Below are positions 1-64,000 of a stretch of DNA of 64,000 nt, piece after piece. The stretch's first letter is position 1. Every line of letters begins with the position of its first letter. The DNA is from Bacteroidota bacterium (lineage in GTDB: Bacteria; Bacteroidota; Bacteroidia; UBA7662). Both the position numbers and the translations under genes were made by a program. The notes under the pieces were generated by a model that did not search any database, had not been told where the DNA came from, and saw nothing but the letters and a program-made list of their open reading frames with translations. Where the stretch lies: the NCBI GenBank assembly GCA_036787895.1, contig DAIQOK010000007.1, positions 42,883 through 106,882 of the forward strand, in the 5' to 3' direction.

Positions 1-112
1 GAATCAACACTATGTAGACATATATTATCTTTTCATATTGTTAAATAAACTACATTTAAGACATCCAAACTAAAGATGTTCTAATTCCAAACCTACAGCA
101 GAACTCAATCGC

Positions 113-3100
113 ATGAAATCTATCGTTTTTATCGATACCGAAATTGAGCCTAAAAGCTTGCGGATACTGGATATAGGGGGCATTAAGAGCGATGGCAGTT
201 CTTTTCATAAAACTTCGCCTCTTGATTTTATTCAGTTTTTAAAAGGAGTAAAGTTTATTGCGGGGCACAACGTTTTAAATCACGATTACAAATATATTGG
301 CAACCTAATTACTGAGGCCGGCATTGCTCATGATGACCTCATAGATACATTATTCTTATCTCCTTTGCTTTTTCCTGCCAAGCCTTATCATACTTTATTA
401 AAAGACGACAAGCTGCAAACGGAAGAGATGAACAATCCTTTGAACGATGCCATAAAGGCAAAGGAATTGTTTGACGATGAGCTTGCTGCCTTTCAACAGC
501 TGGATGAAACGCTGAAACAGATTTTTTACAATTTGTTGTTTGACAAAAGGGAGTTTATCGCCTTTTTCCGTTTTTTGGAATACAAAGGGGGTTCACTTGA
601 TACCGAAACATTAATTCGACAAGTATTTAAAAAAGAGTTGTGTACACAGGCCAATCTTTCCCAAATAATTAGCGAAAAACCTATTGAACTGGCCTATTGT
701 ATATCGCTGATTCATGCTTTGGTTAAAAACAAAAAAACACATTCTATCACGCCCCCATGGGTGCTGCATAACTTTCCGGATGTTGAAAATATAATGTATC
801 GTTTGCGCAACCAGCCATGTGTAAGTGGCTGTGAGTATTGCAACAATGCTTTGGATATACACAAAGGACTTACTAGATTTTTTGGATTTGATAAGTTTAG
901 AACATATGCCGGTGAGCCCCTCCAGGAAAAAGCAGCCAAGGCGGCCATTAACAACAAATCGATTTTGGCCATTTTCCCTACCGGTGGCGGTAAATCAATT
1001 ACTTTTCAGCTGCCAGCCTTAATGAATGGTGAGCAAGCAAGGGGATTAACGGTTGTAATTTCCCCCTTACAATCGTTGATGAAAGACCAGGTTGATAATC
1101 TGGAAAGAATTGGCATAACAGATGCTGTTACCATTAATGGTTTACTAGATCCTATAGAAAGAGCCAAATCGTTTGAAAGGGTAGCCGATGGTTCAGCCAC
1201 TATCTTGTATATCTCGCCCGAATCGCTGCGGTCAAAGACAATTGAACGTTTATTACTGGGCAGAAACATCGTCCGATTTGTGATAGATGAAGCACACTGT
1301 TTTTCTTCCTGGGGCCAGGATTTTAGGGTTGATTATTTGTACATAGGCGATTTCATTAAACAGCTCCAGGAAAAGAAAAATCTTTCGGAAGGCATACCCG
1401 TTTCCTGTTTTACCGCAACAGCAAAACAGAAAGTAATTGAAGATATACGAGAATATTTTAAAGATAAACTATCGCTAGATCTTGAATTATTTACCTCCCA
1501 AGCAACGCGAACCAATCTCCAATACAAAGTATTTCAAAAAGGCACTGAAGATGAAAAATATCAAGAAGCCAGAGCCTTGATAGAAGCCAAAAATTGTCCT
1601 ACAATTATTTATGTTTCCAGAACTCGAAAAGCTTATTTACTGGCTGAAAGATTGTGCATGGATGGTTTTATTGCCAAGCCCTATCACGGCAAAATGGACA
1701 AACAGGAAAAGTCAGAAAACCAGGATTCGTTTATTAACGGTGAAACCCAAATAATGGTAGCAACTTCTGCTTTTGGTATGGGGGTTGATAAAAAGGATGT
1801 TGGCATGGTGATTCATTATGAAATATCCGACTCACTCGAAAATTACATACAAGAAGCCGGGAGAGCTGGGAGAGATGAAAATATAGTTGCAGATTGTTTT
1901 GTACTCTACAACGAAGAAGATTTAAGCAAACATTTTATCCTATTAAATCAGACTAAACTCTCGATTAAAGAGATACAACAAGTTTGGAAAGCCATCAAAG
2001 ATATCACCAAATTTCGTTCGAGTGTTTCAAACTCCGCTCTCGAAATAGCTAGAAAAGCAGGCTGGGATGACAATGTGGTTGAAATAGAAACCCGGGTAAC
2101 CACGGCAATTGCAGCTCTGGAAGATGCCGGCTATTTAAAACGCGGGCAAAATATGCCTCGAATTTTTGCTAATAGTATTCTATCAAAAAATGCTCAAGAG
2201 GCCATTGATAAAATTTGTGCTTCTGAAAAATTTGAAGAAAAGCAAAAAGAAACCGCTATTCGAATCATTAAAAAGCTCTTTTCCAGTAAAAGTAGAACAC
2301 AATCGGCAGAAGATCCAGCCGAATCAAGGGTAGATTATATCAGCGATCATTTAGGTATTCTAAAAAAAGATGTAATAAACATCATCAACTTGCTTCGTGA
2401 AGAGAAGATTTTAGCCGATAATAAAGATTTAACTGCATTTATAAAAAAAGGGGAGAATAAAAATCGTTCACTCAACATAGTTGAGAATTATCGAAAAATA
2501 GAAAACTTCCTTCTAACGAAATTTAGTCAGGAGGAAAAAACATTTCACATCAAAGAACTGAATGAAGAAGCCGAAAGTCAAGGCTGTGATGAGGTATCGC
2601 CCAGTAAAATTAAAACACTCATCAATTTTTGGGCAATTAAAAATTGGATTAGGCGTCAAAACTTACAATATTCAAAGAACCATTTTTCCGCCGTCTCACT
2701 CTATAGTCCTGATAGTTTAAAAGAAAAATTAGAGAAACGACATGTGTTGAGTGAATTCATTATTAATTTACTTCATACAAGAAGTAGTGCAAATAGTGAA
2801 AGCAAAGAAGAGGAAGTTTTAGTTGAGTTTTCTGTACATGAATTAAAATCAGCTTATGAAAAACTACCTGATTTATTTAAACTAGCCATAGGCATAGAGG
2901 ATATTGAAGACGCCCTCTTTTACCTATCCAGGATAGAAGCACTTAAAATTGAAGGTGGGTTTTTAGTGGTCTACAACAGTTTAACCATCGAACGCATTGA
3001 ACAAGACACTAAACGGCGTTATAAAGTTGAAGATTACCAAAAGCTCAATCAGTTTTATGAAAACAAAGTGCAGCAAATTCATATTGTTGGTGAGTATGCC

Positions 3101-4918
3101 AAAAAAATGATCAACGACTACAGAGAGGCATTACAATTTGTAGAAGATTATTTTCAACTCAATTATCAGTCATTTCTAAATAAATACTTCAAGGGCAGTC
3201 GTCAGAATGAAATCAAAAGAAATTTAACCCCTGAGAAATTCAAACAACTCTTTGGAGAACTGTCTCCAACCCAATTAAAAATTATAAACGACAACGAAAG
3301 TAAACACATAGCGGTTGCTGCCGGCCCCGGTAGCGGAAAAACACGGGTTTTGGTTCATAAATTGGCATCGTTGTTACTGATGGAAGATGTAAAACATGAG
3401 CAATTGCTTATGCTTACATTTTCACGGGCTGCTACTACAGAGTTTAAAAAGCGATTATTAAAACTTATTGGAAATGCAGCGAATTTCATCGAAATAAAAA
3501 CCTTTCACTCTTATTGTTTCGATTTATTAGGTAAGGTTGGTAGCCTTGAAAAGTCAGATGTAGTTTTGAAAAAGACCATTGACAAAATCAAACGAAAAGA
3601 AGTTGAGTCAAGTAGGATTACCAAAACCGTTTTGGTAATTGACGAAGCCCAGGACATGAACGAGGATGAATACAACCTAATAGCTACGTTGATGGAGGAA
3701 AACGAGGAAATGCGCGTAATAGCCGTAGGAGACGACGATCAGAATATTTACGAATTCAGAGGTGCCAGTTCCAAATATCTAGAACGTTTTATAAAAGAAA
3801 ACAATGCAAGTAAGCATGAAATTTTAGAAAATTACAGAAGTAAAAGTAATTTGGTAACACTTACAAATCACTTCGCAGCCACTATTCAACACCGTTTAAA
3901 AAGCACGCCCATCGTTGCCAAACAAACAGATTATGGAAAGTTAAAATTAGTTCGTTATCAAAGTGGAAAACTAATAAGTCCGCTGGTAGAGGGTGTATGT
4001 AGTGCTGAATTAAGGGGGACTAGCTGTGTGCTTACCAAAACCAATGAAGAAGCACAGCAAATAACCGGTCTGTTGTTAAAGAATAAACTTCAAGCAAAAT
4101 TGATTCAATCGAATGAAGGTTTTAGTTTATACAACCTTTTAGAGGTTCGTTTCTTTTTAGATCAACTTAAATTGTCAGATGATGTATTCGTTATTTCTGA
4201 TGAGGTTTGGGATAATGCCATTAGAGCATTAAAAAGCAAGTTTCAACGCAGCACGAAATTTGAAATATGTTTGAATATCATAAAGGATTTTAAAGAAGTC
4301 AACCCCAAAAGGAAATACAAATCTGATTTAGAAGTATTCATACGTGAATCCAAGATGGAAGACTTCTACAATGAGCACGGAGAAACTATTTTCGTATCTA
4401 CCATTCACAAAGCAAAAGGCAAAGAGTTTGACAACGTTTTCCTGATGCTTGACAACATCACAGCAAATAGCGATGAGGCCAAAAGACAATTGTATGTAGC
4501 CTTGACCAGGGCCAAACAACAATTGGTTATACATACTAATTCAACAGTTTTTGATACTATTTCGGCCGAACAGTTGGAAAGAATAGTTGACTTTGATCAA
4601 TACGAACAGCCCAAAGAGCTGGTCATGCATTTAAACTTAAAAGATGTGTGGCTTGACTATTTTATTGACAAACAAAATGCAATAGCAGAACTCATAGCCG
4701 GAGATATGTTGGTTATAAAGAACGATGAATGTTTGAATTCAAAAGGGGATTCTATTTTAAGGTTTTCAAGACATTTTTTGGCACAAATTGACGAATTACA
4801 AGAGAAAGGCTATCAATTGAAGTCAGGCAAGGTAAACTTCATCGTGTACTGGTTAAAGGAAGGCACTACGAATGAGGTAAGAGTTGTTTTGCCAGAGCTT
4901 TATTTTGAGAAAGTTTAG
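113..4918 (+). CDS. Large multidomain DNA-processing protein: N-terminal DnaQ/epsilon-like 3'-5' exonuclease, RecQ-family SF2 helicase core, uncharacterised ~350-aa middle region, C-terminal UvrD/PcrA-like SF1 helicase core
   Basis: The protein starts with a DEDD-type exonuclease signature (FIDTEIE ... HNVLNHDYKYI). RecQ motifs follow: motif I FPTGGGKSITFQLPAL, motif II FVIDEAHCFSSWGQDFRVDY (DEAH), motif III FTATA, motifs V-VI MVATSAFGMGVDKKDVGMVIHYEISDSLENYIQEAGRAGRD. UvrD motifs lie in the C-terminal third: motif I AAGPGSGKTRVL, motif Ia LTFSRAATTEF, motif II VIDEAQDMNEDEY, motif III GDDDQNIYEFRGA, motif IV NYRS, motif V STIHKAKGKEFDNVF, motif VI LYVALTRAK. It is a single uninterrupted 1601-aa ORF with ATG at 113. 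Confidence 0.8.
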   Translation: MKSIVFIDTEIEPKSLRILDIGGIKSDGSSFHKTSPLDFIQFLKGVKFIAGHNVLNHDYKYIGNLITEAGIAHDDLIDTLFLSPLLFPAKPYHTLLKDDKLQTEEMNNPLNDAIKAKELFDDELAAFQQLDETLKQIFYNLLFDKREFIAFFRFLEYKGGSLDTETLIRQVFKKELCTQANLSQIISEKPIELAYCISLIHALVKNKKTHSITPPWVLHNFPDVENIMYRLRNQPCVSGCEYCNNALDIHKGLTRFFGFDKFRTYAGEPLQEKAAKAAINNKSILAIFPTGGGKSITFQLPALMNGEQARGLTVVISPLQSLMKDQVDNLERIGITDAVTINGLLDPIERAKSFERVADGSATILYISPESLRSKTIERLLLGRNIVRFVIDEAHCFSSWGQDFRVDYLYIGDFIKQLQEKKNLSEGIPVSCFTATAKQKVIEDIREYFKDKLSLDLELFTSQATRTNLQYKVFQKGTEDEKYQEARALIEAKNCPTIIYVSRTRKAYLLAERLCMDGFIAKPYHGKMDKQEKSENQDSFINGETQIMVATSAFGMGVDKKDVGMVIHYEISDSLENYIQEAGRAGRDENIVADCFVLYNEEDLSKHFILLNQTKLSIKEIQQVWKAIKDITKFRSSVSNSALEIARKAGWDDNVVEIETRVTTAIAALEDAGYLKRGQNMPRIFANSILSKNAQEAIDKICASEKFEEKQKETAIRIIKKLFSSKSRTQSAEDPAESRVDYISDHLGILKKDVINIINLLREEKILADNKDLTAFIKKGENKNRSLNIVENYRKIENFLLTKFSQEEKTFHIKELNEEAESQGCDEVSPSKIKTLINFWAIKNWIRRQNLQYSKNHFSAVSLYSPDSLKEKLEKRHVLSEFIINLLHTRSSANSESKEEEVLVEFSVHELKSAYEKLPDLFKLAIGIEDIEDALFYLSRIEALKIEGGFLVVYNSLTIERIEQDTKRRYKVEDYQKLNQFYENKVQQIHIVGEYAKKMINDYREALQFVEDYFQLNYQSFLNKYFKGSRQNEIKRNLTPEKFKQLFGELSPTQLKIINDNESKHIAVAAGPGSGKTRVLVHKLASLLLMEDVKHEQLLMLTFSRAATTEFKKRLLKLIGNAANFIEIKTFHSYCFDLLGKVGSLEKSDVVLKKTIDKIKRKEVESSRITKTVLVIDEAQDMNEDEYNLIATLMEENEEMRVIAVGDDDQNIYEFRGASSKYLERFIKENNASKHEILENYRSKSNLVTLTNHFAATIQHRLKSTPIVAKQTDYGKLKLVRYQSGKLISPLVEGVCSAELRGTSCVLTKTNEEAQQITGLLLKNKLQAKLIQSNEGFSLYNLLEVRFFLDQLKLSDDVFVISDEVWDNAIRALKSKFQRSTKFEICLNIIKDFKEVNPKRKYKSDLEVFIRESKMEDFYNEHGETIFVSTIHKAKGKEFDNVFLMLDNITANSDEAKRQLYVALTRAKQQLVIHTNSTVFDTISAEQLERIVDFDQYEQPKELVMHLNLKDVWLDYFIDKQNAIAELIAGDMLVIKNDECLNSKGDSILRFSRHFLAQIDELQEKGYQLKSGKVNFIVYWLKEGTTNEVRVVLPELYFEKV

Positions 4919-5329
4919 GCTAACTGAGATAAAATCACAATTAGTTGACAATCCATCTCTCTGTGCTGCCGCAAAAAGCCGAATCGGGATAATACTACTG
5001 TCGTTCCGGCAACAGCAACAAACGCCCCGCCAAAGGTGCCTGGGCATAAGGCCCGTGGCTTTCGTGCATATCGGGACACATCAGCACCCAGCATTGGACT
5101 TCATAAACCGTAACAGGCCCCTCCTGTTGAACATTATTGTATTCTACGAAAAAAATGTATCTAATACCGGTTTATAAAACAGTCGAGTATTCGGAAAATA
5201 TATCACTAAAATTTCTGCCGGATATGTTTACACATCACGCAACCAACAACACATGGATCGGGAGAAAAATACTGTAGCAAATTGAGGCGGTATAAACCTA
5301 AATTTTGACATTACAACATAATAACAATT

Positions 5330-5447
5330 CACAGAAATTGTTGTATTTTTTCCATGAATTTTACAAAATTTAGCCATTAGCAGGAATTATTTAGTTTGAC
5401 TTTCTATATTTCTGAATTAGTAATTTAAGCTAATCGAAAAATAGCTC
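5330..5447 (+). promoter_or_regulatory. Candidate promoter region in the AT-rich 530-bp spacer upstream of the NUDIX/PLD-helicase operon
   Basis: This is a long AT-rich intergenic region. It contains TAGTTTG (~5390), which matches the Bacteroidota -7 TAnnTTTG consensus, a few tens of bp upstream of the NUDIX ATG at 5448. The call is positional only. Confidence 0.25.
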
Positions 5448-5870
5448 ATGACAGATAAACAAAAATCTCGAGAGAACAAATTGACAAAGTCAGTAAAGGT
5501 TTGTTGTGCTATAATTCTTAATGAGAAAAAAACACTTGTAGTTCAACGTAGTGAAAAGATGTCGTTACCTCTGAAATGGGAGTTTCCAGGTGGTAAAATA
5601 GAATTTGGAGAAACGGAAGAAGAATGTGTCCTTAGAGAGATAAAAGAGGAATTGAATATTGAAATTATCCTTATATCTAGATTAACCCCAACAACATTTT
5701 TTTATCCCAATATTGTGGTACATTTAGTTCCATTTTTGGCCGTATTTTCAAGGGGTGAGATGAAATTATCCGAACATATAAATTACAAATGGTTACAAAA
5801 GGATAAACTTGCTGAATTGGATTGGGCAGAAGCAGATATTCCAATATTAAAAGAATATATCAATATATGA
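5448..5870 (+). CDS. NUDIX hydrolase (MutT-like)
   Basis: The Nudix box GGKIEFGETEEECVLREIKEELNI fits the GX5EX7REUXEEXGU consensus. The protein is 140 aa. Its stop codon TGA overlaps the start codon of the next gene (ATGA at 5867-5870). Confidence 0.85.
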   Translation: MTDKQKSRENKLTKSVKVCCAIILNEKKTLVVQRSEKMSLPLKWEFPGGKIEFGETEEECVLREIKEELNIEIILISRLTPTTFFYPNIVVHLVPFLAVFSRGEMKLSEHINYKWLQKDKLAELDWAEADIPILKEYINI

Positions 5871-8800
5871 TAGAGGGTATTTACGAAGAGCTGGTAACGC
5901 AACTTGTAAGGCAAAATATAGGTGCTTTAGACCAGAGTTCATTCTATATTGAGAAGAGCGTTTTAGACAAAGAAGAGGCTGCAACAATTCTTGCCAAGCA
6001 TCTTGGTCAAACCATAAAACATGCCTTGAGCTATATTAAAGGCGAAAAATCTATAGAACTACAAATAGAGATTGCTAATAAAATTATATTATTTCTGAAA
6101 GAGGAACTGAAAAGAGAAGAATTTGATCAAGATCTTATAGCCATAGAGGGTGAAATATTGAAGGCTGTCTTTTCAAAAATTGATGCGCAATTTTCAGACA
6201 TAAACCTTCATTTAAAAGAAATTACCCCTTATACGCGACTAACACATAGTGAGCTCTTTACTGGTGGAAATGTGGGTTTGTCGCTAGAAAGCGAACTAAA
6301 AAAAGAGATTCTCTCAGCAAATGAAATTGATTTGCTCGTTTCCTTTATCAAGTTTAAAGGTATCATTATACTCGAAAGGGAATTGCGTGAGTTTGCAAAA
6401 CGTGGCGGAAAATTGCGCGTAATTACCACCACGTATATGGGCGCATCAGACTACAAGGCTATCCAGCTCTTGTCCAAATTACAGAATGCAGAAATAAGGA
6501 TATCCTACAATAATGGCAATGAACGCCTGCATGCCAAGGCTTATCTTTTCAAAAGGTCTACAGGTTTTCATACGGGATATATTGGTTCTTCCAATTTTTC
6601 GCGTTCAGCCCTTACTGATGGTTTAGAATGGAACCTGAAAATCACAACCAAAGAGGTAAGTCACATTATTGATAAGTTTCAGAAGACGTTTGATTCATAT
6701 TGGGTGAGTGATGATTTCGAAAAGTTTGATGATAGTATTCATAAGGAGAAATTGATTAGCTCACTGAATCAAGGAAGAATTGGAAAATCTACCTCATTAA
6801 ATACTAATTTTTTTGATGTTAAACCCTTTCCATTTCAGGAGGAAATACTTGAAAAGCTTGATGTTGAGCGTACAAAGCACCATAGAAATAGAAATCTAGT
6901 TGTAGCCGCAACCGGCACTGGTAAAACCGTTATTTCTGCATTTGATTTCAACAGATTCAAGAAAGATAACAGCTCTGCTAAGCTTCTTTTTTTAGCGCAT
7001 AGAAGGGAAATCCTAGAACAATCCATGAGTGCTTTTCGAGGCATTCTAAAAGATAACAATTTTGGCGAGTTATGGGTGGGAGGGATTGAACCTACGAGTT
7101 ATGAACATATTTTTGCATCCATTCAAATATTAAATAATCGTTTAAACGATTTAAATCTTTCTCCACAATATTTTGACTATATAGTAATTGATGAGTGTCA
7201 CCATTTAACTGCAAACTCTTATCGAGGAATCATTAATTATTTCAAGCCTAAAGTTTTAATTGGATTAACTGCCACGCCTGAACGAATGGATGGTGGAGAT
7301 ATTCAAGAAGATTTTCATCACCGAATTGCCGCTGAAATTCGATTGCCAGAAGCCCTAAACAGAAAGTTGTTATGCCCGTTTCAATATTTCGGAATTACAG
7401 ATAGTATAGATCTTTCTCGTATAGGGTGGGAACGCGGGCGATATATAGCCAGTGAATTGTCATCTATTTACACAGCAAACGATAAAAGGATTCGTGAAAT
7501 TATTGACGCATTAGAAAAGTATACCAGAGAACCTAGTGATGTTCGTGCACTTGGGTTTTGCGTAACTATGGAGCACGCCAAGTTTATGGCTGAGAAGTTT
7601 GCGCTTGCTGGACTCAAAGCAGATTATCTAACAAGCGACAACACCCAACACCGAGATAGTGTTAAAGAAATGTTGCTCAGGAAAGAAATTAATTACCTTT
7701 TTGTGGTTGATATTTTTAATGAAGGTGTTGATATTCCGGAAATTGATACCGTTTTGTTTTTAAGGCCAACAGAAAGTCTAACAATATTCTTACAGCAACT
7801 AGGTCGGGGGTTGCGTTTGGCAGAAAATAAAGAGGTCCTAACTGTTTTAGATTTCGTAGGAAATTCTAGACCTGAGTACAATTTTGAAAACAAATTCAGG
7901 GCACTCATTGGCAAAACCGCAACCACTGTAAAAAAAGAAATTGAAGACAATTTTCCGCATTTACCATTAGGCTGCTCTGTAATTTTGGAGAAAAAGGCAA
8001 AGCAGATTATTCTTGAGAATATCACGGCAGCCACTTCGCTCAACAGAAAACAACTAATTCTAAAGATTCAAAGCTTTCAACATCAAACATTACTCGATTT
8101 AAACTTGAAGAATTTTATAGAATTTTATAATATCCCACTTCAATTGATCTATAAGCGCGGGAGCTGGAAAAGACTTTGCCATGAGGCTGGTAGGATTAAA
8201 GATTTTGAAAGTACTAACGAAAAACAAATTGTAAATGCCATTTCAAATAAATGGCTTTCGTGTAACTCATTAAGCTATTTTGAGTTTGTTCGAACTTTAG
8301 CAGAAAATCAATTTAATATATCTGGAATTAAGTTCAATAAAGCTGAGAAGCAAATGCTTTTGATGCTACATTATGATGTTTGGCAAAGTGCAGGCGGCTT
8401 TTCTTCTTTAAAAAATAGTATTGAAGAATTGGGGAAAAACCAGATATTAATTGATGAAATAATAGAAGTCTTGAATATTTTAATTGACAGAGTTGACTTC
8501 AAAGAAATAGACATTGACCTACCCTACCAACAGCCCTTAAAAGTTCATGCGCGTTACACTAGAGATCAAATATTAGCGGCTTTTGGCCTTAGTACCTTTG
8601 AAAAAAAATCTTCAAACCGTGAAGGTGCTGCTGTAAATTTAGCACTGAATACAGAGCTTTTATTTATCAATTTAATTAAGTCAGAAGAAAACTTCTCTCC
8701 TACCACCATGTATGATGACTATGCGATTAATGAAAACCTGTTTCATTGGCAAAGTCAAAATTCAGCAGGCCCAGAAACTCCTAAAGGTTTGTCCTACTTA

Positions 8801-9007
8801 GACCATGAACGGAATCAAAAGAAAATATTACTTTTTATTCGCGAGAAGAATAAAGATGAATTTGGCAATACTCAGGGCTATGTGTTTGTAGGCGAAGCAA
8901 ATTTGCGAGATCATTATGGTGCAAAACCAATGAACATAAAATGGGAGTTGAATGAGCCTTTGCCCCATTTTTTGTGGCATGATGCAGCAAAACTGAGGGT
9001 GGGTTAG
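5867..9007 (+). CDS. PLD-family (HKD) nuclease domain + SF2 ResIII/DEAH-type helicase + C-terminal DUF3427-like domain protein
   Basis: An HKD-type motif RLHAKAYLF ... GSSNFS lies in the N-terminal third. Helicase motif I is VVAATGTGKTVISAF, motif II is IVIDECHHLT, motif III is GLTATPER, and motif VI is QQLGRGLR. The C-terminal ~250 aa (HARYTRDQILAAFG ... GYVFVGEANL) resembles DUF3427, which commonly follows this helicase type. I place the start at ATG 5867, overlapping the NUDIX stop. The ORF track begins at 5822 with a non-ATG start. Confidence 0.8.
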   Translation: MIEGIYEELVTQLVRQNIGALDQSSFYIEKSVLDKEEAATILAKHLGQTIKHALSYIKGEKSIELQIEIANKIILFLKEELKREEFDQDLIAIEGEILKAVFSKIDAQFSDINLHLKEITPYTRLTHSELFTGGNVGLSLESELKKEILSANEIDLLVSFIKFKGIIILERELREFAKRGGKLRVITTTYMGASDYKAIQLLSKLQNAEIRISYNNGNERLHAKAYLFKRSTGFHTGYIGSSNFSRSALTDGLEWNLKITTKEVSHIIDKFQKTFDSYWVSDDFEKFDDSIHKEKLISSLNQGRIGKSTSLNTNFFDVKPFPFQEEILEKLDVERTKHHRNRNLVVAATGTGKTVISAFDFNRFKKDNSSAKLLFLAHRREILEQSMSAFRGILKDNNFGELWVGGIEPTSYEHIFASIQILNNRLNDLNLSPQYFDYIVIDECHHLTANSYRGIINYFKPKVLIGLTATPERMDGGDIQEDFHHRIAAEIRLPEALNRKLLCPFQYFGITDSIDLSRIGWERGRYIASELSSIYTANDKRIREIIDALEKYTREPSDVRALGFCVTMEHAKFMAEKFALAGLKADYLTSDNTQHRDSVKEMLLRKEINYLFVVDIFNEGVDIPEIDTVLFLRPTESLTIFLQQLGRGLRLAENKEVLTVLDFVGNSRPEYNFENKFRALIGKTATTVKKEIEDNFPHLPLGCSVILEKKAKQIILENITAATSLNRKQLILKIQSFQHQTLLDLNLKNFIEFYNIPLQLIYKRGSWKRLCHEAGRIKDFESTNEKQIVNAISNKWLSCNSLSYFEFVRTLAENQFNISGIKFNKAEKQMLLMLHYDVWQSAGGFSSLKNSIEELGKNQILIDEIIEVLNILIDRVDFKEIDIDLPYQQPLKVHARYTRDQILAAFGLSTFEKKSSNREGAAVNLALNTELLFINLIKSEENFSPTTMYDDYAINENLFHWQSQNSAGPETPKGLSYLDHERNQKKILLFIREKNKDEFGNTQGYVFVGEANLRDHYGAKPMNIKWELNEPLPHFLWHDAAKLRVG

Positions 9008-9152
9008 GTGAAAAGGGGATAATATTCTTGTGATCAGGTTTAATACAAGTCTTTTTATACACCAGAAGCAGTTACAGAAATCACAAAGAAGTAAAGTAGT
9101 TCGAGTAGACCCAGCCTCTACAAAAGGAAGCCACCTAAAAAAGGAGTTATCG

Positions 9153-9201
9153 CCCTGCCTTTGGGCCTTTTCGTATTCACCGGCTGCCGTTGGGGCATAC
9201 A
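9153..9201. repeat. Direct repeat copy A (~47 bp) duplicating the 5' end of the downstream TlpA-like lipoprotein gene; candidate att site
   Basis: cctgcctttgggccttttcgtattcaccggctgccgttggggcataca (copy A) against cctgcttttgggccttttcgtattcatcggctgccgttggggcataca at ~10470-10518, with 2 mismatches in 47 bp. Flanking bases are also partly similar (cctaaaaaagga / cctaaaaaggaa). Confidence 0.8.
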
Positions 9202-9292
9202 AAGTGTAGGCAATACAGCAGACAATTTCTATTGAATCTGAAAGAAGCACACATAGCACCAAGCAATAAAACCTTTGTCATACCCAAGGTAA

Positions 9293-9393
9293 ATGTCGAT
9301 TTTTTCCTGTTTCATCGACATATCCGAATAATAGGTTTATGCCATCGACATAAGCCACAGATATGTTTAAAACTGGGCAATATTTCGACATAT
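9293..9393. repeat. Cluster of four TCGACATA-type 8-bp motifs (one inverted, three direct); candidate protein-binding (arm-type/operator) sites
   Basis: atgtcgat at 9293-9300 (inverted); tcgacata at 9315-9322, 9345-9352 and 9385-9392. Spacing between copies is ~30-40 bp. The region is non-coding and lies immediately inside repeat copy A. Confidence 0.6.
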
Positions 9394-9484
9394 CTCGAAA
9401 ATAGCTTTACAACAGCGATAGGTTAACCAACTAAAAAACACACATGGGACCAGCAACCGTTTGGTTTTATAATCTCGTGTAGGG

Positions 9485-10084
9485 TCAATCTTCTCCCTTC
9501 AAAGTAATCAAATCAAAATACATCAATCTCGTGGACAAAGGTATGCTGGGTTCATGTCCAGTGTGTTCTGCTTCCTGTTTTTCGGTACTGAATATAAACT
9601 CGAAGCTATTGTCTTGATAATACTTTAGGGGTGCAGCTTGGTTATAGGCATCTACAACGATGAAGCGACATCCGGTTTTATTTTGTTCATCTACAAACCA
9701 AGATTTAATAAAATCCATCAGTTCTTTGCCGATTCCTCTTTTTTTAAAGTCTTCTGCAACACCCAAGCGACCAATTAATACTGCAGGATAACTTCTTATG
9801 TGTTTCTCTCTTGGAACATCCTTGATAACCTTCTTTTTCCGGCTGCCTGGCATTCCATTTACTTTTATGCTGTCGTTGGATATTGTGAATGCACAAACCA
9901 TTTGACATGGAGATTCATCGGTAGTGAATACATAAGTTTTGCCAAGCAATTCTCTGGCATAAGCCAATGCCTCGTTTTCAAAAAAGTCGTTTAAGTCTGC
10001 ATTTCCACAGTCGAGTGGTTTGCAGGATTTGAAAAGATCTGCCGTGAGCAGTTGCAATTGGCAATGTTCGAGCAGATAACCCAA
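9485..10084 (-). CDS. GNAT-family N-acetyltransferase, toxin-like (candidate type II TA toxin)
   Basis: The 199-aa protein has an acetyl-CoA-binding GNAT core (VLIGRLGVAEDFKKRGIGKELM). It is preceded 11 bp upstream by a small ORF. Its position in the island and its size class are consistent with GNAT toxins, but the toxin assignment is inferential. Confidence 0.55.
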   Translation of the reverse strand: MGYLLEHCQLQLLTADLFKSCKPLDCGNADLNDFFENEALAYARELLGKTYVFTTDESPCQMVCAFTISNDSIKVNGMPGSRKKKVIKDVPREKHIRSYPAVLIGRLGVAEDFKKRGIGKELMDFIKSWFVDEQNKTGCRFIVVDAYNQAAPLKYYQDNSFEFIFSTEKQEAEHTGHEPSIPLSTRLMYFDLITLKGED

Positions 10085-10095
10085 CGGCTGAATGT

Positions 10096-10254
10096 TTAAA
10101 TATTAGCCTTTTTAAGAATTGCTTTTGCTGTTTTTTGTTGCGCGCTGAAGTTAACAGTAGCTTTTTTTGCCAAGCCTGCTTTGGCTTTTTTCTGAAAAGA
10201 CGCAGCTACCCGTCCGGTGAGTACAGGAATAGATTTAATAGTAGTTGCCATCAT
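10096..10254 (-). CDS. Unannotated small ORF (~52 aa, MMATTIKSIPVLTGRVAASFQKKAKAGLAKKATVNFSAQQKTAKAILKKANI), candidate antitoxin/partner of the GNAT gene
   Basis: I translated this by hand from the minus strand: ATG (revcomp) at 10252-10254 and TAA stop at 10096-10098. It is lysine-rich and lies immediately upstream of and co-oriented with the GNAT gene. It is below the 60-aa cutoff of the supplied ORF track. Confidence 0.4.
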   Translation of the reverse strand: MMATTIKSIPVLTGRVAASFQKKAKAGLAKKATVNFSAQQKTAKAILKKANI

Positions 10255-10450
10255 CGTTTCGTTTTAGTGTCTACAAAATAAACATAAAGGACTGATATAC
10301 CAAAACATAAGACAGTTAACCTATCTCAGGTCTATTCATCATTTCATCGCTTGAGTGAACCTCAAAGCCTTCCAAATCGTTCTGCACGGTATACCATTTG
10401 GCTCAGCTTCAATCGTATCTTTATCCCCATCCCCTAAAAAGGAAAACCAC

Positions 10451-11701
10451 ATGAAAAAATTAACACTCGGCCTGCTTTTGGGCCTTTTCGTATTCATCGG
10501 CTGCCGTTGGGGCATACATCTCGAAGGGCAGTACCGCCTCCAATTTGGCCAATGGCGCGGAGCGCTGCTTACCGATGGGGGCGAGTTGCCCTTTATTTTT
10601 GAGATGAGTCGTTTGCCCGATTCGTCTTTCAGCTTTGTGCTGCACGATGGCGATCAACTGGTGGAGTCGAGCGAGTTTGAGATTGTGGGCGATTCGTTTA
10701 TTGTGCGTTTTCCGGTCTTTGAGAGTACTTTAATCGGTGCCATCTCTACCATGGGCGATACGCTGCGGGGGGAGTTGATACGAGTGAAATACGATGTAGA
10801 AAGCCGCTTGCCTTTTGTGGCGGTAGCAGGGGGTAAATATAAGTTCGCTGCCATTAGTGGCCGACTGCCGGCCGAGCTAGATGGCAAATGGCAGACGACC
10901 ATGTACAAAAACAATGGCGACAGCACCGAAGCCATCGGCCTGTTTAGCCAGACCGGCAGCGACATTAGCGGTTCTTTTGCCACCAATTTTGGCGATTACC
11001 GCTTTTTGAGCGGCATAGTCGATGGCGATTCGTTGTTTATGTCGGGTTTCGACGGTTCGGGAGCTTATTTGTTCAAGGCGCGTTACGACAAAGTCACCGC
11101 TACCCTCAGCGGCGATATGTATGCCGGGCAGTCGAAAATCCGGACTTGGAAAGCGGTGCGTAATGCCGACTACCAACTCGCCGATCCGAACGCGCTCACC
11201 TACCTCAAAAATCCGAAAGCCGGCATCAGCTTCAGCTTCCCGAATACCGAAGGCAAAATGATCAGCACCTCCGACCCGGCCTACCAGGACAAAGTGGTGG
11301 TACTGCAAATTTTAGGCAGCTGGTGCCCGAATTGTCTGGATGAAACACCTTTTTTGGCCGAATTCCACAACAAATACCAAAGTCAAGGACTCGAAGTTAT
11401 CGGCCTCGGATTTGAACGTACCGCCATTAAAGAGAAGGCCTTCAACAATCTGCAGCGCCTGAAAACCCGCTACAAAGCCAATTACGAAATAGTTTTGGCC
11501 GGCACCCCCGATTCAACCGGTGTAGCCAACGCCTTGCCGAATCTGGCGAAAATAGCCGCTTTCCCGACCACCATTTTTATCGATAAAAAAGGTGTGGTTC
11601 GACGCATACATACCGGCTTTAATGGTCCCGCCACCGGCGAACCTTATACCGAATACCAGGCCGAGTTTACGCATTACATCGAAAGTCTGCTCGCCGAATG
11701 A
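10451..11701 (+). CDS. TlpA-like thiol:disulfide oxidoreductase (thioredoxin-fold) lipoprotein
   Basis: A lipoprotein-type signal peptide, MKKLTLGLLLGLFVFIGC, starts at ATG 10451. The C-terminal redoxin domain carries a WCPNC active site (VVLQILGSWCPNCLDETPFLAEF). The stop overlaps the mfd start (ATGA). Confidence 0.8.
   Translation: MKKLTLGLLLGLFVFIGCRWGIHLEGQYRLQFGQWRGALLTDGGELPFIFEMSRLPDSSFSFVLHDGDQLVESSEFEIVGDSFIVRFPVFESTLIGAISTMGDTLRGELIRVKYDVESRLPFVAVAGGKYKFAAISGRLPAELDGKWQTTMYKNNGDSTEAIGLFSQTGSDISGSFATNFGDYRFLSGIVDGDSLFMSGFDGSGAYLFKARYDKVTATLSGDMYAGQSKIRTWKAVRNADYQLADPNALTYLKNPKAGISFSFPNTEGKMISTSDPAYQDKVVVLQILGSWCPNCLDETPFLAEFHNKYQSQGLEVIGLGFERTAIKEKAFNNLQRLKTRYKANYEIVLAGTPDSTGVANALPNLAKIAAFPTTIFIDKKGVVRRIHTGFNGPATGEPYTEYQAEFTHYIESLLAE
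10470..10518. repeat. Direct repeat copy B (within the signal-peptide codons of the tlpA-like gene); partner of copy A
   Basis: See copy A: 45 of 47 bases are identical. Confidence 0.8.
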
Positions 11702-14700
11702 GCGACAGCCTCGTCGCCCTTGTAGGTGAGCGCCCCCGGGAGGAGAGCACCAAAAGTGCCCTCGGCCAGCTGCTCGCTTTATACGGACTGCATCCCAAAC
11801 ACCAGGAGCTCTGCGCTGCCCTGAATCAGAACCAGGCGCGGATCGTACTCAAGGGCACCCCCGGTTCCTTGCCGGCGGTATTGGCAGCAGCTACCTGGCA
11901 ACAGCGGCCAGCCACCTATTTGTTGGTGCTCAACGATCGCGAAGAGGCGGCCTATTTTCACAACGACCTGGCCAGTCTGCTGCCCGAGCGGGAAATTCTG
12001 TTTTTCCCGGCCAGCTACAAAAAACATTTCGACCCGGAACAACTGCAGAGCAGCCATGTGCTCCAACGCGCCGAGGTGCTCAACCAGGTAAACCACAACA
12101 AACGCCAGGGCGAGCTCATCGTCACCTATCCCGAAGCGCTGGCCGAGAAGGTCGTCAACAAATTCACCATCACCAAAAACACCATCGACATCCGGCTGAA
12201 GGAGAAACTCAATCTCGACTTCATCACCGAAATGCTCGTCGAATACGGTTTTGAGCGGGAAGATTTTGTGTACGAACCCGGTCAGTTCAGCATACGCGGA
12301 GGCATAGTAGATGTATTCAGCTTCGCCAACGAGTTGCCCTACCGCATCGAGCTCTTCGGCGACGAGGTCGACAGCATACGCACCTTCGACCCCGAATCGC
12401 AGCTCAGCGTCAAAACCATCGGTCAGCTGAGCCTCATCCCCAACATCCAAACCCATCTCCTCAAAGAAAGTCGGGAGTCGTTGCTCAACTTCCTACCCGC
12501 CAACACCACAGTCTGGATACGCGACATCGTGCTCACGGCCGACGTCATAGATCAGTGTTACGAAAAAGCCGAGGAAAACTGGAACCAGGCCCACGATTTA
12601 TCGGAACTCACCCCATCGGAGGCTTTCGAAGACGGCAACTCCTGGCAGGCTTTGTTGCTGGAGAAGCAAGTCGTGGAATTCGGCACAGATCAGTTGGCCG
12701 GCAAAAAAACCATCATCGACTGGGCCTCGCAACCCCAGATTGCCATCCGCAAAAACTTCGACCTGCTCATCAGCAGCATGCAGGAGAACGAAAAAAAGGG
12801 CATAAAAAACCTCTTGTTCAGTGATGCCAAAGCACAAATCGAGCGATTGTACCACATTTTCGAAGATTTGAAAGCCGGCGTGGCTTTTTACCCTTTGTAT
12901 ACCAGTCTGCACGAAGGATTTATAGACCAGCAGCTGCACATCAGTGTATTTACTGACCACCAGATTTTTGAGCGTTACCACAAATACAAGCTCAGCAGTT
13001 ATAAGTCGAAAGGTGCCGGCATCACGCTCAAAGACCTGAAAGAACTCCGCCCAGGCGACCATGTGGTGCATATCGACCACGGCGTTGGGGTATTCGACGG
13101 CCTGCAGAAGATAGATGTGAACGGCCAGCAACAGGAGGCCGTGCGTTTGATTTACCGCGATGGCGATTTGTTGTATGTCGGCATCAACTCCCTCCACAAA
13201 ATTGCCAAATACAGCGGCAAAGAAGGCGTACCTCCGCGGGTCAACAAACTCGGCAGCGATGTGTGGGAGAAGCTGAAGAGCAAAACGAAGTCGAAGGTTA
13301 AGGACATCGCCAAAGACCTCATCGAGCTTTACGCCAAACGCAAAGGCACCGCCGGCTTCGCCTTTTCACCCGACAGTTATCTTCAGAACGAACTCGAGGC
13401 CAGCTTCATTTACGAAGACACCCCCGACCAATACAAGGCCACCGAAGCCGCCAAGGCTGATATGCAAAAACCATATCCCATGGACCGTTTGGTCTGCGGT
13501 GATGTAGGTTTTGGCAAGACGGAAGTCGCCATACGCGCTGCCTTTAAAGCCGCCACCGATGGCAAACAGGTCGCTGTACTCGTGCCCACCACCATACTTG
13601 CCCTCCAACATTTCAAAACTTTCAGCACCCGATTGCGCGATTTTCCGGTCACAGTAGATTATGTCAACCGTTTCCGTTCTGCCAAAGATGAAAAGGCTGT
13701 TCTAGAAAAAGTAACGAGCGGTAAAGTAGACATACTGATCGGTACGCATAAGTTGGTAGGCAAAAATGTGAAGTTTAAAGACCTAGGCTTGCTCATCATC
13801 GATGAAGAACAAAAGTTTGGCGTAGGTGTAAAAGAAAAGCTCCGGCAAATGCGGGTGAATGTAGATACGCTCACGCTTACTGCTACACCGATACCACGCA
13901 CTTTGCAGTTTTCGCTCATGGGTGCCCGCGATTTGAGCGTCATCACCACACCGCCACCCAACCGTCAGCCGGTACAGACGGAATTGGTACACTTCGACGA
14001 GGACAAAATCCGGGAAGCCATTTTGTATGAAGTTGACCGCGGTGGCCAGGTCTTTTTCGTGCACAACCGGGTCACCAACATCAAAGACGTGGCGCAGCTC
14101 GTGCAGCGGCTTTGTCCGAAAGTGAGCATTTGTGTAGGCCATGGCCAAATGCCCGGCGATGAGCTCGAAGATGTGCTTTTAGACTTCATCGACGGCAAAT
14201 ACGATGTATTGGTGGCCACCAACATCATCGAATCGGGCCTCGACATCCCGAATGCCAATACCATCATCATTAATATGGCTCAGAATTTTGGGCTCAGCGA
14301 TTTGCACCAGATGCGCGGCCGGGTGGGTCGGAGTAATACCAAGGCTTTCTGTTATCTCGTCACGCCACCCACGGCAACGCTCACCACCGAGGCCCGCAAA
14401 CGTCTCAAAGCACTCGAAGAATACAGCGATTTAGGCAGCGGTTTCCAGATTGCCATGCGCGATTTGGACATACGTGGTGCTGGTAATATGCTGGGTGCCG
14501 AACAAAGTGGTTTCATCACCGAAATCGGCTTCGATATGTATCAAAAGATACTCGACGAGGCCTTGCGCGAGCTGAAAGACACTGAATATGCCGGCTTGTT
14601 CGAAGATGCCGGTCCACGTGAATTTGTGCGCGATGTACAGTTAGATACCGATTTGAACGCCTTGTTGCCCGAGCGTTATGTGCGTAATACCACCGAACGT

Positions 14701-15072
14701 CTGGCCCTCTATATGCAGCTCGACAATACCGAAACCGAGGATGGCCTCGAACGTTTCCGCGCCGAATTGCTCGACCGTTTTGGTCCCTTGCCGCAGGAAG
14801 CAGAAACTTTGCTTACGTTAATCCGTTTGCGTTGGGCCGCGAAAGGCCTGGGCATGGAAAAAGTGGTATTGAAAGGCGGCAAGATGAAGTGTTATTTCGT
14901 CAGTGGCAAAAACGAAGCCTTTTACCAAAGCGACATATTTGGTCGTATACTCGACCATGTGCGGATAAACGCTGCACGGGTAAGCCTAAAACAAACTACG
15001 GCCACTGTGGTGCTCGAATTCCAGGGCGTAAAGGGAGCAGAGGCTGCTTTAACTGCTTTGAACGAAATCTAA
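11698..15072 (+). CDS. mfd: Transcription-repair coupling factor Mfd
   Basis: The protein is 1124 aa. SF2 translocase motifs are present: LVCGDVGFGKTEVAIRAA, LIIDEEQKFGV, TLTATPIPRT, QMRGRVGRS. The overall architecture matches Mfd/TRCF. Confidence 0.95.
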   Translation: MSDSLVALVGERPREESTKSALGQLLALYGLHPKHQELCAALNQNQARIVLKGTPGSLPAVLAAATWQQRPATYLLVLNDREEAAYFHNDLASLLPEREILFFPASYKKHFDPEQLQSSHVLQRAEVLNQVNHNKRQGELIVTYPEALAEKVVNKFTITKNTIDIRLKEKLNLDFITEMLVEYGFEREDFVYEPGQFSIRGGIVDVFSFANELPYRIELFGDEVDSIRTFDPESQLSVKTIGQLSLIPNIQTHLLKESRESLLNFLPANTTVWIRDIVLTADVIDQCYEKAEENWNQAHDLSELTPSEAFEDGNSWQALLLEKQVVEFGTDQLAGKKTIIDWASQPQIAIRKNFDLLISSMQENEKKGIKNLLFSDAKAQIERLYHIFEDLKAGVAFYPLYTSLHEGFIDQQLHISVFTDHQIFERYHKYKLSSYKSKGAGITLKDLKELRPGDHVVHIDHGVGVFDGLQKIDVNGQQQEAVRLIYRDGDLLYVGINSLHKIAKYSGKEGVPPRVNKLGSDVWEKLKSKTKSKVKDIAKDLIELYAKRKGTAGFAFSPDSYLQNELEASFIYEDTPDQYKATEAAKADMQKPYPMDRLVCGDVGFGKTEVAIRAAFKAATDGKQVAVLVPTTILALQHFKTFSTRLRDFPVTVDYVNRFRSAKDEKAVLEKVTSGKVDILIGTHKLVGKNVKFKDLGLLIIDEEQKFGVGVKEKLRQMRVNVDTLTLTATPIPRTLQFSLMGARDLSVITTPPPNRQPVQTELVHFDEDKIREAILYEVDRGGQVFFVHNRVTNIKDVAQLVQRLCPKVSICVGHGQMPGDELEDVLLDFIDGKYDVLVATNIIESGLDIPNANTIIINMAQNFGLSDLHQMRGRVGRSNTKAFCYLVTPPTATLTTEARKRLKALEEYSDLGSGFQIAMRDLDIRGAGNMLGAEQSGFITEIGFDMYQKILDEALRELKDTEYAGLFEDAGPREFVRDVQLDTDLNALLPERYVRNTTERLALYMQLDNTETEDGLERFRAELLDRFGPLPQEAETLLTLIRLRWAAKGLGMEKVVLKGGKMKCYFVSGKNEAFYQSDIFGRILDHVRINAARVSLKQTTATVVLEFQGVKGAEAALTALNEI

Positions 15073-15917
15073 ACCGGATAAACCAATACCGGAATTTCGG
15101 CCCGGTACACGAGATCGTCGACTACATTGGAGCCAAAAACGGCATCGAAAAAGCTGCGGTTCTGGTGGATAAGGATGACGAGATGCGGGTAGATTTCGGC
15201 AATGGCTTTATCGAGCCCCTCTTCCACATCGTTATTGCGCAACTCCATAAAATGCAGGTTTTTGTACTCCACAGCCTTGCGGGTAAGCGTTTCGAAGCCA
15301 ATAAAGCGTAATTTTTCATCAAAACTTGGTTTGGTTCTGATGTGTAATACATGTATTGAGCTTTTGAATTCTTTGGCCAGGGTGGTGGCTTTTTGGAGCA
15401 CATTGAGGTCGTTTTCCTTGAAGTCGGTGGCAAACAACATACGATCGAGCTTCACCTCCGGCAATTTGGAGGTTGTGGCCAATACAGGGCAGGAAGTAAG
15501 GTCGATAACGCCAGAAGTGGTGGTATCAAACACAAAACGACGTAAGCCGGTAGTGATCCGATTACCCATACAAATGAGATCGGCTTGAACTTCTGCGGCG
15601 GTTTGAATGATGGTGGTCACCGCTGCGCCTGTCCGCAATAAACTCACGACCCTGGATTTGCTGCCGGCTAAATTGAGCTTAGCACGTTCCAGGGCTTGTT
15701 TCAACGCAGGTTTGGAGACTTTTTCATGCTCCTTCCTGATTTTATCTTGCTGGATATTGGTGCCGTGAGCTAATTCAATCACGTGCAGCAAGATGATACG
15801 TGCTTTGGTTTTGGAAGCGATTAAGGTGGCGTAGTCGATGGCTCGATTGGCTTTGTCGCTGAAATCGGTGGGGACCAATATGATTTGTACCGTTGATTTT
15901 TCTTTTTTCTCGGCCAT
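15069..15917 (-). CDS. Universal stress protein (tandem UspA domains)
   Basis: Two Usp-like halves are visible: ILVPTDFSDKANRAIDYA ... and LFATDFKEN ... The protein is 282 aa. It is convergent with mfd and overlaps it by 4 bp. Confidence 0.75.
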   Translation of the reverse strand: MAEKKEKSTVQIILVPTDFSDKANRAIDYATLIASKTKARIILLHVIELAHGTNIQQDKIRKEHEKVSKPALKQALERAKLNLAGSKSRVVSLLRTGAAVTTIIQTAAEVQADLICMGNRITTGLRRFVFDTTTSGVIDLTSCPVLATTSKLPEVKLDRMLFATDFKENDLNVLQKATTLAKEFKSSIHVLHIRTKPSFDEKLRFIGFETLTRKAVEYKNLHFMELRNNDVEEGLDKAIAEIYPHLVILIHQNRSFFDAVFGSNVVDDLVYRAEIPVLVYPV

Positions 15918-15918
15918 C

Positions 15919-16752
15919 TTAGTGGGTTATAAATGCTTGAAGGGTGCCGCTTTTAAGCAGGTGATCAGCAGTGCTGCCCGAGAAAAAGCGCGCAATGCCA
16001 CTTTTGCCATAGGCACCCATTACCACCAGCGGGTCTCCTTTCTGACTGGCAAAATACGGGATTTCTTCCTTGGGTTTTCCAACCAGATCAACCCAGTTCA
16101 AGTTCGGGAAACGCAGTTGAAGTATTTCCACTAAACCTTCTTCGGCTGCTGTAATGGTCTCGGCCTGATCAAATACCCGTATAAGGTAGTGGTCCCAGTC
16201 GGCGCAGGCTGGTTTGAAGGTGTGAAAATACTCGTCGATAGCGCGCATGCTGCTGTCGGAGCCATCGTAACAGAGGGCGACCGATTCAAACAATCGGGCA
16301 TTTTCGGGGAGAAGCAGTATAGGGCAGCGTGACCGACTGAGCAATTGTTTTACCACTTGCTGGTCGCTGTCGCTGGCAAACGTATTGTACGACCGGTAGC
16401 CCATAAGCAGCAAATCGGCAAAGAGGGTTTCTTTGACTACCTCTTCCACGGGGTCACCTTTGTCGAAGTGGACTTTAAAGCGCACATTGGCCTTTTTACA
16501 TTCCTCCACAAAATAATTGATGAGCTCAACTGTCTTTTTTTCGCTTTCGCTCAGGCTGTCTTTAATGATTTGGAAGGTATGTTCGTAATACACGGGTTCA
16601 CCACCGAGTACGGTATAATAATCCACGAGTGTAAGGTCTTGCACAAATACACCGGTGAGTACGGCATCGTTTTTTTTGGCGAGGGCAAAAGCCTGATCCA
16701 GCACATTTCCGGCATTAATTCCCTGGTCGACGACCAATAATAATTTGTCCAT
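15919..16752 (-). CDS. Universal stress protein family (tandem Usp domains)
   Basis: MDKLLLVVDQGINAGNVLDQAFALAKKNDAVLTGVFV ... The likely start is the ATG at 16752, with a longer ORF running to 16785. It lies adjacent to the other usp gene. Confidence 0.7.
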   Translation of the reverse strand: MDKLLLVVDQGINAGNVLDQAFALAKKNDAVLTGVFVQDLTLVDYYTVLGGEPVYYEHTFQIIKDSLSESEKKTVELINYFVEECKKANVRFKVHFDKGDPVEEVVKETLFADLLLMGYRSYNTFASDSDQQVVKQLLSRSRCPILLLPENARLFESVALCYDGSDSSMRAIDEYFHTFKPACADWDHYLIRVFDQAETITAAEEGLVEILQLRFPNLNWVDLVGKPKEEIPYFASQKGDPLVVMGAYGKSGIARFFSGSTADHLLKSGTLQAFITH

Positions 16753-16854
16753 GGCGAATTGCTTTGGTGATATAAAGATACACAATTGTCTGGGCTTCGG
16801 GGAGGATGGGAACAGGGTTAATTCTGACTTCAGGGAAGCTGTACAGCGTCGTAG

Positions 16855-17055
16855 GGCTCCTGGGTTTAGATATGGCTTTGCCTCAGGTTTAGACTCGGCT
16901 TCGCCTCGAGTTTGGTGGCGCTGCGATTCTGTTTAGTCGTATGTTTCCCAAGAGAACGTCAGCTAAGCCAGTTTCACCCTTGACGGACGACTAAACAGGC
17001 GCAGCCGCTAAACCCAGGCCGTAGGCCGGCTATACCTCGCGCCCAGCGCCTAAAC
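16855..17055. repeat. Long imperfect inverted repeat / structured element in the usp-hydrolase divergent intergenic region
   Basis: The left arm carries gggtttaga / aggtttaga / gagtttgg and ctgtttagtcgt (16929-16940). The right arm carries the reverse complement acgactaaacag (16991-17002), then ctaaaccca twice. Arms are ~70-80 nt around a ~40-nt centre. Confidence 0.5.
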
Positions 17056-17133
17056 CCAAAACAGCAACACAGCATTTTGACATCCTCACAACTTAGTACA
17101 CCCAAAGCCCGGCGCATCACGTATTTTTGCGGC

Positions 17134-17907
17134 ATGAATTTGTTTTTTCAAGAGATCGGCCAGGGCGACCCCCTCATCATCTTACATGGCATTTTTGGCT
17201 CAGGCGACAATTGGCTAACCCTCGGCCGGCAATTCGCCGAAAACCGACGGGTATTCCTACTCGACCAACGCAACCACGGCCGCTCCCCCTGGGACGACAC
17301 TTTCAGTTACCAACTGCTCGCCGACGATTTGCTGGCATTTATGAATACCCACGGCCTAGATACAGTCGATCTTATCGGTCACTCCATGGGCGGCAAGGTG
17401 AGCATGTTGTTTGCCCTCCAGCATCCCGAAAGGGTGAAAAGCCTGGTGATAGTCGACATTGCCCCGCGTATGTACAATCTCCAGGAGCACAAACATATAC
17501 TCAGCACCCTTGCCGATTTCGACCTCAACCGCTACCAAACGCGCACCGAAATCGACCAGGCGCTGGCCGCCGATTTGCCCGAGTACAGCACCCGGCAGTT
17601 TATTCTCAAAAACATCTACCGCAATGAGGCGCATCAGTTTGCCTGGCGGCTGAATGTGCAGGCATTACGTGCTAATCTTCCTGAAATTGGCATGTCGATA
17701 AGCAGTGAGGCTCGTTATATCAAGCCAACGCTTTTTATTGCCGGCGGCAAATCCAAATACATCCAACCCGAAGACCACGCCCGCATACATACCCTCTTCC
17801 CCCAGGCCCGCATCGCCACCGTACCCCATGCCGGTCATTGGGTGCATGCCGAAGCCCCCGACGCCTTATTTGCCCTGGTTAACGACTATCTCGTACACAA
17901 AAAATGA
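17134..17907 (+). CDS. Alpha/beta-fold hydrolase (esterase/lipase family)
   Basis: LIILHGIFGSGDNW, a GHSMGG nucleophile elbow, and a C-terminal HAGHWVH. The start is probably the ATG at 17134 (MNLFFQEIGQ). Confidence 0.8.
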   Translation: MNLFFQEIGQGDPLIILHGIFGSGDNWLTLGRQFAENRRVFLLDQRNHGRSPWDDTFSYQLLADDLLAFMNTHGLDTVDLIGHSMGGKVSMLFALQHPERVKSLVIVDIAPRMYNLQEHKHILSTLADFDLNRYQTRTEIDQALAADLPEYSTRQFILKNIYRNEAHQFAWRLNVQALRANLPEIGMSISSEARYIKPTLFIAGGKSKYIQPEDHARIHTLFPQARIATVPHAGHWVHAEAPDALFALVNDYLVHKK

Positions 17908-19319
17908 AAAAAGCCCGCTATAAAAATGAGCCGCATGCTGCGGTCAGCATCATCGATACGGCCAGCGACGGCTTTGGCATCGCCCGTCTAGGTGAGAAAG
18001 TGGTGTTTGTGGAACAGACCATACCCGGCGATGTGGCCGATATTGTCATCTATCAAGACAAAAAGAAATTTGGTCAGGCCCGGTTGAGTAAGCTGGTAGA
18101 ACCCTCGCCTTACCGTGTCGAACCCGTTTGTGACCATTTTGGTGTTTGTGGCGGCTGTAAGTGGCAGATGATGGACTACAATGCCCAACTGATCTTCAAA
18201 GAAAAGCAGGTTTTTGATGCCTTAACCCGCATTGGTCACCTTGAAATAACGAGTCGCACGCCCATCATCGGCGCTGAAAAAACCATGGAATTCCGCAACA
18301 AACTGGAGTTCACCTTTACGCATAACCGTTGGCTTACTGCCGCTGAAATTGCCGATCCGGCGGTTGAAAAACCACTTCCCGGGCTCGGTTTCCATCTTCC
18401 CGGTCGCTTCGACCGTATTTTGCAGGTAGATCAATGCCATTTGATGGACAACCGCATGAATGAAGTGCGGAACAGCCTCTATCAACTTGTCCAGGAACAT
18501 AAAATTCCCTGCTACGACATCCGTGGGCACCATGGTTTTCTGCGCACGCTGACCATTCGTAATACCAGCCTCGACCAATGGATGGTATTGGTAATGTTTG
18601 GTCAGCCAAACGATGTTTTTATACCTATGGTGATGAACCACCTGCAGGCCGAATTTCCGTGGATTACGAGTCTGTTGTACGTCATCAACGAAAAAGCCAA
18701 CGAAACCCTCGACGGACAAACCGTACTCACCTGGAGCGGCGAATCACAAATTGTGGAACGTTTTGAAGACATCGAATACATCATCTCGCCCAAGTCCTTT
18801 TTCCAGACCAATAGCGACCAGGCGTTAAAACTGTACCAGCTCACGCGCGAAATGGCCGGATTAACGGGCAAAGAAAATGTCTACGACCTCTATACCGGCA
18901 CCGGCTCTATCGCCCTTTTTGTGGCCAAACATGCCGCCAAAGTAGTAGGCGTTGAGTATGTGGAAGATGCAGTGGTGGATGCCCGTAGAAATGCCGAACG
19001 TAACGGCATCACGAACACCAGCTTTTTCGCCGGCGACATGAAAGACCTGCTCAACGACGAATTTATAGCTATACATGGAAAACCCGACGTCGTCATCACC
19101 GACCCGCCCCGGGCCGGCATGCATCCCGATGTGGTGGCCATGTTGAATCGTTTAGGCGCCCCGCGTATCGTTTATGTGAGTTGTAACCCGGCTACCCAGG
19201 CCCGCGACCTCGACTTGATGCGCGAGCATTACCGCCTGGTAAAATACCAACCCGTGGATATGTTCCCGCAGACCGCCCATGTGGAGAATATAGCCTTGTT
19301 GGAACGTATCGTTGGATAA
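17904..19319 (+). CDS. rlmD: 23S rRNA (uracil-5-)-methyltransferase RlmD/RumA-type (TRAM + Fe-S + SAM-MTase)
   Basis: An N-terminal TRAM-like region is followed by the Fe-S motif CDHFGVCGGCKWQ and the C-terminal methyltransferase motifs DLYTGTGSIALF and DPPRAG. Confidence 0.85.
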   Translation: MKKARYKNEPHAAVSIIDTASDGFGIARLGEKVVFVEQTIPGDVADIVIYQDKKKFGQARLSKLVEPSPYRVEPVCDHFGVCGGCKWQMMDYNAQLIFKEKQVFDALTRIGHLEITSRTPIIGAEKTMEFRNKLEFTFTHNRWLTAAEIADPAVEKPLPGLGFHLPGRFDRILQVDQCHLMDNRMNEVRNSLYQLVQEHKIPCYDIRGHHGFLRTLTIRNTSLDQWMVLVMFGQPNDVFIPMVMNHLQAEFPWITSLLYVINEKANETLDGQTVLTWSGESQIVERFEDIEYIISPKSFFQTNSDQALKLYQLTREMAGLTGKENVYDLYTGTGSIALFVAKHAAKVVGVEYVEDAVVDARRNAERNGITNTSFFAGDMKDLLNDEFIAIHGKPDVVITDPPRAGMHPDVVAMLNRLGAPRIVYVSCNPATQARDLDLMREHYRLVKYQPVDMFPQTAHVENIALLERIVG

Positions 19320-19716
19320 TGCCGTTGAATTAGCTGTCATGGAAGAAAAAAATCCACTTTTTGAGTCCCTTCGCAACGATTTGCGCTATTATTCCGACTA
19401 CCTCCAGGGTCTCTCCCGAGAGATACTCGACAGTGGCACCAGCAAATACCCCGTTTTTGTGGCCCACCAGGAAAAAACCATAGGTGTGGGTAAACCCATC
19501 ATGAACCACGACCAGCTCGAAACCAGCTGGAGCATCAATGTAAGTTTGTTAGAGGAATTTGTGAAGCGCGGTATCGTACAAATGGACCGCATCAGCGACT
19601 TTAAAGCCAGCTGGAAAGACCCGGAAAGTTATATGTGTGTGTTTATGGTTGCCGGCGAAGCGAGTTCTTTTGTTTTTCTGCCTTATGACATTGTTGAAAA
19701 TACAGACGACGAATAA
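19312..19716 (+). CDS. Hypothetical protein
   Basis: The 134-aa ORF overlaps the rlmD stop. I recognise no motifs. An alternative start is at MEEKNPLF (19339). Confidence 0.4.
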   Translation: MDNAVELAVMEEKNPLFESLRNDLRYYSDYLQGLSREILDSGTSKYPVFVAHQEKTIGVGKPIMNHDQLETSWSINVSLLEEFVKRGIVQMDRISDFKASWKDPESYMCVFMVAGEASSFVFLPYDIVENTDDE

Positions 19717-19904
19717 TTCATGCTTCAACCAGCAAGTATTTTATGAAAGTTTAGTTAATATCCTTAACTATAACAAATTATACTTTTAGCCTGTTTTATA
19801 CCATTCCGGTAATTCCTTCTTATTTGTAGCATTTCCATTCACTTGTTAATCGAAATCATTTTAACCATCAATTGAAGCAATAATTGAGACTTTAAATAAC
19901 ATTA

Positions 19905-19939
19905 AAAAAGGGCGCTTCGAATGAAGCGCCCTTTTTAAT
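19905..19939. terminator. Bidirectional rho-independent terminator between convergent genes
   Basis: aaaaagggcgcttcgaatgaagcgccctttttaat forms a perfect GC-rich stem flanked by A-run and T-run. Confidence 0.8.
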
Positions 19940-19956
19940 CACAGCAAGCTTTAAGC

Positions 19957-22900
19957 TTATTCTGATTTAACGAACTTACCAAAGGAGAGTTTCGATTGCA
20001 TTTCCAAGCGATAACTATATGCACCGGAAGCAAAACCTTCAATGTTTACATCAATTCGGCTTAAACCTGCATCAACCTGAATTGTTTTAACTTTTCTTCC
20101 CATAGCATCGAAAATATCCAAAGTCGCACCCTTTTCAACTTGCTCATTTATTTCAATAGAAATTTGGTTGGTTGCTGGGTTTGGATATAATACGCTATTG
20201 ATTAGTCCTAAGTTCTGAGTGCTCGTGGTATTTGAAATAGTCACACAGCTCGTGTCATTAGCGCGGTTATTATCTCCTGGCATGAGTGTGAAAGCACAGA
20301 GCTCAAAAGTCATACCCTGGGTCGGGTTCCATTGCTCTGAAAAGCTGTGTTGAAGTGAATCACCAGCTGCAATGCTTGCCAATATGGTATTGGTACGGAT
20401 AAAGTTGCCCGGCATTACGCGATAACTTACATCAAAACCAGTTGCCGGAATCTGACCAAAATTACGAATCATGACAGTCACCGTTTGTGGCGAATTAACT
20501 ATAGCTCCATTAGCAGGTGACACTATGCGATAAACACCTACGTCTGGCAACTGTTGGTTAACAAAAACGGTTACAGTATCACGTTTCACACAATTGCCAT
20601 CGCTGTAGGTAGCCACATAGGTTGTAGTGACTGTTGGGCGCACGACAAATTGACGTCCTTGACCGAGATATACGCCCGCTAAGGTACTCCAGCCGACTGT
20701 ATCATTGCTAATTAGAGTATAACCTCTATTCAAATAACCAATGCTCGAAACAGTATCTGCGGAGTTCAAGCTCCAGTCGTTGGCACTATTGGTGTCGAAA
20801 ATTGTCTTGCGGAACAAACCAACTACTGATGCACTTCCTGAAATATTACTATTACTTGGCCATTCTGAAGCCGGAACTCCAAATGATGAAGGAAAATCTG
20901 CAGAATTATATCTTACCGCATCAATTACGGTAGTTCCATTTGATTCATAGAGTACAACAGCAGCAGGACTGGTACTCGATAGCCATTCATTATTATCGGC
21001 ACCTCCTAAGAAGTACAGATTGTTGGCTATATCGTTGGCAGCTGTACCTGGCATAATTATCGCCACAGCACCAGGAGCCAGGACTGCTCCAGTCGGGAAG
21101 GTTAATTGATGGGTAATTGTGCCAATAGCTGCTTTAACTACCAAACCGGCAAGATTTACCGGGGATGTGCTGATATTACTAATTTCTACATAGTCGTCAT
21201 CAACACTTGTGTTTGGTAAATAAGGAGGGAAAGTCGTTTGCCTTGTAGTTGCACTTCCTCCTTTATAATACATAAACTCAGAGATCAGCAGAGCACCTTG
21301 TCCACCAGAACTACCCCCGCGAGTAGTGGTGGATAGAATAGCTGAGTCACCAACACTTATGGTTTGGTCTGGACCAGCATTTATGAACAGATAGTCATCT
21401 GCATACAATTGGACTGCTGATACTGTTGTAATACTTGTGCTGCTTACGGTTTCTACGAAATAGCGTACTGTATCTCCTGACGCTGCTGCCGGTATGGTTG
21501 CAGTATAATAATTACCCGATAAGGTCATTGGCAATGACGTGGTCGTGCCATTATTTACAGTGTATTTGAGACTAACCGTATTCAACAGAGGTACTGAAAA
21601 AATCCGGGCAGCAACTGTTTTTGCAGTTGGGCTACAAGCTGGAGTTACAGCAGTAATTGAGTCAAATCTCGCATCAGCAGGTACAAAAAACATGAGGTCA
21701 TCAACAATGTTGACAGATGGTGGTGCGCCAGCGTAATTATAGCGCACATTGGAATGAAGGGTAATTTTAACAGTGTCGCCCACAAAATCATCCAAATCAT
21801 ATTCCAAACGCATGGTATCGGTATTACTAGCCGCCGAAACCGCTATAAAATCTGTAGTGGTTCGGCCCATTGCAGCCAAAGGCTGGCCATTAACCAGTAC
21901 TCTAAAATGCGTGCTGTTTGCAGCCCGGTACAATTGCAGCAATTTAAAGCTCAATTTAAGGCGCTGAATTTGAGACGCATCAACGTAATAGTCGACATAT
22001 GTCTGAAAAGCTGGATTTAAAGTGTGCCAGTTTGTATTGTTCGCAGTAACCCAAGGGGTTCCGGATGCATTGCCAGAAAGTACTAAGCTATGCGTTCCAG
22101 AAATATTCAGACTAGTACTGCCGCCTGTTGCGAGAACTTCAGCATTTGAGTTAGCGCCATTAACAACACATAATGAAGCTGGAAGCACGCCTGAATCGAA
22201 ATTATCTGTATGAGGAACGCTTAATACAGTGCTTACGCCAATATTGTATTGTACAGTTACAGTGTCATTAGCAGTATTAACATCGCCTGATTTACCGGCC
22301 CATACACGAAGCGTATTCACACCTGAAAGCAGTTGAACTTGCTGACGAAAAACATAGGTAACTACTTGAGCACTTGAGAGGCTGGTAAAGACAGTATCCG
22401 TGACAACCGGTCCGTTGTTGTGCTGATAAAACACTATAGTGCTATCCAGGTTTAAAGTACCGGCATTTACTACTTCAATTGAAACGGCAGATAAAAGATT
22501 CGTCAAACACACCACTCCCGGAGCATATATATTACCACCTGATATGATAGATGCGCTGTTTATTGCAGCATCAACACCAGCAGGAACAAATTCCAAGGCG
22601 CCCATATCCGGAGAAGCCGATCTATTCTGGCCATTCAAATCCTGTGTAACGAACGCGAGTAAATTTGCTCCGGAATTATTCAAAAATACATTTGAAGGCG
22701 TAAAATTATCTGCTGGCAAATTAATAAAATCAGGATTTACTGCCACACTGTTAGAGTCATAAGGCGTTCCAACACCCCCTGCTGCTTTCCAGTCGGCCAT
22801 TGTAGTCCTGGCACTGCTTCGGTAACCAATATGTGCAAGACCCGTAGATCCTGGAGGGGTTTGAATCCAAAATGCATTGTGATCTGTTTCCAATTGAGTT

Positions 22901-25900
22901 GCAGCTGTACTCTGATATATACCATATTTCAAGCCTGATCCAGCACGATTAATATAAAATATATTGTTTTTAAGCTGAATTCCCGGAACACTTGTTGTTT
23001 GATAAAACCCATAGCTGGCACCCGATGTAGACGCCGGATTATCAATAATCACTGTATTGTGGTAATAATAATTAAATCCGCTACCTGAATTGTAAAAACC
23101 ATACATAGAACCTGTGCCACCATTAGCCAAACGATAAATAGCATTATTAGAAATAATATTAGGATTAGCAGCTGTTGCAGTAGCACTAGATGAATAAACA
23201 CCATAGAAATTCAGTGAAGTTGAAGTTGCTATGCCATGGGCATTATAAATTCGGTTCCTGTCTACGCGTGTTCCAACAGTTCCTGTTCCGAGATATACAC
23301 CGTACAACGCCCCCAATGCTGTTCGGCTGGGGCGGGTAATCTCGTTACCTACTATTTCACAATCAACTGCCTGTAATAAATAAATCGCATAGGTGTAGCT
23401 ATCCTCTACCTGGTTACCAACGATTTGATTACTGATATTACTACCAGGTACTGCTGCACCATTCAAACGAATACCAAAATAAGCTCCGGATACAAAATTG
23501 GAATCAATTCGATTATAATTAGCATTCGTAGCGCTTGTTACAGAATTCACACCACCCGAAGAGGCAATACCCGCAAGCGTAGCGGCTGTTACAGTACGGT
23601 CCATCAATACCCTGTTTTTGGTAATTCTATTGAAAGAAGCATTATCGGTTAACAATATACCGCTGGTATTGGCACCTGAAATCGAACGCATATCAACCAC
23701 AAAGCCGTCGATAGTTGCATGATTCGTCCCTAAGAGTACTATCGCAGGTGTGTTGGTAGTAGCTGCCGGTGTAAAAGCAATGGTATCACCATTTCCGACA
23801 TAATGAATCGTATTGTGAGGACTTGTATTTACAATACTCGGCACAACAAACTGCCCGGCAAATTTATTACCAGGAAATTCAACTTGAATAGTTACCGGAC
23901 CATTCACGATACCGCCACATGTCAATACCGCATTTAAATCGGTTAGAGTTTGAAAATTAGACGTCGGCGAGCCCAAGGTATAGGTTCCTGCACCCAGACC
24001 TACACATAAATTAATATTTAAGGTATCGTTAGTAAAATCTTCATCGATGCCGCCATTTGGAGAAGACACCCAAATTCTGAGGACTTCTGAACCAGCCGCT
24101 TGTAAGTTGACAGGTGTTGAGAAAACTATATAAGCGGTATCGCCAAAAGGTATAGTCTGATTAAATAACTGACTAACTACTGTGCCATTTCCTAACTGAT
24201 AACTTGCAGTGAAGCTATTTACGGTAACTGTACCCAGGTTTTTAATGAAGGCCGACACTGTATCTATAGCTCCACCAAGTACAGAGGTTGATGGACGATC
24301 GGAGGCTAATGCAAACAAATTAAGTGCTAAGGTAAAATTCTCATAAGCACCAATATCCGGACTGCTTGAACTTCTGTTATTGCCTAGAACATCCGTAGTA
24401 ATGTTTGCCAAAGGTGTAGCAGCACCAATATTAGGCGAAAAAGGCAAAATATCGAGATTTGAGCTGCTAATGTACTGCGGATCAGCAAAAATTGAATTTA
24501 CATCCTTTGTTGTAGCCGTTTGCCATGCTGCTAAGTTAAGGTACTCAGTAGTACCAATACGCACTAATGGCCCGGCTTGATTGGCATGAAAGAGGTTATT
24601 GTAATTGCTTTCAAGGACATTCGTAATGCTTTCATTCACAAAGTATAGTGAAGTATATACCAGAGAAGAGCCATTCATTACGGTTTTAACAGAGTTGTTT
24701 CGGAATTTAACCCCGTTATAAGCTGGAGAAGCAACTGTACCACCCAGAAAATGTACTGTTCCTGCTACGGTACCTGAAGTGTGATTCGAGATCATCTCCA
24801 GGGAATTGTGATCTATTTCGAGATAATCCAAACCATCGGAAGTATTGCCAGTTACACTAATTAAACGTCGTGTGGTTCCGGCTAATTCACCACTGATAAC
24901 GTTATTATATATTCTATTGGGAGCAGTAGCACTTCCGCTGATATTACTCAGAAAAAACCCATAATTTCCTGTTAAACCAGTCATGCGGTTTCCTTCAATC
25001 GTCGTGTTTTCTGCACGTAAAAGATAAAGGCCCTGTCCGGCAGTTGATGCCCCAGACACACCAGTTACCACATTCTGACTAATCAAAGCAAAACTCTCAC
25101 TTTGTAAGTACAAAGGCGTATGGTATATACGACTAAAATTGTTCAGTATATATTGATTAGCATTACTATAATTTGGCGTTCCGCCGTTGTTAGAAATACC
25201 GTAGTACAAATCACTAAAGTTATTTCCAATTATTGTTGATTGAGAACTTGCTACCAATACCAAAGCAAGGTTATTTGCAGAAGTAGTGGAATCAATATTA
25301 TACCCTTCAAATGTGCAAGAGGTGACTGTCAATGCCGTACTTCCGGAGGTAGAAATCATCGCTGAACCTGCAGCTGGCGGACTATCATTTTTAAACTTAA
25401 GATTGGCAAAGGTGATGTATGAAGAGCCATTCAGCGTAAAAGTTGAGCCGGTACCGCCATTGGTTAATATTACATCGGCGGAGTTTCCTGTGGCAGAAGT
25501 AAAAGTTAGTGTGGAATTTGTACCATTCGGGAATTGTCCAAAAGTTGCATTCAATACATAAGTACCCGGATGGAAATTGATGGTTACAGGCCCGGAAATT
25601 CCGCCACAATTCAACTGATTTTCAAATTCTGCAAAACTGGCAAAACTAGGTGAGGTTCCTCCAATACTATAGGTGCCCGCTGCAATGGTGAAACAAAGAT
25701 TGGCGAGTATGGTATCATTGGAGAGATTACCATCTGATAAACCGTTTGGATTACTGCCCCAAACCTTTAATACTAGCGGACCACTGCTAGGTAAGACAAG
25801 AGGAGTGCTAAAAGTAAAGGTTGTACTTTGTTGAAAAGGCAATGATCCTGTGAAAGTTTCACTAACAATTGGGCCATTGTTGAATTGATAACTTAAAGCG

Positions 25901-28344
25901 GCACTGGTGAGTAAAGTCGTACCTCCGTTCGCAATTTCAACCGATACAGGCACGGTTGAACCTGCTGCAACTGCTAAAGTAGGTGAAACTAGGGAACTTA
26001 GGACAAGATCTCTGGATGGAATTACCAGTTCAATCGCGCCTATATCCGGGTTAGACAAATCTCGTTGCGTTCCATTGATATCGGTGGTAACATAAGGAAC
26101 GGGAATTGCGGCAGCATTCAACTGCCCCGTTATAGCTGGTGTCAAATCGGTAGTAGAACTATAGCCCGGATCAGATAATAACGAATTGGCTTCTTGCGAA
26201 CTTGCCGTTTGGTAGCTTAACAAATCAGGATATGCTGTTGTTGCAACCCTAAACAACGGATTGTTGCCTTGATTCACATAAAACCAGTTATTATTTGAGG
26301 AGGTTAGGGTGGTCAAATGGTATGCCCCCACCAGATATAATGCCGGACGGACCGCTGTTGATGAACCGGGAAGTGCTTCTATTTGTACACTGTTATTTAT
26401 TATTCTCAACATATGAAATGCTGGAGCGGTGGACGAGCCGCCGGTAATATTAATAGCTCCAGCCACGGTTGTAGCCGCAGTTGAATAGCGGAGGTAAATT
26501 GAGTTGTGTACAATATCTACTGTATCAATTACATCCGTTGTGCTTCCAGAAATAGATATTGCCCTGGAGACGCCAGTGGCTGATTCAAAAGAGAGAACGT
26601 TGTTGTAGATATTTCCTGAGTTGACATTGGTGAAATCAATCCCATAAGCTCCAATACTGTTCATCAACCTATTATTCCTTACCGATGCCATTAGCGCACG
26701 GTTGATATATATGCCATAACTGGATGCATTGGTAGCAAATGGATTCGAAATAAAATTCGAATCTACAATAGCTCCCTGCGTACCGGCTAAATAAATACCA
26801 TAGTAATAGAAGTCAGTAATTGTGTTCCCTTTTACAAAAGGGTCCATCATATAAGCAGCACCTGCTGAGGTTGAACCCACTAAATAAATTCCATAATACC
26901 CTCCTTTTATGGTAGAGTTAATGACCTTTAACTCATGTGTTGGACTTGCCGCATATATATTTCTATTGTTAGAGCTTGTGGTTGCAGCTCCATCCGGTGC
27001 TTCAAGATAACAGTTCTCAATGCGAACATTGGTAACTGCAGAAGTATTTATATTCGCAGCAGCTGCCGTTGGCACAACAGTGCTGACTACACTAATATTT
27101 CGAATTATTATGTGGTTAACACCAGCCAGCGAAAGAATATTTCCAGTCGTACCTGGTCGCGTAAACACAACGTCGTTCCTATTACCAGTGGAAGAAGTAA
27201 TAGTAAGCGTATTCAATGCGCTTGTATTCGGCACACTTGATATATTAAAATTGCCGGAATAAGTGCCAGGTGCCAGCGATAGCGTGGTTGGCCCTGCAAG
27301 ACCAACGCAAGCAAGTCGATTAATGGCGTCCTGAAAATTAGTAAAGTTGGTCGGCGAAGCAGGAAGCGCTGCATTTACTGTATAAGTACCAGACAAAGGC
27401 TGCAGAGCATTTACCCTTACACCCGCCGAATAGCCTGTAGCCGAAGAACAGCTAACCTCACAACGATAGTACATTTGTAAGGCCGTTTGAGTAAGAGAAA
27501 CACCCGCGCTGGTTGCACCAGTTATATTAGTCCAGCTAATGCTGTCTGGAGAAGATTGCCACTGAAAAGTTTGACCCAAGCCGAACTGAAGCCCGCTTAA
27601 AGACAAATTAAAGGAAGAGCCTGTACACAATTCGGTATTGCTTGCCACAGCAGTACCAACATTTGTGGTTGCGATACAAGGATCACTCGTATAGTAAATT
27701 CGAATATTCGGTCTTCTTCTGTATTGATTGGTTAGTGTACCATTTAGCACCGCAGGGATAGAGGTGCTAATTGCACCTGCGATGTGGGTATTGAAACCAT
27801 CGGTAAATTGCCAAAGAACAGGATTTGCAGAATTTGGATTTGAGCCCGATACTGCCAAATCGTGTTCATTGGCAAATGAGAGTACATTTCCCGTGTATAA
27901 AAATGGAGTTTGCAAGTTAAATATAATCCATCCCGGACTGGAGGGTGGCAAATAGTTTGAATCACTAAAAACCTTAGTATGAGAAGATTCAATACTCGCC
28001 CAGGTAATAGTATTCGGCAATGGGAGCGTTGGAGTTACGCTTTCATTCTTCATCCAAAAGGACAAATAAATACCAGTATTACTAAAATCGTCTGTCGAAA
28101 CTTTATTAAATGCAACACCTGTAATAAGGGCGTTCGGCGGCAGACCAGCCTGTGTAAGTTCAGCCTGTGTCAAAATAAAATTGCCCCTGCCGTATCGATT
28201 CGCATTATTCCCTGACAGTCTTAAAAAAGGACTGTATCCAGAATTTGTAGCAGTATCAGTACTTGGGGCAAAAGTCACAAAAGACTGTGCTTCTGAACTC
28301 AAATAAGCGCTCAACATACCGAGCAGAATAATAAGTTTCTTCAT
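19957..28344 (-). CDS. Giant (2795 aa) secreted right-handed beta-helix repeat / lamin-tail-domain protein with T9SS C-terminal sorting domain (putative adhesin)
   Basis: A signal peptide MKKLIILLGMLSAYLSSEAQ opens the protein. There are many NxxIxNN-type parallel beta-helix repeats and an LTD-like segment (GALLISEFMYYKGG). The C-terminal T9SS domain (LYPNPATNQISIEINEQ ... SGAYSYRLEM) is clear. Confidence 0.8.
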   Translation of the reverse strand: MKKLIILLGMLSAYLSSEAQSFVTFAPSTDTATNSGYSPFLRLSGNNANRYGRGNFILTQAELTQAGLPPNALITGVAFNKVSTDDFSNTGIYLSFWMKNESVTPTLPLPNTITWASIESSHTKVFSDSNYLPPSSPGWIIFNLQTPFLYTGNVLSFANEHDLAVSGSNPNSANPVLWQFTDGFNTHIAGAISTSIPAVLNGTLTNQYRRRPNIRIYYTSDPCIATTNVGTAVASNTELCTGSSFNLSLSGLQFGLGQTFQWQSSPDSISWTNITGATSAGVSLTQTALQMYYRCEVSCSSATGYSAGVRVNALQPLSGTYTVNAALPASPTNFTNFQDAINRLACVGLAGPTTLSLAPGTYSGNFNISSVPNTSALNTLTITSSTGNRNDVVFTRPGTTGNILSLAGVNHIIIRNISVVSTVVPTAAAANINTSAVTNVRIENCYLEAPDGAATTSSNNRNIYAASPTHELKVINSTIKGGYYGIYLVGSTSAGAAYMMDPFVKGNTITDFYYYGIYLAGTQGAIVDSNFISNPFATNASSYGIYINRALMASVRNNRLMNSIGAYGIDFTNVNSGNIYNNVLSFESATGVSRAISISGSTTDVIDTVDIVHNSIYLRYSTAATTVAGAINITGGSSTAPAFHMLRIINNSVQIEALPGSSTAVRPALYLVGAYHLTTLTSSNNNWFYVNQGNNPLFRVATTAYPDLLSYQTASSQEANSLLSDPGYSSTTDLTPAITGQLNAAAIPVPYVTTDINGTQRDLSNPDIGAIELVIPSRDLVLSSLVSPTLAVAAGSTVPVSVEIANGGTTLLTSAALSYQFNNGPIVSETFTGSLPFQQSTTFTFSTPLVLPSSGPLVLKVWGSNPNGLSDGNLSNDTILANLCFTIAAGTYSIGGTSPSFASFAEFENQLNCGGISGPVTINFHPGTYVLNATFGQFPNGTNSTLTFTSATGNSADVILTNGGTGSTFTLNGSSYITFANLKFKNDSPPAAGSAMISTSGSTALTVTSCTFEGYNIDSTTSANNLALVLVASSQSTIIGNNFSDLYYGISNNGGTPNYSNANQYILNNFSRIYHTPLYLQSESFALISQNVVTGVSGASTAGQGLYLLRAENTTIEGNRMTGLTGNYGFFLSNISGSATAPNRIYNNVISGELAGTTRRLISVTGNTSDGLDYLEIDHNSLEMISNHTSGTVAGTVHFLGGTVASPAYNGVKFRNNSVKTVMNGSSLVYTSLYFVNESITNVLESNYNNLFHANQAGPLVRIGTTEYLNLAAWQTATTKDVNSIFADPQYISSSNLDILPFSPNIGAATPLANITTDVLGNNRSSSSPDIGAYENFTLALNLFALASDRPSTSVLGGAIDTVSAFIKNLGTVTVNSFTASYQLGNGTVVSQLFNQTIPFGDTAYIVFSTPVNLQAAGSEVLRIWVSSPNGGIDEDFTNDTLNINLCVGLGAGTYTLGSPTSNFQTLTDLNAVLTCGGIVNGPVTIQVEFPGNKFAGQFVVPSIVNTSPHNTIHYVGNGDTIAFTPAATTNTPAIVLLGTNHATIDGFVVDMRSISGANTSGILLTDNASFNRITKNRVLMDRTVTAATLAGIASSGGVNSVTSATNANYNRIDSNFVSGAYFGIRLNGAAVPGSNISNQIVGNQVEDSYTYAIYLLQAVDCEIVGNEITRPSRTALGALYGVYLGTGTVGTRVDRNRIYNAHGIATSTSLNFYGVYSSSATATAANPNIISNNAIYRLANGGTGSMYGFYNSGSGFNYYYHNTVIIDNPASTSGASYGFYQTTSVPGIQLKNNIFYINRAGSGLKYGIYQSTAATQLETDHNAFWIQTPPGSTGLAHIGYRSSARTTMADWKAAGGVGTPYDSNSVAVNPDFINLPADNFTPSNVFLNNSGANLLAFVTQDLNGQNRSASPDMGALEFVPAGVDAAINSASIISGGNIYAPGVVCLTNLLSAVSIEVVNAGTLNLDSTIVFYQHNNGPVVTDTVFTSLSSAQVVTYVFRQQVQLLSGVNTLRVWAGKSGDVNTANDTVTVQYNIGVSTVLSVPHTDNFDSGVLPASLCVVNGANSNAEVLATGGSTSLNISGTHSLVLSGNASGTPWVTANNTNWHTLNPAFQTYVDYYVDASQIQRLKLSFKLLQLYRAANSTHFRVLVNGQPLAAMGRTTTDFIAVSAASNTDTMRLEYDLDDFVGDTVKITLHSNVRYNYAGAPPSVNIVDDLMFFVPADARFDSITAVTPACSPTAKTVAARIFSVPLLNTVSLKYTVNNGTTTSLPMTLSGNYYTATIPAAASGDTVRYFVETVSSTSITTVSAVQLYADDYLFINAGPDQTISVGDSAILSTTTRGGSSGGQGALLISEFMYYKGGSATTRQTTFPPYLPNTSVDDDYVEISNISTSPVNLAGLVVKAAIGTITHQLTFPTGAVLAPGAVAIIMPGTAANDIANNLYFLGGADNNEWLSSTSPAAVVLYESNGTTVIDAVRYNSADFPSSFGVPASEWPSNSNISGSASVVGLFRKTIFDTNSANDWSLNSADTVSSIGYLNRGYTLISNDTVGWSTLAGVYLGQGRQFVVRPTVTTTYVATYSDGNCVKRDTVTVFVNQQLPDVGVYRIVSPANGAIVNSPQTVTVMIRNFGQIPATGFDVSYRVMPGNFIRTNTILASIAAGDSLQHSFSEQWNPTQGMTFELCAFTLMPGDNNRANDTSCVTISNTTSTQNLGLINSVLYPNPATNQISIEINEQVEKGATLDIFDAMGRKVKTIQVDAGLSRIDVNIEGFASGAYSYRLEMQSKLSFGKFVKSE

Positions 28345-28664
28345 AGTGTTTTAAAATTTGATGCTAAAAATATAATATTCGAACAATTTATCACATTAAC
28401 ATTCGAATAATAGGCTCAAAATTTAGCAATAACAGCCCTTACATTGTTTATTGCATAATGTATGCTGAACATACTTTTGAAGATGTGACATTCCAATGAC
28501 AGACATGCTAATGCACTGTGTAAATCTTCTGAAGGTGTGATTAGCTTGTACAAATACTCATCTTCAACCGTTTAATTCTATATTACAGTTAGATGCATTT
28601 CTTGCTGATATATTCGTGACATGCTTGGAGCATACTGGAGATTAACATAACTGCATTTTGCAAG

Positions 28665-29126
28665 ATGAAACAACTTGTCCGCAACCCCTTTATCTTCCGC
28701 CTCTTTCTCATCCGCAAACTACCGCTTGCCTGGTTGGCCGGATTAAAAGTCTTGCAATACAACGACACGGTCTGTGAAATCGGTCTGCGTTATGGCTATT
28801 GGACCCAAAACCCATTCCGAAGTATCTATTTTGCGGCCATGGCCATGGCCGCGGAGATGAGCACCGGATTACCTGCACTTTTATTATTACGTGCCAAAGG
28901 GAAACCCGCCTCCATGCTGGTAACGGGTCTGCAAGCCAGTTATGGCAAGAAGGCTGTGGGCAAAATCCGTTTTCGCTTCGAGCAAATAACCGGCATGAAA
29001 GCAGCTATCGACCAGGCGCTGCAATCAGGCGAAGGTGTGGTATTCAAAGCGGTAAGCATTGGCACCAACAGCCAGGGGGAAGAAGTTGCCCGATTTGAGA
29101 TCAGCTGGTCGTTCAAGAAAAAATAA
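28665..29126 (+). CDS. Hotdog-fold / DUF4442-like thioesterase-superfamily protein
   Basis: The 153-aa protein resembles DUF4442 / PaaI-like hotdog proteins (YWTQNPFRSIYFAAMAMAAEMSTG). This is recognition-based, at moderate confidence. Confidence 0.45.
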   Translation: MKQLVRNPFIFRLFLIRKLPLAWLAGLKVLQYNDTVCEIGLRYGYWTQNPFRSIYFAAMAMAAEMSTGLPALLLLRAKGKPASMLVTGLQASYGKKAVGKIRFRFEQITGMKAAIDQALQSGEGVVFKAVSIGTNSQGEEVARFEISWSFKKK

Positions 29127-29242
29127 TGTGCTAATGTGGCGGCAAAGCAAAGCTTCACATGAGTACATTAATATGGTCTGCCCAAACCCGGCAATATTAT
29201 TTTTAGTTAAGTAAATCCAAACGCAGAGGTGTAGACGTAGGT

Positions 29243-29827
29243 GTGTCAAATTCATTTAAAACAAACACACTCATGAACAAACTTTTTGTTACCCTCCGCA
29301 ATGCTGCTTTTGCAGTGATACTTTTCGCCGGTGCTGCTACAGCACAAACTACCATGGTCGGCGGTGAAGCCATGTATCCCAAGAAAAACATCGTCGAAAA
29401 TGCGGTGAATTCGAAAGATCATACGACGCTGGTGGCAGCGGTAAAGGCAGCGGGGCTGGTGGAGACCTTGCAAAGCGCTGGCCCCTTCACTGTATTCGCC
29501 CCGGTAAACGATGCCTTCGAGAACCTGCCTGCTGGTACAGTCGACAATCTCCTCAAAGCCGAGAACAAAGGGCAGTTAACCGCGGTACTTACTTATCACG
29601 TAGTGGCTGGTAAATACGATTTTGATGCCTTGGCCAAGGCTATCATGGCGGGAAAAGGCAAAGCCACGTTGAAAACCGTTCAGGGTGCAGAACTCACCTT
29701 TATGATGAATGGCAAACGCAACATACAAGTGATGGATGCCAAAGGCAATGTCGCCAATATTTCAACCTACGATGTTTATCAGTCGAATGGTGTCATCCAG
29801 GTCATCGATAAAGTATTGCTTCCTTAA
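29243..29827 (+). CDS. Fasciclin (FAS1) domain secreted protein
   Basis: The FAS1 signature is HTTLVAAVKAAGLVETLQSAGPFTVFAPVNDAFENLP. The probable real start is at MNKLFVTLRNAAFAVILFAGAATAQ (29273), which includes a signal peptide. Confidence 0.85.
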   Translation: MSNSFKTNTLMNKLFVTLRNAAFAVILFAGAATAQTTMVGGEAMYPKKNIVENAVNSKDHTTLVAAVKAAGLVETLQSAGPFTVFAPVNDAFENLPAGTVDNLLKAENKGQLTAVLTYHVVAGKYDFDALAKAIMAGKGKATLKTVQGAELTFMMNGKRNIQVMDAKGNVANISTYDVYQSNGVIQVIDKVLLP

Positions 29828-29851
29828 GCAATAGGTTGTGGTTCAGTGTCG

Positions 29852-29888
29852 ACAGGCTGCCCACCAGGGTGGCCTGTTTATTTTAAAG
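29852..29888 (+). terminator. Candidate rho-independent terminator after the fasciclin gene
   Basis: gacaggctgcccaccagggtggcctgtttatttt is an imperfect GC stem followed by a T-rich tail. Confidence 0.45.
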
Positions 29889-29933
29889 CCCAAGCCAAAG
29901 GCAACTTTTTAACTCTTAAAGTGTTTACTTCAA

Positions 29934-30449
29934 ATGAAAACTTATTTTCTGCTTCTCGGTCTATTTGTCGGCGTGGCCTGTCAAGGCCAGTCTGCCCATA
30001 ACAAACCAACATCTCCTGCTTCCAAATCCACTACTATGACCTCTGATACAACCAACCTCAGCCAGCTCAGTGATGCCGACTGGAAAAAACGCTTAAGTCC
30101 GGAAGCTTACCGGGTGTTACGTCAGCATGGCACCGAACGCCCTTACACTGGTGAGTATGATCAACATTGGGAGGCTGGCACCTATGTCTGCAAAGGTTGT
30201 GGCACGCCGCTCTTCACTTCCGACACAAAATTTGATGCAGGTTGTGGTTGGCCTAGCTTTTATCAAGGTATTGATAAATCTAAAATCAAAGAGGTCATCG
30301 ATCGCTCTTTTGGCATGATACGCACCGAAGTGCGTTGTGCTAAATGTGATGGTCACCTCGGTCATGTGTTTGATGATGGCCCCAATCCTACCGGTTTACG
30401 GTATTGTATCAATTCGGTGAGCCTGGGTTTCGAAAAAAAACAGCCTTAA
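29934..30449 (+). CDS. msrB: Peptide-methionine (R)-S-oxide reductase MsrB (secreted/lipoprotein form)
   Basis: The SelR/MsrB core is [13 protein letters not shown] ... [21 protein letters not shown], with two CxxC pairs and a catalytic region. An N-terminal signal peptide carries FVGVAC. Confidence 0.85.
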
Positions 30450-30543
30450 TTAGGCCTATGACACATTTACTTCTGATTCCTTTAGATTTGCTATATTGCT
30501 GACTACATTTGCTTACTTTCGAAGAGTATAGCCGGGTGCCAAA

Positions 30544-31617
30544 ATGATAAACCTATTAAACGCTAAAGGTCGTTGCAGGCACCTGATGTTTGGGGCCTTA
30601 GCGTTTTTTACAGTTGCTGCTCTGGTTTTTTTATTAGCCAATCAACAATTTCTGCTCGAAAAAAGCGAACAAGAAAGACGGCTCGCTAACCGAGCTATGG
30701 TAGTTCAAAGTCAACTTGAAACTGTAATTAAACAATGTCAGAGCACGACCAAAACTTTAGGTTTTATCGTTGAACAATATGGTGAACCGGAAAACTTTGA
30801 TGCCATAGCGGCTGGGCTCAAGGAAGGCAGTCCGTATATAAGCGCATTACAGTTGCTCAAAGGTGGTATCATTACCCAAGTATATCCATTGAAAGGCAAT
30901 GAGGTGGTGATTGGCTACAATGTGCTTGCCGACAGTACCCGAAACAAAGAAGCCATACGGGCTGTGCGGGAAAAAGACTTTTTTATCGCCGGCCCCTTTG
31001 AGTTGAAACAGGGTGGGCTGGCAGTTGTTGGTCGATATCCCATATTTAAAGATGAGGTATTTTGGGGATTATCAGCCGTTATCGTTCGTTTTGATGCTTT
31101 AATTGCAGCCGCAGGTATGCGCGCTGAAGCAAGCAGTACTTTTTCATATCAGTTCACCAAAAAGGACCCGGACAACGGTCAGGAAGTAAACTTTTTACTT
31201 CCGTATTCGGGCCAGACAAGCAAAAGCAGGGTGTCGGTCGAAATTCCGGATGGTGCCTGGACCATTCATATTATGCCCAAAAACCCGGTTCGATTTATGG
31301 ATAACTGGGCGCTATTGTTGTTTGGCGGCTTGTGTGCGGCTATGACGGCCTATTTGATTGTTCATCTGCTCAATGAGCCGGGTAGGCTGAATCATCAGAT
31401 TGCCAAAAAAACTGCCCACCTCAAAGAAATTGCCTGGATGCAATCCCATCAGGTTAGAGCACCTTTGGCACGCATTATGGCATTGTCGGCCTTGTTAAAC
31501 CCGGAAAGCTTCGATCCGGAGCAGGACAAGGAGCTGGTGGCCGAGTTGAAAAAGTCGTCCGAAGAATTGGATGACATTATACGTGATATCGTGAAGCGTA
31601 CCGAAAATCAGGCTTAA
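30544..31617 (+). CDS. Membrane sensor protein with periplasmic CHASE-like domain and HisKA-type phosphoacceptor region but no recognisable ATPase domain
   Basis: An N-terminal TM segment is followed by a second TM (LLLFGGLCAAMTAYLIV) and an H-box-like SHQVRAPLARI. The protein ends ~60 aa later without an HATPase_c domain. Confidence 0.5.
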   Translation: MINLLNAKGRCRHLMFGALAFFTVAALVFLLANQQFLLEKSEQERRLANRAMVVQSQLETVIKQCQSTTKTLGFIVEQYGEPENFDAIAAGLKEGSPYISALQLLKGGIITQVYPLKGNEVVIGYNVLADSTRNKEAIRAVREKDFFIAGPFELKQGGLAVVGRYPIFKDEVFWGLSAVIVRFDALIAAAGMRAEASSTFSYQFTKKDPDNGQEVNFLLPYSGQTSKSRVSVEIPDGAWTIHIMPKNPVRFMDNWALLLFGGLCAAMTAYLIVHLLNEPGRLNHQIAKKTAHLKEIAWMQSHQVRAPLARIMALSALLNPESFDPEQDKELVAELKKSSEELDDIIRDIVKRTENQA

Positions 31618-32243
31618 ATCAGTCCCTGATCGCTTGCAAATTTTACCAGACCTGCCGCATTTTTAGCATCTAATTTTCGCAGCAGATTTTTACGATGGGT
31701 CATTACCGTATGTTCTGAAATAAATAGCTTATCGGCAATTTCACGTGTAGTCATTTCACGCGCAATGCAACGAATAATGTCCACCTCCCGCCGCGTAAGT
31801 GAAAGTTTGCGGAGGAAATCATCGGTGAAATAATCCTTTTCTTTTTCCTGTATCTCATTTTTGTCCTCATAAAATACCTGCTCACCTCCCTGAATACGCT
31901 TAATAGCATCTATTACCAAGGAAATTGAACTGTTTTTCAGTAAATAACCATCCCCTCCCAGACGTTGCACTTCTCGTTTAAACTCAAGCTGCTCGTAATT
32001 CGAGAGAACCAATACTTTAAGTTGAGGAAAGGAAGCCTTCAGCTGAACCAGGGTCTCCAAACCATTTAAATTCGGCATGTTTAAGTCAAGGGTTACCAAA
32101 TCACAAGGAAGTACGGCTAAAAGTTCCAGCAATTGTTTACCATCCGATGCAGAACCAACTACCTGGAAGTCAGCCTGTCGGCTAAGCATCAATGCCAGGC
32201 CTTCCAAAAAAAGTGCGTGGTCGTCAGCTAAAATGAGGCGCAT
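31614..32243 (-). CDS. Response regulator, NarL/FixJ (LuxR-type HTH) family
   Basis: The REC domain (MRLILADDHALFLEGL ... LDLNMP) is followed by a C-terminal LuxR HTH (LTRREVDIIRCIAREMTTREIADKLFISEHTVMTHRKNLLRKL). Confidence 0.9.
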   Translation of the reverse strand: MRLILADDHALFLEGLALMLSRQADFQVVGSASDGKQLLELLAVLPCDLVTLDLNMPNLNGLETLVQLKASFPQLKVLVLSNYEQLEFKREVQRLGGDGYLLKNSSISLVIDAIKRIQGGEQVFYEDKNEIQEKEKDYFTDDFLRKLSLTRREVDIIRCIAREMTTREIADKLFISEHTVMTHRKNLLRKLDAKNAAGLVKFASDQGLI

Positions 32244-32298
32244 AATCCTTTAAAAATACACAGCTATCCACATACTTCTACCCATTTCTACTGAAAAG

Positions 32299-34536
32299 TT
32301 ATCCATTTTCCAGAGGTAGTTCTATGGAGATTAATGTTCCTTGTCCGGGTGCCGTTTCAACTGTCATCCTGCCGTTCATGAGGTGAATGCGCTACTCGAT
32401 GGTTCTCAAACCAATACCATCAGAACTGTTGTCGATGGGCTCGAAGCCCTTGCCATTGTCTTCTACCATAATCACCAGTTGGTCTTCATGTTCTACCAAT
32501 TGTATGATGACATTCCGCGCCTCGGCATGTTTTAGTATATTGTTACAAAGCTCCAATAAGATGCGGTAAGTGCTTAACGAAAGTGATTCACTCAGGGACC
32601 GGTCGAAGCCGGTTATCAGCAAATCAAAATGCACTTTACCGGCATGGTTCAGCTGGTCGACATACAGTTCAACGGCCTTTTTCAGTCCAAATTTACCCAA
32701 ACTGCTAGGCATGAGGATGTGGCTTAGGTTGCGCACATCGGTAGCCACATGATCGAGCATATCTTTGGCGTTCCGCAAGCTGAGATGAGCTTTTTTCGAT
32801 GCCAGCTGTTCTTCCGTTTCAAATCGTTCGAGTTGCAGGCGAAGGGCCGACAACATGGAGCCCACATCGTCGTGCAGACTTTCAGCTATCCGTTTGCGCT
32901 CAATTTCCTGACCCTCCAAAAGGGCATCGATAACCTCCAGTTTTTTGCGTTTTTCAGCTTCTTCAAGTTCCAGCTCCTTGATTTGACGCTCTTTTTCGGC
33001 CAGCAGTTCGGCCTGTTGTTTCCGGTTCCGGTACCAAAAAATACCGAAGCCACTGATGAGCAGCAACAGCAAAAGACTTAAAAGGAAGAGGTAAAACCTG
33101 AATTCGTTTTTACGTAATTCAGCAGCCTTACGCTTGTTTTCAGCATCCAATAAGGCGATTTTCTCGGTTTGAGCCGCCTGTCGCAAGGAATCTTCGAGCT
33201 GGAGCACCCGCAGTATTTCTGTATCATGGGCTGGCTCATCGGATTTAGGTAGAGTTGCCCGACCTGACAGCTTGCTTTCCTGTTCCTTAATTTCGGGTTG
33301 ACCGCTTTTCCTTCTTTGATGCTTGAGCCAAGCCAGATCATAGCTGTCACGTATAACTACAGGCAAGTGTCGTAATTCCGCTTTTAATTGGGCAAAATGT
33401 TCTTCAGCAATTTTGTAGAAGCCTTTTTCACTAAAATAACTAGCGACCAGCAGCCGGTCGGAAGCTACATAGGCATTCGGATGGCCCTTATCAAGTAAGC
33501 CCCGCTGCATTAAATCGACACCCCGACCCTGAGCACCAGATTCGTATAACAACCGACCTTTTAAAAGCTGGATGGCGGCTTTTCCCTTGAGGTTACGGGT
33601 TAGCTGCAGGGTTTGCAAATTATCGATAAGGGCTTCGGCATTGGCAAGGTCGCCTGTTTGCAAGTATAATCGAGCGAGACGCATTTGCAAGTAAAACTGC
33701 CGATCGGGAGAATTGGTGTTTTTACTCAGCTCGGCAGCCGTTTTCAAATAAGGTAGTGCACGTTGGTAGTCGTTGATATCCTCCAGCAGACCGGCAATTT
33801 CCAGCAGGAAATTGGATTGCATGTCAACATCAAAATTGCTTTCGGCCTTTCGAAGTCCCTGATTTCGGATGCGAAGCGACGCTTCATGCTGACCTAGTTT
33901 GTGCAAGGCACGGCCCTGAAGTAGCAGGCCTTGCTGTTCAAGCATTAAATCGGGGATTTTCGAAGCGATATTGGCAACCACTTCACCTAGTTCGAGCGTT
34001 TTTTCATAATCTCCCAAAGCGAATACGGCGTTGCCATAATTATTAAGTGCAAGTGCCAATTCAGCCCTACTGGCTGTTTTGCGGTATTCTGGAAGCAAAT
34101 CTTCGTATAACTCGATGGCTTTCTGATGCTGACGAAGACGGAAATAAAAGGCGGCTTGAATTAATTTAAGCGACAACGCCCTTTGTTTATCCCCTTGCTT
34201 TTCTATCAGTTCTATGGTTTTAAGCAGGTATTTTAAGCCTTTTTGTTCCTCACGAAAAACGATGGATAATTGGTTGTATATACTTGTTTCCAGCTCAATC
34301 ATTTTATAGCGCTGGGCCACTTCTAATCCACGCAGGTAGTACCGTTCGGCCTGTTGGGGGTTGTTTTGGTAAAATTTTCCCACATTAAATGCCGCCAGAA
34401 CCCATTCTTTCGGGTTCTCAACGGGTTTTTCCAATATGCTCAGATTTTTTTCCAGCTCTGATCGCAAACTTTCCTGCGCGACAAGCTGGAGGCTGAAAAA
34501 ACAGCCCCAAAAGAACAGCCAAGCTCGCAACCACAT
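32299..34536 (-). pseudogene. TPR-repeat sensor histidine kinase (HisKA_3 + HATPase_c) interrupted by an in-frame TAG stop near the 3' end
   Basis: A signal peptide, multiple TPR-like repeats and a TM segment (FYLFLLSLLLLLLISGFGIFWY) precede the HisKA_3 H-box ERKRIAESLHDDVGSMLS and the HATPase N/G boxes. The ORF stops at TAG (32392-32394) after ... GIGLRTIE. The same frame continues RIHLMNGRMTVETAPGQGTLISIELPLENG* to 32299-32301, which is the expected G2-box end of the domain. Confidence 0.6.
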
Positions 34537-34541
34537 CCTTT

Positions 34542-35249
34542 TTAGTGTGCAGCGTGGGCGTCAGCGGCATTGGCCAGGGCCGCCTTGATATAGGCCACAC
34601 TGGCCATGATTTCCTCAGGGCTCAACACTTTACCAAAAGCTGGCATACCGCCCTTGCCCAAGCTGATCCGGTCCACCATGCCGCCTTTATCGAGCATGGA
34701 AAGCTGTAAATCTTTCGCACCGGCAGCCCCCATTTTACCATCGTCGCCATGGCAACGCACGCAATAATTAATATAAACAGCCTTGCCATGCGCTAAAACA
34801 TCATAAGTGTCGGCGGTGGGGTCAAAATCGGATGAAGTATAGGCTGGCGCGTCATTGGCTGCAAGCTGATTGAAATAATCGGCTTTATTCATGGTCATAC
34901 TTTTGGTTTCGGAAACGCCATAAGCATATACCAACAGCACAAAGCTGAGGAGTGCCAGTGCCTTATTCTTACGTTTGAAACCTACGATAGCCAAAGGAAT
35001 GGAAGCGAAAACAGCTATCAGTTTAACCCAGAACCAATTGCCTGCCGAAATGCTCGGCGTCTGGGTGGCCAAATAAATACCACTAAGCAAGAAAAGCGTA
35101 GAAACTACCATTTCTGCTATTTTGGTCTTTTTAGCAAACTTATCCAACAGCTCGTTTTTGCCAGCCAGCAAGAGGGTGGTTTTTACGAGATACAAAACGA
35201 GAAACAAAGCCACCACCAAGGTGTGGGTATGCAGCATGCCGGTATACAT
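34542..35249 (-). CDS. Membrane-anchored c-type cytochrome
   Basis: Several N-terminal TM helices are followed by the C-terminal haem-binding motif CVRCH (YINYCVRCHGDDGKMG). Confidence 0.7.
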   Translation of the reverse strand: MYTGMLHTHTLVVALFLVLYLVKTTLLLAGKNELLDKFAKKTKIAEMVVSTLFLLSGIYLATQTPSISAGNWFWVKLIAVFASIPLAIVGFKRKNKALALLSFVLLVYAYGVSETKSMTMNKADYFNQLAANDAPAYTSSDFDPTADTYDVLAHGKAVYINYCVRCHGDDGKMGAAGAKDLQLSMLDKGGMVDRISLGKGGMPAFGKVLSPEEIMASVAYIKAALANAADAHAAH

Positions 35250-35261
35250 AGTTCGGGTAGT

Positions 35262-36062
35262 TTAAGTGAGTGTAAATTTCATGAAATCATCGAGTAGCGC
35301 GATGGTTTTTTCGGGTTTTTCGTAATGAACCATATGCCCGGCCGATGGTATGCCGTGAAAAACGGTGATTGGAGCCAGCTCAGCGGCTTTTAAAACAGCT
35401 GCATACGGCAAGATTGGGTCTTGCAAACCACCTACCAGCAGCATAGGTTTGGGCCATTTTTGCAATAAGTGGCTGCGGTCGGGTCGATCGCGCATGGCCT
35501 GTAGCTGCATCACATGGGCTTCAGGCGAGAATTCGTTATTGATTTGCTTCAGACTTTGAATAATAGCAGCCATAGCAACGGTGTTTTCGGGAGCGAATAG
35601 GCCCGGAATAAAGGCGTTGATGAATTCTCCTTTCCCTTTTTTACGGATAAGCGCGATGGTACGGTCGCGATTGGCCTTTTTGGTGTCATCGTCGGCAAAA
35701 GGGTGGGAACAAAACAAACCCAGCGCCGCACATCTGTCGGCATAAGCCTCCGCCAACGCCAGCGCCACATAGCCGCCCATGCTGTGACCCACCACCACGG
35801 CTGTCGCCACTTTTTCTGCATCGAGTATCGCTGCTACTGCATCGGCCATCTTCTCCATACTGCTACCGCCTTCGGGCCAGCCACTGCCGCCTGAACCGTG
35901 CAAATCGGGTAAAATGAGGGTATACCGACTGCTTAAAGCTTCTGCAATGTGCCGCCAAACCCGGTGATCTTCGGTAAAACCATGGAGTAAAACCAAGGGC
36001 GGCCCTTGCCCTATCCGGTACCAACTGAGTTCGACCTTTTGAAAGCTGGTTTTTTTGTTCAT
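35262..36062 (-). CDS. Alpha/beta-fold hydrolase
   Basis: LVLLHGFTEDHRVW, a GHSMGG nucleophile elbow, and a C-terminal SAGHMVHYE. Confidence 0.8.
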   Translation of the reverse strand: MNKKTSFQKVELSWYRIGQGPPLVLLHGFTEDHRVWRHIAEALSSRYTLILPDLHGSGGSGWPEGGSSMEKMADAVAAILDAEKVATAVVVGHSMGGYVALALAEAYADRCAALGLFCSHPFADDDTKKANRDRTIALIRKKGKGEFINAFIPGLFAPENTVAMAAIIQSLKQINNEFSPEAHVMQLQAMRDRPDRSHLLQKWPKPMLLVGGLQDPILPYAAVLKAAELAPITVFHGIPSAGHMVHYEKPEKTIALLDDFMKFTLT

Positions 36063-36103
36063 TTTTGCTGATTACCGTTTGCTTAACAAGTATACAAATA
36101 AGC

Positions 36104-39100
36104 ATGAAGAAGCCCCTTCTTTTGTTCCTGCTCCTCCTGATGGCTGCCTTCAGCGCACAGGCCCAGCCACACTTTCCTTATAATGGCGTACAAGACCAAC
36201 GGCCTGATGGTTGGTTGCTCAAAAATGCCACCATCGTTGTGTCACCCGGACTACAACTCGACAAAGCAGATATGCTCATCAGGGAAGGAAAAATAGAAGC
36301 TGTTGGCAAAGGTTTGAGTCTGCCCAAAGGCTACCGTGAGCTCGACATGACCGGCAAATTCATCTATCCCGCCTTTATTGAGCTGAACAGCAGCTATGGC
36401 TTACCAAAAAGCAGTGCCGGCGGTCGCAACCGCAATGCCGGACCGCAGCTTACCCCTGCCCGTGAAGGGGCTTTTGGTGCCAACGACGCCATCAAATCCG
36501 ACACCCGGGCCGATTTGTTGTTTCACACAGACGCTAAAACGGCCGCCTCTTTACGCAAAGCCGGCTTTGGTGCTGTAGTCGCCCACCAAGCCGACGGCAT
36601 CGCCCGAGGCAGTTCCGCACTTGTGGCGCTAGGCGATGGCCCCGATCAGGAACAACTTTTGCGGGCGCCGGTGGCGGCACACTATTCGTTCAATAAAGGA
36701 AGCTCTACCCAGGATTACCCTTCATCGCTCATGGGCAGCATCGCGCTGTTGCGCCAGACCCATCTCGATGCCCAGTGGTACCAGGCCAATAAAACCAGAT
36801 TGCAGCTCAACGATCTCGCCCTCGATGGCTGGCTCGCTACCGTTGCACTTCCCCAGATGTTTGAAACCAGCAGCAAATACGATTTGTTGCGTGCCGACAA
36901 ACTGGGTGATGAATTCGGCATACAATACATCATTAAAGGCACAGGCGAAGAATACCAATATCTCGATGCCATCAAAGCCAGTAAAGCCAGCCTCATCATC
37001 CCCATCAACTTTCCGAATGCACTCGACCTAGAAGACCCTTTCGATGCCATACAAGCCAGTCTGAGCCAAATGAAACACTGGGAAATGGCGCCGGGTAATC
37101 TCGCTGCCTTGCAGCAGGCCGGCATCAAGTTCGCCATCACCCAAAATGGCGTAGAAACAGCCGGTGATTTTTGGGCCAACCTCCGCCTGGCTGTAGAATA
37201 TGGTTTAGACCCTGCTGCAGCCTTGGCGGCACTTACAACGGTTCCTGCTCAACTCAGTCGTCAAATGGATTTGCTCGGCACACTCGACAAAGGCAAACTC
37301 GCCAATTTTATCGTTACCAGCGGGCCTCTTTTCGACAAAGAAACAGAGCTCTACGACAACTGGGTAAAAGGTCAGCGCTACGAAGTTAATCCCATGCCCG
37401 AAGGCCGGGATATACGTGCCAACTACCATTTCCGACTGGCAAACGACAGCACTTACGAAGTACAAATCAAAGGTAAAGCCACCCGTCCCGAAGGCGAACT
37501 TATTGTCAACGACAGCACCAAAATTAAGCTGAACCTGAGTTTTGCCAATGGTTTCTGGTCGGTTTGGTTCGAAGGCAAAAAAGAGGCTTTGCCAGGTGTA
37601 CATCGCTTGAGTTTATGGCCGGTAGGCAATGCACTTGAAGGAAAATACAGCGATGCATCCGGAAAAGACAACGATGTCAGGTGGACTTATGCTTCGCCCT
37701 TTAAGGAGAAAGACAAAAAAGATAAAGAACTCAAAGCTGCCAGTATCGGCTATTTGCCGAAGCCTTTTACCGATTTAGGCTACGACAGTTTGCCCAAGGC
37801 CGAAACTTTTCTTTTCCGCAATGCCACCGTCTGGACGAATGAAAAAGATGGCATACTCACCGAAACCGATGTGGTAGTGAGCAAGGGTAAAATTGTTGCA
37901 GTTGGCAAGAAGCTAAATCAAGGCGCCTTTGGTGCTCAAATCCGTGAAATAGATGCCACTGGTAAACATATCACCGCCGGCATTATCGATGAACATTCGC
38001 ACATCGCCATTAGCCGTGGTGTAAACGAAGGCAGTCGCAGCATTACTGCGGAAGTGCGTATAGGCGACGCGCTCAACCCCGACGATGTAAACATTTACCG
38101 CCAACTGGCCGGGGGGGTTACCAGCTCCAATCTGCTGCATGGTTCTGCCAATAGCATAGGTGGTCAGGCCCAGCTCATCAAATTACGATGGGGAGTGAGC
38201 AATCCTGAAGCTTTAAAATTTGAGGGCGCACCGGGTTTCATCAAATTTGCCTTGGGCGAAAATGTAAAACAGTCGAATTGGGGTGATCGTCAAACGATAC
38301 GTTTCCCGCAAACCCGCATGGGTGTGGAGCAAGTGATGATGGATGGCTTTTTACGCGCCAAGGCCTATGAAGAAGCGCGCAAAACAAATGCCGCAGGCAC
38401 CCGTCGTGACCTTACCCTCGAATCCCTGAATGAAATCCGCAACAATCAGCGCTTCATCACCTGCCACAGTTATGTGCAAAGTGAAATCAATATGCTCATG
38501 AAAGTGGGCGATTCGGTGGGTTTTAAGGTCAATACCTTCACCCACATTCTCGAAGGCTACAAAGTGGCTGACAAAATGAAAGCCCATGGCGCTAATGCCT
38601 CTACTTTCGCCGATTGGTGGGCCTACAAAATGGAAGTTGCCGATGCTATACCGCACAATGCCGGTTTGATGACCCAAGTTGGTTTGAATGTCGCTATCAA
38701 TTCAGATGATGCCGAAATGGCGCGTCGCCTGAACCAGGAAGCGGCCAAATCGGTGATGTATACCGCCATGTCGGAAGAGGATGCGCTGAAAATGGTAACA
38801 CTCAATCCGGCAAAAATGCTGCGTGTTGATCAACGGGTAGGTAGTGTGAAGGTGGGTAAAGATGCCGATATCGTGCTTTGGAACGGGCATCCGCTCTCCA
38901 TTTACACCAAAGCAGAAATGACTTTGGTCGATGGTATTGCCTATTTCGATGCCAGTCGGGAAGCTGAAAAAATGCGTCAGATTGCCGCTGAGCGCCAACG
39001 TCTGATCGAAAAAATGATACTTGCCCGTAAAAACGGCGCCAAAGCCGCCAAACCAAAATTTATGGTCGAAAGCTTCTGGCATTGTGATACCATAGGAGAA

Positions 39101-39112
39101 GCTGCGGAGTAA
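36104..39112 (+). CDS. Large secreted amidohydrolase-family protein (two metal-dependent hydrolase domains)
   Basis: A signal peptide MKKPLLLFLLLLMAAFSAQA opens the protein. Amidohydrolase motifs follow: GIIDEHSHIAISRGVNEGS, and a C-terminal VAINSDDAE ... GKDADIVLW. The start is the ATG at 36104. Confidence 0.75.
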   Translation: MKKPLLLFLLLLMAAFSAQAQPHFPYNGVQDQRPDGWLLKNATIVVSPGLQLDKADMLIREGKIEAVGKGLSLPKGYRELDMTGKFIYPAFIELNSSYGLPKSSAGGRNRNAGPQLTPAREGAFGANDAIKSDTRADLLFHTDAKTAASLRKAGFGAVVAHQADGIARGSSALVALGDGPDQEQLLRAPVAAHYSFNKGSSTQDYPSSLMGSIALLRQTHLDAQWYQANKTRLQLNDLALDGWLATVALPQMFETSSKYDLLRADKLGDEFGIQYIIKGTGEEYQYLDAIKASKASLIIPINFPNALDLEDPFDAIQASLSQMKHWEMAPGNLAALQQAGIKFAITQNGVETAGDFWANLRLAVEYGLDPAAALAALTTVPAQLSRQMDLLGTLDKGKLANFIVTSGPLFDKETELYDNWVKGQRYEVNPMPEGRDIRANYHFRLANDSTYEVQIKGKATRPEGELIVNDSTKIKLNLSFANGFWSVWFEGKKEALPGVHRLSLWPVGNALEGKYSDASGKDNDVRWTYASPFKEKDKKDKELKAASIGYLPKPFTDLGYDSLPKAETFLFRNATVWTNEKDGILTETDVVVSKGKIVAVGKKLNQGAFGAQIREIDATGKHITAGIIDEHSHIAISRGVNEGSRSITAEVRIGDALNPDDVNIYRQLAGGVTSSNLLHGSANSIGGQAQLIKLRWGVSNPEALKFEGAPGFIKFALGENVKQSNWGDRQTIRFPQTRMGVEQVMMDGFLRAKAYEEARKTNAAGTRRDLTLESLNEIRNNQRFITCHSYVQSEINMLMKVGDSVGFKVNTFTHILEGYKVADKMKAHGANASTFADWWAYKMEVADAIPHNAGLMTQVGLNVAINSDDAEMARRLNQEAAKSVMYTAMSEEDALKMVTLNPAKMLRVDQRVGSVKVGKDADIVLWNGHPLSIYTKAEMTLVDGIAYFDASREAEKMRQIAAERQRLIEKMILARKNGAKAAKPKFMVESFWHCDTIGEAAE

Positions 39113-39251
39113 AAGGCTTTACCAGGTTTTTACTTCATTCCCGCTGTGATAAAACTTTCTAGTCGCCGGCAAAATTTTAACTCCCGCCATTACGGCATCC
39201 CGCATGGGCGGGATACAGCTAGCGCGTGATTTTGAATTTTCCTTTTGGAAC

Positions 39252-40412
39252 TCAAGGAACAACCCGCCAAAGCGTTCCCGTGCGGTTTTTAGGCCCCATC
39301 TGCGTTTGACTGAGTACATATAATTCACCGGCCGCATCTTCACCAAAGCTGTTGATAAAGCCTGCCGACTTTTGGTCTTTCAATTTCACGGTGAGCATTT
39401 CCCAACCATCACCCTTGGCCTGTAAACACATCAAATCGCCTTTCCAGTCGCCAAAAAAGTAGCTGTTTTTGAGTGTCGCGACCTTAGTCCCCCGATAAAA
39501 ATAGCCACCTATCACCGACACCATGCCGGTTTGGTGGTTGTATTCATAAATCGGCCGTTTTAAATCGCGCGTATCACAATTCTTTTCGGGATTGAAACAG
39601 TGATTGCCCTCCATGATGCGCCAGCCATAATTGCCACCCTTTTCGATGAGGTTCACCTCTTCCCACTGGTTTTGGCCTACATCGGCACACCACAGCCTCC
39701 CGCGGGCATCAAAGCTGAATTTCCAGGGGTTGCGTAGGCCGTAAGCATAAATTTCATCCCTGCCGACCTTGCCTACAAAAGGATTATCTGCCGGAATGCC
39801 ATACGGCGTTTTGTCGACATCTATCCGAAGTATTTTACCCAACAGCGTTTCCAGATTTTGTCCGTTGCCTATGCTGCCAAAGCGGTCGCCACCACCGCCG
39901 CCATCGCCCAAACCAAGGTATAACAGACCGTCGGGGCCAAACTTGAGCGTGCCGCCATTGTGGTTAGCTGCCGGCTGGTCGATTTTCATGACGATCTTTC
40001 CAGAAGTCGGAAGGGCTTTTACCGGATTTTCTGGATCTCGCTGGTAACTGGCGAGTATGCTCTGGTGGTCACTTCCTTTTTCGTCTTTGGGTGCGGAATA
40101 ATACACGAAGAAACGGCCGTTGGTTTTGTAATTGGGATGAAAAGCCAAGCCCAGCAATCCCATTTCGCTGTAAAAAGGACTTATGTTCGCTAAAGCAGCT
40201 CTCAAATCAAGAAAGGGGGTAGCCAACAGTTTACCGCCGTCGATGACGCGGATTTGTCCGGCTTGTTCTACCACAAACAAACGACCGCTGCCGTCGCCAG
40301 GCTCTGCCAGGGCCACTGGGCCTTGCAGGCCAGTAGCGACTTGTTCGAGTTTAAGGGTAATCTGGCTGAAGCCTAAAAGTGGTAAAAGACAAACAAGAAA
40401 GAAGATGCGCAT
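39252..40412 (-). CDS. PQQ-dependent sugar dehydrogenase (soluble glucose/sorbosone dehydrogenase family)
   Basis: HNGGTLKFGPDGLLYLGLGDGGGGGD; a beta-propeller pattern; a signal peptide MRIFFLVCLLPLLGFSQ. Confidence 0.8.
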   Translation of the reverse strand: MRIFFLVCLLPLLGFSQITLKLEQVATGLQGPVALAEPGDGSGRLFVVEQAGQIRVIDGGKLLATPFLDLRAALANISPFYSEMGLLGLAFHPNYKTNGRFFVYYSAPKDEKGSDHQSILASYQRDPENPVKALPTSGKIVMKIDQPAANHNGGTLKFGPDGLLYLGLGDGGGGGDRFGSIGNGQNLETLLGKILRIDVDKTPYGIPADNPFVGKVGRDEIYAYGLRNPWKFSFDARGRLWCADVGQNQWEEVNLIEKGGNYGWRIMEGNHCFNPEKNCDTRDLKRPIYEYNHQTGMVSVIGGYFYRGTKVATLKNSYFFGDWKGDLMCLQAKGDGWEMLTVKLKDQKSAGFINSFGEDAAGELYVLSQTQMGPKNRTGTLWRVVP

Positions 40413-40455
40413 GGTTGTAGTTTTGGTCAAACTACGAAATATTGATCACTTCTGC

Positions 40456-41943
40456 TTACACCAAAACTACCAGCACCTTGCTGGCAAAATCGGCTTCGAG
40501 CTGAACGGGTTGACCTTGCACCAAAACCGTGGTTTTGTCGGCATTGCTGGCTTCAAGTTCAAGCACACTATTCGGATTGATGCCCAGTTTCCACAAACGT
40601 GTGGTGATGGCGTCGTTGAGTTGTTCTGTGACAACCAGGGCCTTTTGTCCGCTGGCCAGTTTGCTCAAAACCGTGGTTTCTCGATTACTTTGCGGGATCG
40701 GAGAGCCGTGCGGATCGAATTTGGGGTAGCCTAGCTGTTGTTCAACCTCGCGCAAAAACTTCTCGGGCAAACGGTGTTCGAAGGCCTCGGCCTGGGGGTG
40801 GATTTGATCGGCGGATAAGCCCATTTCCTGCACGAGGTAAGTCTCCCATAAACGATGTGCACGGATGAGCTCGTAAGCACGGCGTTTGCCCGCCAGGGTC
40901 AGGTCAAAATCGGGACCCTTGAGCTCCATCAAGCCCTTTTGCTGCAAACGCCGAATACGAGCAGCCGTTTTTGCCGGGGTCAATGCCAACTTCCCGGCCA
41001 GTTTGCTCACCGACAACTCCGCTTGTTCTTTTTGTTTAACCGCCTGTTTGAGCACATCTTCCAGCGCGGCTTCTTTTTGCCGGCGACGTTTCAACATATA
41101 CTGTATGATCAGGCCTTTTTTAGGGGCAAACATCACCGCCAGGCTGTATTGAAAGGCACCCACCAGGGTCATGGCCGGACCTGGAGTAGTCTCGAACAAG
41201 ATGGCCAACACCAGGCCGGTAACGCTGCTGATAACGCCTACCGTTGCCGCAATAAGCAACATGGTTTTCAGCCGACCGGTTAGCAGATAGGCTGTAGAAG
41301 CAGGAATAATCAGCATGGCAACCACCAGTATAACTCCCACCGACTGCAAGGAAGCCACGATAGCAAAACTCAGCAGCAACATCAGGAAATAATGCAGCAG
41401 ATTGGCGTTGATGCCACTGGTTCGGGCTATCACGCTCTGAAAAGTGGTCACAAAAAAGAAACGGTAAAAAGCGGTAACACACACCAAGGTAAAAAAGGTG
41501 ATGAGGCCGGTAAGCCACAAATCCTGATCACCAATGCCCAAAACGTTCCCGAAGAGAAAATCTTTCATATCAAGATGCACGCCTTCTTGCCGGGTAACAG
41601 CGCTGATACCAATAATACCCAGGGCAAACATGGCAGAAAATACGATGCCGATTGCAGCGTCTTCCTTGGTGCGAGCATTACGTTGTAACCAGGTAATAAG
41701 CACCGCTGCAATTATGCCAGCCACTACCGAGCCCACAAAAAAGGCGAACACATTGTGTCCGGCTATCATAAAGCCCGCAACTACACCCGGCAGTATGGCA
41801 TGAGAAAGGGCATCGCCGATAAGCGACATATTTCGTAATACGATAAAACAGCCCAATACGCCACAGCTGATACCTACCAGCATTGACGCTAAAAGCGCTC
41901 TCTGGGCATAGGGATAACTAAAAACTTCGAGTAAAGTCTCCAT
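40456..41943 (-). CDS. Metal (Mn/Zn/Fe) ABC transporter permease (ABC-3 family) fused to a C-terminal DtxR/MntR-like metalloregulator + FeoA-like domain
   Basis: The N-terminal ~280 aa form a polytopic ABC-3 permease (LIGDALSHAILPGVV). The C-terminal region has a DtxR-type wHTH (LTPAKTAARIRRLQQKGLM ... YELIRAHRLWETYLV) and an SH3-like FeoA tail. Confidence 0.75.
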   Translation of the reverse strand: METLLEVFSYPYAQRALLASMLVGISCGVLGCFIVLRNMSLIGDALSHAILPGVVAGFMIAGHNVFAFFVGSVVAGIIAAVLITWLQRNARTKEDAAIGIVFSAMFALGIIGISAVTRQEGVHLDMKDFLFGNVLGIGDQDLWLTGLITFFTLVCVTAFYRFFFVTTFQSVIARTSGINANLLHYFLMLLLSFAIVASLQSVGVILVVAMLIIPASTAYLLTGRLKTMLLIAATVGVISSVTGLVLAILFETTPGPAMTLVGAFQYSLAVMFAPKKGLIIQYMLKRRRQKEAALEDVLKQAVKQKEQAELSVSKLAGKLALTPAKTAARIRRLQQKGLMELKGPDFDLTLAGKRRAYELIRAHRLWETYLVQEMGLSADQIHPQAEAFEHRLPEKFLREVEQQLGYPKFDPHGSPIPQSNRETTVLSKLASGQKALVVTEQLNDAITTRLWKLGINPNSVLELEASNADKTTVLVQGQPVQLEADFASKVLVVLV

Positions 41944-41945
41944 GA

Positions 41946-43682
41946 TTACGCATTTAAAGCTTCAGCTTTGTCGTAAAGCGCCTGGCTTCCACTGAAGGTG
42001 CGCAGTATGTTTTCTTCAGTCATCACCTCACTGGCCGGGCCAAAGGCAATCAAGCGGCGATTGATCAAAATCAAATCATCGAAATATGCCTTGGCTTTCG
42101 ACAAATCGTGATGGATGATGATAACTGTTTTGCCATCGCTAACCAGCCGCTTTAATATGGTCATGATTTTATCCTCCGTGGTCACGTCTACACCTACAAA
42201 AGGTTCATCCAGGAAGTAGATATCTGCTTCCTGCGCCAACGCCCGGGCGATAAATACCCGCTGCTGCTGCCCACCCGAAAGCTCACTGATTTGTTTGTGC
42301 TGCAAGGCTTCAATATCCAATTCCTGCATATGTTGCCTGGCTTTATCATGATCGACTTTATTGAGCCGGTCAAAGGTTTTTTTGTGCGGATATCGACCCA
42401 TAAGCACAACATCCAAAACCGTTGCCGGGAATTGCCAGTCGATTTCTTCCTTCTGCGGCACATAGGCGATGTGTTTGCGCAAGGCATTAACGGGCGCACC
42501 ACCGAGCTGAATGTTGCCCTGATCGGTGGTAACCAACCCTAAAATAGCTTTGAACAAGGTGGATTTACCCGATCCATTCGGGCCTATCAAACCATATAAT
42601 TTACCGGCCGGTAGGCTGAGACGAAAATTGTTGAGGATGACTTTATTGTCGTAAGCCACAGTGAGCCCCTTTACTTCGAGCGTATACCCTTGCTGTAAAA
42701 TCTGCTTGGGCTGGGGTTGTATGCCTACGGCCACTACAGCAAAGGCAACTACAAAAAAAGCTGCGACTATGGCCAATAAAGCCAGGTCTTTGCGCCGACT
42801 TTCGGCCGGACCGGCTAGCAATAACCCGTCGAGTAAAACTTGCGTATTGTGTTCAAGCATGCCCAAATAACTATCTGCTCCAGAGCCTTTGGGGCCCATG
42901 CTGTCGGCATACAGCTTACCACCAATCCGGATACCTGCATCACTGGCGAGCTGTTGCATGAGTTTGGGGTTGATGGTACTCTCTACAAAAATGGCAGGCA
43001 AGTCATATTGCTCAATTACAGCAATCAGCGCCTGCATATCTTCTGTACGCACCTCAGCATCGGTAGTTGTGCCTAAAACCGACACAACCTTGAATCCATA
43101 GCGATTGCCAAAATAGCGAAAAGCGTCGTGTGAGGTGGCGATAACCCTTTTTTCCGCCGGAATAGCAGCAACCCGGGCTTGTATGCTGCTGTCTATTGCA
43201 GCGAGTTTTAGATCATAAGCCTGGTATCGGGCTAACAATTCGACTGCTTTTTCCGGTCTCAGGCTCAATAAGGCTTCGTAAATATTCCGCACATAAATAC
43301 GACCATAATTGGCGCTCATCCAGGCATGCGGATCGTAGCTATCGGCATGTTCGGCACTTCCAATAGGCTGAATACCGGCCGTTACTTCCACCAACCGGGA
43401 GCGGCTACCGCTGTTGTCGATGAGTTTTTGGAGCCAGCCTTCGAGATTGAGGCCGTTTTGTAAGATGAGGTCGGCATCCGCAAGACGTTTGGCGTCGCCA
43501 GGCACCGGGTCATAGATGTGGGGATCGGAGCCCAGCGGTAATATGCTGCTGACTTCAAAATCCGGCCCGGCAATTTGCGCTGCCATATCGGCTATAAAGG
43601 TGGTTGTAGCCACTACCTTTTGCTGTGCCAGCACTATTGCACTCGATAAAATGAAGGATATGAAGATGAATAACTGTTTCAT
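41946..43682 (-). CDS. Fused metal ABC transporter substrate-binding protein (ZnuA/TroA-like) - single TM - ABC ATPase
   Basis: A signal peptide MKQLFIFISFILSSAIVLAQQ precedes a TroA-like SBP (TTTFIADMAAQIAGP ... HIYDP) and one TM helix (LALLAIVAAFFVVAFAVVAVGI). The ABC ATPase motifs follow: Walker A GPNGSGKST, signature LSGGQQQRV, Walker B IYFLDEP. The start is the ATG at 43682. Confidence 0.75.
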   Translation of the reverse strand: MKQLFIFISFILSSAIVLAQQKVVATTTFIADMAAQIAGPDFEVSSILPLGSDPHIYDPVPGDAKRLADADLILQNGLNLEGWLQKLIDNSGSRSRLVEVTAGIQPIGSAEHADSYDPHAWMSANYGRIYVRNIYEALLSLRPEKAVELLARYQAYDLKLAAIDSSIQARVAAIPAEKRVIATSHDAFRYFGNRYGFKVVSVLGTTTDAEVRTEDMQALIAVIEQYDLPAIFVESTINPKLMQQLASDAGIRIGGKLYADSMGPKGSGADSYLGMLEHNTQVLLDGLLLAGPAESRRKDLALLAIVAAFFVVAFAVVAVGIQPQPKQILQQGYTLEVKGLTVAYDNKVILNNFRLSLPAGKLYGLIGPNGSGKSTLFKAILGLVTTDQGNIQLGGAPVNALRKHIAYVPQKEEIDWQFPATVLDVVLMGRYPHKKTFDRLNKVDHDKARQHMQELDIEALQHKQISELSGGQQQRVFIARALAQEADIYFLDEPFVGVDVTTEDKIMTILKRLVSDGKTVIIIHHDLSKAKAYFDDLILINRRLIAFGPASEVMTEENILRTFSGSQALYDKAEALNA

Positions 43683-43824
43683 AAAGTAATTCTCCGGGAC
43701 AAATATAGTATTTTTAGGCTTATCTAAATATATTTTTAGTCTGTTCGTTTTTATTCGTGGGCGCATATTTTATTTTGGTATTTCAGGTAAAAGCGGCTTA
43801 AATTCGACTGTTTTTATTTTAAGC

Positions 43825-44775
43825 ATGGAACAAACCATCCCTTCAATCGATCTGGCTGAGTTTTTATCAGGCGATCCGCAGCGCAAAGCTGCCTTTGTAC
43901 AAGCCATCGGTAAAGCCTACGAGGAAGTGGGTTTTGTAGCCGTCAAAAATCACGGGCTGAGTGATGATTTAAGTGCCGCCTTGTATGCGCAGGTGCAGGC
44001 CTTCTTCCAATTGCCTCAAGAGACCAAAGCTAAATACGAAATTCCGGGTCTCGCCGGACAACGCGGTTACACAGGTTTCGGGAAAGAACACGCCAAAGGT
44101 CGCAGTACAGGCGATTTGAAAGAGTTTTTTCAGTTCGGACAGGAAGTAAACGATGGAGATCCCATTAAAAGTGAATATCCGGCGAATGTAGCTGTAGCAG
44201 AATTGCCTGAATTCAACCCCAAAGCCAGGGAAGCCTATGTTACCCTCGAACAAAGTGGTCGACATTTACTTCGCGCCATTGCTTTGTTTTTAGGGCTCGA
44301 CGAAAATTATTTCGATCAGCATATCCACAATGGCAATAGCATTTTACGTGCGATTCATTACGGCCCAATTACTGAAGAACCGAAGGATGCCGTTCGTGCT
44401 GCCGAGCATGAAGACATTAACCTCATCACCCTCCTCATGGGTGCTTCGGCCGAAGGTTTGCAGGTACTCAGCAAAACTAACCAATGGGTTGGCGTGACCG
44501 CGCTTCCTGAGCAAGTGGTGGTGAATGTGGGAGATATGCTGCAAAGGCTAACCAACAACCGACTCAAAAGCACCACCCACCGTGTAGTAAATCCGCCGCG
44601 TGAAAAGTGGGGTATGTCGCGCTACAGTATTCCATTTTTCCTGCATCCCCGTTCCGGCATGCGGCTCGATTGTCTGCCCAGCTGCGTCACGTCAGAGAAC
44701 CCGCTACATTATGCGCCTATCACCGCCGGCGAATACCTCGACGAGCGCCTGCGTGAGATTGGCCTGAAAAAATAA
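43825..44775 (+). CDS. 2-oxoglutarate/Fe(II)-dependent oxygenase (isopenicillin-N-synthase-like)
   Basis: HxD ... H iron-binding pattern (IHYGPITEE ... EHEDINLITLL ... TTHRVVNPP). Confidence 0.75.
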   Translation: MEQTIPSIDLAEFLSGDPQRKAAFVQAIGKAYEEVGFVAVKNHGLSDDLSAALYAQVQAFFQLPQETKAKYEIPGLAGQRGYTGFGKEHAKGRSTGDLKEFFQFGQEVNDGDPIKSEYPANVAVAELPEFNPKAREAYVTLEQSGRHLLRAIALFLGLDENYFDQHIHNGNSILRAIHYGPITEEPKDAVRAAEHEDINLITLLMGASAEGLQVLSKTNQWVGVTALPEQVVVNVGDMLQRLTNNRLKSTTHRVVNPPREKWGMSRYSIPFFLHPRSGMRLDCLPSCVTSENPLHYAPITAGEYLDERLREIGLKK

Positions 44776-44779
44776 GCCC

Positions 44780-45964
44780 TTGCCGGCCTTTGCCTCTCAG
44801 CACCGATCGTTCCTGCGTGATGTACTCACCTTGGCTCTTTCGGCATTTGGGGGACCACAAGCCCACATCAGTCTGATGCTCGATTTGTTGGTTCACCGGC
44901 GGGCTTATCTTACCGAAAAAGAACTGATGGAGCTCAATGCACTCTGTCAGTTTTTACCCGGCCCAACCTCTACCCAAACGCTCACCGCCATCGGCATGAA
45001 ATTAGGCGGCCCTACGCTTGCATTGGCTACCCTTTTCATCTGGATTACACCTGCCTGTTTGCTCATGACCATGATTGCCCTCATGCTGAATTATATCGAA
45101 GGCGAAGGTTTTGAACTGGAAGTGCTGCGTTTTGTCCGCCCAATCGCCATTGGTTTTATTACAGTGGCCGCCTATCGCCTCATTCGCCGACTCATAAGCG
45201 ATCGCATGAGCTGGTTTATCTGGCTTTTGTCGGTGGTACTCAGCCTAACGCTCACCAGTTCGTTTATTTTTCCAACAGTCTTATTGATTGGGGGCTTGAT
45301 AAGCAATGTATGGCGACAGGAATATACCGAAAGGGAGAATTATGACCTCAGCAAAATACGCTGGCGTAACCTGTGGATATTCAGCATCATTTTTCTGATT
45401 GCCGTCCTGCTGGGTAATTTCGGACAGTTGAAAGCATTTTTGCTTTTCGAAAACATTTATCGTTATGGCAGCCTGGTTTTCGGTGGCGGTCAGGTGCTTA
45501 TCCCCATGATGTTCGAGCACTTTGTGCAGGTAAAAGAATACATGACGGCCGAGCAATTTTTGTCGGGTTTTGGCATAGCTCAGGCCATACCCGGGCCCAT
45601 TTTTTCTTTTGCGTCCTATATAGGTGCCATGTCGTTCCAGGAAAGAGGTCAGCTGATGATGCTGGTTGGTGCCAACATCGGCACTATCGGCATCTTTTTG
45701 CCCGGTACCTTGCTCATCTTTTTCATCTATCCCGCCTGGGATGAGCTAAAAAAAATGCGCGGCGTACGTAATGCCCTTGCTGGATTAAATGCCGCCGCCA
45801 CCGGTCTCATCGCTGCTGCTGCCATATTACTCCTGCAACCACTCGGATTTAACTGGGTTAATTTGGGGGTGGTTGCCACTACTTTTTTGCTCAATTACAG
45901 CCTGCGCGTGCCGCCATTGATCGTGGTTACGCTGGGTTTGATTGCCGGCCTGTTGGTGGTATAA
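44780..45964 (+). CDS. chrA: Chromate transporter family protein (ChrA, duplicated CHR domains)
   Basis: LALSAFGGPQAHISLM and a second repeat FGIAQAIPGPIFSFASYIG. The protein is polytopic. Confidence 0.8.
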   Translation: MPAFASQHRSFLRDVLTLALSAFGGPQAHISLMLDLLVHRRAYLTEKELMELNALCQFLPGPTSTQTLTAIGMKLGGPTLALATLFIWITPACLLMTMIALMLNYIEGEGFELEVLRFVRPIAIGFITVAAYRLIRRLISDRMSWFIWLLSVVLSLTLTSSFIFPTVLLIGGLISNVWRQEYTERENYDLSKIRWRNLWIFSIIFLIAVLLGNFGQLKAFLLFENIYRYGSLVFGGGQVLIPMMFEHFVQVKEYMTAEQFLSGFGIAQAIPGPIFSFASYIGAMSFQERGQLMMLVGANIGTIGIFLPGTLLIFFIYPAWDELKKMRGVRNALAGLNAAATGLIAAAAILLLQPLGFNWVNLGVVATTFLLNYSLRVPPLIVVTLGLIAGLLVV

Positions 45965-46013
45965 GTCGCGGCTTACCGACTTAGTTTGTATTTTCGTCAC
46001 CAAATTCTGCCCC

Positions 46014-47213
46014 ATGTACAGCAATACCCTCCAACCCGTACTTACCCAAGAGCTGGCCGACATACGCGAAGCCGGTTTGTATAAAAAAGAACGTATTATC
46101 GTTTCTTCCCAGGATGCCGAGATTATGCTCGACAATGGTCAGCGGGTATTGAATTTCTGTGCCAACAATTACCTCGGATTGTCGAACCACCCACGCATCA
46201 TTGAAGCCGCCAAAAAAACACTCGACAGCCATGGTTTCGGCATGTCGTCGGTACGTTTTATCTGCGGCACGCAAGACATCCACAAAGAACTTGAGCAGCG
46301 TATCGCCGATTTTTACCAAACCGACGACACCATTTTATATGCTGCCGCCTTTGATGCCAACGGCGGTGTTTTTGAGCCCCTCTTCAACGAGCAGGACGCC
46401 ATCATCAGCGACAGCCTGAACCATGCGTCCATCATCGACGGCGTGCGCTTGTGTAAAGCCGCCCGCTATCGTTACGAAAACAACAATATGGCCGATCTGG
46501 AAGCCAAACTCCAGGAAGCCCGTGCGGCTGGTCATCGCAACATTATCATTGTAACAGATGGCGTTTTTTCGATGGATGGATATGTAGCCCAGCTCGACAA
46601 AGTGGTGGCACTCGCCAAAAAATACCAGTCGCTCACCATGATAGACGAATGTCATGCTGCCGGCTTTTTGGGCAAAACCGGTCGGGGTACACCCGAATTG
46701 TGTGGCGTAGTAGGCGAAATCGACATCATCACCGGCACCCTTGGCAAAGCCCTCGGTGGTGCCATGGGCGGCTATACCACCGGTCGCCAAGAAATTATTG
46801 AATTACTCCGTCAGCGTTCGCGGCCATATCTCTTCTCCAATTCGCTGGCCCCGGCCATAGTAGGCGCGAGCATAGAAGTCTTCAAAATGCTCGACGAAAG
46901 CACCGCCTTGCGTGATAAGCTGGAAGCCAATGTAAAACACTTTAAAGCCGGTATCAAAGCGGCTGGTTTCGACTTCAAAGACGGGAATTCGGCCATCGTA
47001 CCCATTATGTTGTACGACGCCAAGCTCAGCCAGATTATGGCCGACCGACTTTTGGAAGAAGGCATTTATGTAATAGGTTTCTTTTTCCCGGTTGTTGCTA
47101 AGGGACAGGCCCGCATACGTGTGCAGTTATCAGCAGCCCATGAAACAGCGCATCTCGACCGCGCCATTGCCGCTTTTACCAAGGTGGGTAAGGAATTAGG
47201 CGTCATTAAATAA
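46014..47213 (+). CDS. kbl: Glycine C-acetyltransferase / 2-amino-3-ketobutyrate CoA ligase
   Basis: PLP-dependent AOS-family motifs are present (DGVFSMDG, TLGKALGGAMGGY). The start is the ATG at 46014 (MYSNTLQPV). Confidence 0.9.
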   Translation: MYSNTLQPVLTQELADIREAGLYKKERIIVSSQDAEIMLDNGQRVLNFCANNYLGLSNHPRIIEAAKKTLDSHGFGMSSVRFICGTQDIHKELEQRIADFYQTDDTILYAAAFDANGGVFEPLFNEQDAIISDSLNHASIIDGVRLCKAARYRYENNNMADLEAKLQEARAAGHRNIIIVTDGVFSMDGYVAQLDKVVALAKKYQSLTMIDECHAAGFLGKTGRGTPELCGVVGEIDIITGTLGKALGGAMGGYTTGRQEIIELLRQRSRPYLFSNSLAPAIVGASIEVFKMLDESTALRDKLEANVKHFKAGIKAAGFDFKDGNSAIVPIMLYDAKLSQIMADRLLEEGIYVIGFFFPVVAKGQARIRVQLSAAHETAHLDRAIAAFTKVGKELGVIK

Positions 47214-47219
47214 ACACTA

Positions 47220-47951
47220 TTGGAGGCTGCCGGCTGCCGTTTATCGGTCAACATCAACAAATTTGCTACCCTGCGTAACAGTCGTGGAGGTAACAATCCC
47301 GATTTACTTCGGGTGGCCCGTGATTGTGAGCGTTTTGGTGCCGAAGGCCTCACTGTGCATCCCCGTCCCGACGAGCGACACATTCGTTATGCCGATGTAA
47401 CTGCATTAAAGCCGCTACTTACGACCGAATTTAACATCGAAGGCAATCCCAAAGAGCCAGCCTTTGTAGAGCTAGTGCTCGCCACCAGTCCTGCTCAGGT
47501 TACCCTGGTGCCCGACGCCCAAAATCAACTCACCAGCGATCATGGTTGGGATACCATTGCAGAACAAAGCTATCTGCAAGACATCATTGGCACTTTCCGG
47601 GAGCAAGGCATACGTACAAGCATCTTCCTGAATCCCGATCCGGCTTTGGTTGCTGCCGCTAAAACTACCGGCACCGACCGCATTGAGTTGTATACCGAAG
47701 CCTATGCCCATCAATACGCACAAAACCGGGAAAAAGCCATCAAACCATTTATTGAAGCCGCATTGGAAGCGCAAAAACAGGGTTTGGGTTTAAATGCCGG
47801 CCACGACCTCAGTCTGGAAAACCTCGGGTATTTCGCGCAGAATATGCCGGGTTTACTGGAGGTATCCATCGGTCATGCCCTGGTTTGTGATGCCCTGTAC
47901 CTGGGGCTGGAGAATACCATACAACTGTATTTACGGGCACTTCGTAAGTAA
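47220..47951 (+). CDS. pdxJ: Pyridoxine 5'-phosphate synthase
   Basis: [21 protein letters not shown] ... [13 protein letters not shown]; 243 aa. Confidence 0.9.
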
Positions 47952-48174
47952 ACATCTGAGCTGGACCATGGATTTATTAAGATGATTAGGGTAGTCGCTG
48001 ATTTTTTGTCTGCGTATGAATTTTAACGTTGTCCAATCTACATGAAAACAGCTCCATTTTGAATTTTAGACGCGCAATTTTGAATTAAAGAGAATGGCAG
48101 AGATTGTTTATTTTTGCCGCGCCTAAGCGCAAACAAATCAAGGGCTTGGTGCATTATTTTTTAAATCCTTTTCC

Positions 48175-51048
48175 ATGACCCAGTTTTCCGGCAATTCAGA
48201 GTTTCAGGCACGCCATATCGGTCCAAACGCAGCGCATACCGCCCAGATGTTGAAAACCGTTGGCGTAAACAATCTTGAGCAGCTTATCGATGAGACCGTT
48301 CCTGCCAATATTCGCCGCAAAGAAGCTCTCAACATCCCACCGGCATTAAGCGAGCACGAAATGCTGAAACAACTTCGGAAGCTGGCCGACAAAAACAAAG
48401 TCTACAAAAGTTACCTCGGCATGGGTTATTACGACGTCATTGTGCCGGGCGTAATTCAGCGAAACATACTCGAAAATCCAGGTTGGTACACCCAATACAC
48501 TCCTTATCAGGCCGAAATCGCACAAGGTAGACTTGAAGCCCTGTTAAATTTCCAAACCATGGTGAATGACCTCACCGGCATGGAAATTTCCAACGCCTCA
48601 CTTCTCGACGAGGCTACTGCCGCCGGTGAAGCCATGCTCATGTTGCATGCGCAGAGCAATGCCCACGGTAAAAAATTCTTTGTTTCAGAAAAGTGTTTCC
48701 CGCAAACAAAAGCCGTTCTAGAAACACGTGCAGAGCCCCTCGACATTGAAATTGTTTACGGCCTTGTTGAAAATTTCGACTTCAGCACCGACTACTTCGG
48801 CGTGCTTTTCCAATATCCCGATGGCTACGGCTGCATACGTGATTACAAAAACTTCTGCGAAAAGGCCAAAGCTGCCGGCATTTATGTAGCTGTGGTGGCC
48901 GATTTGATGAGCCTTGTACTGCTGAGCCCACCCGGGGAGTGGGGAGCTGATGTAGTAGTAGGCTCGGCACAACGTTTTGGCGTACCTATGGGTTATGGTG
49001 GTCCGCATGCTGCTTTTTTCGCGACCAAAGAAGCTTATAAACGCGACATTCCCGGTCGTTTAATAGGCGTTTCTATCGATAGTCACGGCAACCAGGCTTT
49101 CCGCATGGCATTACAAACCCGGGAACAGCATATCCGTCGTGAGAAAGCTACTTCCAACATCTGTACTGCTCAGGTTTTATTGGCCATAATGGCCAGTATG
49201 TATGCCGTTTATCATGGTCCTCAAGGCATACGTGCCATCGCACAGCGTATCCATCAGCGGGCAGCGCAACTCGATGTTGCCCTCAAACAACTCGGTTTCA
49301 ACCAGCTGAATGAGCAGTATTTCGATACCTTGCAGGTTAAACTCACGGAGGAAGAGCGTGAAAAGCTGCATCGAATCGCGGAATCGAAACAAATCAACCT
49401 CAACTTCTTCGTTCCTGGTCAGGTTGGCATTTCGGTCGACGAAACCACCTCCATAGCCGATTTAGGCCAGGTAATCAGTGTATTTGCCGCCATCACCAAT
49501 GGCAAACAGGTAGATGTAGATCAGCTCAACCAGGAGGTTGATGCCAGCATCGACAGTCGTTTTGTACGTAATTCTGCCATTCTCTCCCATCCGGTATTCA
49601 ACAGCCACCACAGCGAGCATGAGATGCTGCGCTATATCAAGCAGCTCGAAAACAAAGATTTATCGTTGTGCCACAGCATGATTGCCCTTGGTTCCTGCAC
49701 CATGAAGCTGAACGCCACCACCGAGATGGTGCCTGTAACCTGGCCCGAATTCGGAGGAATTCATCCTTTTGCGCCACTGAGCCAGGCCGAAGGTTACAAG
49801 CAGCTTTTCGACGAGCTCAGCGATTACCTGAAAGATGTGACCGGATTTGCCGGCATTTCCTTACAACCCAATAGTGGTGCCCAGGGCGAATACGCCGGCT
49901 TGATGGTAATTCGTAACTACTTTAAAGCCAAAGGCGAAGGTCACCGAAATATCGCCCTCATTCCTTCTTCGGCTCATGGTACCAACCCGGCGTCGGCTGT
50001 TATGGCAGGCATGAAAGTAGTCGTTACCAAATGCGACGAAGCCGGTAATATCGACCTCATCGATCTACGCGAAAAAGCCGAATTACACAAAGACAATCTG
50101 GCTGTTTTGATGGTCACTTATCCATCTACCCATGGTGTTTTTGAAGAAAGCATCATTGAAATTTGTCAGCTCATCCACGACAATGGCGGTCAGGTGTATA
50201 TGGATGGTGCCAATATGAATGCCCAGGTAGGTTTAACCAGTCCCGGATTGATTGGTGCCGACGTTTGTCACCTCAATCTCCATAAAACCTTCTGTATTCC
50301 TCATGGCGGTGGCGGACCTGGCATGGGTCCGATTGGAGTAGCGGCCCATCTTGTGCCTTACTTGCCTGGTCATCCGGTGCAGCAAATCGGCAGCAAAACA
50401 GCGATGACGGCTGTTTCGGCAGCTCCCTGGGGAAGTGCCAGCATTTTGCTCATCAGCTATACCTACATCCGTATGATGGGTCCCGATGGACTTACCAATG
50501 CAACCAAATGGGCCATACTCAATGCCAACTACATCAAAGCACGCCTGGAGCAGCAATACGAAGTGTTGTACAGCGGCAGCAATGGCCGTTGTGCACACGA
50601 AATGATCATCGACTTCCGGCCATTCAAACAAACCGCCGGTTTGGAAGTAGAAGATGTAGCTAAACGTTTAATGGACTACGGCTTTCATGCGCCTACGGTT
50701 TCCTTCCCGGTTGCAGGCACCTTGATGATTGAGCCTACAGAATCAGAACCATTGCATGAACTGGATCGTTTTTGCGATGCTTTGCTGCTCATCCGTGAAG
50801 AAATACGGGAAATCGAAATGGGACTGGCCGACCGGGCAAACAATGTGTTGAAACATGCGCCTCACACTGTAGGTTTGGTAACCGGCGATAGCTGGGACCG
50901 CCCTTACAGTCGCCAAAAGGCTGCCTATCCAGCCACTTGGGTGGCACGTCACAAATTCTGGCCTTCGGTTGGTCGTATCAACAACACCTATGGCGACCGC
51001 AATCTCGTATGTGTATGTCCACCAATGGAAGCCTACGAAAACGCATAA
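48175..51048 (+). CDS. gcvP: Glycine dehydrogenase (decarboxylating), glycine cleavage P protein
   Basis: The 957-aa single-chain P protein has [18 protein letters not shown] and a PLP lysine region ([18 protein letters not shown]). Confidence 0.95.
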
Positions 51049-51067
51049 ACAACCACTTTTGCTTGTC

Positions 51068-51103
51068 AAAAGCCCCGGCCAAAGGCTGGGGCTTTTTTTT
51101 TTG
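51068..51103 (+). terminator. Rho-independent terminator after gcvP
   Basis: aaagccccggccaaaggctggggcttttttttttg. Confidence 0.85.
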
Positions 51104-51214
51104 ACTGTTTGCGGATTTTTGCTCCCGGCTTTCGCCGTTTGAACTAACAAATATTAACTAAATGACTTTTATGTGAGCAACAAAGTGTAGCTTGCTTTAG
51201 CGAAATCTTAATTT

Positions 51215-53077
51215 ATGAAAAAATTATTACTCACCCTGGCCGGCGTAGCGCTGGTCACCGGCCTGATGGCCCAAACCGGAAGTCGCGGTCAGAAGCGGGC
51301 TTTGCAGGAACGACCAGCCCTATATGAAGATGGTCAACTTCGACCGGAAGCGGTATTGTGGTCGCAGAACTTCTCTAACACTACCGGTGTAAGCTTTGCA
51401 CAAACAGCAGCTTCGAGCAATGGTTGGAAGATTATTTCGGCTTTGGAGCCCAATATCACTGCACAAAATTTTGGCACTACCTTAAATTCCCTCTCAGGAG
51501 GCCCTTTTGCCTTCATTAACTCTGATTCATTTCCGAATGGTTCGCAGAACAGCTCGCTAATTTTAAAAGTTGGTGTGAGCTTGGCCGGCGTTTCAGGAGT
51601 ACAGTTGAGTTTTCGGCATTACTTCCGTCGCTTTCAGGAGCAGCATATTGTTGAAGTCAGTAACGACTCCACTGCCTGGGTAATCGTTTACAACAGCTCG
51701 CAAACCATCCCTGTAAACACAACCATTCCAAATGCTACTTTGGAGGAAATCAACATCTCTACCGTTGCCGCCAACCAAGCTAATGTATGGGTGCGCTTTC
51801 GTTATGTTGGCGCCTGGGATTGGTTTTGGGCGGTAGATGATGTAGAGATATCGGATTTGCCACCCAACGACCTTAAATTGGAGGACTACAGTATTGTACC
51901 TGAAAAACGACTTGTATTTTATGGAACCAATACCCCGAACCACAAGACTGATTCGCTTACTTTTCAAGGAGCAGTATTGAACTTTGGCACGAATAGTCAG
52001 CCAAACACCCGCATGACGAGTACTATCATGGCCGGTGCCAATACCCTGTTTAACAATACATCGAGCAGTGTAACTCTGGCCGGTGGCGCCAGAGACACCC
52101 TTGAATCGACTGGTGGCTTTAATCTGAATACCGTGAATGGCTCCGGCGAATTGGTTGCACGTATATTGTTGCAGTCCGATTCGCTAGATGGCAGTCCGGC
52201 CAACAATGAAGTGACCCTACGCTTTAATATCGGCGACAGCGTGATGAGCGTAGCGCGTCCAACGGCGGAACGCACCACCACCCTGGGCACAAGCTCCTTT
52301 GGCGCCGACAGTCATGACGGCTTCATCCTCGCCTCCTTAATTGAGCTTTCTGAACAAGACACCATTACCGGCATCAAAATTCGTCTAGGCAACAGTACAC
52401 CCGGCGCTTTGATTCAAATCAGTGTGAGAGATACCGCCGGATTGTTTGGCACGCCTGCAGGAGGCATTTCCTTCCCAATTTTAATGGAGGCGGATTTATA
52501 TACACTCAGCAGTGCCGATACAGCCGCCGGTTATGTCGTTATACCTATTCCTGACATCCTGGCTGGCTTGCCTCAAAATCGTGTGCTTGCTGCCGGCGCC
52601 TATTATGTGGCTGCCGAGCTATATTCGTCGTCAGGAACTACACACATTCGGGTAGTAGATGATTTAAGCTATGACCGCTTCCAACCAACTTATGCCTCCA
52701 TGATTTACATAGCAACAGATGCTACCTGGTATAACAATGGGGTATCGATGGCAGTTGAAGGTGTATTTGGTCGTGTTTTATCCAGCAACAGCTCCATTGC
52801 GGAATTGGAAAATGGCAACTTAAAATTTGGTGCTGTATACCCTAATCCGGCTCAAAATGAGTTGAACTTGCCGTATACCTTAAAAACCAATGCACAGCTG
52901 AAAGTGAATGTGCGCGATCTGACCGGTCGTTTGGTTTATAATCAAGCGGCACAACATCAAACCGCCGGCGATCACCTGTTTACTTTAGCTCTTGATCAAT
53001 TACGTTCCGGGGTTTATTTCGTTGAGCTCAATGCCAACGGTCAATTACGCCGGCAGAAATTTGTAGTGAATCGTTGA
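51215..53077 (+). CDS. Secreted protein with T9SS C-terminal sorting domain (paralog 1 of 3)
   Basis: A signal peptide opens the protein. The paralogs share a core (RFRYVGAWDWFWAVDDVEISDLPPNDLKLEDY). The T9SS C-terminal domain is VYPNPAQNELNL ... SGVYFVELNANGQ. Confidence 0.8.
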   Translation: MKKLLLTLAGVALVTGLMAQTGSRGQKRALQERPALYEDGQLRPEAVLWSQNFSNTTGVSFAQTAASSNGWKIISALEPNITAQNFGTTLNSLSGGPFAFINSDSFPNGSQNSSLILKVGVSLAGVSGVQLSFRHYFRRFQEQHIVEVSNDSTAWVIVYNSSQTIPVNTTIPNATLEEINISTVAANQANVWVRFRYVGAWDWFWAVDDVEISDLPPNDLKLEDYSIVPEKRLVFYGTNTPNHKTDSLTFQGAVLNFGTNSQPNTRMTSTIMAGANTLFNNTSSSVTLAGGARDTLESTGGFNLNTVNGSGELVARILLQSDSLDGSPANNEVTLRFNIGDSVMSVARPTAERTTTLGTSSFGADSHDGFILASLIELSEQDTITGIKIRLGNSTPGALIQISVRDTAGLFGTPAGGISFPILMEADLYTLSSADTAAGYVVIPIPDILAGLPQNRVLAAGAYYVAAELYSSSGTTHIRVVDDLSYDRFQPTYASMIYIATDATWYNNGVSMAVEGVFGRVLSSNSSIAELENGNLKFGAVYPNPAQNELNLPYTLKTNAQLKVNVRDLTGRLVYNQAAQHQTAGDHLFTLALDQLRSGVYFVELNANGQLRRQKFVVNR

Positions 53078-53103
53078 TTCTTGCTACCAGCAAATTGAAT
53101 ATA

Positions 53104-53128
53104 AGAGGCCTTTGGGCCTCTTTTTTTG
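53104..53128 (+). terminator. Rho-independent terminator after T9SS paralog 1
   Basis: agaggcctttgggcctctttttttg. Confidence 0.8.
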
Positions 53129-53381
53129 TTTTTAGACAAACAACACCGCTTGAGTTAACCGCCAAAAAACAGTGGCAAATATATCCCCTTGAATCAAGCC
53201 GCAAAAAGTCTGTAGAATCGCCAACAGACGTTAACAATTTCCAATTTTATACAATCAAACAAATTCAATGGTCATTCTTAGGTTTTGTTAGCGTCTCTTA
53301 GCTTTCGTTGACGTTGCCTACACATTCTTGTGACAATGCCCGGCGGGGGTGGGTCTAATTTAGATTTCAAACCCCAACGCT

Positions 53382-55496
53382 ATGAAACGTCTCCTTTTTC
53401 TCGGCTTTTTCAGTGTTTCTATTGGTGCTACTGCCCAAGACAATCACAATCCGGTTGCTAACCGACTAAAACTTCAGCAACTCGGTCAAACAACCACCAT
53501 CCGGGCTGATTTGCCTACAGCTAACCAGCCTGTTGGTGTGAACACACCTATTGCCCAACGCTTGCGCCAACAGCAATTGCCGCAAGTCAATAGTATTCGG
53601 CTTTCACCACCATATCCGGGATCACCGAGTAATCAAAGTCCCATCGCCAACCGTTTGCGCTTAAACCCCCTACCAATTGCTCCGGTTAATCACAGCTATC
53701 AGGCCCGCATACATAGTGGTGCGCAATTAATTTATGGCAGCGATTTTAGCGTAGCTGCCGACTGGGTAAGCGGAAAAGCCAGTGGCACTTCCGGCGATTG
53801 GGTCATTTCTGCCACCGGAGCAAGTGGTCCCTTTAGTATAGGTACCATACAATCTACCACCCGCACCAATGGTTTCGCCAAATTCGACTCTGACCTGGGC
53901 TGCAGCGGCAACCAGCATGCTTGGATAAGCATGAGCCAACCCATCAGCCTCAGCAACCACCCTGCAGTAATCGTTGAGTTTCAACAGTATTACAGTAAAT
54001 ACATCGACTCCACTTTTGTGGATGTAAGTAGCAATGGCACAAGTTGGATGGCCTATGAAGTCAATAGCCAATATGCCAACAACGATATCTCCCCCAATCC
54101 CGAAACCGTTCAGCTCAACATTTCAGCTGCAGCCGGCGGTCAGCCCTTGGTATGGATTCGTTTTCGCTTTTACAGCCGTACAGCAACTATGGGGCCCGGT
54201 GCCGGCTGTGGTTACGCCTGGATGGTAGACGACTTCAAGGTAATGACCCTGCCCGACAACGACCTGGTGCTGGAGGATCATGCTGTAAACCCCAGTAACA
54301 AGCTGCTTTTTTACGGTCGTACACCGATAAACCAACTCAACGACTCTATCAATTTTATAGCTACAGCGCACAACTTCGGCGCGGCTTCCCAACCCGGAAC
54401 TTTGATGTATGGTCAGGTTCGCAACGACAATGGCACCTATCGTTTTGCCGACACCGTATTTCGGAGCACGCCTTTATTGGTAGACGCCAGAGATACATCG
54501 GCAACCACCAAGTGGTTTAATATGGTGGGTACACCGATTGGTCGTTACAATTATGTTATAGGCTATAAAAGCGACTCGGTAGATGCCACCCCAACCAACA
54601 ACGCCATTTCGAGAAATTTTTATATAACCGACACTACTTATCGCTTATCGTCGGACTTCTCGCGCACCAATGGCCTGACGACCGATAGTTGGGACTATAC
54701 CGATGATGGCTTGCGCATGGCTGTCTTTTATGAACTGCCCGAGGGCGACACCATTACGTCTGTAACGGTTCGTTTAACGTCCACGACCCGGGTAGGAGCC
54801 TTGCTCCATGCTACTGTCCGCGACACTTTTGGCCTATTTACCAATTACCAGGCGGCTTTGCAGAATCCTTCCAGCTTTGCCCCCTTCCTCGAATCGGATA
54901 TGTATGAAGTTACAGCCGCCGACAGCATAGCAGGCTTTGCCACCATTACCATTCCTTCGGTTTTATTCGGCGGAACCTTGCAAAACACCATTTTACCTGC
55001 CGGCGCCTACTTTGTTGCCGTTGAACTTTTCAGTTCCAATGGCCAATACCCCTGTGGCGTGCTTGACGATGAAAGTTTCATTGCCTTTATGCCGCCTTAC
55101 GCCAGCCTCACCTTCATTCCTGCTGACCCTGCTGATCCCGGAAGCTCACCACGTTGGTGGACCAATGGCACAGCTCATGCCGTCTATGCCAATTTCGGTC
55201 GGCCGGGGAATGTAAGCGTAAACGACTTAACACAGTTCGCTATTGGTTTAAAAGCTTACCCTAATCCAAGTCAAGGTTTGGTTCAAATTGACTTTGAACT
55301 GATTCAATCGAGTCCTGTACAACTGCAAATCCGCGATATGCAGGGCAAACTTTTGCAACAAACCAGCTATGGACAGCTAGCTGCCGGCGAACATCGTCAA
55401 GAACTCAATCTGAATGGCTTGATGGCAGGCATGTATTTAATCCAGCTTCAAACCGGCAAACAATCACAGTTCACCAAGCTCATACTTCAACCCTAA
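53382..55496 (+). CDS. Secreted protein with T9SS C-terminal sorting domain (paralog 2 of 3)
   Basis: Shared core (RFRFYSRTA ... YAWMVDDFKVMTLPDNDLVLEDH). The C-terminal domain is AYPNPSQGLVQIDF ... AGMYLIQLQTG. Confidence 0.8.
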   Translation: MKRLLFLGFFSVSIGATAQDNHNPVANRLKLQQLGQTTTIRADLPTANQPVGVNTPIAQRLRQQQLPQVNSIRLSPPYPGSPSNQSPIANRLRLNPLPIAPVNHSYQARIHSGAQLIYGSDFSVAADWVSGKASGTSGDWVISATGASGPFSIGTIQSTTRTNGFAKFDSDLGCSGNQHAWISMSQPISLSNHPAVIVEFQQYYSKYIDSTFVDVSSNGTSWMAYEVNSQYANNDISPNPETVQLNISAAAGGQPLVWIRFRFYSRTATMGPGAGCGYAWMVDDFKVMTLPDNDLVLEDHAVNPSNKLLFYGRTPINQLNDSINFIATAHNFGAASQPGTLMYGQVRNDNGTYRFADTVFRSTPLLVDARDTSATTKWFNMVGTPIGRYNYVIGYKSDSVDATPTNNAISRNFYITDTTYRLSSDFSRTNGLTTDSWDYTDDGLRMAVFYELPEGDTITSVTVRLTSTTRVGALLHATVRDTFGLFTNYQAALQNPSSFAPFLESDMYEVTAADSIAGFATITIPSVLFGGTLQNTILPAGAYFVAVELFSSNGQYPCGVLDDESFIAFMPPYASLTFIPADPADPGSSPRWWTNGTAHAVYANFGRPGNVSVNDLTQFAIGLKAYPNPSQGLVQIDFELIQSSPVQLQIRDMQGKLLQQTSYGQLAAGEHRQELNLNGLMAGMYLIQLQTGKQSQFTKLILQP

Positions 55497-55521
55497 TTCA
55501 AATCTTATTCAATTCTATTTT

Positions 55522-57432
55522 ATGAAAAAAATCCTACTTCTAGCGCTTAGTTTGGGCGCTTTATCGGCGCAAGCTCAAAAGTCGAACGCCGACGCAGCAC
55601 TGGCTCCATTACGCGACATCGCCCCGGAAGGCCGATCGGTACAAGTAATACAATCCACCACTTATCAAACTGAGGCAAGCACAGTAGTCTGGTCTGAAAA
55701 TTTTGCGGGTGGTTTTCCGGCAGGCTGGATACAAATCGACTCTTCCAACATCAATCCCTGGAAATGGAGCCTGAATGGCAGTCGTGGCTTTTTTAATGGT
55801 CCGGGTGCCGGTCAGCCTTCGCCTGGAATACAGTCGACCACACGAACCAACGGCTTTTTACTCAACGACCCGGATTCCGCGAATCATTTCACTTATGGCC
55901 AGCCTTCGGGTAATACTTATCAGTATTTGTCTTCCTATGTTCAGACCTCTAAAATAACTGGTCTGGCCGCTACGCCTTTTCTAAAATTGGAATTTCAGCA
56001 GCACTTTCGAATGAATAATGAAGTGAGTCCTTTGGTGCAGTTGTCGACCGACTCAACCACCTGGACCACCATCAACATTCGTCAATTGGTAGCGAGCAAT
56101 GCTGCATCACCCGATCCTATGCTCATAAGTTTGAATATCACCAACATACTGAATGGTCAAAATCAATTATGGATCCGTTTTGGCTGGAGTGCACGCGTGT
56201 ATTATTGGATGATAGATGACATCCAGCTCCGGACACTCGAAGACAACGACCTGGCCATTGAAGACATAGGTCTTGCAAATGCCAATCGGGTAATTAACTA
56301 TGCTCAGTTGCCCCTTCGCCAGCTAAGTGCCAATTACACCCCGGAAGTAATGCTTTTCAACAATGGTTCGCTTGCACAGCCCAACACCCGGCTCGAAGCG
56401 GCCTTTTATAATACTGCAGGAGTAGCCATAGCCAGCGGAACCAGCCCGGTGCTTTCCAGTTTTGCTGCCGGTTCACGCGATACCCTCGAAACAGCCGCCA
56501 TCTCTACCGCTAATTTGGTTCCCGGTAACTATGTGTTACGCTATCATGTACGTTCTGATAGTGTTGATTTTAATCCTTTGGATAACCGAGACTCTCTTCG
56601 ACTCCTGGTGGGGGATACCGTTATGGCATTGGACGGACACAATAAACGAATCAGCTTTTCAGGCACAAATTCTTTCACTGGAGGAACAGATGGTTTGATT
56701 TTCGCCAACTATTTTGAACTCCGCCAGCCCGACACGATTACGTCGGTTACCGTACTTTTATCAGCACAAACCCGCCCTGGCGCATTATTGGTGGCTTCTG
56801 TACGTGATACCTCCGGAGAGTTTACCAATCCCGCTTCTTTACCCGTACTCCTTGAATCGGAAATCTACTCCATAACCCGTCAAGATAGCATGGCCGGTCG
56901 TGCAATCATTCCCATTCCCACCCGACTATCGGATGGTACACCGCAAAATGTGGTCTTACAACCCGGCGATTATTTTGTAGGTATTGAAATGTACAGTAAC
57001 AACGACGTCAACCGCGTTCGTATCCTGGATGATGAAAGTATTGAGCAACCCTTTTATGCTGCCATCATCTTCATGCCTGGCGATCGCTGGTATTCGAACG
57101 GAAATGCATGGGGAATACGGGCCAATTTCAACCGGGTTGGGGCAGCCCTTGCATTGGCGAAAACCAGTACGGTTAAAGCCATTAAAACCTATCCTAACCC
57201 ACAAATCGCAGGTGCTGGTATTGTGGTAAGCCTTGAACTAGAGCGTGCCGGTGACTGGCAATTGGAGGTTTACGATGCCATGGGTCGTCGTTTCCAAGTG
57301 CCGGTAAAAATTGAAAAAACAGCATCACACTATCAATTCGACATTTCTACGGAAGGATTAGCCGCAGGCATTTATCATTTACGCCTGAGCAACGGTACGG
57401 AAGTAGTCAACCAAAAGCTCAGTTTGTACTAA
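55522..57432 (+). CDS. Secreted protein with T9SS C-terminal sorting domain (paralog 3 of 3)
   Basis: Shared core (RFGWSARVYYWMIDDIQLRTLEDNDLAIEDI). The C-terminal domain is TYPNPQIAGAGIVV ... AGIYHLRLSNG. Confidence 0.8.
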   Translation: MKKILLLALSLGALSAQAQKSNADAALAPLRDIAPEGRSVQVIQSTTYQTEASTVVWSENFAGGFPAGWIQIDSSNINPWKWSLNGSRGFFNGPGAGQPSPGIQSTTRTNGFLLNDPDSANHFTYGQPSGNTYQYLSSYVQTSKITGLAATPFLKLEFQQHFRMNNEVSPLVQLSTDSTTWTTINIRQLVASNAASPDPMLISLNITNILNGQNQLWIRFGWSARVYYWMIDDIQLRTLEDNDLAIEDIGLANANRVINYAQLPLRQLSANYTPEVMLFNNGSLAQPNTRLEAAFYNTAGVAIASGTSPVLSSFAAGSRDTLETAAISTANLVPGNYVLRYHVRSDSVDFNPLDNRDSLRLLVGDTVMALDGHNKRISFSGTNSFTGGTDGLIFANYFELRQPDTITSVTVLLSAQTRPGALLVASVRDTSGEFTNPASLPVLLESEIYSITRQDSMAGRAIIPIPTRLSDGTPQNVVLQPGDYFVGIEMYSNNDVNRVRILDDESIEQPFYAAIIFMPGDRWYSNGNAWGIRANFNRVGAALALAKTSTVKAIKTYPNPQIAGAGIVVSLELERAGDWQLEVYDAMGRRFQVPVKIEKTASHYQFDISTEGLAAGIYHLRLSNGTEVVNQKLSLY

Positions 57433-57454
57433 CAGAGACTGAAGCAGTAGGGTG

Positions 57455-57487
57455 GGCTGGTTGTCGGGAGATAACCAGCCCTTTTTG
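57455..57487 (+). terminator. Rho-independent terminator after T9SS paralog 3
   Basis: ggctggttgtcgggagataaccagccctttttg. Confidence 0.8.
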
Positions 57488-57541
57488 TTGGCTGTTCTAT
57501 TGTAAATATCGGCTCAACCGGGTATTTTTCAAGATAGTATC

Positions 57542-58240
57542 ATGCTTTACCTTGCTCAACATCATGTTATCGATCCCGGAAGCTCCTGGTGGTGGGCCGG
57601 TTTAGGTATATTATTTCTTCAGATAATATTGGCTTTACAACTTGGAAAAAGTCTTTCCGTAGCCGGTAGGAAGCGTTTTGAGCAGGGCTGGGGTTTATTG
57701 TTGTTGGTGATTTTCCTGGGTATGAATTTTTATCGCCTCTACCAGGGTGTATGGCACCTCAGCGACAGTTTACCCTTGCAGATGTGCGGCATGAGCCACC
57801 TTCTGGCCATTGCAGCTCTTTTATTTCGTCAAAAATGGGCCTTCCTGCCTTTGCTTTTCTGGGGTCTGGCCGGCGGCATCCATTCTTTTCTCACACCCGA
57901 GCTAACTTTAGGCAGCAATACTTTTTTCATCAGTGAATACTATTTCACCCATGCTTCTATCATTGCCGCCCCATTGTACCTTATTTGGGTGAATGGTCAC
58001 CGCATCAGTCGCTGGAGCTGGCTAAAAGCCCTGTGGTGGAATAATCTGATCCTCTTACCCATTGGTTTGTTGAATGTACTGCTCGACGCCAACTATATGT
58101 ACCTCAGCACCAAACCATTGGCCAATAATCCTTTCGTCATGGGAGACTGGCCTTGGTACATATTGGGTTTCGAATTGGCTGCTGTACTCCACTATGTAGC
58201 TCTTTCTTTCGTTTTCAGAAGCCATTGGGCGAAAACCTGA
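57542..58240 (+). CDS. Integral membrane protein (YwaF/TIGR02206-like), function unknown
   Basis: Six or more hydrophobic helices; I recognise no catalytic motif. Confidence 0.5.
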   Translation: MLYLAQHHVIDPGSSWWWAGLGILFLQIILALQLGKSLSVAGRKRFEQGWGLLLLVIFLGMNFYRLYQGVWHLSDSLPLQMCGMSHLLAIAALLFRQKWAFLPLLFWGLAGGIHSFLTPELTLGSNTFFISEYYFTHASIIAAPLYLIWVNGHRISRWSWLKALWWNNLILLPIGLLNVLLDANYMYLSTKPLANNPFVMGDWPWYILGFELAAVLHYVALSFVFRSHWAKT

Positions 58241-58552
58241 CACTGTCAATTGAAAATCGCTGAAGTCCATAGTCCATGCGCTCACTGCGTGAGCTGACCC
58301 TAGACCATGGTCGATAACATCAATCACCGTTGATGTCTGAAGATTGTGATTCTGCCCTCTAGCGCGATTCATTGATCTACCGCAGCGGTGAACGGGACAG
58401 CATTGACCATAGACCAGCGGCTTAGACAGTCACTCCCGGGCTGCCCCAATTATATCTAAAACATATTCACACCAGCTGTTGGAAACTCAAAATCAAGCTG
58501 CTATATTTGCAGTCCTTTTTAGAATCAATAACTATCAATTAACAGAAAAGCA

Positions 58553-58996
58553 GTGAATACGTTAAGTTACAAAACTGTCTCTGCCAACCGTCAGACGGTT
58601 GAGAAAAAGTGGTATCTCATCGATGCCGAAGCAGAGATCGTGGGGCGCCTTGCTGCCCGCGTTGCACATGTGCTCCGTGGCAAAAACAAGGCCAGCTACA
58701 CCCCACACGTAGACTGTGGTGATAATGTGATCATTATCAACGCAGACAAGGTGAGATTTACAGGTGAAAAAATGCGCGAGAAGGAGTACTTCTTCTATTC
58801 GGGACATCCGGGTGGAAAACGTCTCGAAACCGCCAAAGACCTGATGCGTCGTCGGCCTACCTACGTGATGGAAAAAGCCATCAAAGGCATGCTCCCGAAA
58901 AATCGTCTTGGTCGTGAAATGTTCCGCAACTTGCATGTATATGCCGGTGCCCAGCATCCTCATGAAGCGCAACAACCTGAAATTCTCAAATTCTAA
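58553..58996 (+). CDS. rplM: 50S ribosomal protein L13
   Basis: KKWYLIDAEAEIVGRLAARVAHVLRGKNKASYTPHVDCGD. Confidence 0.95.
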   Translation: MNTLSYKTVSANRQTVEKKWYLIDAEAEIVGRLAARVAHVLRGKNKASYTPHVDCGDNVIIINADKVRFTGEKMREKEYFFYSGHPGGKRLETAKDLMRRRPTYVMEKAIKGMLPKNRLGREMFRNLHVYAGAQHPHEAQQPEILKF

Positions 58997-59001
58997 GCCC
59001 T

Positions 59002-59388
59002 ATGTCGGTTACTAACACCCTCGGAAGAAGGAAAAATGCCGTTGTTCGCGTTTACGTGACACCAGGCAAAGGCGATATCACCGTAAATGGTCGCCCTTAC
59101 ACAGAATATTTTCCCCTGGAGACTCTCCAGCAGATTTTGCTGAAATCGTTCTCGGCCACCAACACCCTTGGTCAGTACGATGTTAAAGCCAACGCCTTTG
59201 GCGGTGGCATCAGCGGTCAGGCCGAAGCTTTACAGCTCGCCATTGCCCGTGCACTCGACGAAATTAACCCCGAACACCACAGCGCCCTCAAAGCGATGAA
59301 GCTCCTCACCCGTGATCCACGTATGGTTGAGCGTAAGAAGTTCGGTCAACGTAAAGCTCGTCGTCGTTTCCAATTCAGCAAACGTTAA
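59002..59388 (+). CDS. rpsI: 30S ribosomal protein S9
   Basis: The C-terminal [16 protein letters not shown]; 128 aa. Confidence 0.95.
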
Positions 59389-59407
59389 TCAGCGGAGGAC
59401 AAAAATC

Positions 59408-60184
59408 ATGGCAAAAGTTACTTATCAGGAATTGCTCGACGCAGGAGTTCACTTCGGTCACCTTAAGCGCAAATGGCATCCTAAAATGGCGCCGTTCATC
59501 TTCATGGAGAAGAACGACATCCACATTATCGATCTTAATCAAACCCAAACCCGTCTTGATGATGCTGCCAGTGCAGTTAAGTCAATCGTAAAATCGGGTC
59601 GTAAAATCCTTTTTGTAGCCACCAAAAAACAGGCGAAAGAAATCATCGAGGCAGAGGCTAAACGCCTGAACATGCCTTTCGTGACCGAGCGCTGGTTGGG
59701 TGGTATGCTCACCAACTTCACGACTGTTCGTAAGTCGATCAAGAAAATGGGCAATATCGACAAAATGGAAGGCAACGGCACCATGGCTACGCTCTCGAAA
59801 AAAGAGCGCCTTATGATTGCCCGTGAGCGTGAAAAACTCGGCCGTGTTTTGGGTGGTATCGAAGACCTGAGCCGCCTCCCGGCTGCTTTATTCATCGTTG
59901 ATATCAAAAAAGAACACATTGCTGTTAAAGAAGCCCAGAAGTTGAACATTCCTACCATTGCTATGGTAGATACCAACTCTGACCCTACCCTGGTTGATTT
60001 CCCGATTCCAGCTAACGACGACGCTACTAAGTCGATTGCGCTGATTTCGAAAGTAATCATGCAGGCTGTAGAAGAAGGACTTCAAGAGCGCAAACACGAT
60101 AAAGACGCTGAAGCAGCAGCTGAACAACCAGCTGAGGTGGCAGAAACCACCGCAACTGCCAGCCCAGAAGCTACGGCTGAATAA
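59408..60184 (+). CDS. rpsB: 30S ribosomal protein S2
   Basis: [32 protein letters not shown]. The start is the ATG at 59408, and the ORF track's longer 5' extension is spurious. The C-terminus has an acidic/Ala-rich tail. Confidence 0.95.
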
Positions 60185-60198
60185 GCAAAACAAAAGCA

Positions 60199-60231
60199 GA
60201 TGGGTCGACAACAGTTGGCCCATCTTTTTTT
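60199..60231 (+). terminator. Rho-independent terminator after rpsB
   Basis: gatgggtcgacaacagttggcccatcttttttt. Confidence 0.7.
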
Positions 60232-60266
60232 ACACCCCCTGAACTTCAAAAAATTTTAAGCATACA

Positions 60267-61100
60267 ATGAATATTTCTGCAGCAGATGTGAACAAACTGC
60301 GCCAGATGACCGGCGCAGGTATGATGGATTGCAAAAAAGCCCTCACCGAAGCCAATGGCGATTTCGAGGAAGCCGTTGTCATCCTCCGCAAAAAAGGCCA
60401 AAAAGTATCGGCCAGCCGTGCCGACCGTGAAGCCAACGAAGGTGCTATCGTAACTCTCACCAATGCCGACGCTACTTTTGGTGTATTGGTAAGCCTGACT
60501 TGCGAAACCGACTTCGTTGCTAAAAACGAAGAGTTTGTCGCTCTGGCCAACCAAATCGCACAACTGGCCTTGGCCAAAAACATCACTTCACTAGATGCCC
60601 TGTTAGAAGAGAAACTCGACGGCTTAGCATTGAATGAAAAACTGATTGAATACACCGGTAAAATCGGTGAGAAAATCAGTGTTAGTCGTTACGAAACCCT
60701 CAGTGCCGAAGGTGTGGTCACCTATGTACACAGCAACAACAAGCTGGGTGTATTGGTAGCTATGAACCAAACAGCTTCGGCAGAAGCTACTGCCGCAGGT
60801 AAAGATGCTGCCATGCAAATTGCAGCCATGAGTCCGGTAGCTGTAGATAAAGACGACGTAGATCCTACCATCATTGAGCGGGAAATTGAAATCGGTAAAG
60901 ACCAGGCCCGCCAGGAAGGCAAGCCGGAGAATATTATTGAGAAAATTGCTTTGGGCAAACTCAATAAATTCTACCAGGACAACACCTTGTTGAACCAGGC
61001 ATTTGTGAAAGACGGCAGCATAACAGTAGCCCAGATGCTTGATAAAGCATCGAAAGGCTTATCTGTTAAGTCGTTCAAACGTATTGCCATTGGCGCTTAA
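60267..61100 (+). CDS. tsf: Elongation factor Ts
   Basis: An N-terminal UBA-like region (LRQMTGAGMMDCKKALTEANGD) is followed by the EF-Ts dimerisation core. Confidence 0.95.
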   Translation: MNISAADVNKLRQMTGAGMMDCKKALTEANGDFEEAVVILRKKGQKVSASRADREANEGAIVTLTNADATFGVLVSLTCETDFVAKNEEFVALANQIAQLALAKNITSLDALLEEKLDGLALNEKLIEYTGKIGEKISVSRYETLSAEGVVTYVHSNNKLGVLVAMNQTASAEATAAGKDAAMQIAAMSPVAVDKDDVDPTIIEREIEIGKDQARQEGKPENIIEKIALGKLNKFYQDNTLLNQAFVKDGSITVAQMLDKASKGLSVKSFKRIAIGA

Positions 61101-61116
61101 GCATTCATGACTTTTT

Positions 61117-61151
61117 AAACCCCGTCTGCAGAGCAAACGGGGTTTTTTATT
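61117..61151 (+). terminator. Rho-independent terminator after tsf
   Basis: aaaccccgtctgcagagcaaacggggttttttatt. Confidence 0.85.
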
Positions 61152-61231
61152 GTTTGCCCTTTTCCCTTTACACCCGAAACGGACTGATAGTGGCTCCGAT
61201 TAACTATCTTCGTGCCGGAAAATAAGTCGAA

Positions 61232-61936
61232 ATGAAGTACAAGCGCATACTCGTCAAGCTCAGCGGAGAATCGTTGATGGGACAAAAACAATTCGGTATC
61301 GACCAGATAATTCTGGATCAATATGCCAGTGAAGTGCGCGACCTGGTGCAAGCCGGGGTACAAGTGGCCATCGTAGTTGGTGGCGGCAATATTTTCAGAG
61401 GAGTGCAAGCTGAATCGGGCGGAATGGACCGTGCCCAAGGGGATTATATGGGCATGTTGGCGACCATGATTAACAGCATGGCCTTGCAGGCATCACTCGA
61501 AAAAATGGGCCTGAGTACCCGATTACAGTCGGCCATCAAAATGGAACAAATCGCAGAGCCCTTCATTCGGCGCAAAGCCATCCGTCACCTGGAAAAAGGT
61601 CGGATAGTAATCTTCGGTGCCGGCACCGGCAATCCTTATTTCACCACCGATACCGCTGCTTCTTTGCGTGCTGTAGAAATTGGAGCCGATGTCATCCTCA
61701 AAGGAACTCGGGTAGATGGCATCTACGACAAAGACCCTGAAAAACATGCTGATGCAGTTCGTTATGAAACCGTAAGTTTCAAAGAAGCCATCGCCCAAAA
61801 CCTAAAAGTAATGGACATGACGGCTTTTACCCTGTGTCAGGAGAACAACTTGCCTATTATCGTTTTTGATATGAATAAAGCCGGCAATCTGTTGAACATC
61901 GCCAAAGGTCAACAAATCGGCACACTCGTTTCTTAA
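61232..61936 (+). CDS. pyrH: UMP kinase
   Basis: [12 protein letters not shown] ... [10 protein letters not shown] ... [13 protein letters not shown]. Confidence 0.95.
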
Positions 61937-61958
61937 AACCTGTCTAGCTGCTTAAGCC

Positions 61959-62522
61959 ATGAACGAAGAAGTACAATTTTACATCGCCGAAGCCACCGAA
62001 TCTATGGACAAGGCCATTCATCACCTGCAAGTGGAACTATCCAAACTCCGCGCCGGCAAAGCCTCTCCGGCCATGGTGGATAGCGTGAAGGTGGACTATT
62101 ATGGCGCACCCACACCACTGAGTCAGGTCGCCAATGTTTCAACCTCCGATGCCCGCACCATTAGTATTCAGCCCTGGGAGAAAAACCTGATAGCTGCTAT
62201 CGAGAAGGCCATAATCAATGCCAATCTGGGGTTGAATCCAAGCAATGACGGCATGATCATCCGTATAAATATTCCACCCCTTACCGAAGAGCGCCGGCGT
62301 GAACTCGTTAAACGCACCAAGGCCGAAGGTGAAAATGCCAAAGTCTCTGTACGTAATATCCGCCGCGATGCCAATGAATCGATAAAAAAACTGCAAAAAG
62401 ACGGTTTACCGGAAGATATGGCCAAAGATGGTGAAGCTAAAATTCAGCAACTCACCGACAAATTTATTGCCCGGGTAGATGAAGTCCTGGCCGTAAAAGA
62501 AAAAGAAATTATGACGGTGTAA
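61959..62522 (+). CDS. frr: Ribosome recycling factor
   Basis: The 187-aa protein ends with VRNIRRDANE ... KEITD-like RRF motifs. Confidence 0.95.
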   Translation: MNEEVQFYIAEATESMDKAIHHLQVELSKLRAGKASPAMVDSVKVDYYGAPTPLSQVANVSTSDARTISIQPWEKNLIAAIEKAIINANLGLNPSNDGMIIRINIPPLTEERRRELVKRTKAEGENAKVSVRNIRRDANESIKKLQKDGLPEDMAKDGEAKIQQLTDKFIARVDEVLAVKEKEIMTV

Positions 62523-62540
62523 ATCACCGCTATTGCTATC

Positions 62541-62569
62541 AGCCCCGGTAAATCCGGGGCTTTTTATTT
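62541..62569 (+). terminator. Rho-independent terminator after frr
   Basis: agccccggtaaatccggggctttttattt. Confidence 0.85.
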
Positions 62570-63055
62570 ATAACCAATGGGGTTTCTTTCCTCCTTCAAC
62601 AATTGCCGAAAAGCAATAAACACCTGCTCAAACTGTGCATCGTATTTGCCCTCAAGCGCGTCTAAACGTTTGGTCAATTCCCGGTTTTCAAACATAATTT
62701 CTCGAAAACGCACAAAGGCACGCATAATCTGAATGTGAACCTGAATAGCTTTATCGCTACTCAATACACTCGAAAGCATCCCCACACCTTGTTCGGTAAA
62801 AGCAAAAGGCATGTATCGACTTCCACCCCATCTTGAGGTGCCAAATTGGCACCTCAAGTTTTCCCATTCCTCAGAAGTGAGCTCAAACATAAAATCGGGA
62901 GGGAAACGTGCCTCATTGCGACGAACAGCTCTCTTCAACGTCTTGGTTTCTACCTGATATAATAGGGCAAGGTCAAAGTCGAGTAAAACCCGTTGACCAC
63001 GAATTACATACAAACTAGCGCCCAGGTCCAGCTTTTCTACCACAGCATTTTCCAT
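62564..63055 (-). CDS. ORF6N-domain protein (KilA-N-related DNA-binding domain, often phage/mobile-element associated)
   Basis: IRGQRVLLDFDLALLYQVETKTLKRAVRRNEARFPPDFMFELTSEEWENL matches the ORF6N consensus. A C-terminal coiled-coil-like tail follows. Confidence 0.7.
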   Translation of the reverse strand: MENAVVEKLDLGASLYVIRGQRVLLDFDLALLYQVETKTLKRAVRRNEARFPPDFMFELTSEEWENLRCQFGTSRWGGSRYMPFAFTEQGVGMLSSVLSSDKAIQVHIQIMRAFVRFREIMFENRELTKRLDALEGKYDAQFEQVFIAFRQLLKEERNPIGYK

Positions 63056-63118
63056 GATTCAATTTGGGCAAAAATTATATTTGGTTTCACGCAAGTTTTA
63101 TTACAAACGGCGCAAAAT

Positions 63119-64000
63119 TTAGCCCTTAATCAACTGTTCCAGGGTAGCCTTGGCAAAAATTCTGCGCGGAACACTATTCATTAATGCCAGCTCGGCTGGT
63201 AAACCGGTGGTTTCGTCTAAAAATCCGAGCACCCGTTGGGGTGGATTATGCAAAAACAATCGTTCAAATAAATCTGCACCGGGAAAATACCGCTGGCACA
63301 ATACCCGAAGCAAGGTATTGTCATACAATCGAAACCGCTTTTGCTGCCAGCTTGGCTTAATTATGGGCGATTTGCCGGCAAGCAGGGCATTGGTGATGGC
63401 CTCGCTATGTCGTTGAATGTTTTGAAAAGTATAGCCCGTCGACCCTTTGGTTTGCCCGCCGGCTGTGCCTAGAAAGATGGTGTGCCTTTCATGCACCGGG
63501 AAACGATGACTGGCCATAGGAATTCGGCCCATTTCAGTTTCTTCTATGGCATAACTGGTAATCCCCAGCTGCGTTTCCAAATAATCGCGGAGATAGATGT
63601 CGTAAGAGGATTTGTCCCAGACTTCTTCCGAAAATACCGTAAACTCAACCAATGCGGCATGTGTATCGAATGGCAGTACATAAACAAAACAGCTGCCATC
63701 AATTTGGGGCACCCTGAAATCCATAAAAACAGGCTTCTTCGGGTCGAAAGAAGGCCCCGGCGTATTCACCACCCAACCTTTAAAATGCTGCCAAAGAAAC
63801 AATCCCTTTTTGGCTTCGTGTATCTCTTCATTCGACAGCAAACTCGAGAAGGTCCAGTCGGCTGTAAAGCTACCTTCCGAGCAATCCAGCTGAGATTTCC
63901 CGGCAACTGTATCAATATCATAAATTTCTGCCTTCAACATGCTGATGTGACTGGCAGCCTGGATTTGACCAAGGGTATGGGCATAAAAATCTCTACCCCT
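63119..64000 (-). CDS. Lycopene cyclase-family protein (CrtY/CrtL-like), 5'-truncated by window edge
   Basis: The C-terminal two-thirds resemble lycopene beta-cyclase-family proteins (FVYVLPFDTHAALVEFTVFS ... FLGTAGGQTKGSTGYTF). The reading frame remains open upstream of the M at 63940 to the window end (..RDFYAHTLGQIQAASHIS-M..), so the true start lies outside the window. Confidence 0.55.
   Translation of the reverse strand, partial: RGRDFYAHTLGQIQAASHISMLKAEIYDIDTVAGKSQLDCSEGSFTADWTFSSLLSNEEIHEAKKGLFLWQHFKGWVVNTPGPSFDPKKPVFMDFRVPQIDGSCFVYVLPFDTHAALVEFTVFSEEVWDKSSYDIYLRDYLETQLGITSYAIEETEMGRIPMASHRFPVHERHTIFLGTAGGQTKGSTGYTFQNIQRHSEAITNALLAGKSPIIKPSWQQKRFRLYDNTLLRVLCQRYFPGADLFERLFLHNPPQRVLGFLDETTGLPAELALMNSVPRRIFAKATLEQLIKG

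Follow-up and report, generated by a model that had tools for sequence, protein, structure and literature searches.

The first ~10,412 nucleotides of the window (the whole 64,000-nucleotide stretch analyzed here) most likely form the visible part of a defense-island hotspot directly 5′ of the core tlpA-mfd operon, a mosaic whose AT-rich modules were acquired independently of one another (probability about 0.8). Defense islands and hotspots carry variable defense cargo between conserved core genes, as in E. coli, Pseudomonas, and Vibrio, and the block is this well-known kind of genomic island rather than a new kind of system. The original prediction of a horizontally acquired defense island stood with respect to composition, variability among related loci, and defense families, while the notion of a single island did not, given that the closest relative shares only parts of it.

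Composition and boundaries of the AT-rich block

GC content was 36.7% across positions 1–10,440 compared to 47.6% across 10,441–64,000. Each 1-kb window in the block (ten in total) had a GC of 0.346–0.392, below all of the other 53 windows (0.399–0.545; Mann–Whitney, p = 3e-7), and the lowest GC of any 10-kb window beyond the block was 0.420. In tetranucleotide usage, the block stood at a distance of 34–37 from the remainder of the window, compared to 10–17.5 for ordinary windows of 5 kb past position 10 kb and 20–26 over the giant gene at 20–29 kb. Codon statistics were calculated on four block genes, with a 52-aa ORF left out as too short. GC3 in these genes was 0.24–0.36, which is 3–5 SD under the 35 core genes (0.528 ± 0.054), and codon adaptation was 0.64–0.68 vs. 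0.747 ± 0.037 in the same core genes. GC, GC3, codon adaptation, and tetranucleotides were all atypical, a large and significant shift that upholds the AT-rich block of ~10 kb initially proposed by eye. The estimates that had accompanied it required adjustment, as coding GC in the block was 32–38% rather than 36–40%, and mfd, gcvP, and kbl were at 50–52% rather than ~50–60%.

The right edge of the block was abrupt. Windows of 200 nt between 10,301 and 10,700 climbed in GC from 0.415 to 0.505 to 0.545, and the composition step lay at ~10,412–10,450, ~35 nt 5′ of the start codon of a tlpA-like gene. Homology to relatives began at 10412 (L098), 10413 (L001 and L099), 10416 (L097), and 10434 (L104). 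This interval contains a TAtcTTTa box resembling the Bacteroidota −7 promoter element, which is regarded as putative. The block had been described as abutting mfd; its neighbor is instead the tlpA-like gene, whose own 3′ end shares 4 nt with the start of mfd. The tlpA homologs were all 416 aa long with the same start as the ATG at 10451, and a GTG at 10355 was rejected as the start since the homologs all begin at the former. The left end was not found inside 1–10,440, in agreement with the expectation that it lies beyond the window. Further left of its region matching the first 112 nt, L015 encodes an HNH_2 relic and DarT-DarG, and the island runs on leftwards past window position 1. Rfam gave no match within 1–12,000. 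A GC-richer patch at 4957–5089 was considered as a possible RNA and rejected, as Rfam was blank and homology searches identified it as the HNH_2 gene relic. The features of the block and its right flank are listed in Table 1.

Table 1. Features of the block and its core right flank, in window coordinates.
Feature	Position	Strand	Basis or remark
Non-coding, 5′ of the 1,601-aa gene	1..112		89% identical to L015 2882-2988
1,601-aa DEDDh exonuclease/RecQ/UvrD fusion	113..4918	+	Domain, fold, and PADLOC partial matches
HNH_2 endonuclease 3′-end relic, codons ~270–317 of 319	4947..5087	-	tblastn, blastn
NUDIX hydrolase, 140 aa	5448..5870	+	Pfam NUDIX 1e-17; PADLOC candidate family PDC-S07 6e-46
SauUSI-type type IV restriction enzyme, 1,046 aa, PLD + SF2 ResIII/DEAD + DUF3427	5867..9007	+	PADLOC, Pfam, PDB
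Dead tlpA 5′-end copy (about −35 to +65), start codon ATG to CTA	9113..9201	+	Direct repeat, alignments
Conserved non-coding segment (seg), 4–6 TCGACAT/ATGTCGA half-sites	9212..9467		blastn, alignment
GNAT acetyltransferase, 199 aa, putative AtaT/TacT/KacT-kind toxin, start uncertain (TTG)	9485..10084	-	Pfam, PDB
52-aa ORF, putative antitoxin, 11 nt 5′ of the GNAT gene	10096..10254	-	Position; 98% conserved in L015
Right boundary of variable region	10412..10450	+	Where homology to relatives with other cargo begins
tlpA-like thiol:disulfide oxidoreductase lipoprotein, 416 aa	10451..11701	+	Pfam Redoxin/AhpC-TSA; GC3 0.604
mfd, transcription-repair coupling factor	11698..15072	+	Named homologs; 4-nt overlap with tlpA stop

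Gene content

Pfam, PADLOC, and NCBIfam confirmed the predicted content of two or three helicase motors, nucleases, a NUDIX gene, and a toxin-antitoxin-like pair. There are three motors: the 1,601-aa fusion has one of RecQ type and one of UvrD type, and the restriction enzyme has a ResIII/DEAD motor. Cargo in the window and its relatives matched known or candidate defense families (mREase_IV and PDC-S07 in the window; DarTG, PDC-S41, PtuA, SoFic, restriction-modification, and HipBA in the relatives).

The 1,601-aa protein is the least understood part of the island. A fold search assigned its N-terminus (aa 1–~110, with a helical extension) to the DEDDh 3′-5′ exonuclease fold, with the D-E-D-D-h acidic residues of this RNase-H-like, DnaQ-like fold present; the assignment comes solely from that search, as neither Pfam nor a PDB profile search with 28 homologs gave the domain an identity. 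A RecQ-type SF2 helicase (aa ~250–637), a helical/wHTH-like middle region, and a UvrD-type SF1 helicase (aa ~1044–1484) complete the recognizable architecture, and the C-terminal ~120 aa are of no recognized type. No PADLOC model spans the protein end to end, no PsyrA, dpdA-K cluster, or GajA partner is encoded in 1–10,440, and nothing specific to the exonuclease-RecQ-UvrD architecture was found in the literature.

Homologs of this protein formed >120 clusters at 75–82% identity, including Arenibacter, Flavobacterium, Zhouia, Hydrotalea, Marivirga, Tenuifilaceae, and Saprospiraceae, and an identity of at least 75% held across at least four Bacteroidota orders. The window Mfd, in comparison, fell to 62% identity or less after 10 clusters and stood at 56–59% for every named taxon. 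The 1,601-aa protein is far more alike across orders than Mfd, showing horizontal spread of the gene. In five of the listed loci from higher-GC hosts (L016, L025, L034, L039, and L089), the GC of the gene was 0.09–0.15 under that of the upstream flank. Its neighbors varied across 80 metagenome loci and included toxin-antitoxin genes, restriction enzymes, Abi genes, DarG, and a recurrent methyltransferase-HIT + HNH pair. No conserved partner gene was identified in these 80 loci, where the NUDIX, restriction enzyme, and GNAT genes never recurred alongside. Bacteroides finegoldii carries a 50%-identical homolog among ordinary genes, so the family is not exclusively island-borne. A match to a Bacteroides "plasmid" was set aside as a sign of plasmid carriage because its context looks ordinary chromosomal. 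We tentatively raise the possibility, on balance a doubtful one, that the fusion is an undescribed single-protein system directed at defense or against mobile elements, which has spread horizontally through Bacteroidota. Judging from its families, the giant helicase-exonuclease would unwind and degrade foreign or aberrant DNA ends, the least certain step of the proposed mechanism. As a very widely transferred exonuclease-helicase-helicase of 1,600 aa, it is a candidate for experimental defense screens.

Downstream of this gene lies a cassette (4919–9211) that contains the HNH_2 relic. The L097 HNH_2 protein matched the relic at 60% over 48 aa (tblastn, E 4e-11), blastn gave 76–78% to L097 and L099, and the gene is whole at the tlpA locus in L097, L099, and L102. 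The nearest NCBIfam models of the NUDIX protein were MutT and pyrimidine (d)NTP diphosphatase, both under the cut-off, and its gene had a GC3 of 0.241. Its Nudix box, GKIEFGETEEECVLREIKEELNI, kept every catalytic position of GX5EX7REUXEEXGU, with the final G replaced by N. The NUDIX stop overlaps the start of the restriction enzyme gene (ATGA), indicating translational coupling. The product of the latter matched PADLOC mREase_IV (PDLC03659) over its full length (2.9e-235), with Pfam matches to PLDc_2 (1.6e-13), ResIII (3.9e-40), Helicase_C (6e-11), and the C-terminal target-recognition domain DUF3427 (1.4e-29; aa 801–1054), and matched the SauUSI structure 7clg at an E of 1.8e-87. Its PLD nuclease motifs (HxK...GSxN), LHAKAYLF and IGSSNFS, aligned with HAKGYIF and IGSSNLT of SauUSI, as did the SF2 helicase motifs ATGTGKT, DECHH, and QQLGRGLR with their SauUSI counterparts. 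By analogy with these families, the enzyme would translocate with ATP while its PLD nuclease cuts DNA containing 5-methyl- or 5-hydroxymethyl-cytosine. The NUDIX partner most likely hydrolyzes modified or damaged pyrimidine dNTPs, an activity suggested by its family, which would spare the cell's own DNA the modification that the enzyme targets or leave phage short of modified precursors. A PDC-S07 NUDIX gene by a modification-dependent nuclease was seen in two independent cases (the SauUSI-type enzyme in the window and SRA-HNH in L098), and these sharpen a testable idea on the role of the long-unexplained NUDIX partner.

The putative toxin module sits between seg and tlpA. The GNAT protein matched Pfam Acetyltransf_1/7 marginally, and its 11 best PDB matches, which included AtaT (6ajm/6ajn), 6gts, TacT (6g96), and KacT (5zgn), were all toxin-antitoxin GNAT toxins (E 6e-5 to 5e-3, a distant relationship). 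The gene is frameshifted in L015. The 52-aa ORF had no match in Pfam, NCBIfam, or PADLOC, including to DUF1778/RHH antitoxins, and in L099, the region homologous to it precedes an M78 peptidase gene rather than a GNAT gene. A toxin of this family would acetylate charged tRNA and halt translation once the labile antitoxin is lost. A 20-nt inverted repeat around the module (9408–9427 and 10315–10334) was set aside as likely due to chance, with ~5 such 11-nt matches expected by estimate.

Variable cargo upstream of tlpA and its proposed exchange

The loci of relatives were compared using seven contigs with tlpA 72–97% identical. A scan for tlpA contigs yielded one close relative, L001, on a contig that ends 141 nt 5′ of tlpA; the other matches of that scan were ~40% identical with tlpA not beside mfd and were uninformative on synteny. 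In all seven contigs, tlpA was followed by mfd, with the two side by side in L001, L015, L097, L098, L102, and L104 and the L099 contig stopping inside mfd; L015, L097, L098, L102, and L104 reached both usp genes. The block itself was not syntenic, as had been anticipated for an acquired island, with other cargo upstream of tlpA-mfd in these contigs and none in L104. Six different contents were observed upstream of tlpA (in L015, L097, L098, L099, L102, and L104), an empty site among them. L097 (tlpA 95%) carries a Y_Y_Y sensor kinase, also seen in L099, followed by HipBA, HNH_2, a restriction-modification system (HTH gene, two C5-methylases, and NOV_C), and seg. L099 (91%) carries HipBA, HNH_2, a different restriction-modification system of EcoO109I type, an M78 peptidase, seg, a tlpA relic, and an HTH gene. 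A methylase, a HerA-like protein, PtuA (1e-214; Septu-like), a PDC-S07 NUDIX, and SRA-HNH occupy L098 (84%), and HNH_2 and SoFic occupy L102 (72%). In L104 (82%), an aldehyde dehydrogenase lies 205 nt from tlpA at a flat GC of ~0.48, the empty site.

The closest relative, L015 (tlpA 97%), carries DarG-DarT, the HNH_2 relic, the 1,601-aa gene, a PDC-S41 Schlafen-like helicase, seg, and the GNAT module. It matched the window at 1–4918 (93% nt) and 9212–16868 (91%) and not at 4919–9211. With the 1,601-aa gene and the GNAT module (~96% nt) common to both loci but another cassette in place of 4919–9211 in L015, the block is not one integrated element.

The original prediction also had the block ending at a duplicated gene-5′ fragment. 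The duplication was substantiated, with 9113–9201 and 10421–10518 at 82–86% identity and the direct repeat on the live side spanning 10454–10518; its placement at the end was not, as the relic lies 1.25 kb inside the block. The relic departs from the live copy at ~15 positions in its first ~39 nt but at a single position in its last 45 nt (44/45 identical). The relic and the live 5′ end bracket just 1.25 kb, containing seg and the toxin module, and the relic is missing at the corresponding position in L015. A second relic occurs in L099, with the same end column and the same ATG-to-CTA change; after it come an insert of one gene (HTH_3) and then a new tlpA 5′ end. Seg matched L015, L097, L099, and L102 by blastn (80–87%) and had no Rfam match. 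Its position directly 5′ of tlpA in L097 and L102 suggests that it is probably the native tlpA upstream region.

The fragments of tlpA and the HNH gene look like recombination scars. Under the proposed history, module 1 would be the 1,601-aa fusion, common to the window and L015; module 2 the cassette of HNH_2 relic, NUDIX, and SauUSI-type enzyme that ends in the dead tlpA 5′ copy; module 3 the native seg; and module 4 the GNAT toxin and small antitoxin, inserted between seg and tlpA. Cassettes would be swapped via recombination with DNA of related strains, one end within the conserved flanks and the other illegitimate, and such one-sided illegitimate recombination leaves truncated pieces of flanking genes behind. 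The 4919–9211 cassette looks like an entire "HNH_2 ... tlpA" interval from a donor with the NUDIX and restriction enzyme genes directly against tlpA. This order of exchange events was deduced from the seven loci rather than from a phylogeny.

The repeats could alternatively mark one or more site-specific integrative or cis-mobilizable elements inserted at the tlpA 5′ end and accreted in tandem, which we consider unlikely. Each insertion would bring a new tlpA 5′ end and displace the previous one, and the recombinase and outer att copy would act in trans or lie left of the window, where the block does extend. The direct repeat and the L099 arrangement of relic, insert, and fresh 5′ end are in keeping with this scenario, 16 nt (TGGGCCTTTTCGTATT) are unchanged in all ten tlpA 5′ copies, both relics included, and the shared relic end, ATG-to-CTA change, and near-identical 3′ 45 nt would also fit a site-specific crossover. 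However, the repeats bracket 1.25 kb and not the 10-kb block, the L015 toxin module is identical in kind without a left repeat, and cargo varies beyond seg too, in a stretch that lacks any repeat. Although the two relics match each other at only 75%, both have the same two-base start-codon change, pointing to one old event with later rearrangement. No integrase or transposase was found among the ORFs of 1–10,440, no tRNA or tmRNA in the whole 64-kb window, and no integrase, transposase, or tRNA across up to 10 kb 5′ of tlpA in six relatives (~6.3 kb in the seventh, L104). Because the repeat flanks only the 1.25-kb part and shares the ATG-to-CTA change with L099, a scar fits better than an att site for the full 10 kb. 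A further and weaker possibility is that very small cassettes without their own recombinase insert at the first ~65 nt of tlpA, which would then act as a recombination site.

It is very improbable that the lineage inherited the block from its ancestor and that local mutational or selective bias, rather than acquisition, accounts for its AT-richness. The 1,601-aa gene (93%) and GNAT module (~96%) are similar to or above the core (91%) in identity to L015, so at least both predate the split of the two strains, but five other relatives lack all of the block at the tlpA site, and both the GC3 deficit and the excess similarity of the 1,601-aa protein over Mfd across orders weigh against this reading. 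An assembly or binning chimera joining AT-rich foreign DNA to a core contig would be compatible with the probable origin of the window in a metagenome-assembled genome and with the break in L001, yet it is scarcely credible. The junctions between the 1,601-aa gene, seg, toxin module, and tlpA recur in L015, an independent Logan assembly, and L097–L103 have comparable AT-rich/core junctions located at the same nucleotide. A mosaic of modules at a defense hotspot is the preferred reading.

Comparison with known systems

The window restriction enzyme has the same PLD + SF2 helicase + DUF3427 layout and catalytic motifs as SauUSI (7clg). It differs in matching 7clg over the PLD and helicase, weakly in the C-terminal domain, and in carrying an extra ~130-aa N-terminal extension. 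In S. aureus, SauUSI is likewise linked to a NUDIX gene, SAUSA300_2432, a pairing known since 2011 (PMC3141236), and in the window the adjoining genes are additionally translationally coupled. The GNAT protein has solely toxins of the AtaT-AtaR, TacT-TacA, and KacT-KacA kind as its best solved-structure matches, and the small same-strand ORF 11 nt upstream fits the antitoxin place in GNAT/RHH type II systems. In contrast to these systems, the toxin similarity is weak (E about 1e-4), the 52-aa partner is without a DUF1778/RHH match, and its L099 homolog is paired with an M78 peptidase.

The N-terminal part of the 1,601-aa protein resembles WRN (exonuclease + RecQ) and S. aureus DinG (DEDDh exonuclease + helicase) as an exonuclease-helicase fusion. 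Its RecQ core scored 1e-79 to 1e-96 with the PsyrT/RqlH and DpdF models and its UvrD part ~1e-43 with GajB, in each case as a partial domain. To our knowledge, exonuclease, RecQ, and UvrD in one 1,600-aa chain are unlike any known system.

As a whole, the locus provides a clean chromosomal defense hotspot in an uncultured lineage of Bacteroidota, for which little work on loci of this type exists, and an example of cassette exchange in which parts of the flanking genes stay behind and no integrase is visible; it does not overturn current understanding. Compared to known defense hotspots, the host lineage is uncultured, no integrase or prophage backbone is visible, the left flank lies outside the window, and the island holds relics of both flanking genes. 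Like those hotspots, it has a conserved core flank (tlpA-mfd), a sharply bounded, compositionally foreign insert, differing known defense systems among the relatives at this site, an empty site, and interspersed toxin-antitoxin modules.

Composition and gene content of the AT-rich block

The GC content of window positions 1–10,440 is 36.7%, vs. 47.6% in the other 53.6 kb. In 1-kb windows, the block ranged from 0.346 to 0.392 GC, all under the lowest of the other 53 (0.399–0.545; Mann–Whitney p = 3e-7), and no 10-kb stretch outside it fell below 0.420. By strand-symmetric tetranucleotide usage, the block lay at a distance of 34–37 from the rest of the window, and ordinary 5-kb windows past 10 kb at 10–17.5. 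The four scored block genes had a GC3 of 0.24–0.36 and a codon adaptation of 0.64–0.68, compared to 0.528 ± 0.054 and 0.747 ± 0.037 in 35 core genes. The shift is abrupt, with 200-nt windows between 10,301 and 10,700 stepping from 0.415 to 0.505 to 0.545. The block is therefore foreign in composition, and the AT-rich block of the original prediction was borne out by GC, tetranucleotide, GC3, and codon adaptation measures, although the GC percentages read by eye were slightly high for block and core alike.

The predicted inventory of three helicase motors, two nucleases, a NUDIX gene, and a toxin–antitoxin-like pair was also correct. The type IV restriction enzyme matched its PADLOC model over the full length (2.9e-235). 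It also matched SauUSI (structure 7clg, 1.8e-87), and in this alignment the residues of HxK/GSSN, Walker A, DECH, and motif VI all line up. The stop codon of the NUDIX gene overlaps the ATG of the restriction gene (ATGA), and the two are translationally coupled. The NUDIX protein fell below the cut-offs of its nearest curated models, MutT and a pyrimidine (d)NTP diphosphatase. The 52-aa ORF had no family match, and no integrase, transposase, tRNA, or Rfam family was found in the block. Going by their families, the restriction enzyme would translocate on DNA and cut DNA containing 5mC or 5hmC, its NUDIX partner would hydrolyse modified or damaged pyrimidine dNTPs, and the exonuclease–RecQ–UvrD protein (1,601 aa) would unwind and resect DNA. 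The GNAT toxin would acetylate aminoacyl-tRNA, with the 52-aa protein presumably holding it in check.

Features of the block and its right flank (window coordinates)
Feature	Position	Strand	Description
1,601-aa protein	113–4918	+	RecQ-type SF2 core, aa ~250–637; UvrD-type SF1 helicase, aa ~1044–1484
HNH_2 endonuclease relic	4947–5087	-	last ~48 codons; intact gene at same locus in L097, L099, L102
NUDIX hydrolase	5448–5870	+	Nudix box essentially intact; PADLOC candidate family PDC-S07, 6e-46
Type IV restriction enzyme, 1,046 aa	5867–9007	+	PLD nuclease, ResIII/DEAD helicase, DUF3427
tlpA 5' copy (relic)	9113–9201		about -35 to +65; ATG changed to CTA
Conserved non-coding segment	9212–9467		rich in TCGACAT/ATGTCGA half-sites
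GNAT protein	9485–10084	-	11 best solved-structure matches all GNAT toxin–antitoxin toxins (AtaT, TacT, KacT)
52-aa ORF	10096–10254	-	11 nt upstream of GNAT gene
tlpA-like lipoprotein	starts at ATG 10451	+	stop overlaps mfd start

Variable cargo upstream of tlpA

Homologues of tlpA were used to collect contigs of close relatives that carry mfd right after tlpA; five of these reach the two usp genes, and L099 ends inside mfd. Homology to the window begins at 10,412–10,434 in each of L001, L097, L098, L099, and L104, and what lies to the left of tlpA differs among the contigs tabulated below. The region upstream of tlpA is thus a defence hotspot, with variable cargo at a fixed boundary. Whole-block synteny across the genus is clearly absent, which leaves the reading as an acquired island standing.

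Gene content upstream of tlpA in related contigs
Contig	tlpA identity	Upstream content
L015	97%	198-aa gene, DarG–DarT, HNH_2 relic, 1,601-aa gene (96% aa), Schlafen-like helicase (PDC-S41, 1.6e-277), conserved segment, GNAT gene with 52-aa ORF
L097	95%	hybrid sensor kinase, HipBA, intact HNH_2, HTH with two C5-methyltransferases and NOV_C, conserved segment
L099/L100	91%	sensor kinase, HipBA, HNH_2, EcoO109I-type restriction–modification, M78 peptidase, part of conserved segment, dead tlpA 5' copy, HTH gene
L098	84%	methyltransferase, HerA-like ATPase, Septu PtuA (1e-214), PDC-S07 NUDIX (1e-46) beside SRA-HNH nuclease
L104	82%	no cargo; 205 nt from end of aldehyde dehydrogenase gene to tlpA; GC flat at ~0.48
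L102/L103	72%	HNH_2, SoFic (1e-110)

An assembly chimera was ruled out because the window junctions are reproduced in the independent assembly L015, the closest relative. Several further observations were made in these contigs. In L098 (8595–9824), the PDC-S07 NUDIX gene, 38% identical to that of the window, lies tail-to-tail with an SRA-HNH (ScoMcrA-like) nuclease, giving this NUDIX subgroup a second type of modification-dependent nuclease as partner. In L099 (7711–9109), a homologue of the 52-aa ORF region (window 10096–10307, 83% nt) lies ahead of an M78 (ImmA/IrrE-like) peptidase gene rather than a GNAT gene, which suggests that the small protein swaps partners. The GNAT toxin gene of L015 (10248–10842) is split by a frameshift next to an intact 52-aa ORF (98% aa); either the toxin is decaying or the assembly is in error.

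Elsewhere in the window, a second compositionally foreign region (19690–28663) holds a single 2,795-aa gene (19957–28344, minus strand; GC3 0.33, codon adaptation 0.62) for a beta-helix/lamin-tail/CARDB protein with a T9SS C-terminal sorting domain. L097 lacks this gene and has 54 nt between the flanking 130-aa and DUF4442 genes. Since pdxJ directly follows the two usp genes in L104 and L098 (then gcvP in L104), and pdxJ–gcvP lies at 47220–51036 in the window, ~30 kb (16785–47220) is inserted or rearranged relative to these contigs.

Mosaic structure and gene relics

L015 matches the window at 1–4918 (93%) and 9212–16868 (91%), and in place of 4919–9211 it carries 2.2 kb of unrelated DNA encoding the Schlafen-like helicase. 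The 4919–9211 cassette is bracketed by two relics, and both flanking genes, HNH_2 and tlpA, are thus represented in the block by dead copies. The conserved segment lies directly upstream of tlpA in L097 and L102, and the GNAT gene with its 52-aa ORF separates the two in the window and L015. Copies of the segment (window 9212–9467, L015 9972–10244, L097 9668–9923, L102 9616–9960) contain four to six half-sites, among them an 8-bp palindrome pair. The segment had no Rfam match; it resembles an operator or iteron array and is possibly the native tlpA–mfd regulatory region.

We infer a native order of HNH_2 (minus strand), then the segment and tlpA, with cargo exchanged at two places, HNH_2-to-segment and segment-to-tlpA. 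Positions 4919–9211 would be a whole hotspot interval from a donor in which the NUDIX and restriction genes abutted tlpA, much as NUDIX and SRA-HNH genes do in L098, joined illegitimately just left of the segment. Acquisition would have proceeded through recombination with DNA of related strains, not a resident integrase.

Site-specific insertion at the 5' end of tlpA is an improbable alternative, and it bears on the small right-hand part rather than on the 10-kb block. The relics of the window and L099 (9404–9489) share the same end column and ATG-to-CTA change, and the window relic differs from live tlpA at one position in its last 45 nt and at ~15 in its first 39 nt. All ten tlpA copies, live or dead, share an identical 16-nt sequence, TGGGCCTTTTCGTATT, even at synonymous sites. 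However, the two relics are only 75% alike, no recombinase is seen in any of seven loci over up to 10 kb upstream of tlpA (~6.3 kb in L104), and the tlpA repeats bracket only 1.25 kb, a module that is present in L015 where the left repeat is missing. The duplicated fragment, originally taken for an att site at the block end, sits inside the block and more closely resembles a scar. Reading the block as a horizontally acquired defence island was right at its core, given the foreign composition and variable defence cargo at tlpA; the block adjoins tlpA instead of mfd, and a multi-module hotspot with cassette turnover replaces the single mobile island, as L015 shares the flanks but not 4919–9211.

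The 1,601-aa gene and known systems

The first ~250 residues of the 1,601-aa protein had no sequence-family match, and D8, E10, D58, H93, and D98 are invariant across 28 homologues. Its best 120 database clusters are all full-length and 75–82% identical, and come from Arenibacter, Flavobacterium, Zhouia, Hydrotalea, Marivirga, Cyclobacteriaceae, Tenuifilaceae, Chitinophagaceae, and Saprospiraceae. In contrast, only 10 clusters exceed 76% identity to the window's Mfd, with the others ≤62% and the named taxa all at 56–59%; for tlpA, the named taxa are ~40–45% identical. Recent horizontal spread of the 1,601-aa gene is the best explanation for this gap in cross-taxon identity. Across 80 metagenome loci its GC was 0.31–0.49 and no conserved neighbour was found; in five higher-GC hosts it lay 0.09–0.15 below the upstream flank (e.g., L016, 0.35 vs. 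0.50; L025, 0.34 vs. 0.48).

We surveyed 150 neighbours within 3 kb of its homologues using Pfam and PADLOC. These included HIT–methyltransferase fusions (11), HNH_4 proteins (7), HTH regulators and Gp49/HigB-like toxins (5), as well as AbiE, DarG, SoFic, PD-Lambda-2, PDC-S41, PDC-S11, and type I and IIG restriction enzymes. In ~11 of 80 loci (including L016, L060, L062, L064, L070, L073, and L092), the homologue is directly abutted, on either its upstream or its downstream side, by the methyltransferase–HIT fusion (~288 aa), which is usually accompanied by an HNH_4 protein (~370 aa); the pair may be an independent two-gene system or may partner the 1,601-aa protein facultatively. In Bacteroides finegoldii, a homologue with 50% identity lies amid ordinary genes, so the wider family may include housekeeping members. 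A role in defence or against mobile elements is plausible for the 1,601-aa protein, but we hold it only tentatively.

The island belongs to a familiar kind; the main points of interest are the clean multi-state hotspot and the apparently widely transferred 1,601-aa protein. No PADLOC model spans this protein's full length, and its matches to PsyrT, DpdF, and GajB are at the domain level, with the partner genes of those systems absent here. The NUDIX–SauUSI pair is a known cassette, since at least 60 SauUSI-like genes were reported to have a MutT/NUDIX gene linked to them, its function being left open there (PMC3141236).

What the first reader, a model, noticed from the sequence alone, without database searches (positions are those of the whole stretch)
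113..4918. Single 1601-aa polypeptide combining a DnaQ-like exonuclease, a RecQ (SF2) helicase core and a UvrD/PcrA (SF1) helicase core
All seven RecQ motifs and all UvrD motifs (I, Ia, II-VI) are intact and in canonical order in one uninterrupted ORF. An N-terminal DEDD exonuclease-like segment precedes them, and a ~350-aa region between the two motors has no motifs I recognise. Exonuclease plus RecQ is the Werner-helicase (WRN) arrangement. I know of no characterised bacterial protein that also carries a complete second SF1 motor. Two 3'-5' translocases of different superfamilies plus an exonuclease suggests a dedicated DNA-end or replication-fork processing machine. It sits in an AT-rich, probably acquired region next to other nuclease/helicase genes, so an anti-phage or anti-plasmid role is plausible.
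Basis: partly seen in the sequence, partly recalled or inferred. Interest (0 to 1): 0.85.

Follow-up and report, generated by a model that had tools for sequence, protein, structure and literature searches.

The report
Exonuclease–RecQ–UvrD triple-enzyme giant helicase
One intact 1601-residue gene really does join a DnaQ-type 3'-5' exonuclease, a RecQ motor, a string of DNA-binding winged helices and a UvrD-type motor; it belongs to a large, horizontally mobile, uncharacterised bacterial family, and here it sits in a swappable defence-gene hotspot.

Summary

It is not a chimera. The same ~1600-aa architecture is found in at least 589 species genomes and about 1100 50%-identity clusters, across several phyla and on plasmids. 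All catalytic residues of the three modules are conserved down to 29% identity. One departure: the exonuclease's usual His/Tyr general base is replaced by a family-wide Asn.

The gene stands alone, with no conserved partner. It is far more similar across Bacteroidota families (75-82%) than the host's Mfd (56-59%). It lies in a 36%-GC island in a 50%-GC genome, beside a NUDIX gene and a SauUSI-like type IV restriction enzyme. A sister genome carries SoFic+HNH at the same site.

Most likely it is a mobile, single-protein DNA-branch or 3'-end unwinding-and-degrading enzyme used against foreign DNA. That role is inferred, not shown. No dedicated family model or paper was found.

The parts
113..4918 (+). 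Complete ORF, 1601 aa (stop at 4916-4918): Exo-RecQ-WH array-UvrD fusion protein
   Evidence: Full-length homologues at 52-82% identity over 100% of the length.
113..502 (+). aa 1-130: DnaQ-like DEDD 3'-5' exonuclease fold. Exo I is D8/E10. Exo II is H52-N53...D58. There is an 'IDTL' motif at D78-T79. Exo III is N107-N108-P-L-N-D112. A conserved flexible loop carries H93/K97/K100.
503..868 (+). aa 131-252: helical linker with an invariant Cys cluster (C177, C236-x3-C240-x2-C243), a putative zinc site just before the RecQ core
   Evidence: AF2 secondary structure. Cys conserved in 53-54 of 54 homologues. Zinc binding is inferred.
869..2023 (+). aa 253-637: RecQ-family SF2 helicase core. Walker A is PTGGGKS 289-295; DEAH 392-395; aromatic-rich loop HCFSSWGQDFRVDY 395-408; motif VI QEAGRAGRD 580-588.
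   Evidence: Pfam DEAD/Helicase_C. TIGR00614 above cutoff. PDB phmmer E about 1e-50 to E. coli RecQ, RECQL5, BLM and RECQ1. Motifs read; conservation.
2024..2962 (+). aa 638-950: array of about four winged-helix (wHTH) domains. The first follows a Cys-less helical hairpin in the position of the RecQ zinc/WH (RQC) region.
2963..3256 (+). aa 951-1048: highly conserved helical segment preceding the SF1 core. It resembles the region N-terminal to motif I of helicase IV.
   Evidence: NF008276 helicase IV aligns aa 968-1163 to profile positions 118-305. Per-block conservation 0.75-0.80. Helices.
3257..4543 (+). aa 1049-1477: UvrD/PcrA/Rep-type SF1A helicase core. Q motif at 1054; Walker A AAGPGSGKT 1069-1077; motif II DEAQD 1177-1181; III GDDDQ 1206-1210; IV YRS 1241-1243; V 1430-1440; VI TRAK 1465-1468.
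   Evidence: Pfam UvrD-helicase, AAA_19, UvrD_C. PDB phmmer: PcrA 1.4e-26, then UvrD1, UvrD, Rep, GajB. Conservation.
4544..4915 (+). aa 1478-1601: C-terminal domain of unknown fold. It is weakly conserved (about 30% identity), with the motif KDVxLD...SGDxL...S..F...GY...A.V.FIV.W...LPxL.
   Evidence: No significant hit in Pfam or PDB, by single sequence or by profile.
5448..5870 (+). Neighbour: NUDIX hydrolase (PADLOC candidate PDC-S07). Its stop overlaps the likely start of the next gene.
5867..9007 (+). Neighbour: SauUSI-like type IV modification-dependent restriction enzyme (PLD nuclease, SF2 helicase, DUF3427). The mechanical ORF starts at 5822; the likely start is M16 at 5867.
   Evidence: PADLOC mREase_IV E 3e-235. 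Pfam PLDc_2/ResIII/DUF3427. 74% identical to the gene directly after the homologue in Hydrotalea locus L009. SauUSI architecture from PMC3141236.
9137..10518 (.). Right edge of the island. A 65-nt direct repeat (9137-9201 and 10454-10518) duplicates the 5' end of the redoxin gene and brackets a GNAT acetyltransferase gene (9485-10084, minus strand). Synteny with a sister genome resumes at 10451.

Best explanation
The gene encodes a stand-alone, horizontally mobile, three-enzyme DNA-processing protein.

What is shown:
- Domain order is DEDD 3'-5' exonuclease, Cys4 linker, RecQ SF2 motor, about four winged-helix DNA-binding domains, helicase-IV-like UvrD SF1A motor, and a small C-terminal domain.
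- The metal-binding, ATPase and arginine-finger residues of all three catalytic modules are under strong purifying selection across a very large family.
- The gene is an exchangeable cargo of a defence-gene hotspot.

What is inferred about mechanism:
- Both motors track ssDNA 3'->5', as their families do.
- Two same-polarity motors cannot co-move from a duplex end. They can co-move on a branched molecule, for example one on the nascent leading strand and one on the lagging-strand template of a fork, or on the strands of a D-loop or R-loop.
- The winged-helix array would hold the duplex arms or branch point.
- The N-terminal exonuclease would then digest the 3' end that is peeled off.

What is inferred about role: the net effect is dismantling and 3'-end erosion of replication or recombination intermediates. 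The most probable biological use is restriction of invading or competing DNA (phage, plasmid, ICE), as a single-gene system.
For: Architecture and catalytic integrity. D8/E10/D58/D112, K294, DEAH, R584/R587 and R1466 are conserved in 53-54 of 54, and K1076, D1177/E1178 in 53-54 of 54, among homologues of 29-66% identity.

Fixed architecture: the N-terminal domain finds 1105 50%-identity clusters. Most long hits are 1580-1750 aa, i.e. this architecture. A minority are 780-1470 aa (truncated or variant; not examined). The rest are fragments.

Stand-alone gene: no neighbour family occurs in more than 5 of 84 loci.

Mobility:
- At least 589 species genomes across Bacteroidota, Clostridia, Lentisphaerae, Deltaproteobacteria and others.
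- Full-length copies on plasmids of Bacteroides, Phocaeicola, Aliarcobacter, Nostoc and Cereibacter.
- 75-82% identity to Flavobacteriaceae, Chitinophagaceae and Cytophagales copies, against 56-59% for the host's Mfd to any named taxon.
- Gene GC is below flank GC in most loci. The window island is 0.36 against 0.50.

Defence context:
- The gene is adjacent to NUDIX PDC-S07 and a SauUSI-like type IV REase. The same helicase + SauUSI-like pairing occurs in Hydrotalea L009, with parallel 75%/74% divergence.
- Sister genomes keep the redoxin-mfd-usp backbone, but carry SoFic+HNH, or nothing defence-like, at this site.
- Neighbours elsewhere include HsdR, HNH, SoFic, AbiEii, pAgo, AriA, MNT/HepT, Gp49/HI1420, HipA, RES and BrnT.
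Against: - No experiment and no phenotype exists for this family.
- No enrichment statistic against a genomic background was computed. Many neighbours are ordinary metabolic genes.
- The family is absent from PADLOC as a dedicated model; only partial DpdF, PsyrT and GajB hits appear.
- The canonical general base (His/Tyr) of DEDD exonucleases is replaced by Asn, so nuclease activity may be weak, altered or lost.
- Carriage on plasmids next to parAB/rep fits an MGE-serving role equally well.
- The fork/D-loop geometry is reasoning from family polarities, not from data on this protein.
- The model of the middle region is only moderately confident (pLDDT 70).
Confidence: 0.5

Rival explanations
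1. It is an accessory genome-maintenance enzyme for the host's own chromosome. It would be a bacterial functional analogue of WRN or Firmicutes DinG, combined with a Rep/UvrD/HelD-like accessory motor. It would clear R-loops, stalled forks, RecA filaments or transcription-replication conflicts and trim 3' ends.
For: - Each module belongs to a repair family.
- The closest structural neighbour of the exonuclease is DinG. B. subtilis DinG is a DEDD exonuclease plus helicase that mitigates replication stress (PMC12525004 abstract).
- Sequence conservation is very high (mean column identity 87% among close homologues).
- Many loci have ordinary chromosomal neighbours.
- The UvrD part resembles helicase IV.
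Against: - The distribution is patchy and crosses phyla. Identity far exceeds that of a housekeeping gene.
- The gene has no fixed chromosomal position.
- It is present at a hotspot that holds SoFic+HNH, or nothing defence-like, in sister genomes.
- GC is low relative to flanks, and copies occur on plasmids.
- Core repair genes are not normally swapped like this.
Confidence: 0.27
2. It is a factor that serves mobile elements rather than the host. It would be carried by plasmids, ICEs or genomic islands to help their own establishment or replication, or to attack competitors and host defences. Possible activities are processing the incoming single strand, removing host proteins, or destroying rival replicons.
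For: - Full-length copies sit on plasmids. One is immediately beside parA/parB/rep and a type IV coupling protein in Aliarcobacter pACIB. Another is about 3 kb from the nearer of two ssb genes (the other about 6 kb) and about 6-7 kb from parA/parG in the Bacteroides finegoldii plasmid. Others are on cyanobacterial and alphaproteobacterial (mega)plasmids.
- Toxin-antitoxin genes and IS elements are frequent neighbours.
Against: - Only 11 of 72,556 plasmid records carry a copy covering at least 80% of the query.
- No phage record carries a full-length copy.
- Most copies are chromosomal, without obvious conjugation genes next to them.
- Defence systems themselves are often plasmid-borne, so this evidence does not discriminate well.
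Confidence: 0.15
3. The fusion is an artefact: two or three adjacent genes joined by an assembly or sequencing error, or a decaying pseudogene.
For: One relative (Nostoc punctiforme pNPUN02) is annotated as three consecutive CDSs.
Against: - An uninterrupted ORF is present in 84 of 86 independent loci, including finished chromosomes and plasmids.
- More than 240 full-length proteins of 1589-1660 aa were recovered.
- All junction regions are conserved.
Confidence: 0.01

Closest known systems
Werner syndrome protein WRN (eukaryotic exonuclease-RecQ fusion)
   Same: An N-terminal DEDD-superfamily 3'-5' exonuclease is followed in cis by a RecQ-family SF2 helicase core and a winged-helix DNA-binding region. 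The helicase core matches WRN at E about 1e-33.
   Different: - This protein has Asn where WRN has the catalytic Tyr.
- It lacks the RecQ zinc subdomain and HRDC.
- It carries a complete second SF1 motor and a Cys4 linker.
- This is an independent fusion, not an orthologue.
Firmicutes DinG (S. aureus / B. subtilis): DEDD exonuclease fused to an XPD-like helicase
   Different: The DinG helicase is an SF2 XPD/Rad3-type 5'->3' motor, not RecQ. DinG has no UvrD module and no WH array. Identity is only 13% in the aligned region.
RecBCD / AddAB / AdnAB dual-motor helicase-nucleases
   Same: They combine two helicase cores (including UvrD-like SF1A) with nuclease activity in one machine that unwinds and degrades DNA. 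They have known roles in destroying foreign linear DNA.
   Different: They are hetero-oligomers. Their nucleases are PD-(D/E)XK, not DEDD. RecBCD's motors have opposite polarity so both move from a duplex end. Here an SF2 RecQ and an SF1A UvrD, both expected to be 3'->5', are in one chain, which implies a branched or internal substrate.
Helicase components of known defence systems: GajB (Gabija), PsyrT/RqlH (PsyrTA), DpdF (Dpd)
   Same: The RecQ part scores E 1e-96 to 1e-79 against PADLOC DpdF and PsyrT models. The UvrD part scores E about 1e-43 against GajB.
   Different: All hits are partial, covering the cores only. None of the obligatory partners is adjacent here or in 84 related loci (GajA OLD nuclease; PsyrA antitoxin; the other Dpd-cluster genes). 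Sources.
E. coli helicase IV (HelD) / UvrD / PcrA
   Same: SF1A motifs I-VI are present. The helical region before motif I aligns with helicase IV. The best solved match is PcrA.
   Different: Scores are far below every equivalog cutoff (for example pcrA 124 against 911, helicase IV 105 against 543). Here the module is the C-terminal third of a much larger protein.

Membership tests
RecQ family helicases (SF2) | SF2 motifs 0, I, Ia, II (DEAH), III-VI and a score above the family model threshold | tested here: met
   TIGR00614 recQ_fam scores 270 bits against a cutoff of 219.8. Pfam DEAD and Helicase_C hit. K294, D392, E393, H395, R584 and R587 are invariant.
RecQ family helicases (SF2) | Aromatic-rich loop between motifs II and III (a RecQ hallmark, from established knowledge) | tested here: met
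   HCFSSWGQDFRVDY at aa 395-408, read. W400, F404 and R405 are invariant.
RecQ family helicases (SF2) | RecQ-C-terminal zinc-binding Cys4 subdomain after the helicase lobes | tested here: not met
   Only one Cys (C595) lies in aa 590-700. The RecQ equivalog TIGR01389 aligns only to profile position 366 of 591 and scores 310 against a cutoff of 640. A different Cys4 cluster lies N-terminal of the core.
RecQ family helicases (SF2) | Winged-helix (RQC) domain and HRDC domain | tested here: inconclusive
   No Pfam RQC or HRDC hit. The AF2 model shows winged-helix folds right after the core, but pLDDT there is 50-66. HRDC was not seen.
UvrD/Rep/PcrA SF1A helicases | Motifs Q, I, Ia, II-VI with the UvrD-helicase and UvrD_C domains | tested here: met
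   PF00580 116.7 bits, PF13361 72.5 bits, PF13245 79.7 bits, all above cutoff. K1076, D1177, E1178, Q1210, R1242 and R1466 are conserved. PcrA scores E 1.4e-26.
UvrD/Rep/PcrA SF1A helicases | Orthology to a named enzyme (UvrD, PcrA, Rep, helicase IV) | tested here: not met
   All equivalog scores are far below their cutoffs.
DnaQ-like DEDD 3'-5' exonucleases | RNase H-like DnaQ fold | tested here: met
   [not shown]
DnaQ-like DEDD 3'-5' exonucleases | Four metal-binding carboxylates in Exo I, II and III | tested here: met
   D58 and D112 are conserved in 54 of 54, and D8 and E10 in 53 of 54 (one gap), among diverse homologues.
DnaQ-like DEDD 3'-5' exonucleases | Fifth catalytic residue His (DEDDh, H-x4-D) or Tyr (DEDDy, Y-x3-D) | tested here: not met
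   Both positions are Asn (N107 in 48/54, N108 in 42/54). The invariant H93 in the adjacent flexible loop is a candidate substitute; this is inference.
DnaQ-like DEDD 3'-5' exonucleases | Match to a curated sequence model (Pfam RNase_T or similar) | tested here: not met
   No hit even at E <= 10. The only signal is a weak profile hit, E 0.05, to the TREX1 homologue 9mrc.
DnaQ-like DEDD 3'-5' exonucleases | 3'-5' exonuclease activity | not testable with these tools
   This needs a biochemical assay.
Gabija / PsyrTA / Dpd defence systems | Presence of the obligatory partner genes next to the helicase (GajA; PsyrA; dpd cluster) | tested here: not met
   No such neighbours occur in the window or as a recurrent neighbour in 84 loci.
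Anti-phage/anti-plasmid defence genes (generic) | Location in variable defence islands or hotspots, with an HGT signature | tested here: met
   The hotspot is shared with SoFic+HNH in a sister genome. The gene is adjacent to a SauUSI-like REase. GC and identity contrasts support HGT. No background statistic was computed.
Anti-phage/anti-plasmid defence genes (generic) | Protection phenotype | not testable with these tools
   This needs phage, plasmid or conjugation challenge experiments.

The most novel reading that the evidence does not exclude
The family is a previously unrecognised single-protein immune effector. It would recognise branched replication or recombination intermediates of invading DNA and use two same-polarity motors of different superfamilies (RecQ SF2 and UvrD SF1A) to peel both daughter arms of a fork or D-loop at once. 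A non-canonical (Asn-type) DEDD exonuclease would erase the freed 3' end. This is a 'fork-demolition' mechanism with no characterised precedent.
Probability: 0.25. Interest if true: 0.85.

Novelty: new variant of a known kind. Interest (0 to 1): 0.66.

Why it matters
Helicase-nuclease fusions (WRN, DinG, RecBCD/AddAB) are central to genome maintenance and immunity. I found no characterised protein that combines a RecQ motor, a UvrD motor and a DEDD exonuclease in one chain.

This family is large: at least 589 species, about 1100 50%-identity clusters, gut Bacteroides included. It is under strong constraint in all three active sites, is mobile, and is annotated only as 'RecQ family helicase'.

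Working it out would show how two same-polarity motors of different superfamilies cooperate. It could also add a compact single-gene system to the defence repertoire, or alternatively reveal a new accessory replication-stress pathway. The Asn-for-His/Tyr exonuclease site and the relocated Cys4 cluster are testable structural oddities.

Tried and rejected
- Sequence-only identification of the N-terminal, middle and C-terminal regions gave nothing significant. This covered Pfam at E <= 10, NCBIfam, PHROGs and PDB by phmmer and by profile. Only structure prediction resolved the first two regions.
- E. coli genomes have no DNA match.
- An exact look-up of the window's own protein found no contig on record. 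The cluster look-up gave no names.
- The search for a conserved partner gene found none. A small upstream ORF in two Firmicutes loci is unrelated between them.
- Phage genomes show only RecQ-core hits, no full-length copy.
- Literature: six full-text searches found no paper on this fusion. Two candidate papers were read and are irrelevant. From memory, B. fragilis has three RecQ homologues studied for metronidazole survival, and one may belong here. I could not retrieve that paper, so it remains a lead only.
- The AFDB fold library was unavailable.
- Rfam found nothing in 1-10400. There are no tRNAs in the window.
- Chimera/frameshift was considered and rejected.
- Membership of Gabija, PsyrTA or Dpd was considered and rejected for lack of partner genes.
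Full report

Window 113-4918 (+) is a single 1601-codon ORF with an ATG start and no internal stop.

Pfam places DEAD (aa 269-444) and Helicase_C (482-587) in the first half. It places UvrD-helicase/AAA_19 (1051-1262) and UvrD_C (1378-1477) in the last third, all well above the curated cutoffs. NCBIfam's RecQ-family subfamily model is passed (270 bits against 219.8). Every equivalog (recQ, pcrA, uvrD, rep, helicase IV) is missed by a wide margin. So both motors are bona fide family members but orthologues of none of the named enzymes.

The signature residues can be read directly in the translation:
- RecQ: Walker A PTGGGKS, DEAH, the RecQ aromatic-rich loop HCFSSWGQDFRVDY, and QEAGRAGRD.
- UvrD: AAGPGSGKT, DEAQD, GDDDQ, YRS, TRAK.

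The solved structures most similar in sequence are E. coli RecQ, RECQL5, BLM and RECQ1 for the first core (E about 1e-50). For the second core they are PcrA, UvrD1, UvrD, Rep and GajB (E 1e-26 to 1e-14).

**2. The N-terminal 'exonuclease'**

No sequence library recognises aa 1-255.

I built a 27-sequence alignment from homologues of 41-61% identity. The AlphaFold2 model has pLDDT 87.4 and shows the beta1-beta2-beta3-alphaA-beta4-alphaB-beta5 order of the DnaQ fold.

The four carboxylates D8, E10, D58 and D112 are invariant in 54 full-length homologues reaching down to 29% identity. The usual fifth residue is missing: where DEDDh has H-x4-D and DEDDy has Y-x3-D, this family has N107 and N108. 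An invariant H93/K97/K100 motif sits in the adjacent low-confidence loop and might supply the base; that is inference.

Activity remains untested.

The rest of the N-terminal region is helical and carries an invariant Cys cluster (C177, C236, C240, C243), a probable zinc site. The canonical RecQ zinc subdomain after the helicase is absent: there is only one Cys in aa 590-700.

**3. The middle and the C-terminus**

So the 'motif-free' 350 residues are a DNA-binding winged-helix array, not a hidden enzyme.

Residues 951-1048 are among the best conserved in the protein. They align with the segment that precedes motif I in helicase IV.

The last ~125 residues have no detectable relative.

**4. Not a chimera, and not rare**

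Two protein searches returned more than 240 full-length proteins of 1589-1660 aa.

It returned 589 confirmed relatives at 52-76% identity over residues 1-1600. They come from Bacteroidota, Clostridia, Lentisphaerae, Deltaproteobacteria and others, including finished chromosomes.

84 of 86 fetched loci hold one intact ORF of more than 1200 aa.

An exhaustive search with the N-terminal domain alone found 1105 50%-identity clusters:
- Most long hits are about 1580-1750 aa, i.e. the same architecture.
- About a dozen are 780-1470 aa. These may be truncated or variant; I did not examine them.
- The rest are fragments.

Every source that names the protein calls it a RecQ(-family) ATP-dependent DNA helicase or DNA 3'-5' helicase, apart from one 'ATP-binding protein'.

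**5. Context and mobility**

There is no conserved neighbour: the largest neighbour family occurs in 5 of 84 loci. The gene therefore works alone or with generic host factors.

Nearest-neighbour families are diverse. They repeatedly include restriction, toxin-antitoxin and other conflict genes: HNH, SoFic, HsdR, SauUSI-like REase, AbiEii, pAgo, AriA, Schlafen-like helicases, MNT/HepT, Gp49/HI1420, HipA, RES and BrnT.

Full-length copies lie on plasmids of Bacteroides finegoldii, Phocaeicola, Aliarcobacter (beside parAB/rep), Nostoc/Scytonema/Calothrix and alphaproteobacteria. No phage genome has a full-length copy.

In the window the gene heads a 36%-GC block in a 50%-GC Bacteroidota chromosome (a T9SS sorting domain indicates a Bacteroidota host). 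After a 530-bp spacer comes a NUDIX gene (PADLOC PDC-S07). That gene overlaps the start of a PLD-helicase-DUF3427 enzyme of the SauUSI type IV restriction class (PMC3141236).

The same helicase + SauUSI-like pair, 75% and 74% identical respectively, is adjacent in a Hydrotalea genome.

The host's Mfd is only 56-59% identical to any named taxon. The giant helicase is 75-82% identical to copies in Arenibacter, Flavobacterium, Hydrotalea and Marivirga. That is a clear horizontal-transfer signature.

The hotspot evidence is the most telling. Two sister genomes (Mfd 84% and 79% identical) keep the redoxin-mfd-usp-usp backbone. Upstream of the redoxin gene, one carries SoFic + HNH and the other carries unrelated housekeeping genes. 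Nucleotide synteny with the window resumes exactly at 10451. The helicase is thus interchangeable cargo of a defence hotspot.

**6. How it probably works**

Shown:
- Three catalytic modules with intact, strongly conserved active-site residues.
- A winged-helix array between the motors.
- A stand-alone, mobile gene resident in a defence hotspot.

Inferred from family knowledge:
- RecQ and UvrD/PcrA-type SF1A motors both move 3'->5' on ssDNA.
- DnaQ-type domains remove nucleotides from a 3'-OH end.

Two same-polarity motors on complementary strands would run apart from a duplex end. On a fork they can run together. One would track the nascent leading strand from its 3' end, and the other would track the lagging-strand template. 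Together they would unzip both daughter arms. Analogous geometries exist for D-loops and R-loops.

The exonuclease, at the N-terminus next to the RecQ motor, would erode the released 3' end. The WH array would hold the duplex or branch.

I therefore favour a branch- or 3'-end-directed 'unwind-and-erase' enzyme aimed at replication or recombination intermediates of foreign DNA. My confidence is about 0.5 for the conflict role. It is much higher for the architecture and lower for the specific geometry.

The main rivals are an accessory host repair enzyme of the WRN/DinG/Rep type (0.27) and an element-serving factor (0.15).

**7. Comparison and novelty**

It works like WRN and Firmicutes DinG (exonuclease plus helicase in cis), and like RecBCD/AddAB/AdnAB (two motors plus a nuclease). 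It is a member of none of these:
- The exonuclease is DinG/TREX-like with an Asn variant.
- The RecQ part lacks the zinc subdomain and HRDC.
- The nuclease is not PD-(D/E)XK.
- The partners that define Gabija, PsyrTA or Dpd are absent.

PADLOC 2.0, Pfam, NCBIfam and PHROGs have no model for the whole protein or for its three non-motor regions. Six full-text searches found no description.

I rate it a new variant of a known kind (helicase-nuclease fusions). It represents a large uncharacterised family, and I give it an interest score of 0.66.

Noticed in passing
window 5448-9007: A NUDIX hydrolase (PADLOC candidate PDC-S07) overlaps by 4 bp the likely start (5867) of a SauUSI-like type IV restriction enzyme (PLD, SF2 helicase, DUF3427), suggesting a two-gene operon. 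In Hydrotalea locus L009 the SauUSI-like gene follows the giant helicase directly, without the NUDIX gene.
   Followed up: partly
window 9137-10518: A 65-nt direct repeat (9137-9201 and 10454-10518, 86% identical) duplicates the 5' end of the redoxin gene. Window 9294-9376 matches the native upstream region of that gene in a sister genome. The GNAT acetyltransferase segment between the repeats looks like a second, separate insertion into the same hotspot.
   Followed up: partly
L094 4000-8750 and L096 1-8750 (sister genomes), against window 1-10450: The site upstream of the conserved redoxin-mfd-usp-usp block is a variable hotspot. One sister genome has SoFic + HNH_2 + small unknown genes (GC 0.43 against 0.51). 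Another has a sigma54 regulator and a glycosyltransferase.
   Followed up: yes
window 4919-5447: This 530-bp non-coding spacer follows the giant gene and has a GC-rich stretch (about 4950-5130) unlike the rest of the island. It has no Rfam hit, and the only ORF (4884-5177) has no family match. It is possibly a remnant of an earlier junction.
   Followed up: partly
window 803-841 (aa 231-243) and aa 177: An invariant Cys cluster (C177, C236-x3-C240-x2-C243) lies immediately N-terminal of the RecQ core, while the canonical RecQ zinc subdomain C-terminal of the core is missing. The zinc site may have been relocated.
   Followed up: partly
L086 6797-11815 (Nostoc punctiforme pNPUN02): The cyanobacterial relative is annotated as three consecutive CDSs. 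The last, which corresponds to the UvrD_C part, is named '3'-5' exonuclease'. This is probably a decayed copy plus a naming quirk. It sits beside an N6-methylase/helicase pair and an ISNCY transposase.
   Followed up: no
window 19957-28344 (minus strand): A 2795-aa ORF carries beta-helix, lamin-tail, CARDB and type IX secretion sorting domains. It lies in a region of lower GC (0.41-0.44, about 20-30 kb).
   Followed up: no
window 10355-11701: The mechanical ORF for the redoxin lipoprotein starts at a GTG at 10355. Synteny with the sister genome begins at 10451, so the real start is probably about 96 nt downstream.
   Followed up: partly

What the first reader, a model, noticed from the sequence alone, without database searches (positions are those of the whole stretch)
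5448..9007. MutT-like NUDIX hydrolase translationally coupled to a PLD-nuclease / SF2-helicase / DUF3427-like protein: candidate two-gene nuclease-helicase module
The NUDIX stop and the helicase start overlap (ATGA at 5867-5870), which implies co-translation. The downstream protein has an HKD phospholipase-D-family nuclease motif N-terminal to a ResIII/DEAH helicase, and a C-terminal region resembling DUF3427. A PLD nuclease fused to a restriction-type helicase is a recurrent architecture in restriction-like and anti-phage proteins. I cannot match this pair to a named system from memory. The NUDIX partner could hydrolyse a nucleotide signal, a (deoxy)nucleotide pool, or a nucleotide-derived cap or second messenger.
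Basis: partly seen in the sequence, partly recalled or inferred. Interest (0 to 1): 0.8.

Follow-up and report, generated by a model that had tools for sequence, protein, structure and literature searches.

The report
SauUSI-type restriction enzyme with NUDIX partner
This gene pair is a Bacteroidota copy of an already described bacterial defence module: a SauUSI-type enzyme that cuts foreign DNA carrying methylated cytosine, plus a small nucleotide-cleaning enzyme whose role next to it has never been worked out.

Summary
A 140-aa NUDIX gene (5448-5870) overlaps by ATGA a 1046-aa gene (5867-9007) encoding PLD nuclease, SF2 helicase and DUF3427. All catalytic motifs are intact, and the pair lies in a low-GC island.

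It is not an unnamed system. The large protein belongs to the SauUSI family of ATP-dependent Type IV restriction enzymes, which cut DNA only when it is modified (PADLOC mREase_IV 2.8e-235; PDB 7CLG by sequence and by predicted fold). The NUDIX's best solved relative, 5X1X, is sequence-identical to the S. aureus NUDIX encoded immediately upstream of SauUSI. Xu et al. (2011) reported this linkage, and Monk et al. (2012) showed the NUDIX is dispensable for restriction.

New here:
- A NUDIX flanks 22 of 61 species-level homologue loci, upstream or downstream, and is the only recurrent neighbour.
- Related NUDIXs also sit beside a VcaM4I-like EVE-HNH 5mC/5hmC-dependent enzyme.
- The clade is closer to two characterised 5-methyl-dCTP pyrophosphatases (B. 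fragilis 3GWY, E. coli NudG) than to MutT.

I infer that the NUDIX destroys 5-methyl- and 5-hydroxymethyl-dCTP. This would either keep host DNA free of the mark or starve phages that use modified cytosine. No experiment has tested this.

Verdict: a new member of a known kind, of modest interest.

The parts
5448..5870 (+). NUDIX hydrolase gene (140 aa as called; the conserved part starts at about aa 14, so the TTG at 5481 is a possible alternative start)
   Evidence: Pfam NUDIX 1e-17 and NUDIX_4 5e-14. Best PDB relative is 5x1x at 1e-27, which is identical to the S. aureus NUDIX upstream of SauUSI. Second best is 3gwy at 2e-19.
5592..5660 (+). Nudix box G49-x5-E55-x7-R63-E64-I65-x-E67-E68-x-N70-I71, the catalytic metal-binding motif
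   Evidence: Read directly from the translation and aligned with MutT, NudG, 3gwy and 5x1x.
5823..5843 (+). C-terminal motif W126-A-E-A-D130-I-P. Asp130 aligns with Asn119 of E. coli MutT.
   Evidence: Alignment. The 'A-D' is present in all 30 restriction-enzyme-linked NUDIXs (26 by pattern match, 4 more by eye), and in NudG and 3gwy. MutT has 'A-N'.
5867..5870 (+). ATGA stop/start overlap (translational coupling)
   Evidence: Sequence. The same 4-bp overlap occurs in L001, L011, L014, L015, L018, L019, L021, L046 and L069.
5867..9007 (+). SauUSI-family Type IV (modification-dependent) ATP-dependent restriction endonuclease gene, 1046 aa
   Evidence: PADLOC mREase_IV PDLC03659 2.8e-235 over aa 119-1043 and PDLC03658 3.9e-88. 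PDB 7clg (SauUSI) 1.8e-87 by sequence. AlphaFold model (pLDDT 81) matches 7clg over about 950 columns at E 1e-43; the next hit is RadD at 3e-16.
5867..6226 (+). N-terminal helical extension (about aa 1-120). SauUSI has no match to it and the PADLOC model does not cover it. Function unknown.
   Evidence: Alignment ranges. Helices H5-20, H35-55, H62-81 and H109-119 in the model. Conserved among full-length relatives.
6314..6706 (+). Single PLD-family nuclease domain (aa about 150-280) with H222-x-K224, G240-S241-x-N243 and E254 (core at 6530-6628)
   Evidence: Pfam PLDc_2 1.6e-13 and RE_NgoFVII 1.2e-7. The residues are invariant in A1. They correspond to SauUSI H119-K121-N139-E150 (PMC3141236).
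6818..7819 (+). SF2 helicase/translocase motor: ResIII plus Helicase_C. Walker A at 6902-6928, DECHH at 7190-7204, motif VI at 7793-7816.
   Evidence: Pfam ResIII 3.8e-40 and Helicase_C 6e-11. Motif residues invariant.
8222..8983 (+). DUF3427 target-recognition domain (SRA-like modified-cytosine reader). D951 and W961 (8717-8749) align with SauUSI pocket residues D858 and W868.
   Evidence: Pfam DUF3427 1.4e-29. Second HMMER segment to 7clg. D951, W961, Y949 and G920 invariant. Pocket residues taken from PMC7913695.
1..10300 (.). Low-GC island holding the module (context, not part of the mechanism). It runs to the left edge of the window.
   Evidence: GC 0.31-0.41 here against 0.47-0.53 from about 10500 onward. 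DNA similarity to other loci starts inside the NUDIX gene and stops exactly at the restriction-enzyme stop codon.

Best explanation
This is a two-gene Type IV restriction module of the SauUSI kind, acquired horizontally by a Bacteroidota chromosome.

Gene 2 makes the effector (well supported by homology). By homology to SauUSI, its DUF3427/SRA-like C-terminal domain flips out and recognises a modified cytosine (5mC/5hmC) in incoming DNA. The SF2 motor then uses ATP to translocate. Two subunits dimerise to form one PLD active site, which cuts the DNA repeatedly. No methyltransferase is needed because the host's own DNA lacks the mark.

Gene 1 is a dispensable accessory (role inferred, not shown). 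It is a MutT-fold NUDIX of the NudG/3GWY type. Its most likely activity is hydrolysis of 5-methyl-dCTP and 5-hydroxymethyl-dCTP to the monophosphates plus pyrophosphate. The pay-off is one or both of:
(a) Self-protection. Modified dCTP recycled from degraded foreign DNA is kept out of the host chromosome, which would otherwise become a substrate for gene 2. This is the functional mirror image of the methyltransferase in a classical R-M system.
(b) A second defence layer. Phages that build their DNA from hm-dCTP are starved. This would include glucosylated phages, provided (as recalled for T4, not checked here) glucose is added only after replication and glucosylated DNA escapes the nuclease.

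Shown: domain identities, motif integrity, homology to the SauUSI pair, recurrent linkage, island context. Inferred: substrate modification, ATP dependence and dimerisation of this particular enzyme, the NUDIX substrate, and its physiological role.
For: Restriction-enzyme identity:
- PADLOC mREase_IV 2.8e-235, near full length.
- 7clg SauUSI 1.8e-87 by sequence, and the top fold match over the whole chain at E 1e-43.
- All nuclease and motor motifs invariant.
- TRD is DUF3427 at 1.4e-29, with D951, W961, F933 and I934 matching SauUSI D858, W868, F841 and I842.
- DUF3427 proteins of other architectures bind 5mC/5hmC DNA and restrict T4gt (PMC6765204).
- No DNA methyltransferase flanks the pair.

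The pair is orthologous to the S. aureus pair:
- 5x1x is identical to the S. aureus NUDIX, which ends 1 bp before the sauUSI start.
- The linkage was published in PMC3141236.

The linkage is selected:
- 22 of 61 informative species loci have a NUDIX within 300 bp: 14 upstream and 8 downstream. Adjacency has therefore survived changes in gene order.
- It is the only recurrent neighbour.
- In the reverse direction, 31 of 75 informative metagenomic NUDIX relatives abut such an enzyme.
- A non-homologous NTP pyrophosphohydrolase (MazG-like) recurs at 4 of these loci and on an L. plantarum plasmid.

NUDIX substrate:
- 3gwy (Q5LBB1) has kcat/Km of 4.8e6 for 5-Me-dCTP and 4.4e6 M-1 s-1 for 5-hm-dCTP, with far lower activity on canonical NTPs (PMC5158307).
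- NudG prefers 5-Me-dCTP.
- A profile of 30 restriction-enzyme-linked NUDIXs scores 3gwy at 146 bits, NudG at 121 and MutT at 91.
- In an NJ tree MutT is the outgroup.
- All linked NUDIXs carry Asp where MutT has Asn119.
- About 50%-identical NUDIX relatives sit beside a VcaM4I-like EVE-HNH enzyme (6yex, 3.6e-82). The main property I see it sharing with SauUSI is 5mC/5hmC-dependent cleavage.

Accessory status: the S. aureus nudix deletion keeps restriction (PMC3312211), and many close homologues of the restriction enzyme lack the NUDIX.
Against: - No biochemical data exist for this subfamily of the enzyme or for any restriction-enzyme-linked NUDIX.
- SauUSI Y831, which contacts the methyl group, and M829 appear not to be conserved (window E919-G920-A921). 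The recognised modification could therefore differ.
- NUDIX specificity is poorly predictable at 28-40% identity. The window protein misses the NCBIfam equivalog cut-offs for both NudG (75.8 against 156 bits) and MutT (75.5 against 97.9).
- The characterised 3gwy-type gene is itself stand-alone and not next to a restriction gene.
- The PADLOC PDC-S07 model also hits E. coli MutT at 6e-39, so that hit says nothing specific about defence.
- About 64% of homologue loci have no NUDIX, and the S. aureus deletion had no reported phenotype. Any role must be conditional.
- Whether bacteria generate meaningful 5m-dCTP by salvage is not established here.
- The NJ tree is small and has no bootstrap support.
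Confidence: 0.6

Rival explanations
1. The NUDIX is an ordinary housekeeping MutT (8-oxo-dGTP sanitiser) that merely hitch-hikes with the restriction gene and has no functional tie to it.
For: NCBIfam scores MutT (TIGR00586, 75.5 bits) about the same as NudG (75.8), both below cut-off. Sources annotate homologues as '8-oxo-dGTP diphosphatase'. The S. aureus deletion does not affect restriction. The PADLOC PDC-S07 profile cannot tell it from E. coli MutT.
Against: Adjacency recurs across phyla in both gene orders and with 4-bp overlaps, and the NUDIX is the only recurrent neighbour. It travels inside the low-GC cassette. Sequence is closer to 3gwy and NudG than to MutT. The position of MutT Asn119 is Asp in all linked NUDIXs. 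Relatives also flank other modification-dependent nucleases.
Confidence: 0.12
2. The NUDIX regulates or signals: it hydrolyses a nucleotide second messenger, NAD/ADP-ribose derivative or RNA cap that switches the nuclease-helicase on or off. This was one of the first reader's suggestions.
For: NUDIX enzymes with such substrates occur in other conflict systems (PMC7159879). Translational coupling implies a fixed stoichiometry or co-expression.
Against: No cyclase, TIR, SIR2, CARF/SAVED or other signal-generating or signal-sensing domain is present in either protein or in the flanks. SauUSI restricts alone in vitro and in E. coli. All close characterised relatives are (d)NTP pyrophosphohydrolases of minimal MutT size. 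The partner is missing from two thirds of loci.
Confidence: 0.05
3. The NUDIX removes pyrophosphate or nucleotide by-products of the motor's ATP/dATP hydrolysis. This was the suggestion made in the original SauUSI paper.
For: Proposed in PMC3141236. SauUSI uses ATP or dATP.
Against: Helicase motors release ADP and phosphate, not pyrophosphate. From general knowledge of the family, NUDIX enzymes cleave nucleoside-diphosphate-X compounds and are not inorganic pyrophosphatases. The idea does not explain the same NUDIX beside an ATP-independent EVE-HNH enzyme.
Confidence: 0.03
4. The large protein is not modification-dependent. It would be a restriction-like nuclease-helicase that senses something else, such as unmodified DNA, a different modified base, or replication structures. 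In that case the NUDIX acts on a different modified dNTP.
For: The TRD diverges from SauUSI: only a weak second HMMER segment, and Y831/M829 are not conserved. It matches a different PADLOC sub-model (PDLC03659) than SauUSI proper. No member of this subfamily has been characterised in the literature I searched.
Against: The whole-chain fold match is to SauUSI. D858 and W868 equivalents are invariant. DUF3427 domains in three other enzymes bind 5mC/5hmC DNA. There is no methyltransferase partner, which an enzyme cutting unmodified DNA would need.
Confidence: 0.15

Closest known systems
SauUSI (S. aureus SAUSA300_2431; PDB 7CLG) with its upstream NUDIX SAUSA300_2432 (same sequence as PDB 5X1X)
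   Same: Same two-gene layout, with the NUDIX immediately upstream on the same strand. The spacer is 1 bp in S. aureus and a 4-bp overlap here. Same domain order: single PLD nuclease, SF2 motor, DUF3427/SRA-like TRD. Catalytic residues are equivalent (H119/K121/N139/E150 against H222/K224/N243/E254). No methyltransferase. The NUDIX is the reciprocal closest solved relative.
   Different: Only about 34% identity in the nuclease-motor part, and the TRD is barely alignable by sequence. It belongs to a sister subfamily (PADLOC PDLC03659 rather than PDLC03658). It has an extra helical N-terminal region of about 100 aa. SauUSI's methyl-contacting Y831 and M829 are not conserved. The host is Bacteroidota rather than Bacillota. 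The NUDIX is about 40% identical.
Bacteroides fragilis Q5LBB1 (PDB 3GWY), a 5-substituted (d)CTP pyrophosphohydrolase
   Same: Minimal MutT-fold NUDIX at 38% identity (E 2e-19). Shares the C-terminal W-A-E-A-D motif. It is 50-53% identical to the restriction-enzyme-linked NUDIXs of L069 and L049.
   Different: Its gene is stand-alone in a housekeeping context, not beside a restriction gene. Its activity has been measured, whereas the window protein's has not.
E. coli NudG (Orf135; PDB 2RRK), a pyrimidine (deoxy)nucleoside triphosphate / 5-methyl-dCTP diphosphatase
   Same: Same fold, size and A-D motif. It groups with the linked NUDIXs in the tree.
   Different: 28% identity. The score is below the NCBIfam equivalog cut-off. 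It is a chromosomal house-cleaning gene.
VcaM4I / TspA15I EVE-HNH modification-dependent endonucleases (PDB 6YEX)
   Same: They target 5mC/5hmC DNA. Relatives of the window NUDIX are encoded 15-442 bp from HNH_2-domain genes at four loci, and the L119 one matches VcaM4I over its full length.
   Different: Unrelated reader (EVE) and nuclease (HNH), and no ATP motor. Not present in this window.
Human DCTPP1 and MazG-like all-alpha NTP pyrophosphatases
   Same: A functional analogy. DCTPP1 clears 5-methyl-dCTP from the pool (abstracts listed). MazG-like genes recur beside SauUSI-family genes.
   Different: A different fold from NUDIX. None is in this window.

Membership tests
SauUSI-family Type IV modification-dependent restriction endonuclease | N-terminal single PLD-family nuclease domain with HxK ... 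N ... E catalytic residues | tested here: met
   PLDc_2 1.6e-13. H222, K224, N243 and E254 are invariant in 22 sequences and map to SauUSI H119/K121/N139/E150.
SauUSI-family Type IV modification-dependent restriction endonuclease | Central SF2 (DExH) ATPase/translocase with intact Walker A, motif II, motif III and motif VI | tested here: met
   ResIII 3.8e-40 and Helicase_C 6e-11. Motif residues invariant.
SauUSI-family Type IV modification-dependent restriction endonuclease | C-terminal DUF3427 / SRA-like target-recognition domain | tested here: met
   DUF3427 1.4e-29. The predicted structure aligns with 7clg over about 950 columns at E 1e-43.
SauUSI-family Type IV modification-dependent restriction endonuclease | Flipped-5mC pocket residues of SauUSI (M829, Y831, F841, I842, D858, W868) | tested here: inconclusive
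   F933/I934, D951 and W961 match F841/I842, D858 and W868. M829-G830-Y831 seems to align with E919-G920-A921. The alignment in this stretch is uncertain.
SauUSI-family Type IV modification-dependent restriction endonuclease | No cognate DNA methyltransferase in the operon | tested here: met
   The flanking genes are a helicase fusion (113-4918) and a GNAT (9485-10084). The only methyltransferase annotated in 1-39 kb is an RNA U5-methyltransferase with a TRAM domain.
SauUSI-family Type IV modification-dependent restriction endonuclease | ATP-dependent cleavage of 5mC/5hmC DNA but not unmodified DNA; dimer with one shared PLD site | not testable with these tools
   Needs biochemistry. Inferred from SauUSI.
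SauUSI-linked NUDIX (SAUSA300_2432 / PDB 5X1X type; listed by PADLOC as PDC-S07) | MutT-fold NUDIX encoded directly beside, and co-oriented with, a SauUSI-family gene | tested here: met
   ATGA overlap. 5x1x is the best PDB hit at 1e-27 and is identical to the S. aureus neighbour. The PDC-S07 hit is 6e-46, but that profile is not specific, since E. coli MutT scores 6e-39.
NudG/3GWY-type 5-methyl-dCTP pyrophosphohydrolase | Intact Nudix box, and closer to NudG/3GWY than to MutT | tested here: met
   Box intact. PDB E-values: 3gwy 2e-19, NudG 1e-12, MutT 6e-10. Profile scores 146, 121 and 91 bits.
NudG/3GWY-type 5-methyl-dCTP pyrophosphohydrolase | Passes the curated equivalog threshold for NudG (NCBIfam NF007834) | tested here: not met
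   75.8 bits against a cut-off of 156. It is not an equivalog of E. coli NudG, and the claim rests on 'works like'.
NudG/3GWY-type 5-methyl-dCTP pyrophosphohydrolase | Preferential hydrolysis of 5-methyl- and 5-hydroxymethyl-dCTP | not testable with these tools
   Measured only for 3gwy and NudG.
MutT 8-oxo-dGTP diphosphatase | Equivalog threshold (TIGR00586 / NF008044) and the Asn119 8-oxoG-reading residue | tested here: not met
   75.5 against 97.9 bits and 66.2 against 148 bits. The aligned residue is Asp130.
Classical Type I / Type III restriction-modification | Res/HsdR helicase-nuclease working with a Mod/HsdM methyltransferase (and HsdS) | tested here: not met
   Only partial helicase-core hits to REase_I and REase_III models. 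No methyltransferase or specificity subunit nearby.

The most novel reading that the evidence does not exclude
The NUDIX partner is a dedicated 5-methyl- and 5-hydroxymethyl-dCTP pyrophosphatase that serves as a shared accessory of unrelated modification-dependent nucleases, possibly including PDC-S41/DUF2075 helicase-nucleases. It would act as the pool-level counterpart of Type IV restriction. It would either provide 'immunity' by keeping the restricted mark out of host DNA, or attack hm-dCTP-dependent phages upstream of DNA synthesis, including glucosylated phages if their DNA escapes the nuclease. I found no paper in the searchable library that states or tests this.
Probability: 0.4. Interest if true: 0.6.

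Novelty: new member of a known kind. Interest (0 to 1): 0.3.

Why it matters
As an annotation this is routine. It adds a Bacteroidota member of a sister subfamily to the SauUSI family and shows the cassette moving between orders at about 80% identity.

The useful part is the fifteen-year-old loose end, namely what the conserved NUDIX next to SauUSI does. The comparative data here turn it into a specific, cheap experiment. If the enzyme is a 5m/5hm-dCTPase, Type IV restriction would have a nucleotide-pool arm. That bears on how modification-dependent enzymes avoid autoimmunity, and on defence against phages with modified cytosine.

It is also a practical warning: the PADLOC 'PDC-S07' call cannot distinguish this partner from an ordinary MutT.

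Tried and rejected
1. PADLOC PDC-S07 as evidence that the NUDIX is a defence gene. Rejected: the same profile scores E. coli MutT at 6e-39. The MutT and NudG sequences I used were checked as identical to 1mut and 2rrk.
2. Expectation that the biochemically characterised 3gwy gene would itself sit beside a SauUSI-like gene. It does not. B. fragilis-type and Parabacteroides-type copies are stand-alone.
3. Vsr as a third module component. It lies just upstream of the NUDIX in Cyclobacterium salsum, but there is none in the window and it is not recurrent in 80 loci.
4. The upstream 1601-aa helicase fusion as part of the module. It has no counterpart next to the pair in any fetched locus.
5. Mobile-element boundaries. 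There are no tRNA genes in the window, and no integrase among the ORFs I annotated in or next to the island. DNA similarity to other loci covers only the two ORFs.
6. Sigma-70 promoter and terminator scans. Counts were at or below the shuffled expectation and are not meaningful for Bacteroidota.
7. Finding the source contig or organism by exact protein look-up.
8. Literature check of NudG substrate-recognition residues (Asp118). Nothing retrievable, so that point stays as unverified memory.
9. Searches for any paper linking a NUDIX to Type IV restriction through modified dCTP. None found.

Full report
OBSERVATION

The two ORFs are real and lie where stated. The NUDIX gene is 5448-5870 (140 aa) and the large gene is 5867-9007 (1046 aa), both on the + strand, and they share ATGA at 5867-5870. 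Pfam finds NUDIX (1e-17) in the first. In the second it finds PLDc_2 (aa 154-279), ResIII (318-473), Helicase_C (546-651) and DUF3427 (786-1039, 1.4e-29). Homologues align from the ATG at 5867, not from the upstream TTG listed by the ORF finder. Most NUDIX homologues are 126-130 aa and start near residue 14 of the called ORF, so a TTG at 5481 is a possible start.

An alignment of the large protein with 21 representatives of 33-53% identity (A1) shows invariant residues at every catalytic motif:
- PLD nuclease: H222, K224, G240, S241, N243, E254
- Walker A: A348-T349-G350-x-G352-K353-T354
- DExH: D442-E443-x-H445
- Motif III: T468-A469-T470
- Motif VI: Q643-Q644-x-G646-R647-G648-x-R650

There is one HKD-type motif, not two. 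The Nudix box G49-x5-E55-x7-R63-E64-I65-x-E67-E68 is intact.

CONTEXT

Window 1 to about 10300 has GC 0.31-0.41, against 0.47-0.53 for the rest. The rest encodes ordinary chromosomal genes: a redoxin, Mfd, universal stress proteins, two-component systems, and a 2795-aa protein with a type IX secretion sorting domain. This places the host in Bacteroidota.

The large protein has relatives of 78-84% identity in Cyclobacterium, Psychroflexus, Yeosuana, Polaribacter, Algoriphagus, Chitinophagales and Spirosomataceae. This is far too similar for vertical descent across orders. DNA similarity to those loci begins inside the NUDIX ORF and ends at the stop codon of the large gene. The pair is therefore a horizontally moving cassette in a variable island, not core genome. 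I found no tRNA and no shared flanks, and no integrase among the ORFs I annotated in or next to the island.

WHAT THE LARGE PROTEIN IS

PADLOC's 'Type IV methyl-directed restriction enzyme' model PDLC03659 matches aa 119-1043 at 2.8e-235. The sister model PDLC03658 matches at 3.9e-88. The best solved relative is 7CLG, SauUSI of S. aureus, at 1.8e-87 over aa 151-764, plus a weak second segment in the C-terminal domain.

An AlphaFold2 model built on A1 (mean pLDDT 81, pTM 0.66) has 7CLG as its top structural match over about 950 aligned columns (E 1e-43, TM 0.61 normalised to the target). The next hits (RadD, 3e-16) cover only the helicase core.

[quoted passage not shown] Its PLD residues H119/K121/N139/E150 (PMC3141236) correspond, with the same spacing to within one residue, to H222/K224/N243/E254. 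SauUSI's recognition domain is SRA-like and flips the modified cytosine into a pocket lined by Y831, F841, I842 and W868, with D858 reading the base and M829 filling the gap left in the duplex (PMC7913695). In the window protein F933/I934, D951 and W961 match F841/I842, D858 and W868, and D951 and W961 are invariant in A1. The M829-G830-Y831 stretch appears to align with E919-G920-A921. So a flipped-cytosine reader is likely, but the exact modification preference cannot be transferred with confidence.

DUF3427 domains in other enzyme architectures bind 5mC/5hmC DNA and restrict the hmC phage T4gt (PMC6765204). No methyltransferase gene accompanies the pair, as expected for a modification-dependent enzyme. 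Relative to SauUSI the protein has an extra helical N-terminal region of about 100 aa with unknown role.

THE PAIR IS ALREADY DESCRIBED

The NUDIX's best solved relative is 5X1X (1e-27). From a S. aureus record I recovered the locus. The NUDIX WP_000755954.1 ends one base before the sauUSI start codon, and its sequence contains the 5X1X sequence exactly. Both window genes are therefore homologues of the two genes of the S. aureus locus.

The published record on this pair is:
- Xu et al. [quoted passage not shown] They counted at least 60 SauUSI-like genes so linked, guessed at pyrophosphate breakdown, and left the function open.
- Monk et al. 2012 deleted it in strain Newman and saw no gain in transformability, so it is not needed for restriction.
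- A 2025 S. suis preprint found PADLOC 'PDC-S07' and Type IV RM co-localised in 23 of 23 cases.
- Later mechanistic SauUSI papers and a 2025 review do not discuss the NUDIX.

HOW TIGHT IS THE LINKAGE (my own counts)

A scan of one genome per species with A1 returned 80 loci of 42-78% identity from Bacteroidota, Gammaproteobacteria, Bacillota, Actinomycetota, Spirochaetia and others. I called ORFs and searched them with a NUDIX profile. The results were:
- Of the 61 loci with at least 500 bp on both sides, 22 have a NUDIX within 300 bp and 2 more have one within 5 kb.
- Fourteen of the 22 lie upstream on the same strand, eight of them with the same 4-bp overlap.
- Eight lie downstream, 2-292 bp away, one of them on the opposite strand.
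- Clustering all neighbours within 2.5 kb shows that NUDIX is the only family that recurs (26 of 80 loci). The next are an HNH_2 protein (5 loci) and a MazG-like NTP pyrophosphohydrolase (4 loci). A clearer MazG-like gene sits on an L. plantarum plasmid where NUDIX, SauUSI-like, MazG-like and GIY-YIG/Schlafen-type helicase genes stand in a row.
- None of the gammaproteobacterial loci fetched, and several near-identical Bacteroidota copies, have a NUDIX.

The partner is strongly selected yet facultative. This agrees with the S. aureus deletion result.

In the reverse direction, I examined 75 informative metagenomic loci carrying NUDIXs 42-61% identical to the window's. Thirty-one abut a SauUSI-family gene whose identity to the window enzyme ranges from 29% to 78%.

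WHAT THE NUDIX PROBABLY DOES

The second-best solved relative, 3GWY (B. fragilis Q5LBB1; 2e-19, 38% identity), has been assayed against 74 substrates. Its kcat/Km values are 6.7e6 for 5-Me-CTP, 4.8e6 for 5-Me-dCTP and 4.4e6 M-1 s-1 for 5-hydroxymethyl-dCTP. It is 50-fold lower on 5-OH-dCTP and much lower on canonical NTPs (PMC5158307). E. coli NudG (2RRK) likewise prefers 5-methyl-dCTP.

Several comparisons place the window NUDIX closer to these two enzymes than to MutT:
- The window NUDIX hits 3GWY (2e-19) and NudG (1e-12) better than MutT (6e-10).
- NudG, but not MutT, retrieves 5X1X and 3GWY at E of 1e-10 or better.
- A profile built only from 30 restriction-enzyme-linked NUDIXs scores 3GWY at 146, NudG at 121 and MutT at 91 bits.
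- In a small neighbour-joining tree MutT is the outgroup, and NudG and 3GWY nest among the linked sequences.
- All 30 linked NUDIXs, NudG and 3GWY have Ala-Asp where MutT has Ala-Asn119. From memory of the MutT literature, not verified here, Asn119 is the residue that reads 8-oxoguanine.

The most telling observation is about neighbours. Among the 44 NUDIX relatives not next to a SauUSI-like gene, four lie 15-442 bp from an HNH_2 protein. The L119 example matches VcaM4I (6YEX) at 3.6e-82 over its full length. VcaM4I is an EVE-HNH enzyme specific for 5mC/5hmC DNA, with no motor and an unrelated reader and nuclease. Seven others lie 7-77 bp from a PADLOC PDC-S41 Schlafen-type/DUF2075 helicase (1e-252). 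That family has already been suspected of working with DUF3427 nucleases. What SauUSI and VcaM4I share is mainly their substrate, DNA with 5-modified cytosine. These are exactly the bases whose triphosphates 3GWY destroys.

MECHANISM I COMMIT TO

Gene 2 is the effector. It recognises modified cytosine, translocates on ATP, and cleaves through a PLD site formed by a dimer, as shown for SauUSI.

Gene 1 hydrolyses 5m- and 5hm-dCTP. There are two non-exclusive pay-offs:
(a) Self-protection. Nucleotides released from shredded modified DNA cannot be recycled into the chromosome, which would otherwise turn it into a target. The upstream, translationally coupled position resembles an immunity gene.
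(b) Pool-level defence against phages that replicate with hm-dCTP. This would include glucosylated phages if, as I recall for T4 without having checked it here, glucose is added only after replication and their DNA resists many Type IV enzymes.

I put about 0.9 on the identity of gene 2 as a SauUSI-family Type IV enzyme. I put about 0.5 on the NUDIX substrate class and about 0.3 on each physiological role.

CAVEATS

- Nothing in this subfamily has been assayed.
- NUDIX specificity is unreliable at this identity, and the protein misses the NCBIfam equivalog cut-offs for both NudG and MutT.
- The 3GWY gene itself is stand-alone.
- The PDC-S07 profile also matches E. coli MutT at 6e-39, so that label carries no specific information.
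- The tree is small and has no bootstrap support.
- Two thirds of loci manage without the NUDIX.
- I did not establish whether bacteria make enough 5m-dCTP by salvage for role (a) to matter.

VERDICT

This is a new member, in a sister subfamily, of a known kind. Interest is modest (0.3). It rests mainly on a concrete and, as far as I could find, unpublished hypothesis for the long-unexplained NUDIX partner.

Noticed in passing
window 113-4918 (+): A 1601-aa protein fuses a RecQ/DpdF-like SF2 helicase (aa about 248-637; PADLOC DpdF 3.7e-96, TIGR recQ_fam above cut-off) to a UvrD/GajB-like SF1 helicase (aa about 1047-1490). Regions 1-245 and 640-1040 are unassigned. It lies in the same low-GC island, immediately upstream of the pair, but no fetched locus has it next to the pair. 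It may be a separate defence gene.
   Followed up: partly
window 4801-5200: A spacer of about 300 bp with host-like GC (0.46) separates the two low-GC genes. It suggests two separate insertions. The ORF at 4884-5177 (97 aa, TTG start) has no Pfam match.
   Followed up: no
window 9485-10084 (-): A GNAT acetyltransferase gene (weak Pfam hits) lies at the right edge of the low-GC stretch. I cannot tell whether it belongs to the island or to the host.
   Followed up: no
window 19957-28344 (-): A 2795-aa protein with a type IX secretion C-terminal sorting domain, a lamin-tail domain, a beta-helix and CARDB. It marks the host as Bacteroidota. GC is lower here (0.41-0.43) than in the neighbouring regions.
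   Followed up: no
L001 9286-9618 (Cyclobacterium salsum WNKG01000007.1): A short Vsr (very-short-patch repair endonuclease, 110 aa, Pfam 1e-31) lies 5 bp upstream of the NUDIX-restriction enzyme pair, with no methyltransferase in sight. Vsr deals with deaminated 5mC, so it fits a '5mC management' theme. I saw it at only this one locus.
   Followed up: partly
L008 3412-8807 (L. plantarum plasmid NZ_CP028230.1): Four genes stand in a row: NUDIX, SauUSI-like, a MazG-like nucleotide pyrophosphohydrolase (Pfam 3.7e-11), and a GIY-YIG plus Schlafen-group-3 helicase. That is two unrelated NTP pyrophosphohydrolases around one Type IV enzyme. Weaker MazG-like ORFs also flank the homologue in L076, L077, L079 and L080.
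   Followed up: partly
L117, L119, L129, L174; L100, L105, L107, L112, L117, L152, L157; L170, L172, L173 (metagenome contigs): NUDIXs about 50% identical to the window's lie next to other nucleases instead of SauUSI-like genes. Four are near HNH_2-domain proteins, and the L119 one matches VcaM4I EVE-HNH (6yex) at 3.6e-82. Seven are near PADLOC PDC-S41 (a 664-aa Schlafen-type/DUF2075 helicase, 1e-252). Three are near a REase_II-like 381-aa protein. This suggests the NUDIX is a shared accessory of several modification-dependent or restriction-like nucleases.
   Followed up: partly
PADLOC model PDLC04899 (PDC-S07): The profile scores E. coli MutT (sequence verified against 1mut) at 6.3e-39. That is nearly as good as true SauUSI-linked NUDIXs (1e-42 to 1e-55). 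Stand-alone 'PDC-S07' calls in defence surveys may simply be housekeeping MutT/NudG genes.
   Followed up: yes
L006 3830-6690 (S. aureus strain 333 'plasmid unnamed2', NZ_CP077890.1): The sauUSI reading frame is broken between about codons 656 and 716 by stops or frameshifts, and the record has no CDS there. It is probably a pseudogene in this strain. The record also looks like a chromosome fragment rather than a plasmid.
   Followed up: no
L032, L034, L036-L045, L051, L053, L071 and plasmid loci L002-L005, L007, L009: None of the gammaproteobacterial homologues fetched (Aeromonas, Shewanella, Pseudoalteromonas, Thalassotalea and others; about 50% identity) has an adjacent NUDIX. The plasmid copies in Hymenobacter, Peptoclostridium, Arthrobacter, Spiroplasma and Neotabrizicola lack one as well. 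I could not test whether a chromosomal NudG-type gene substitutes.
   Followed up: no
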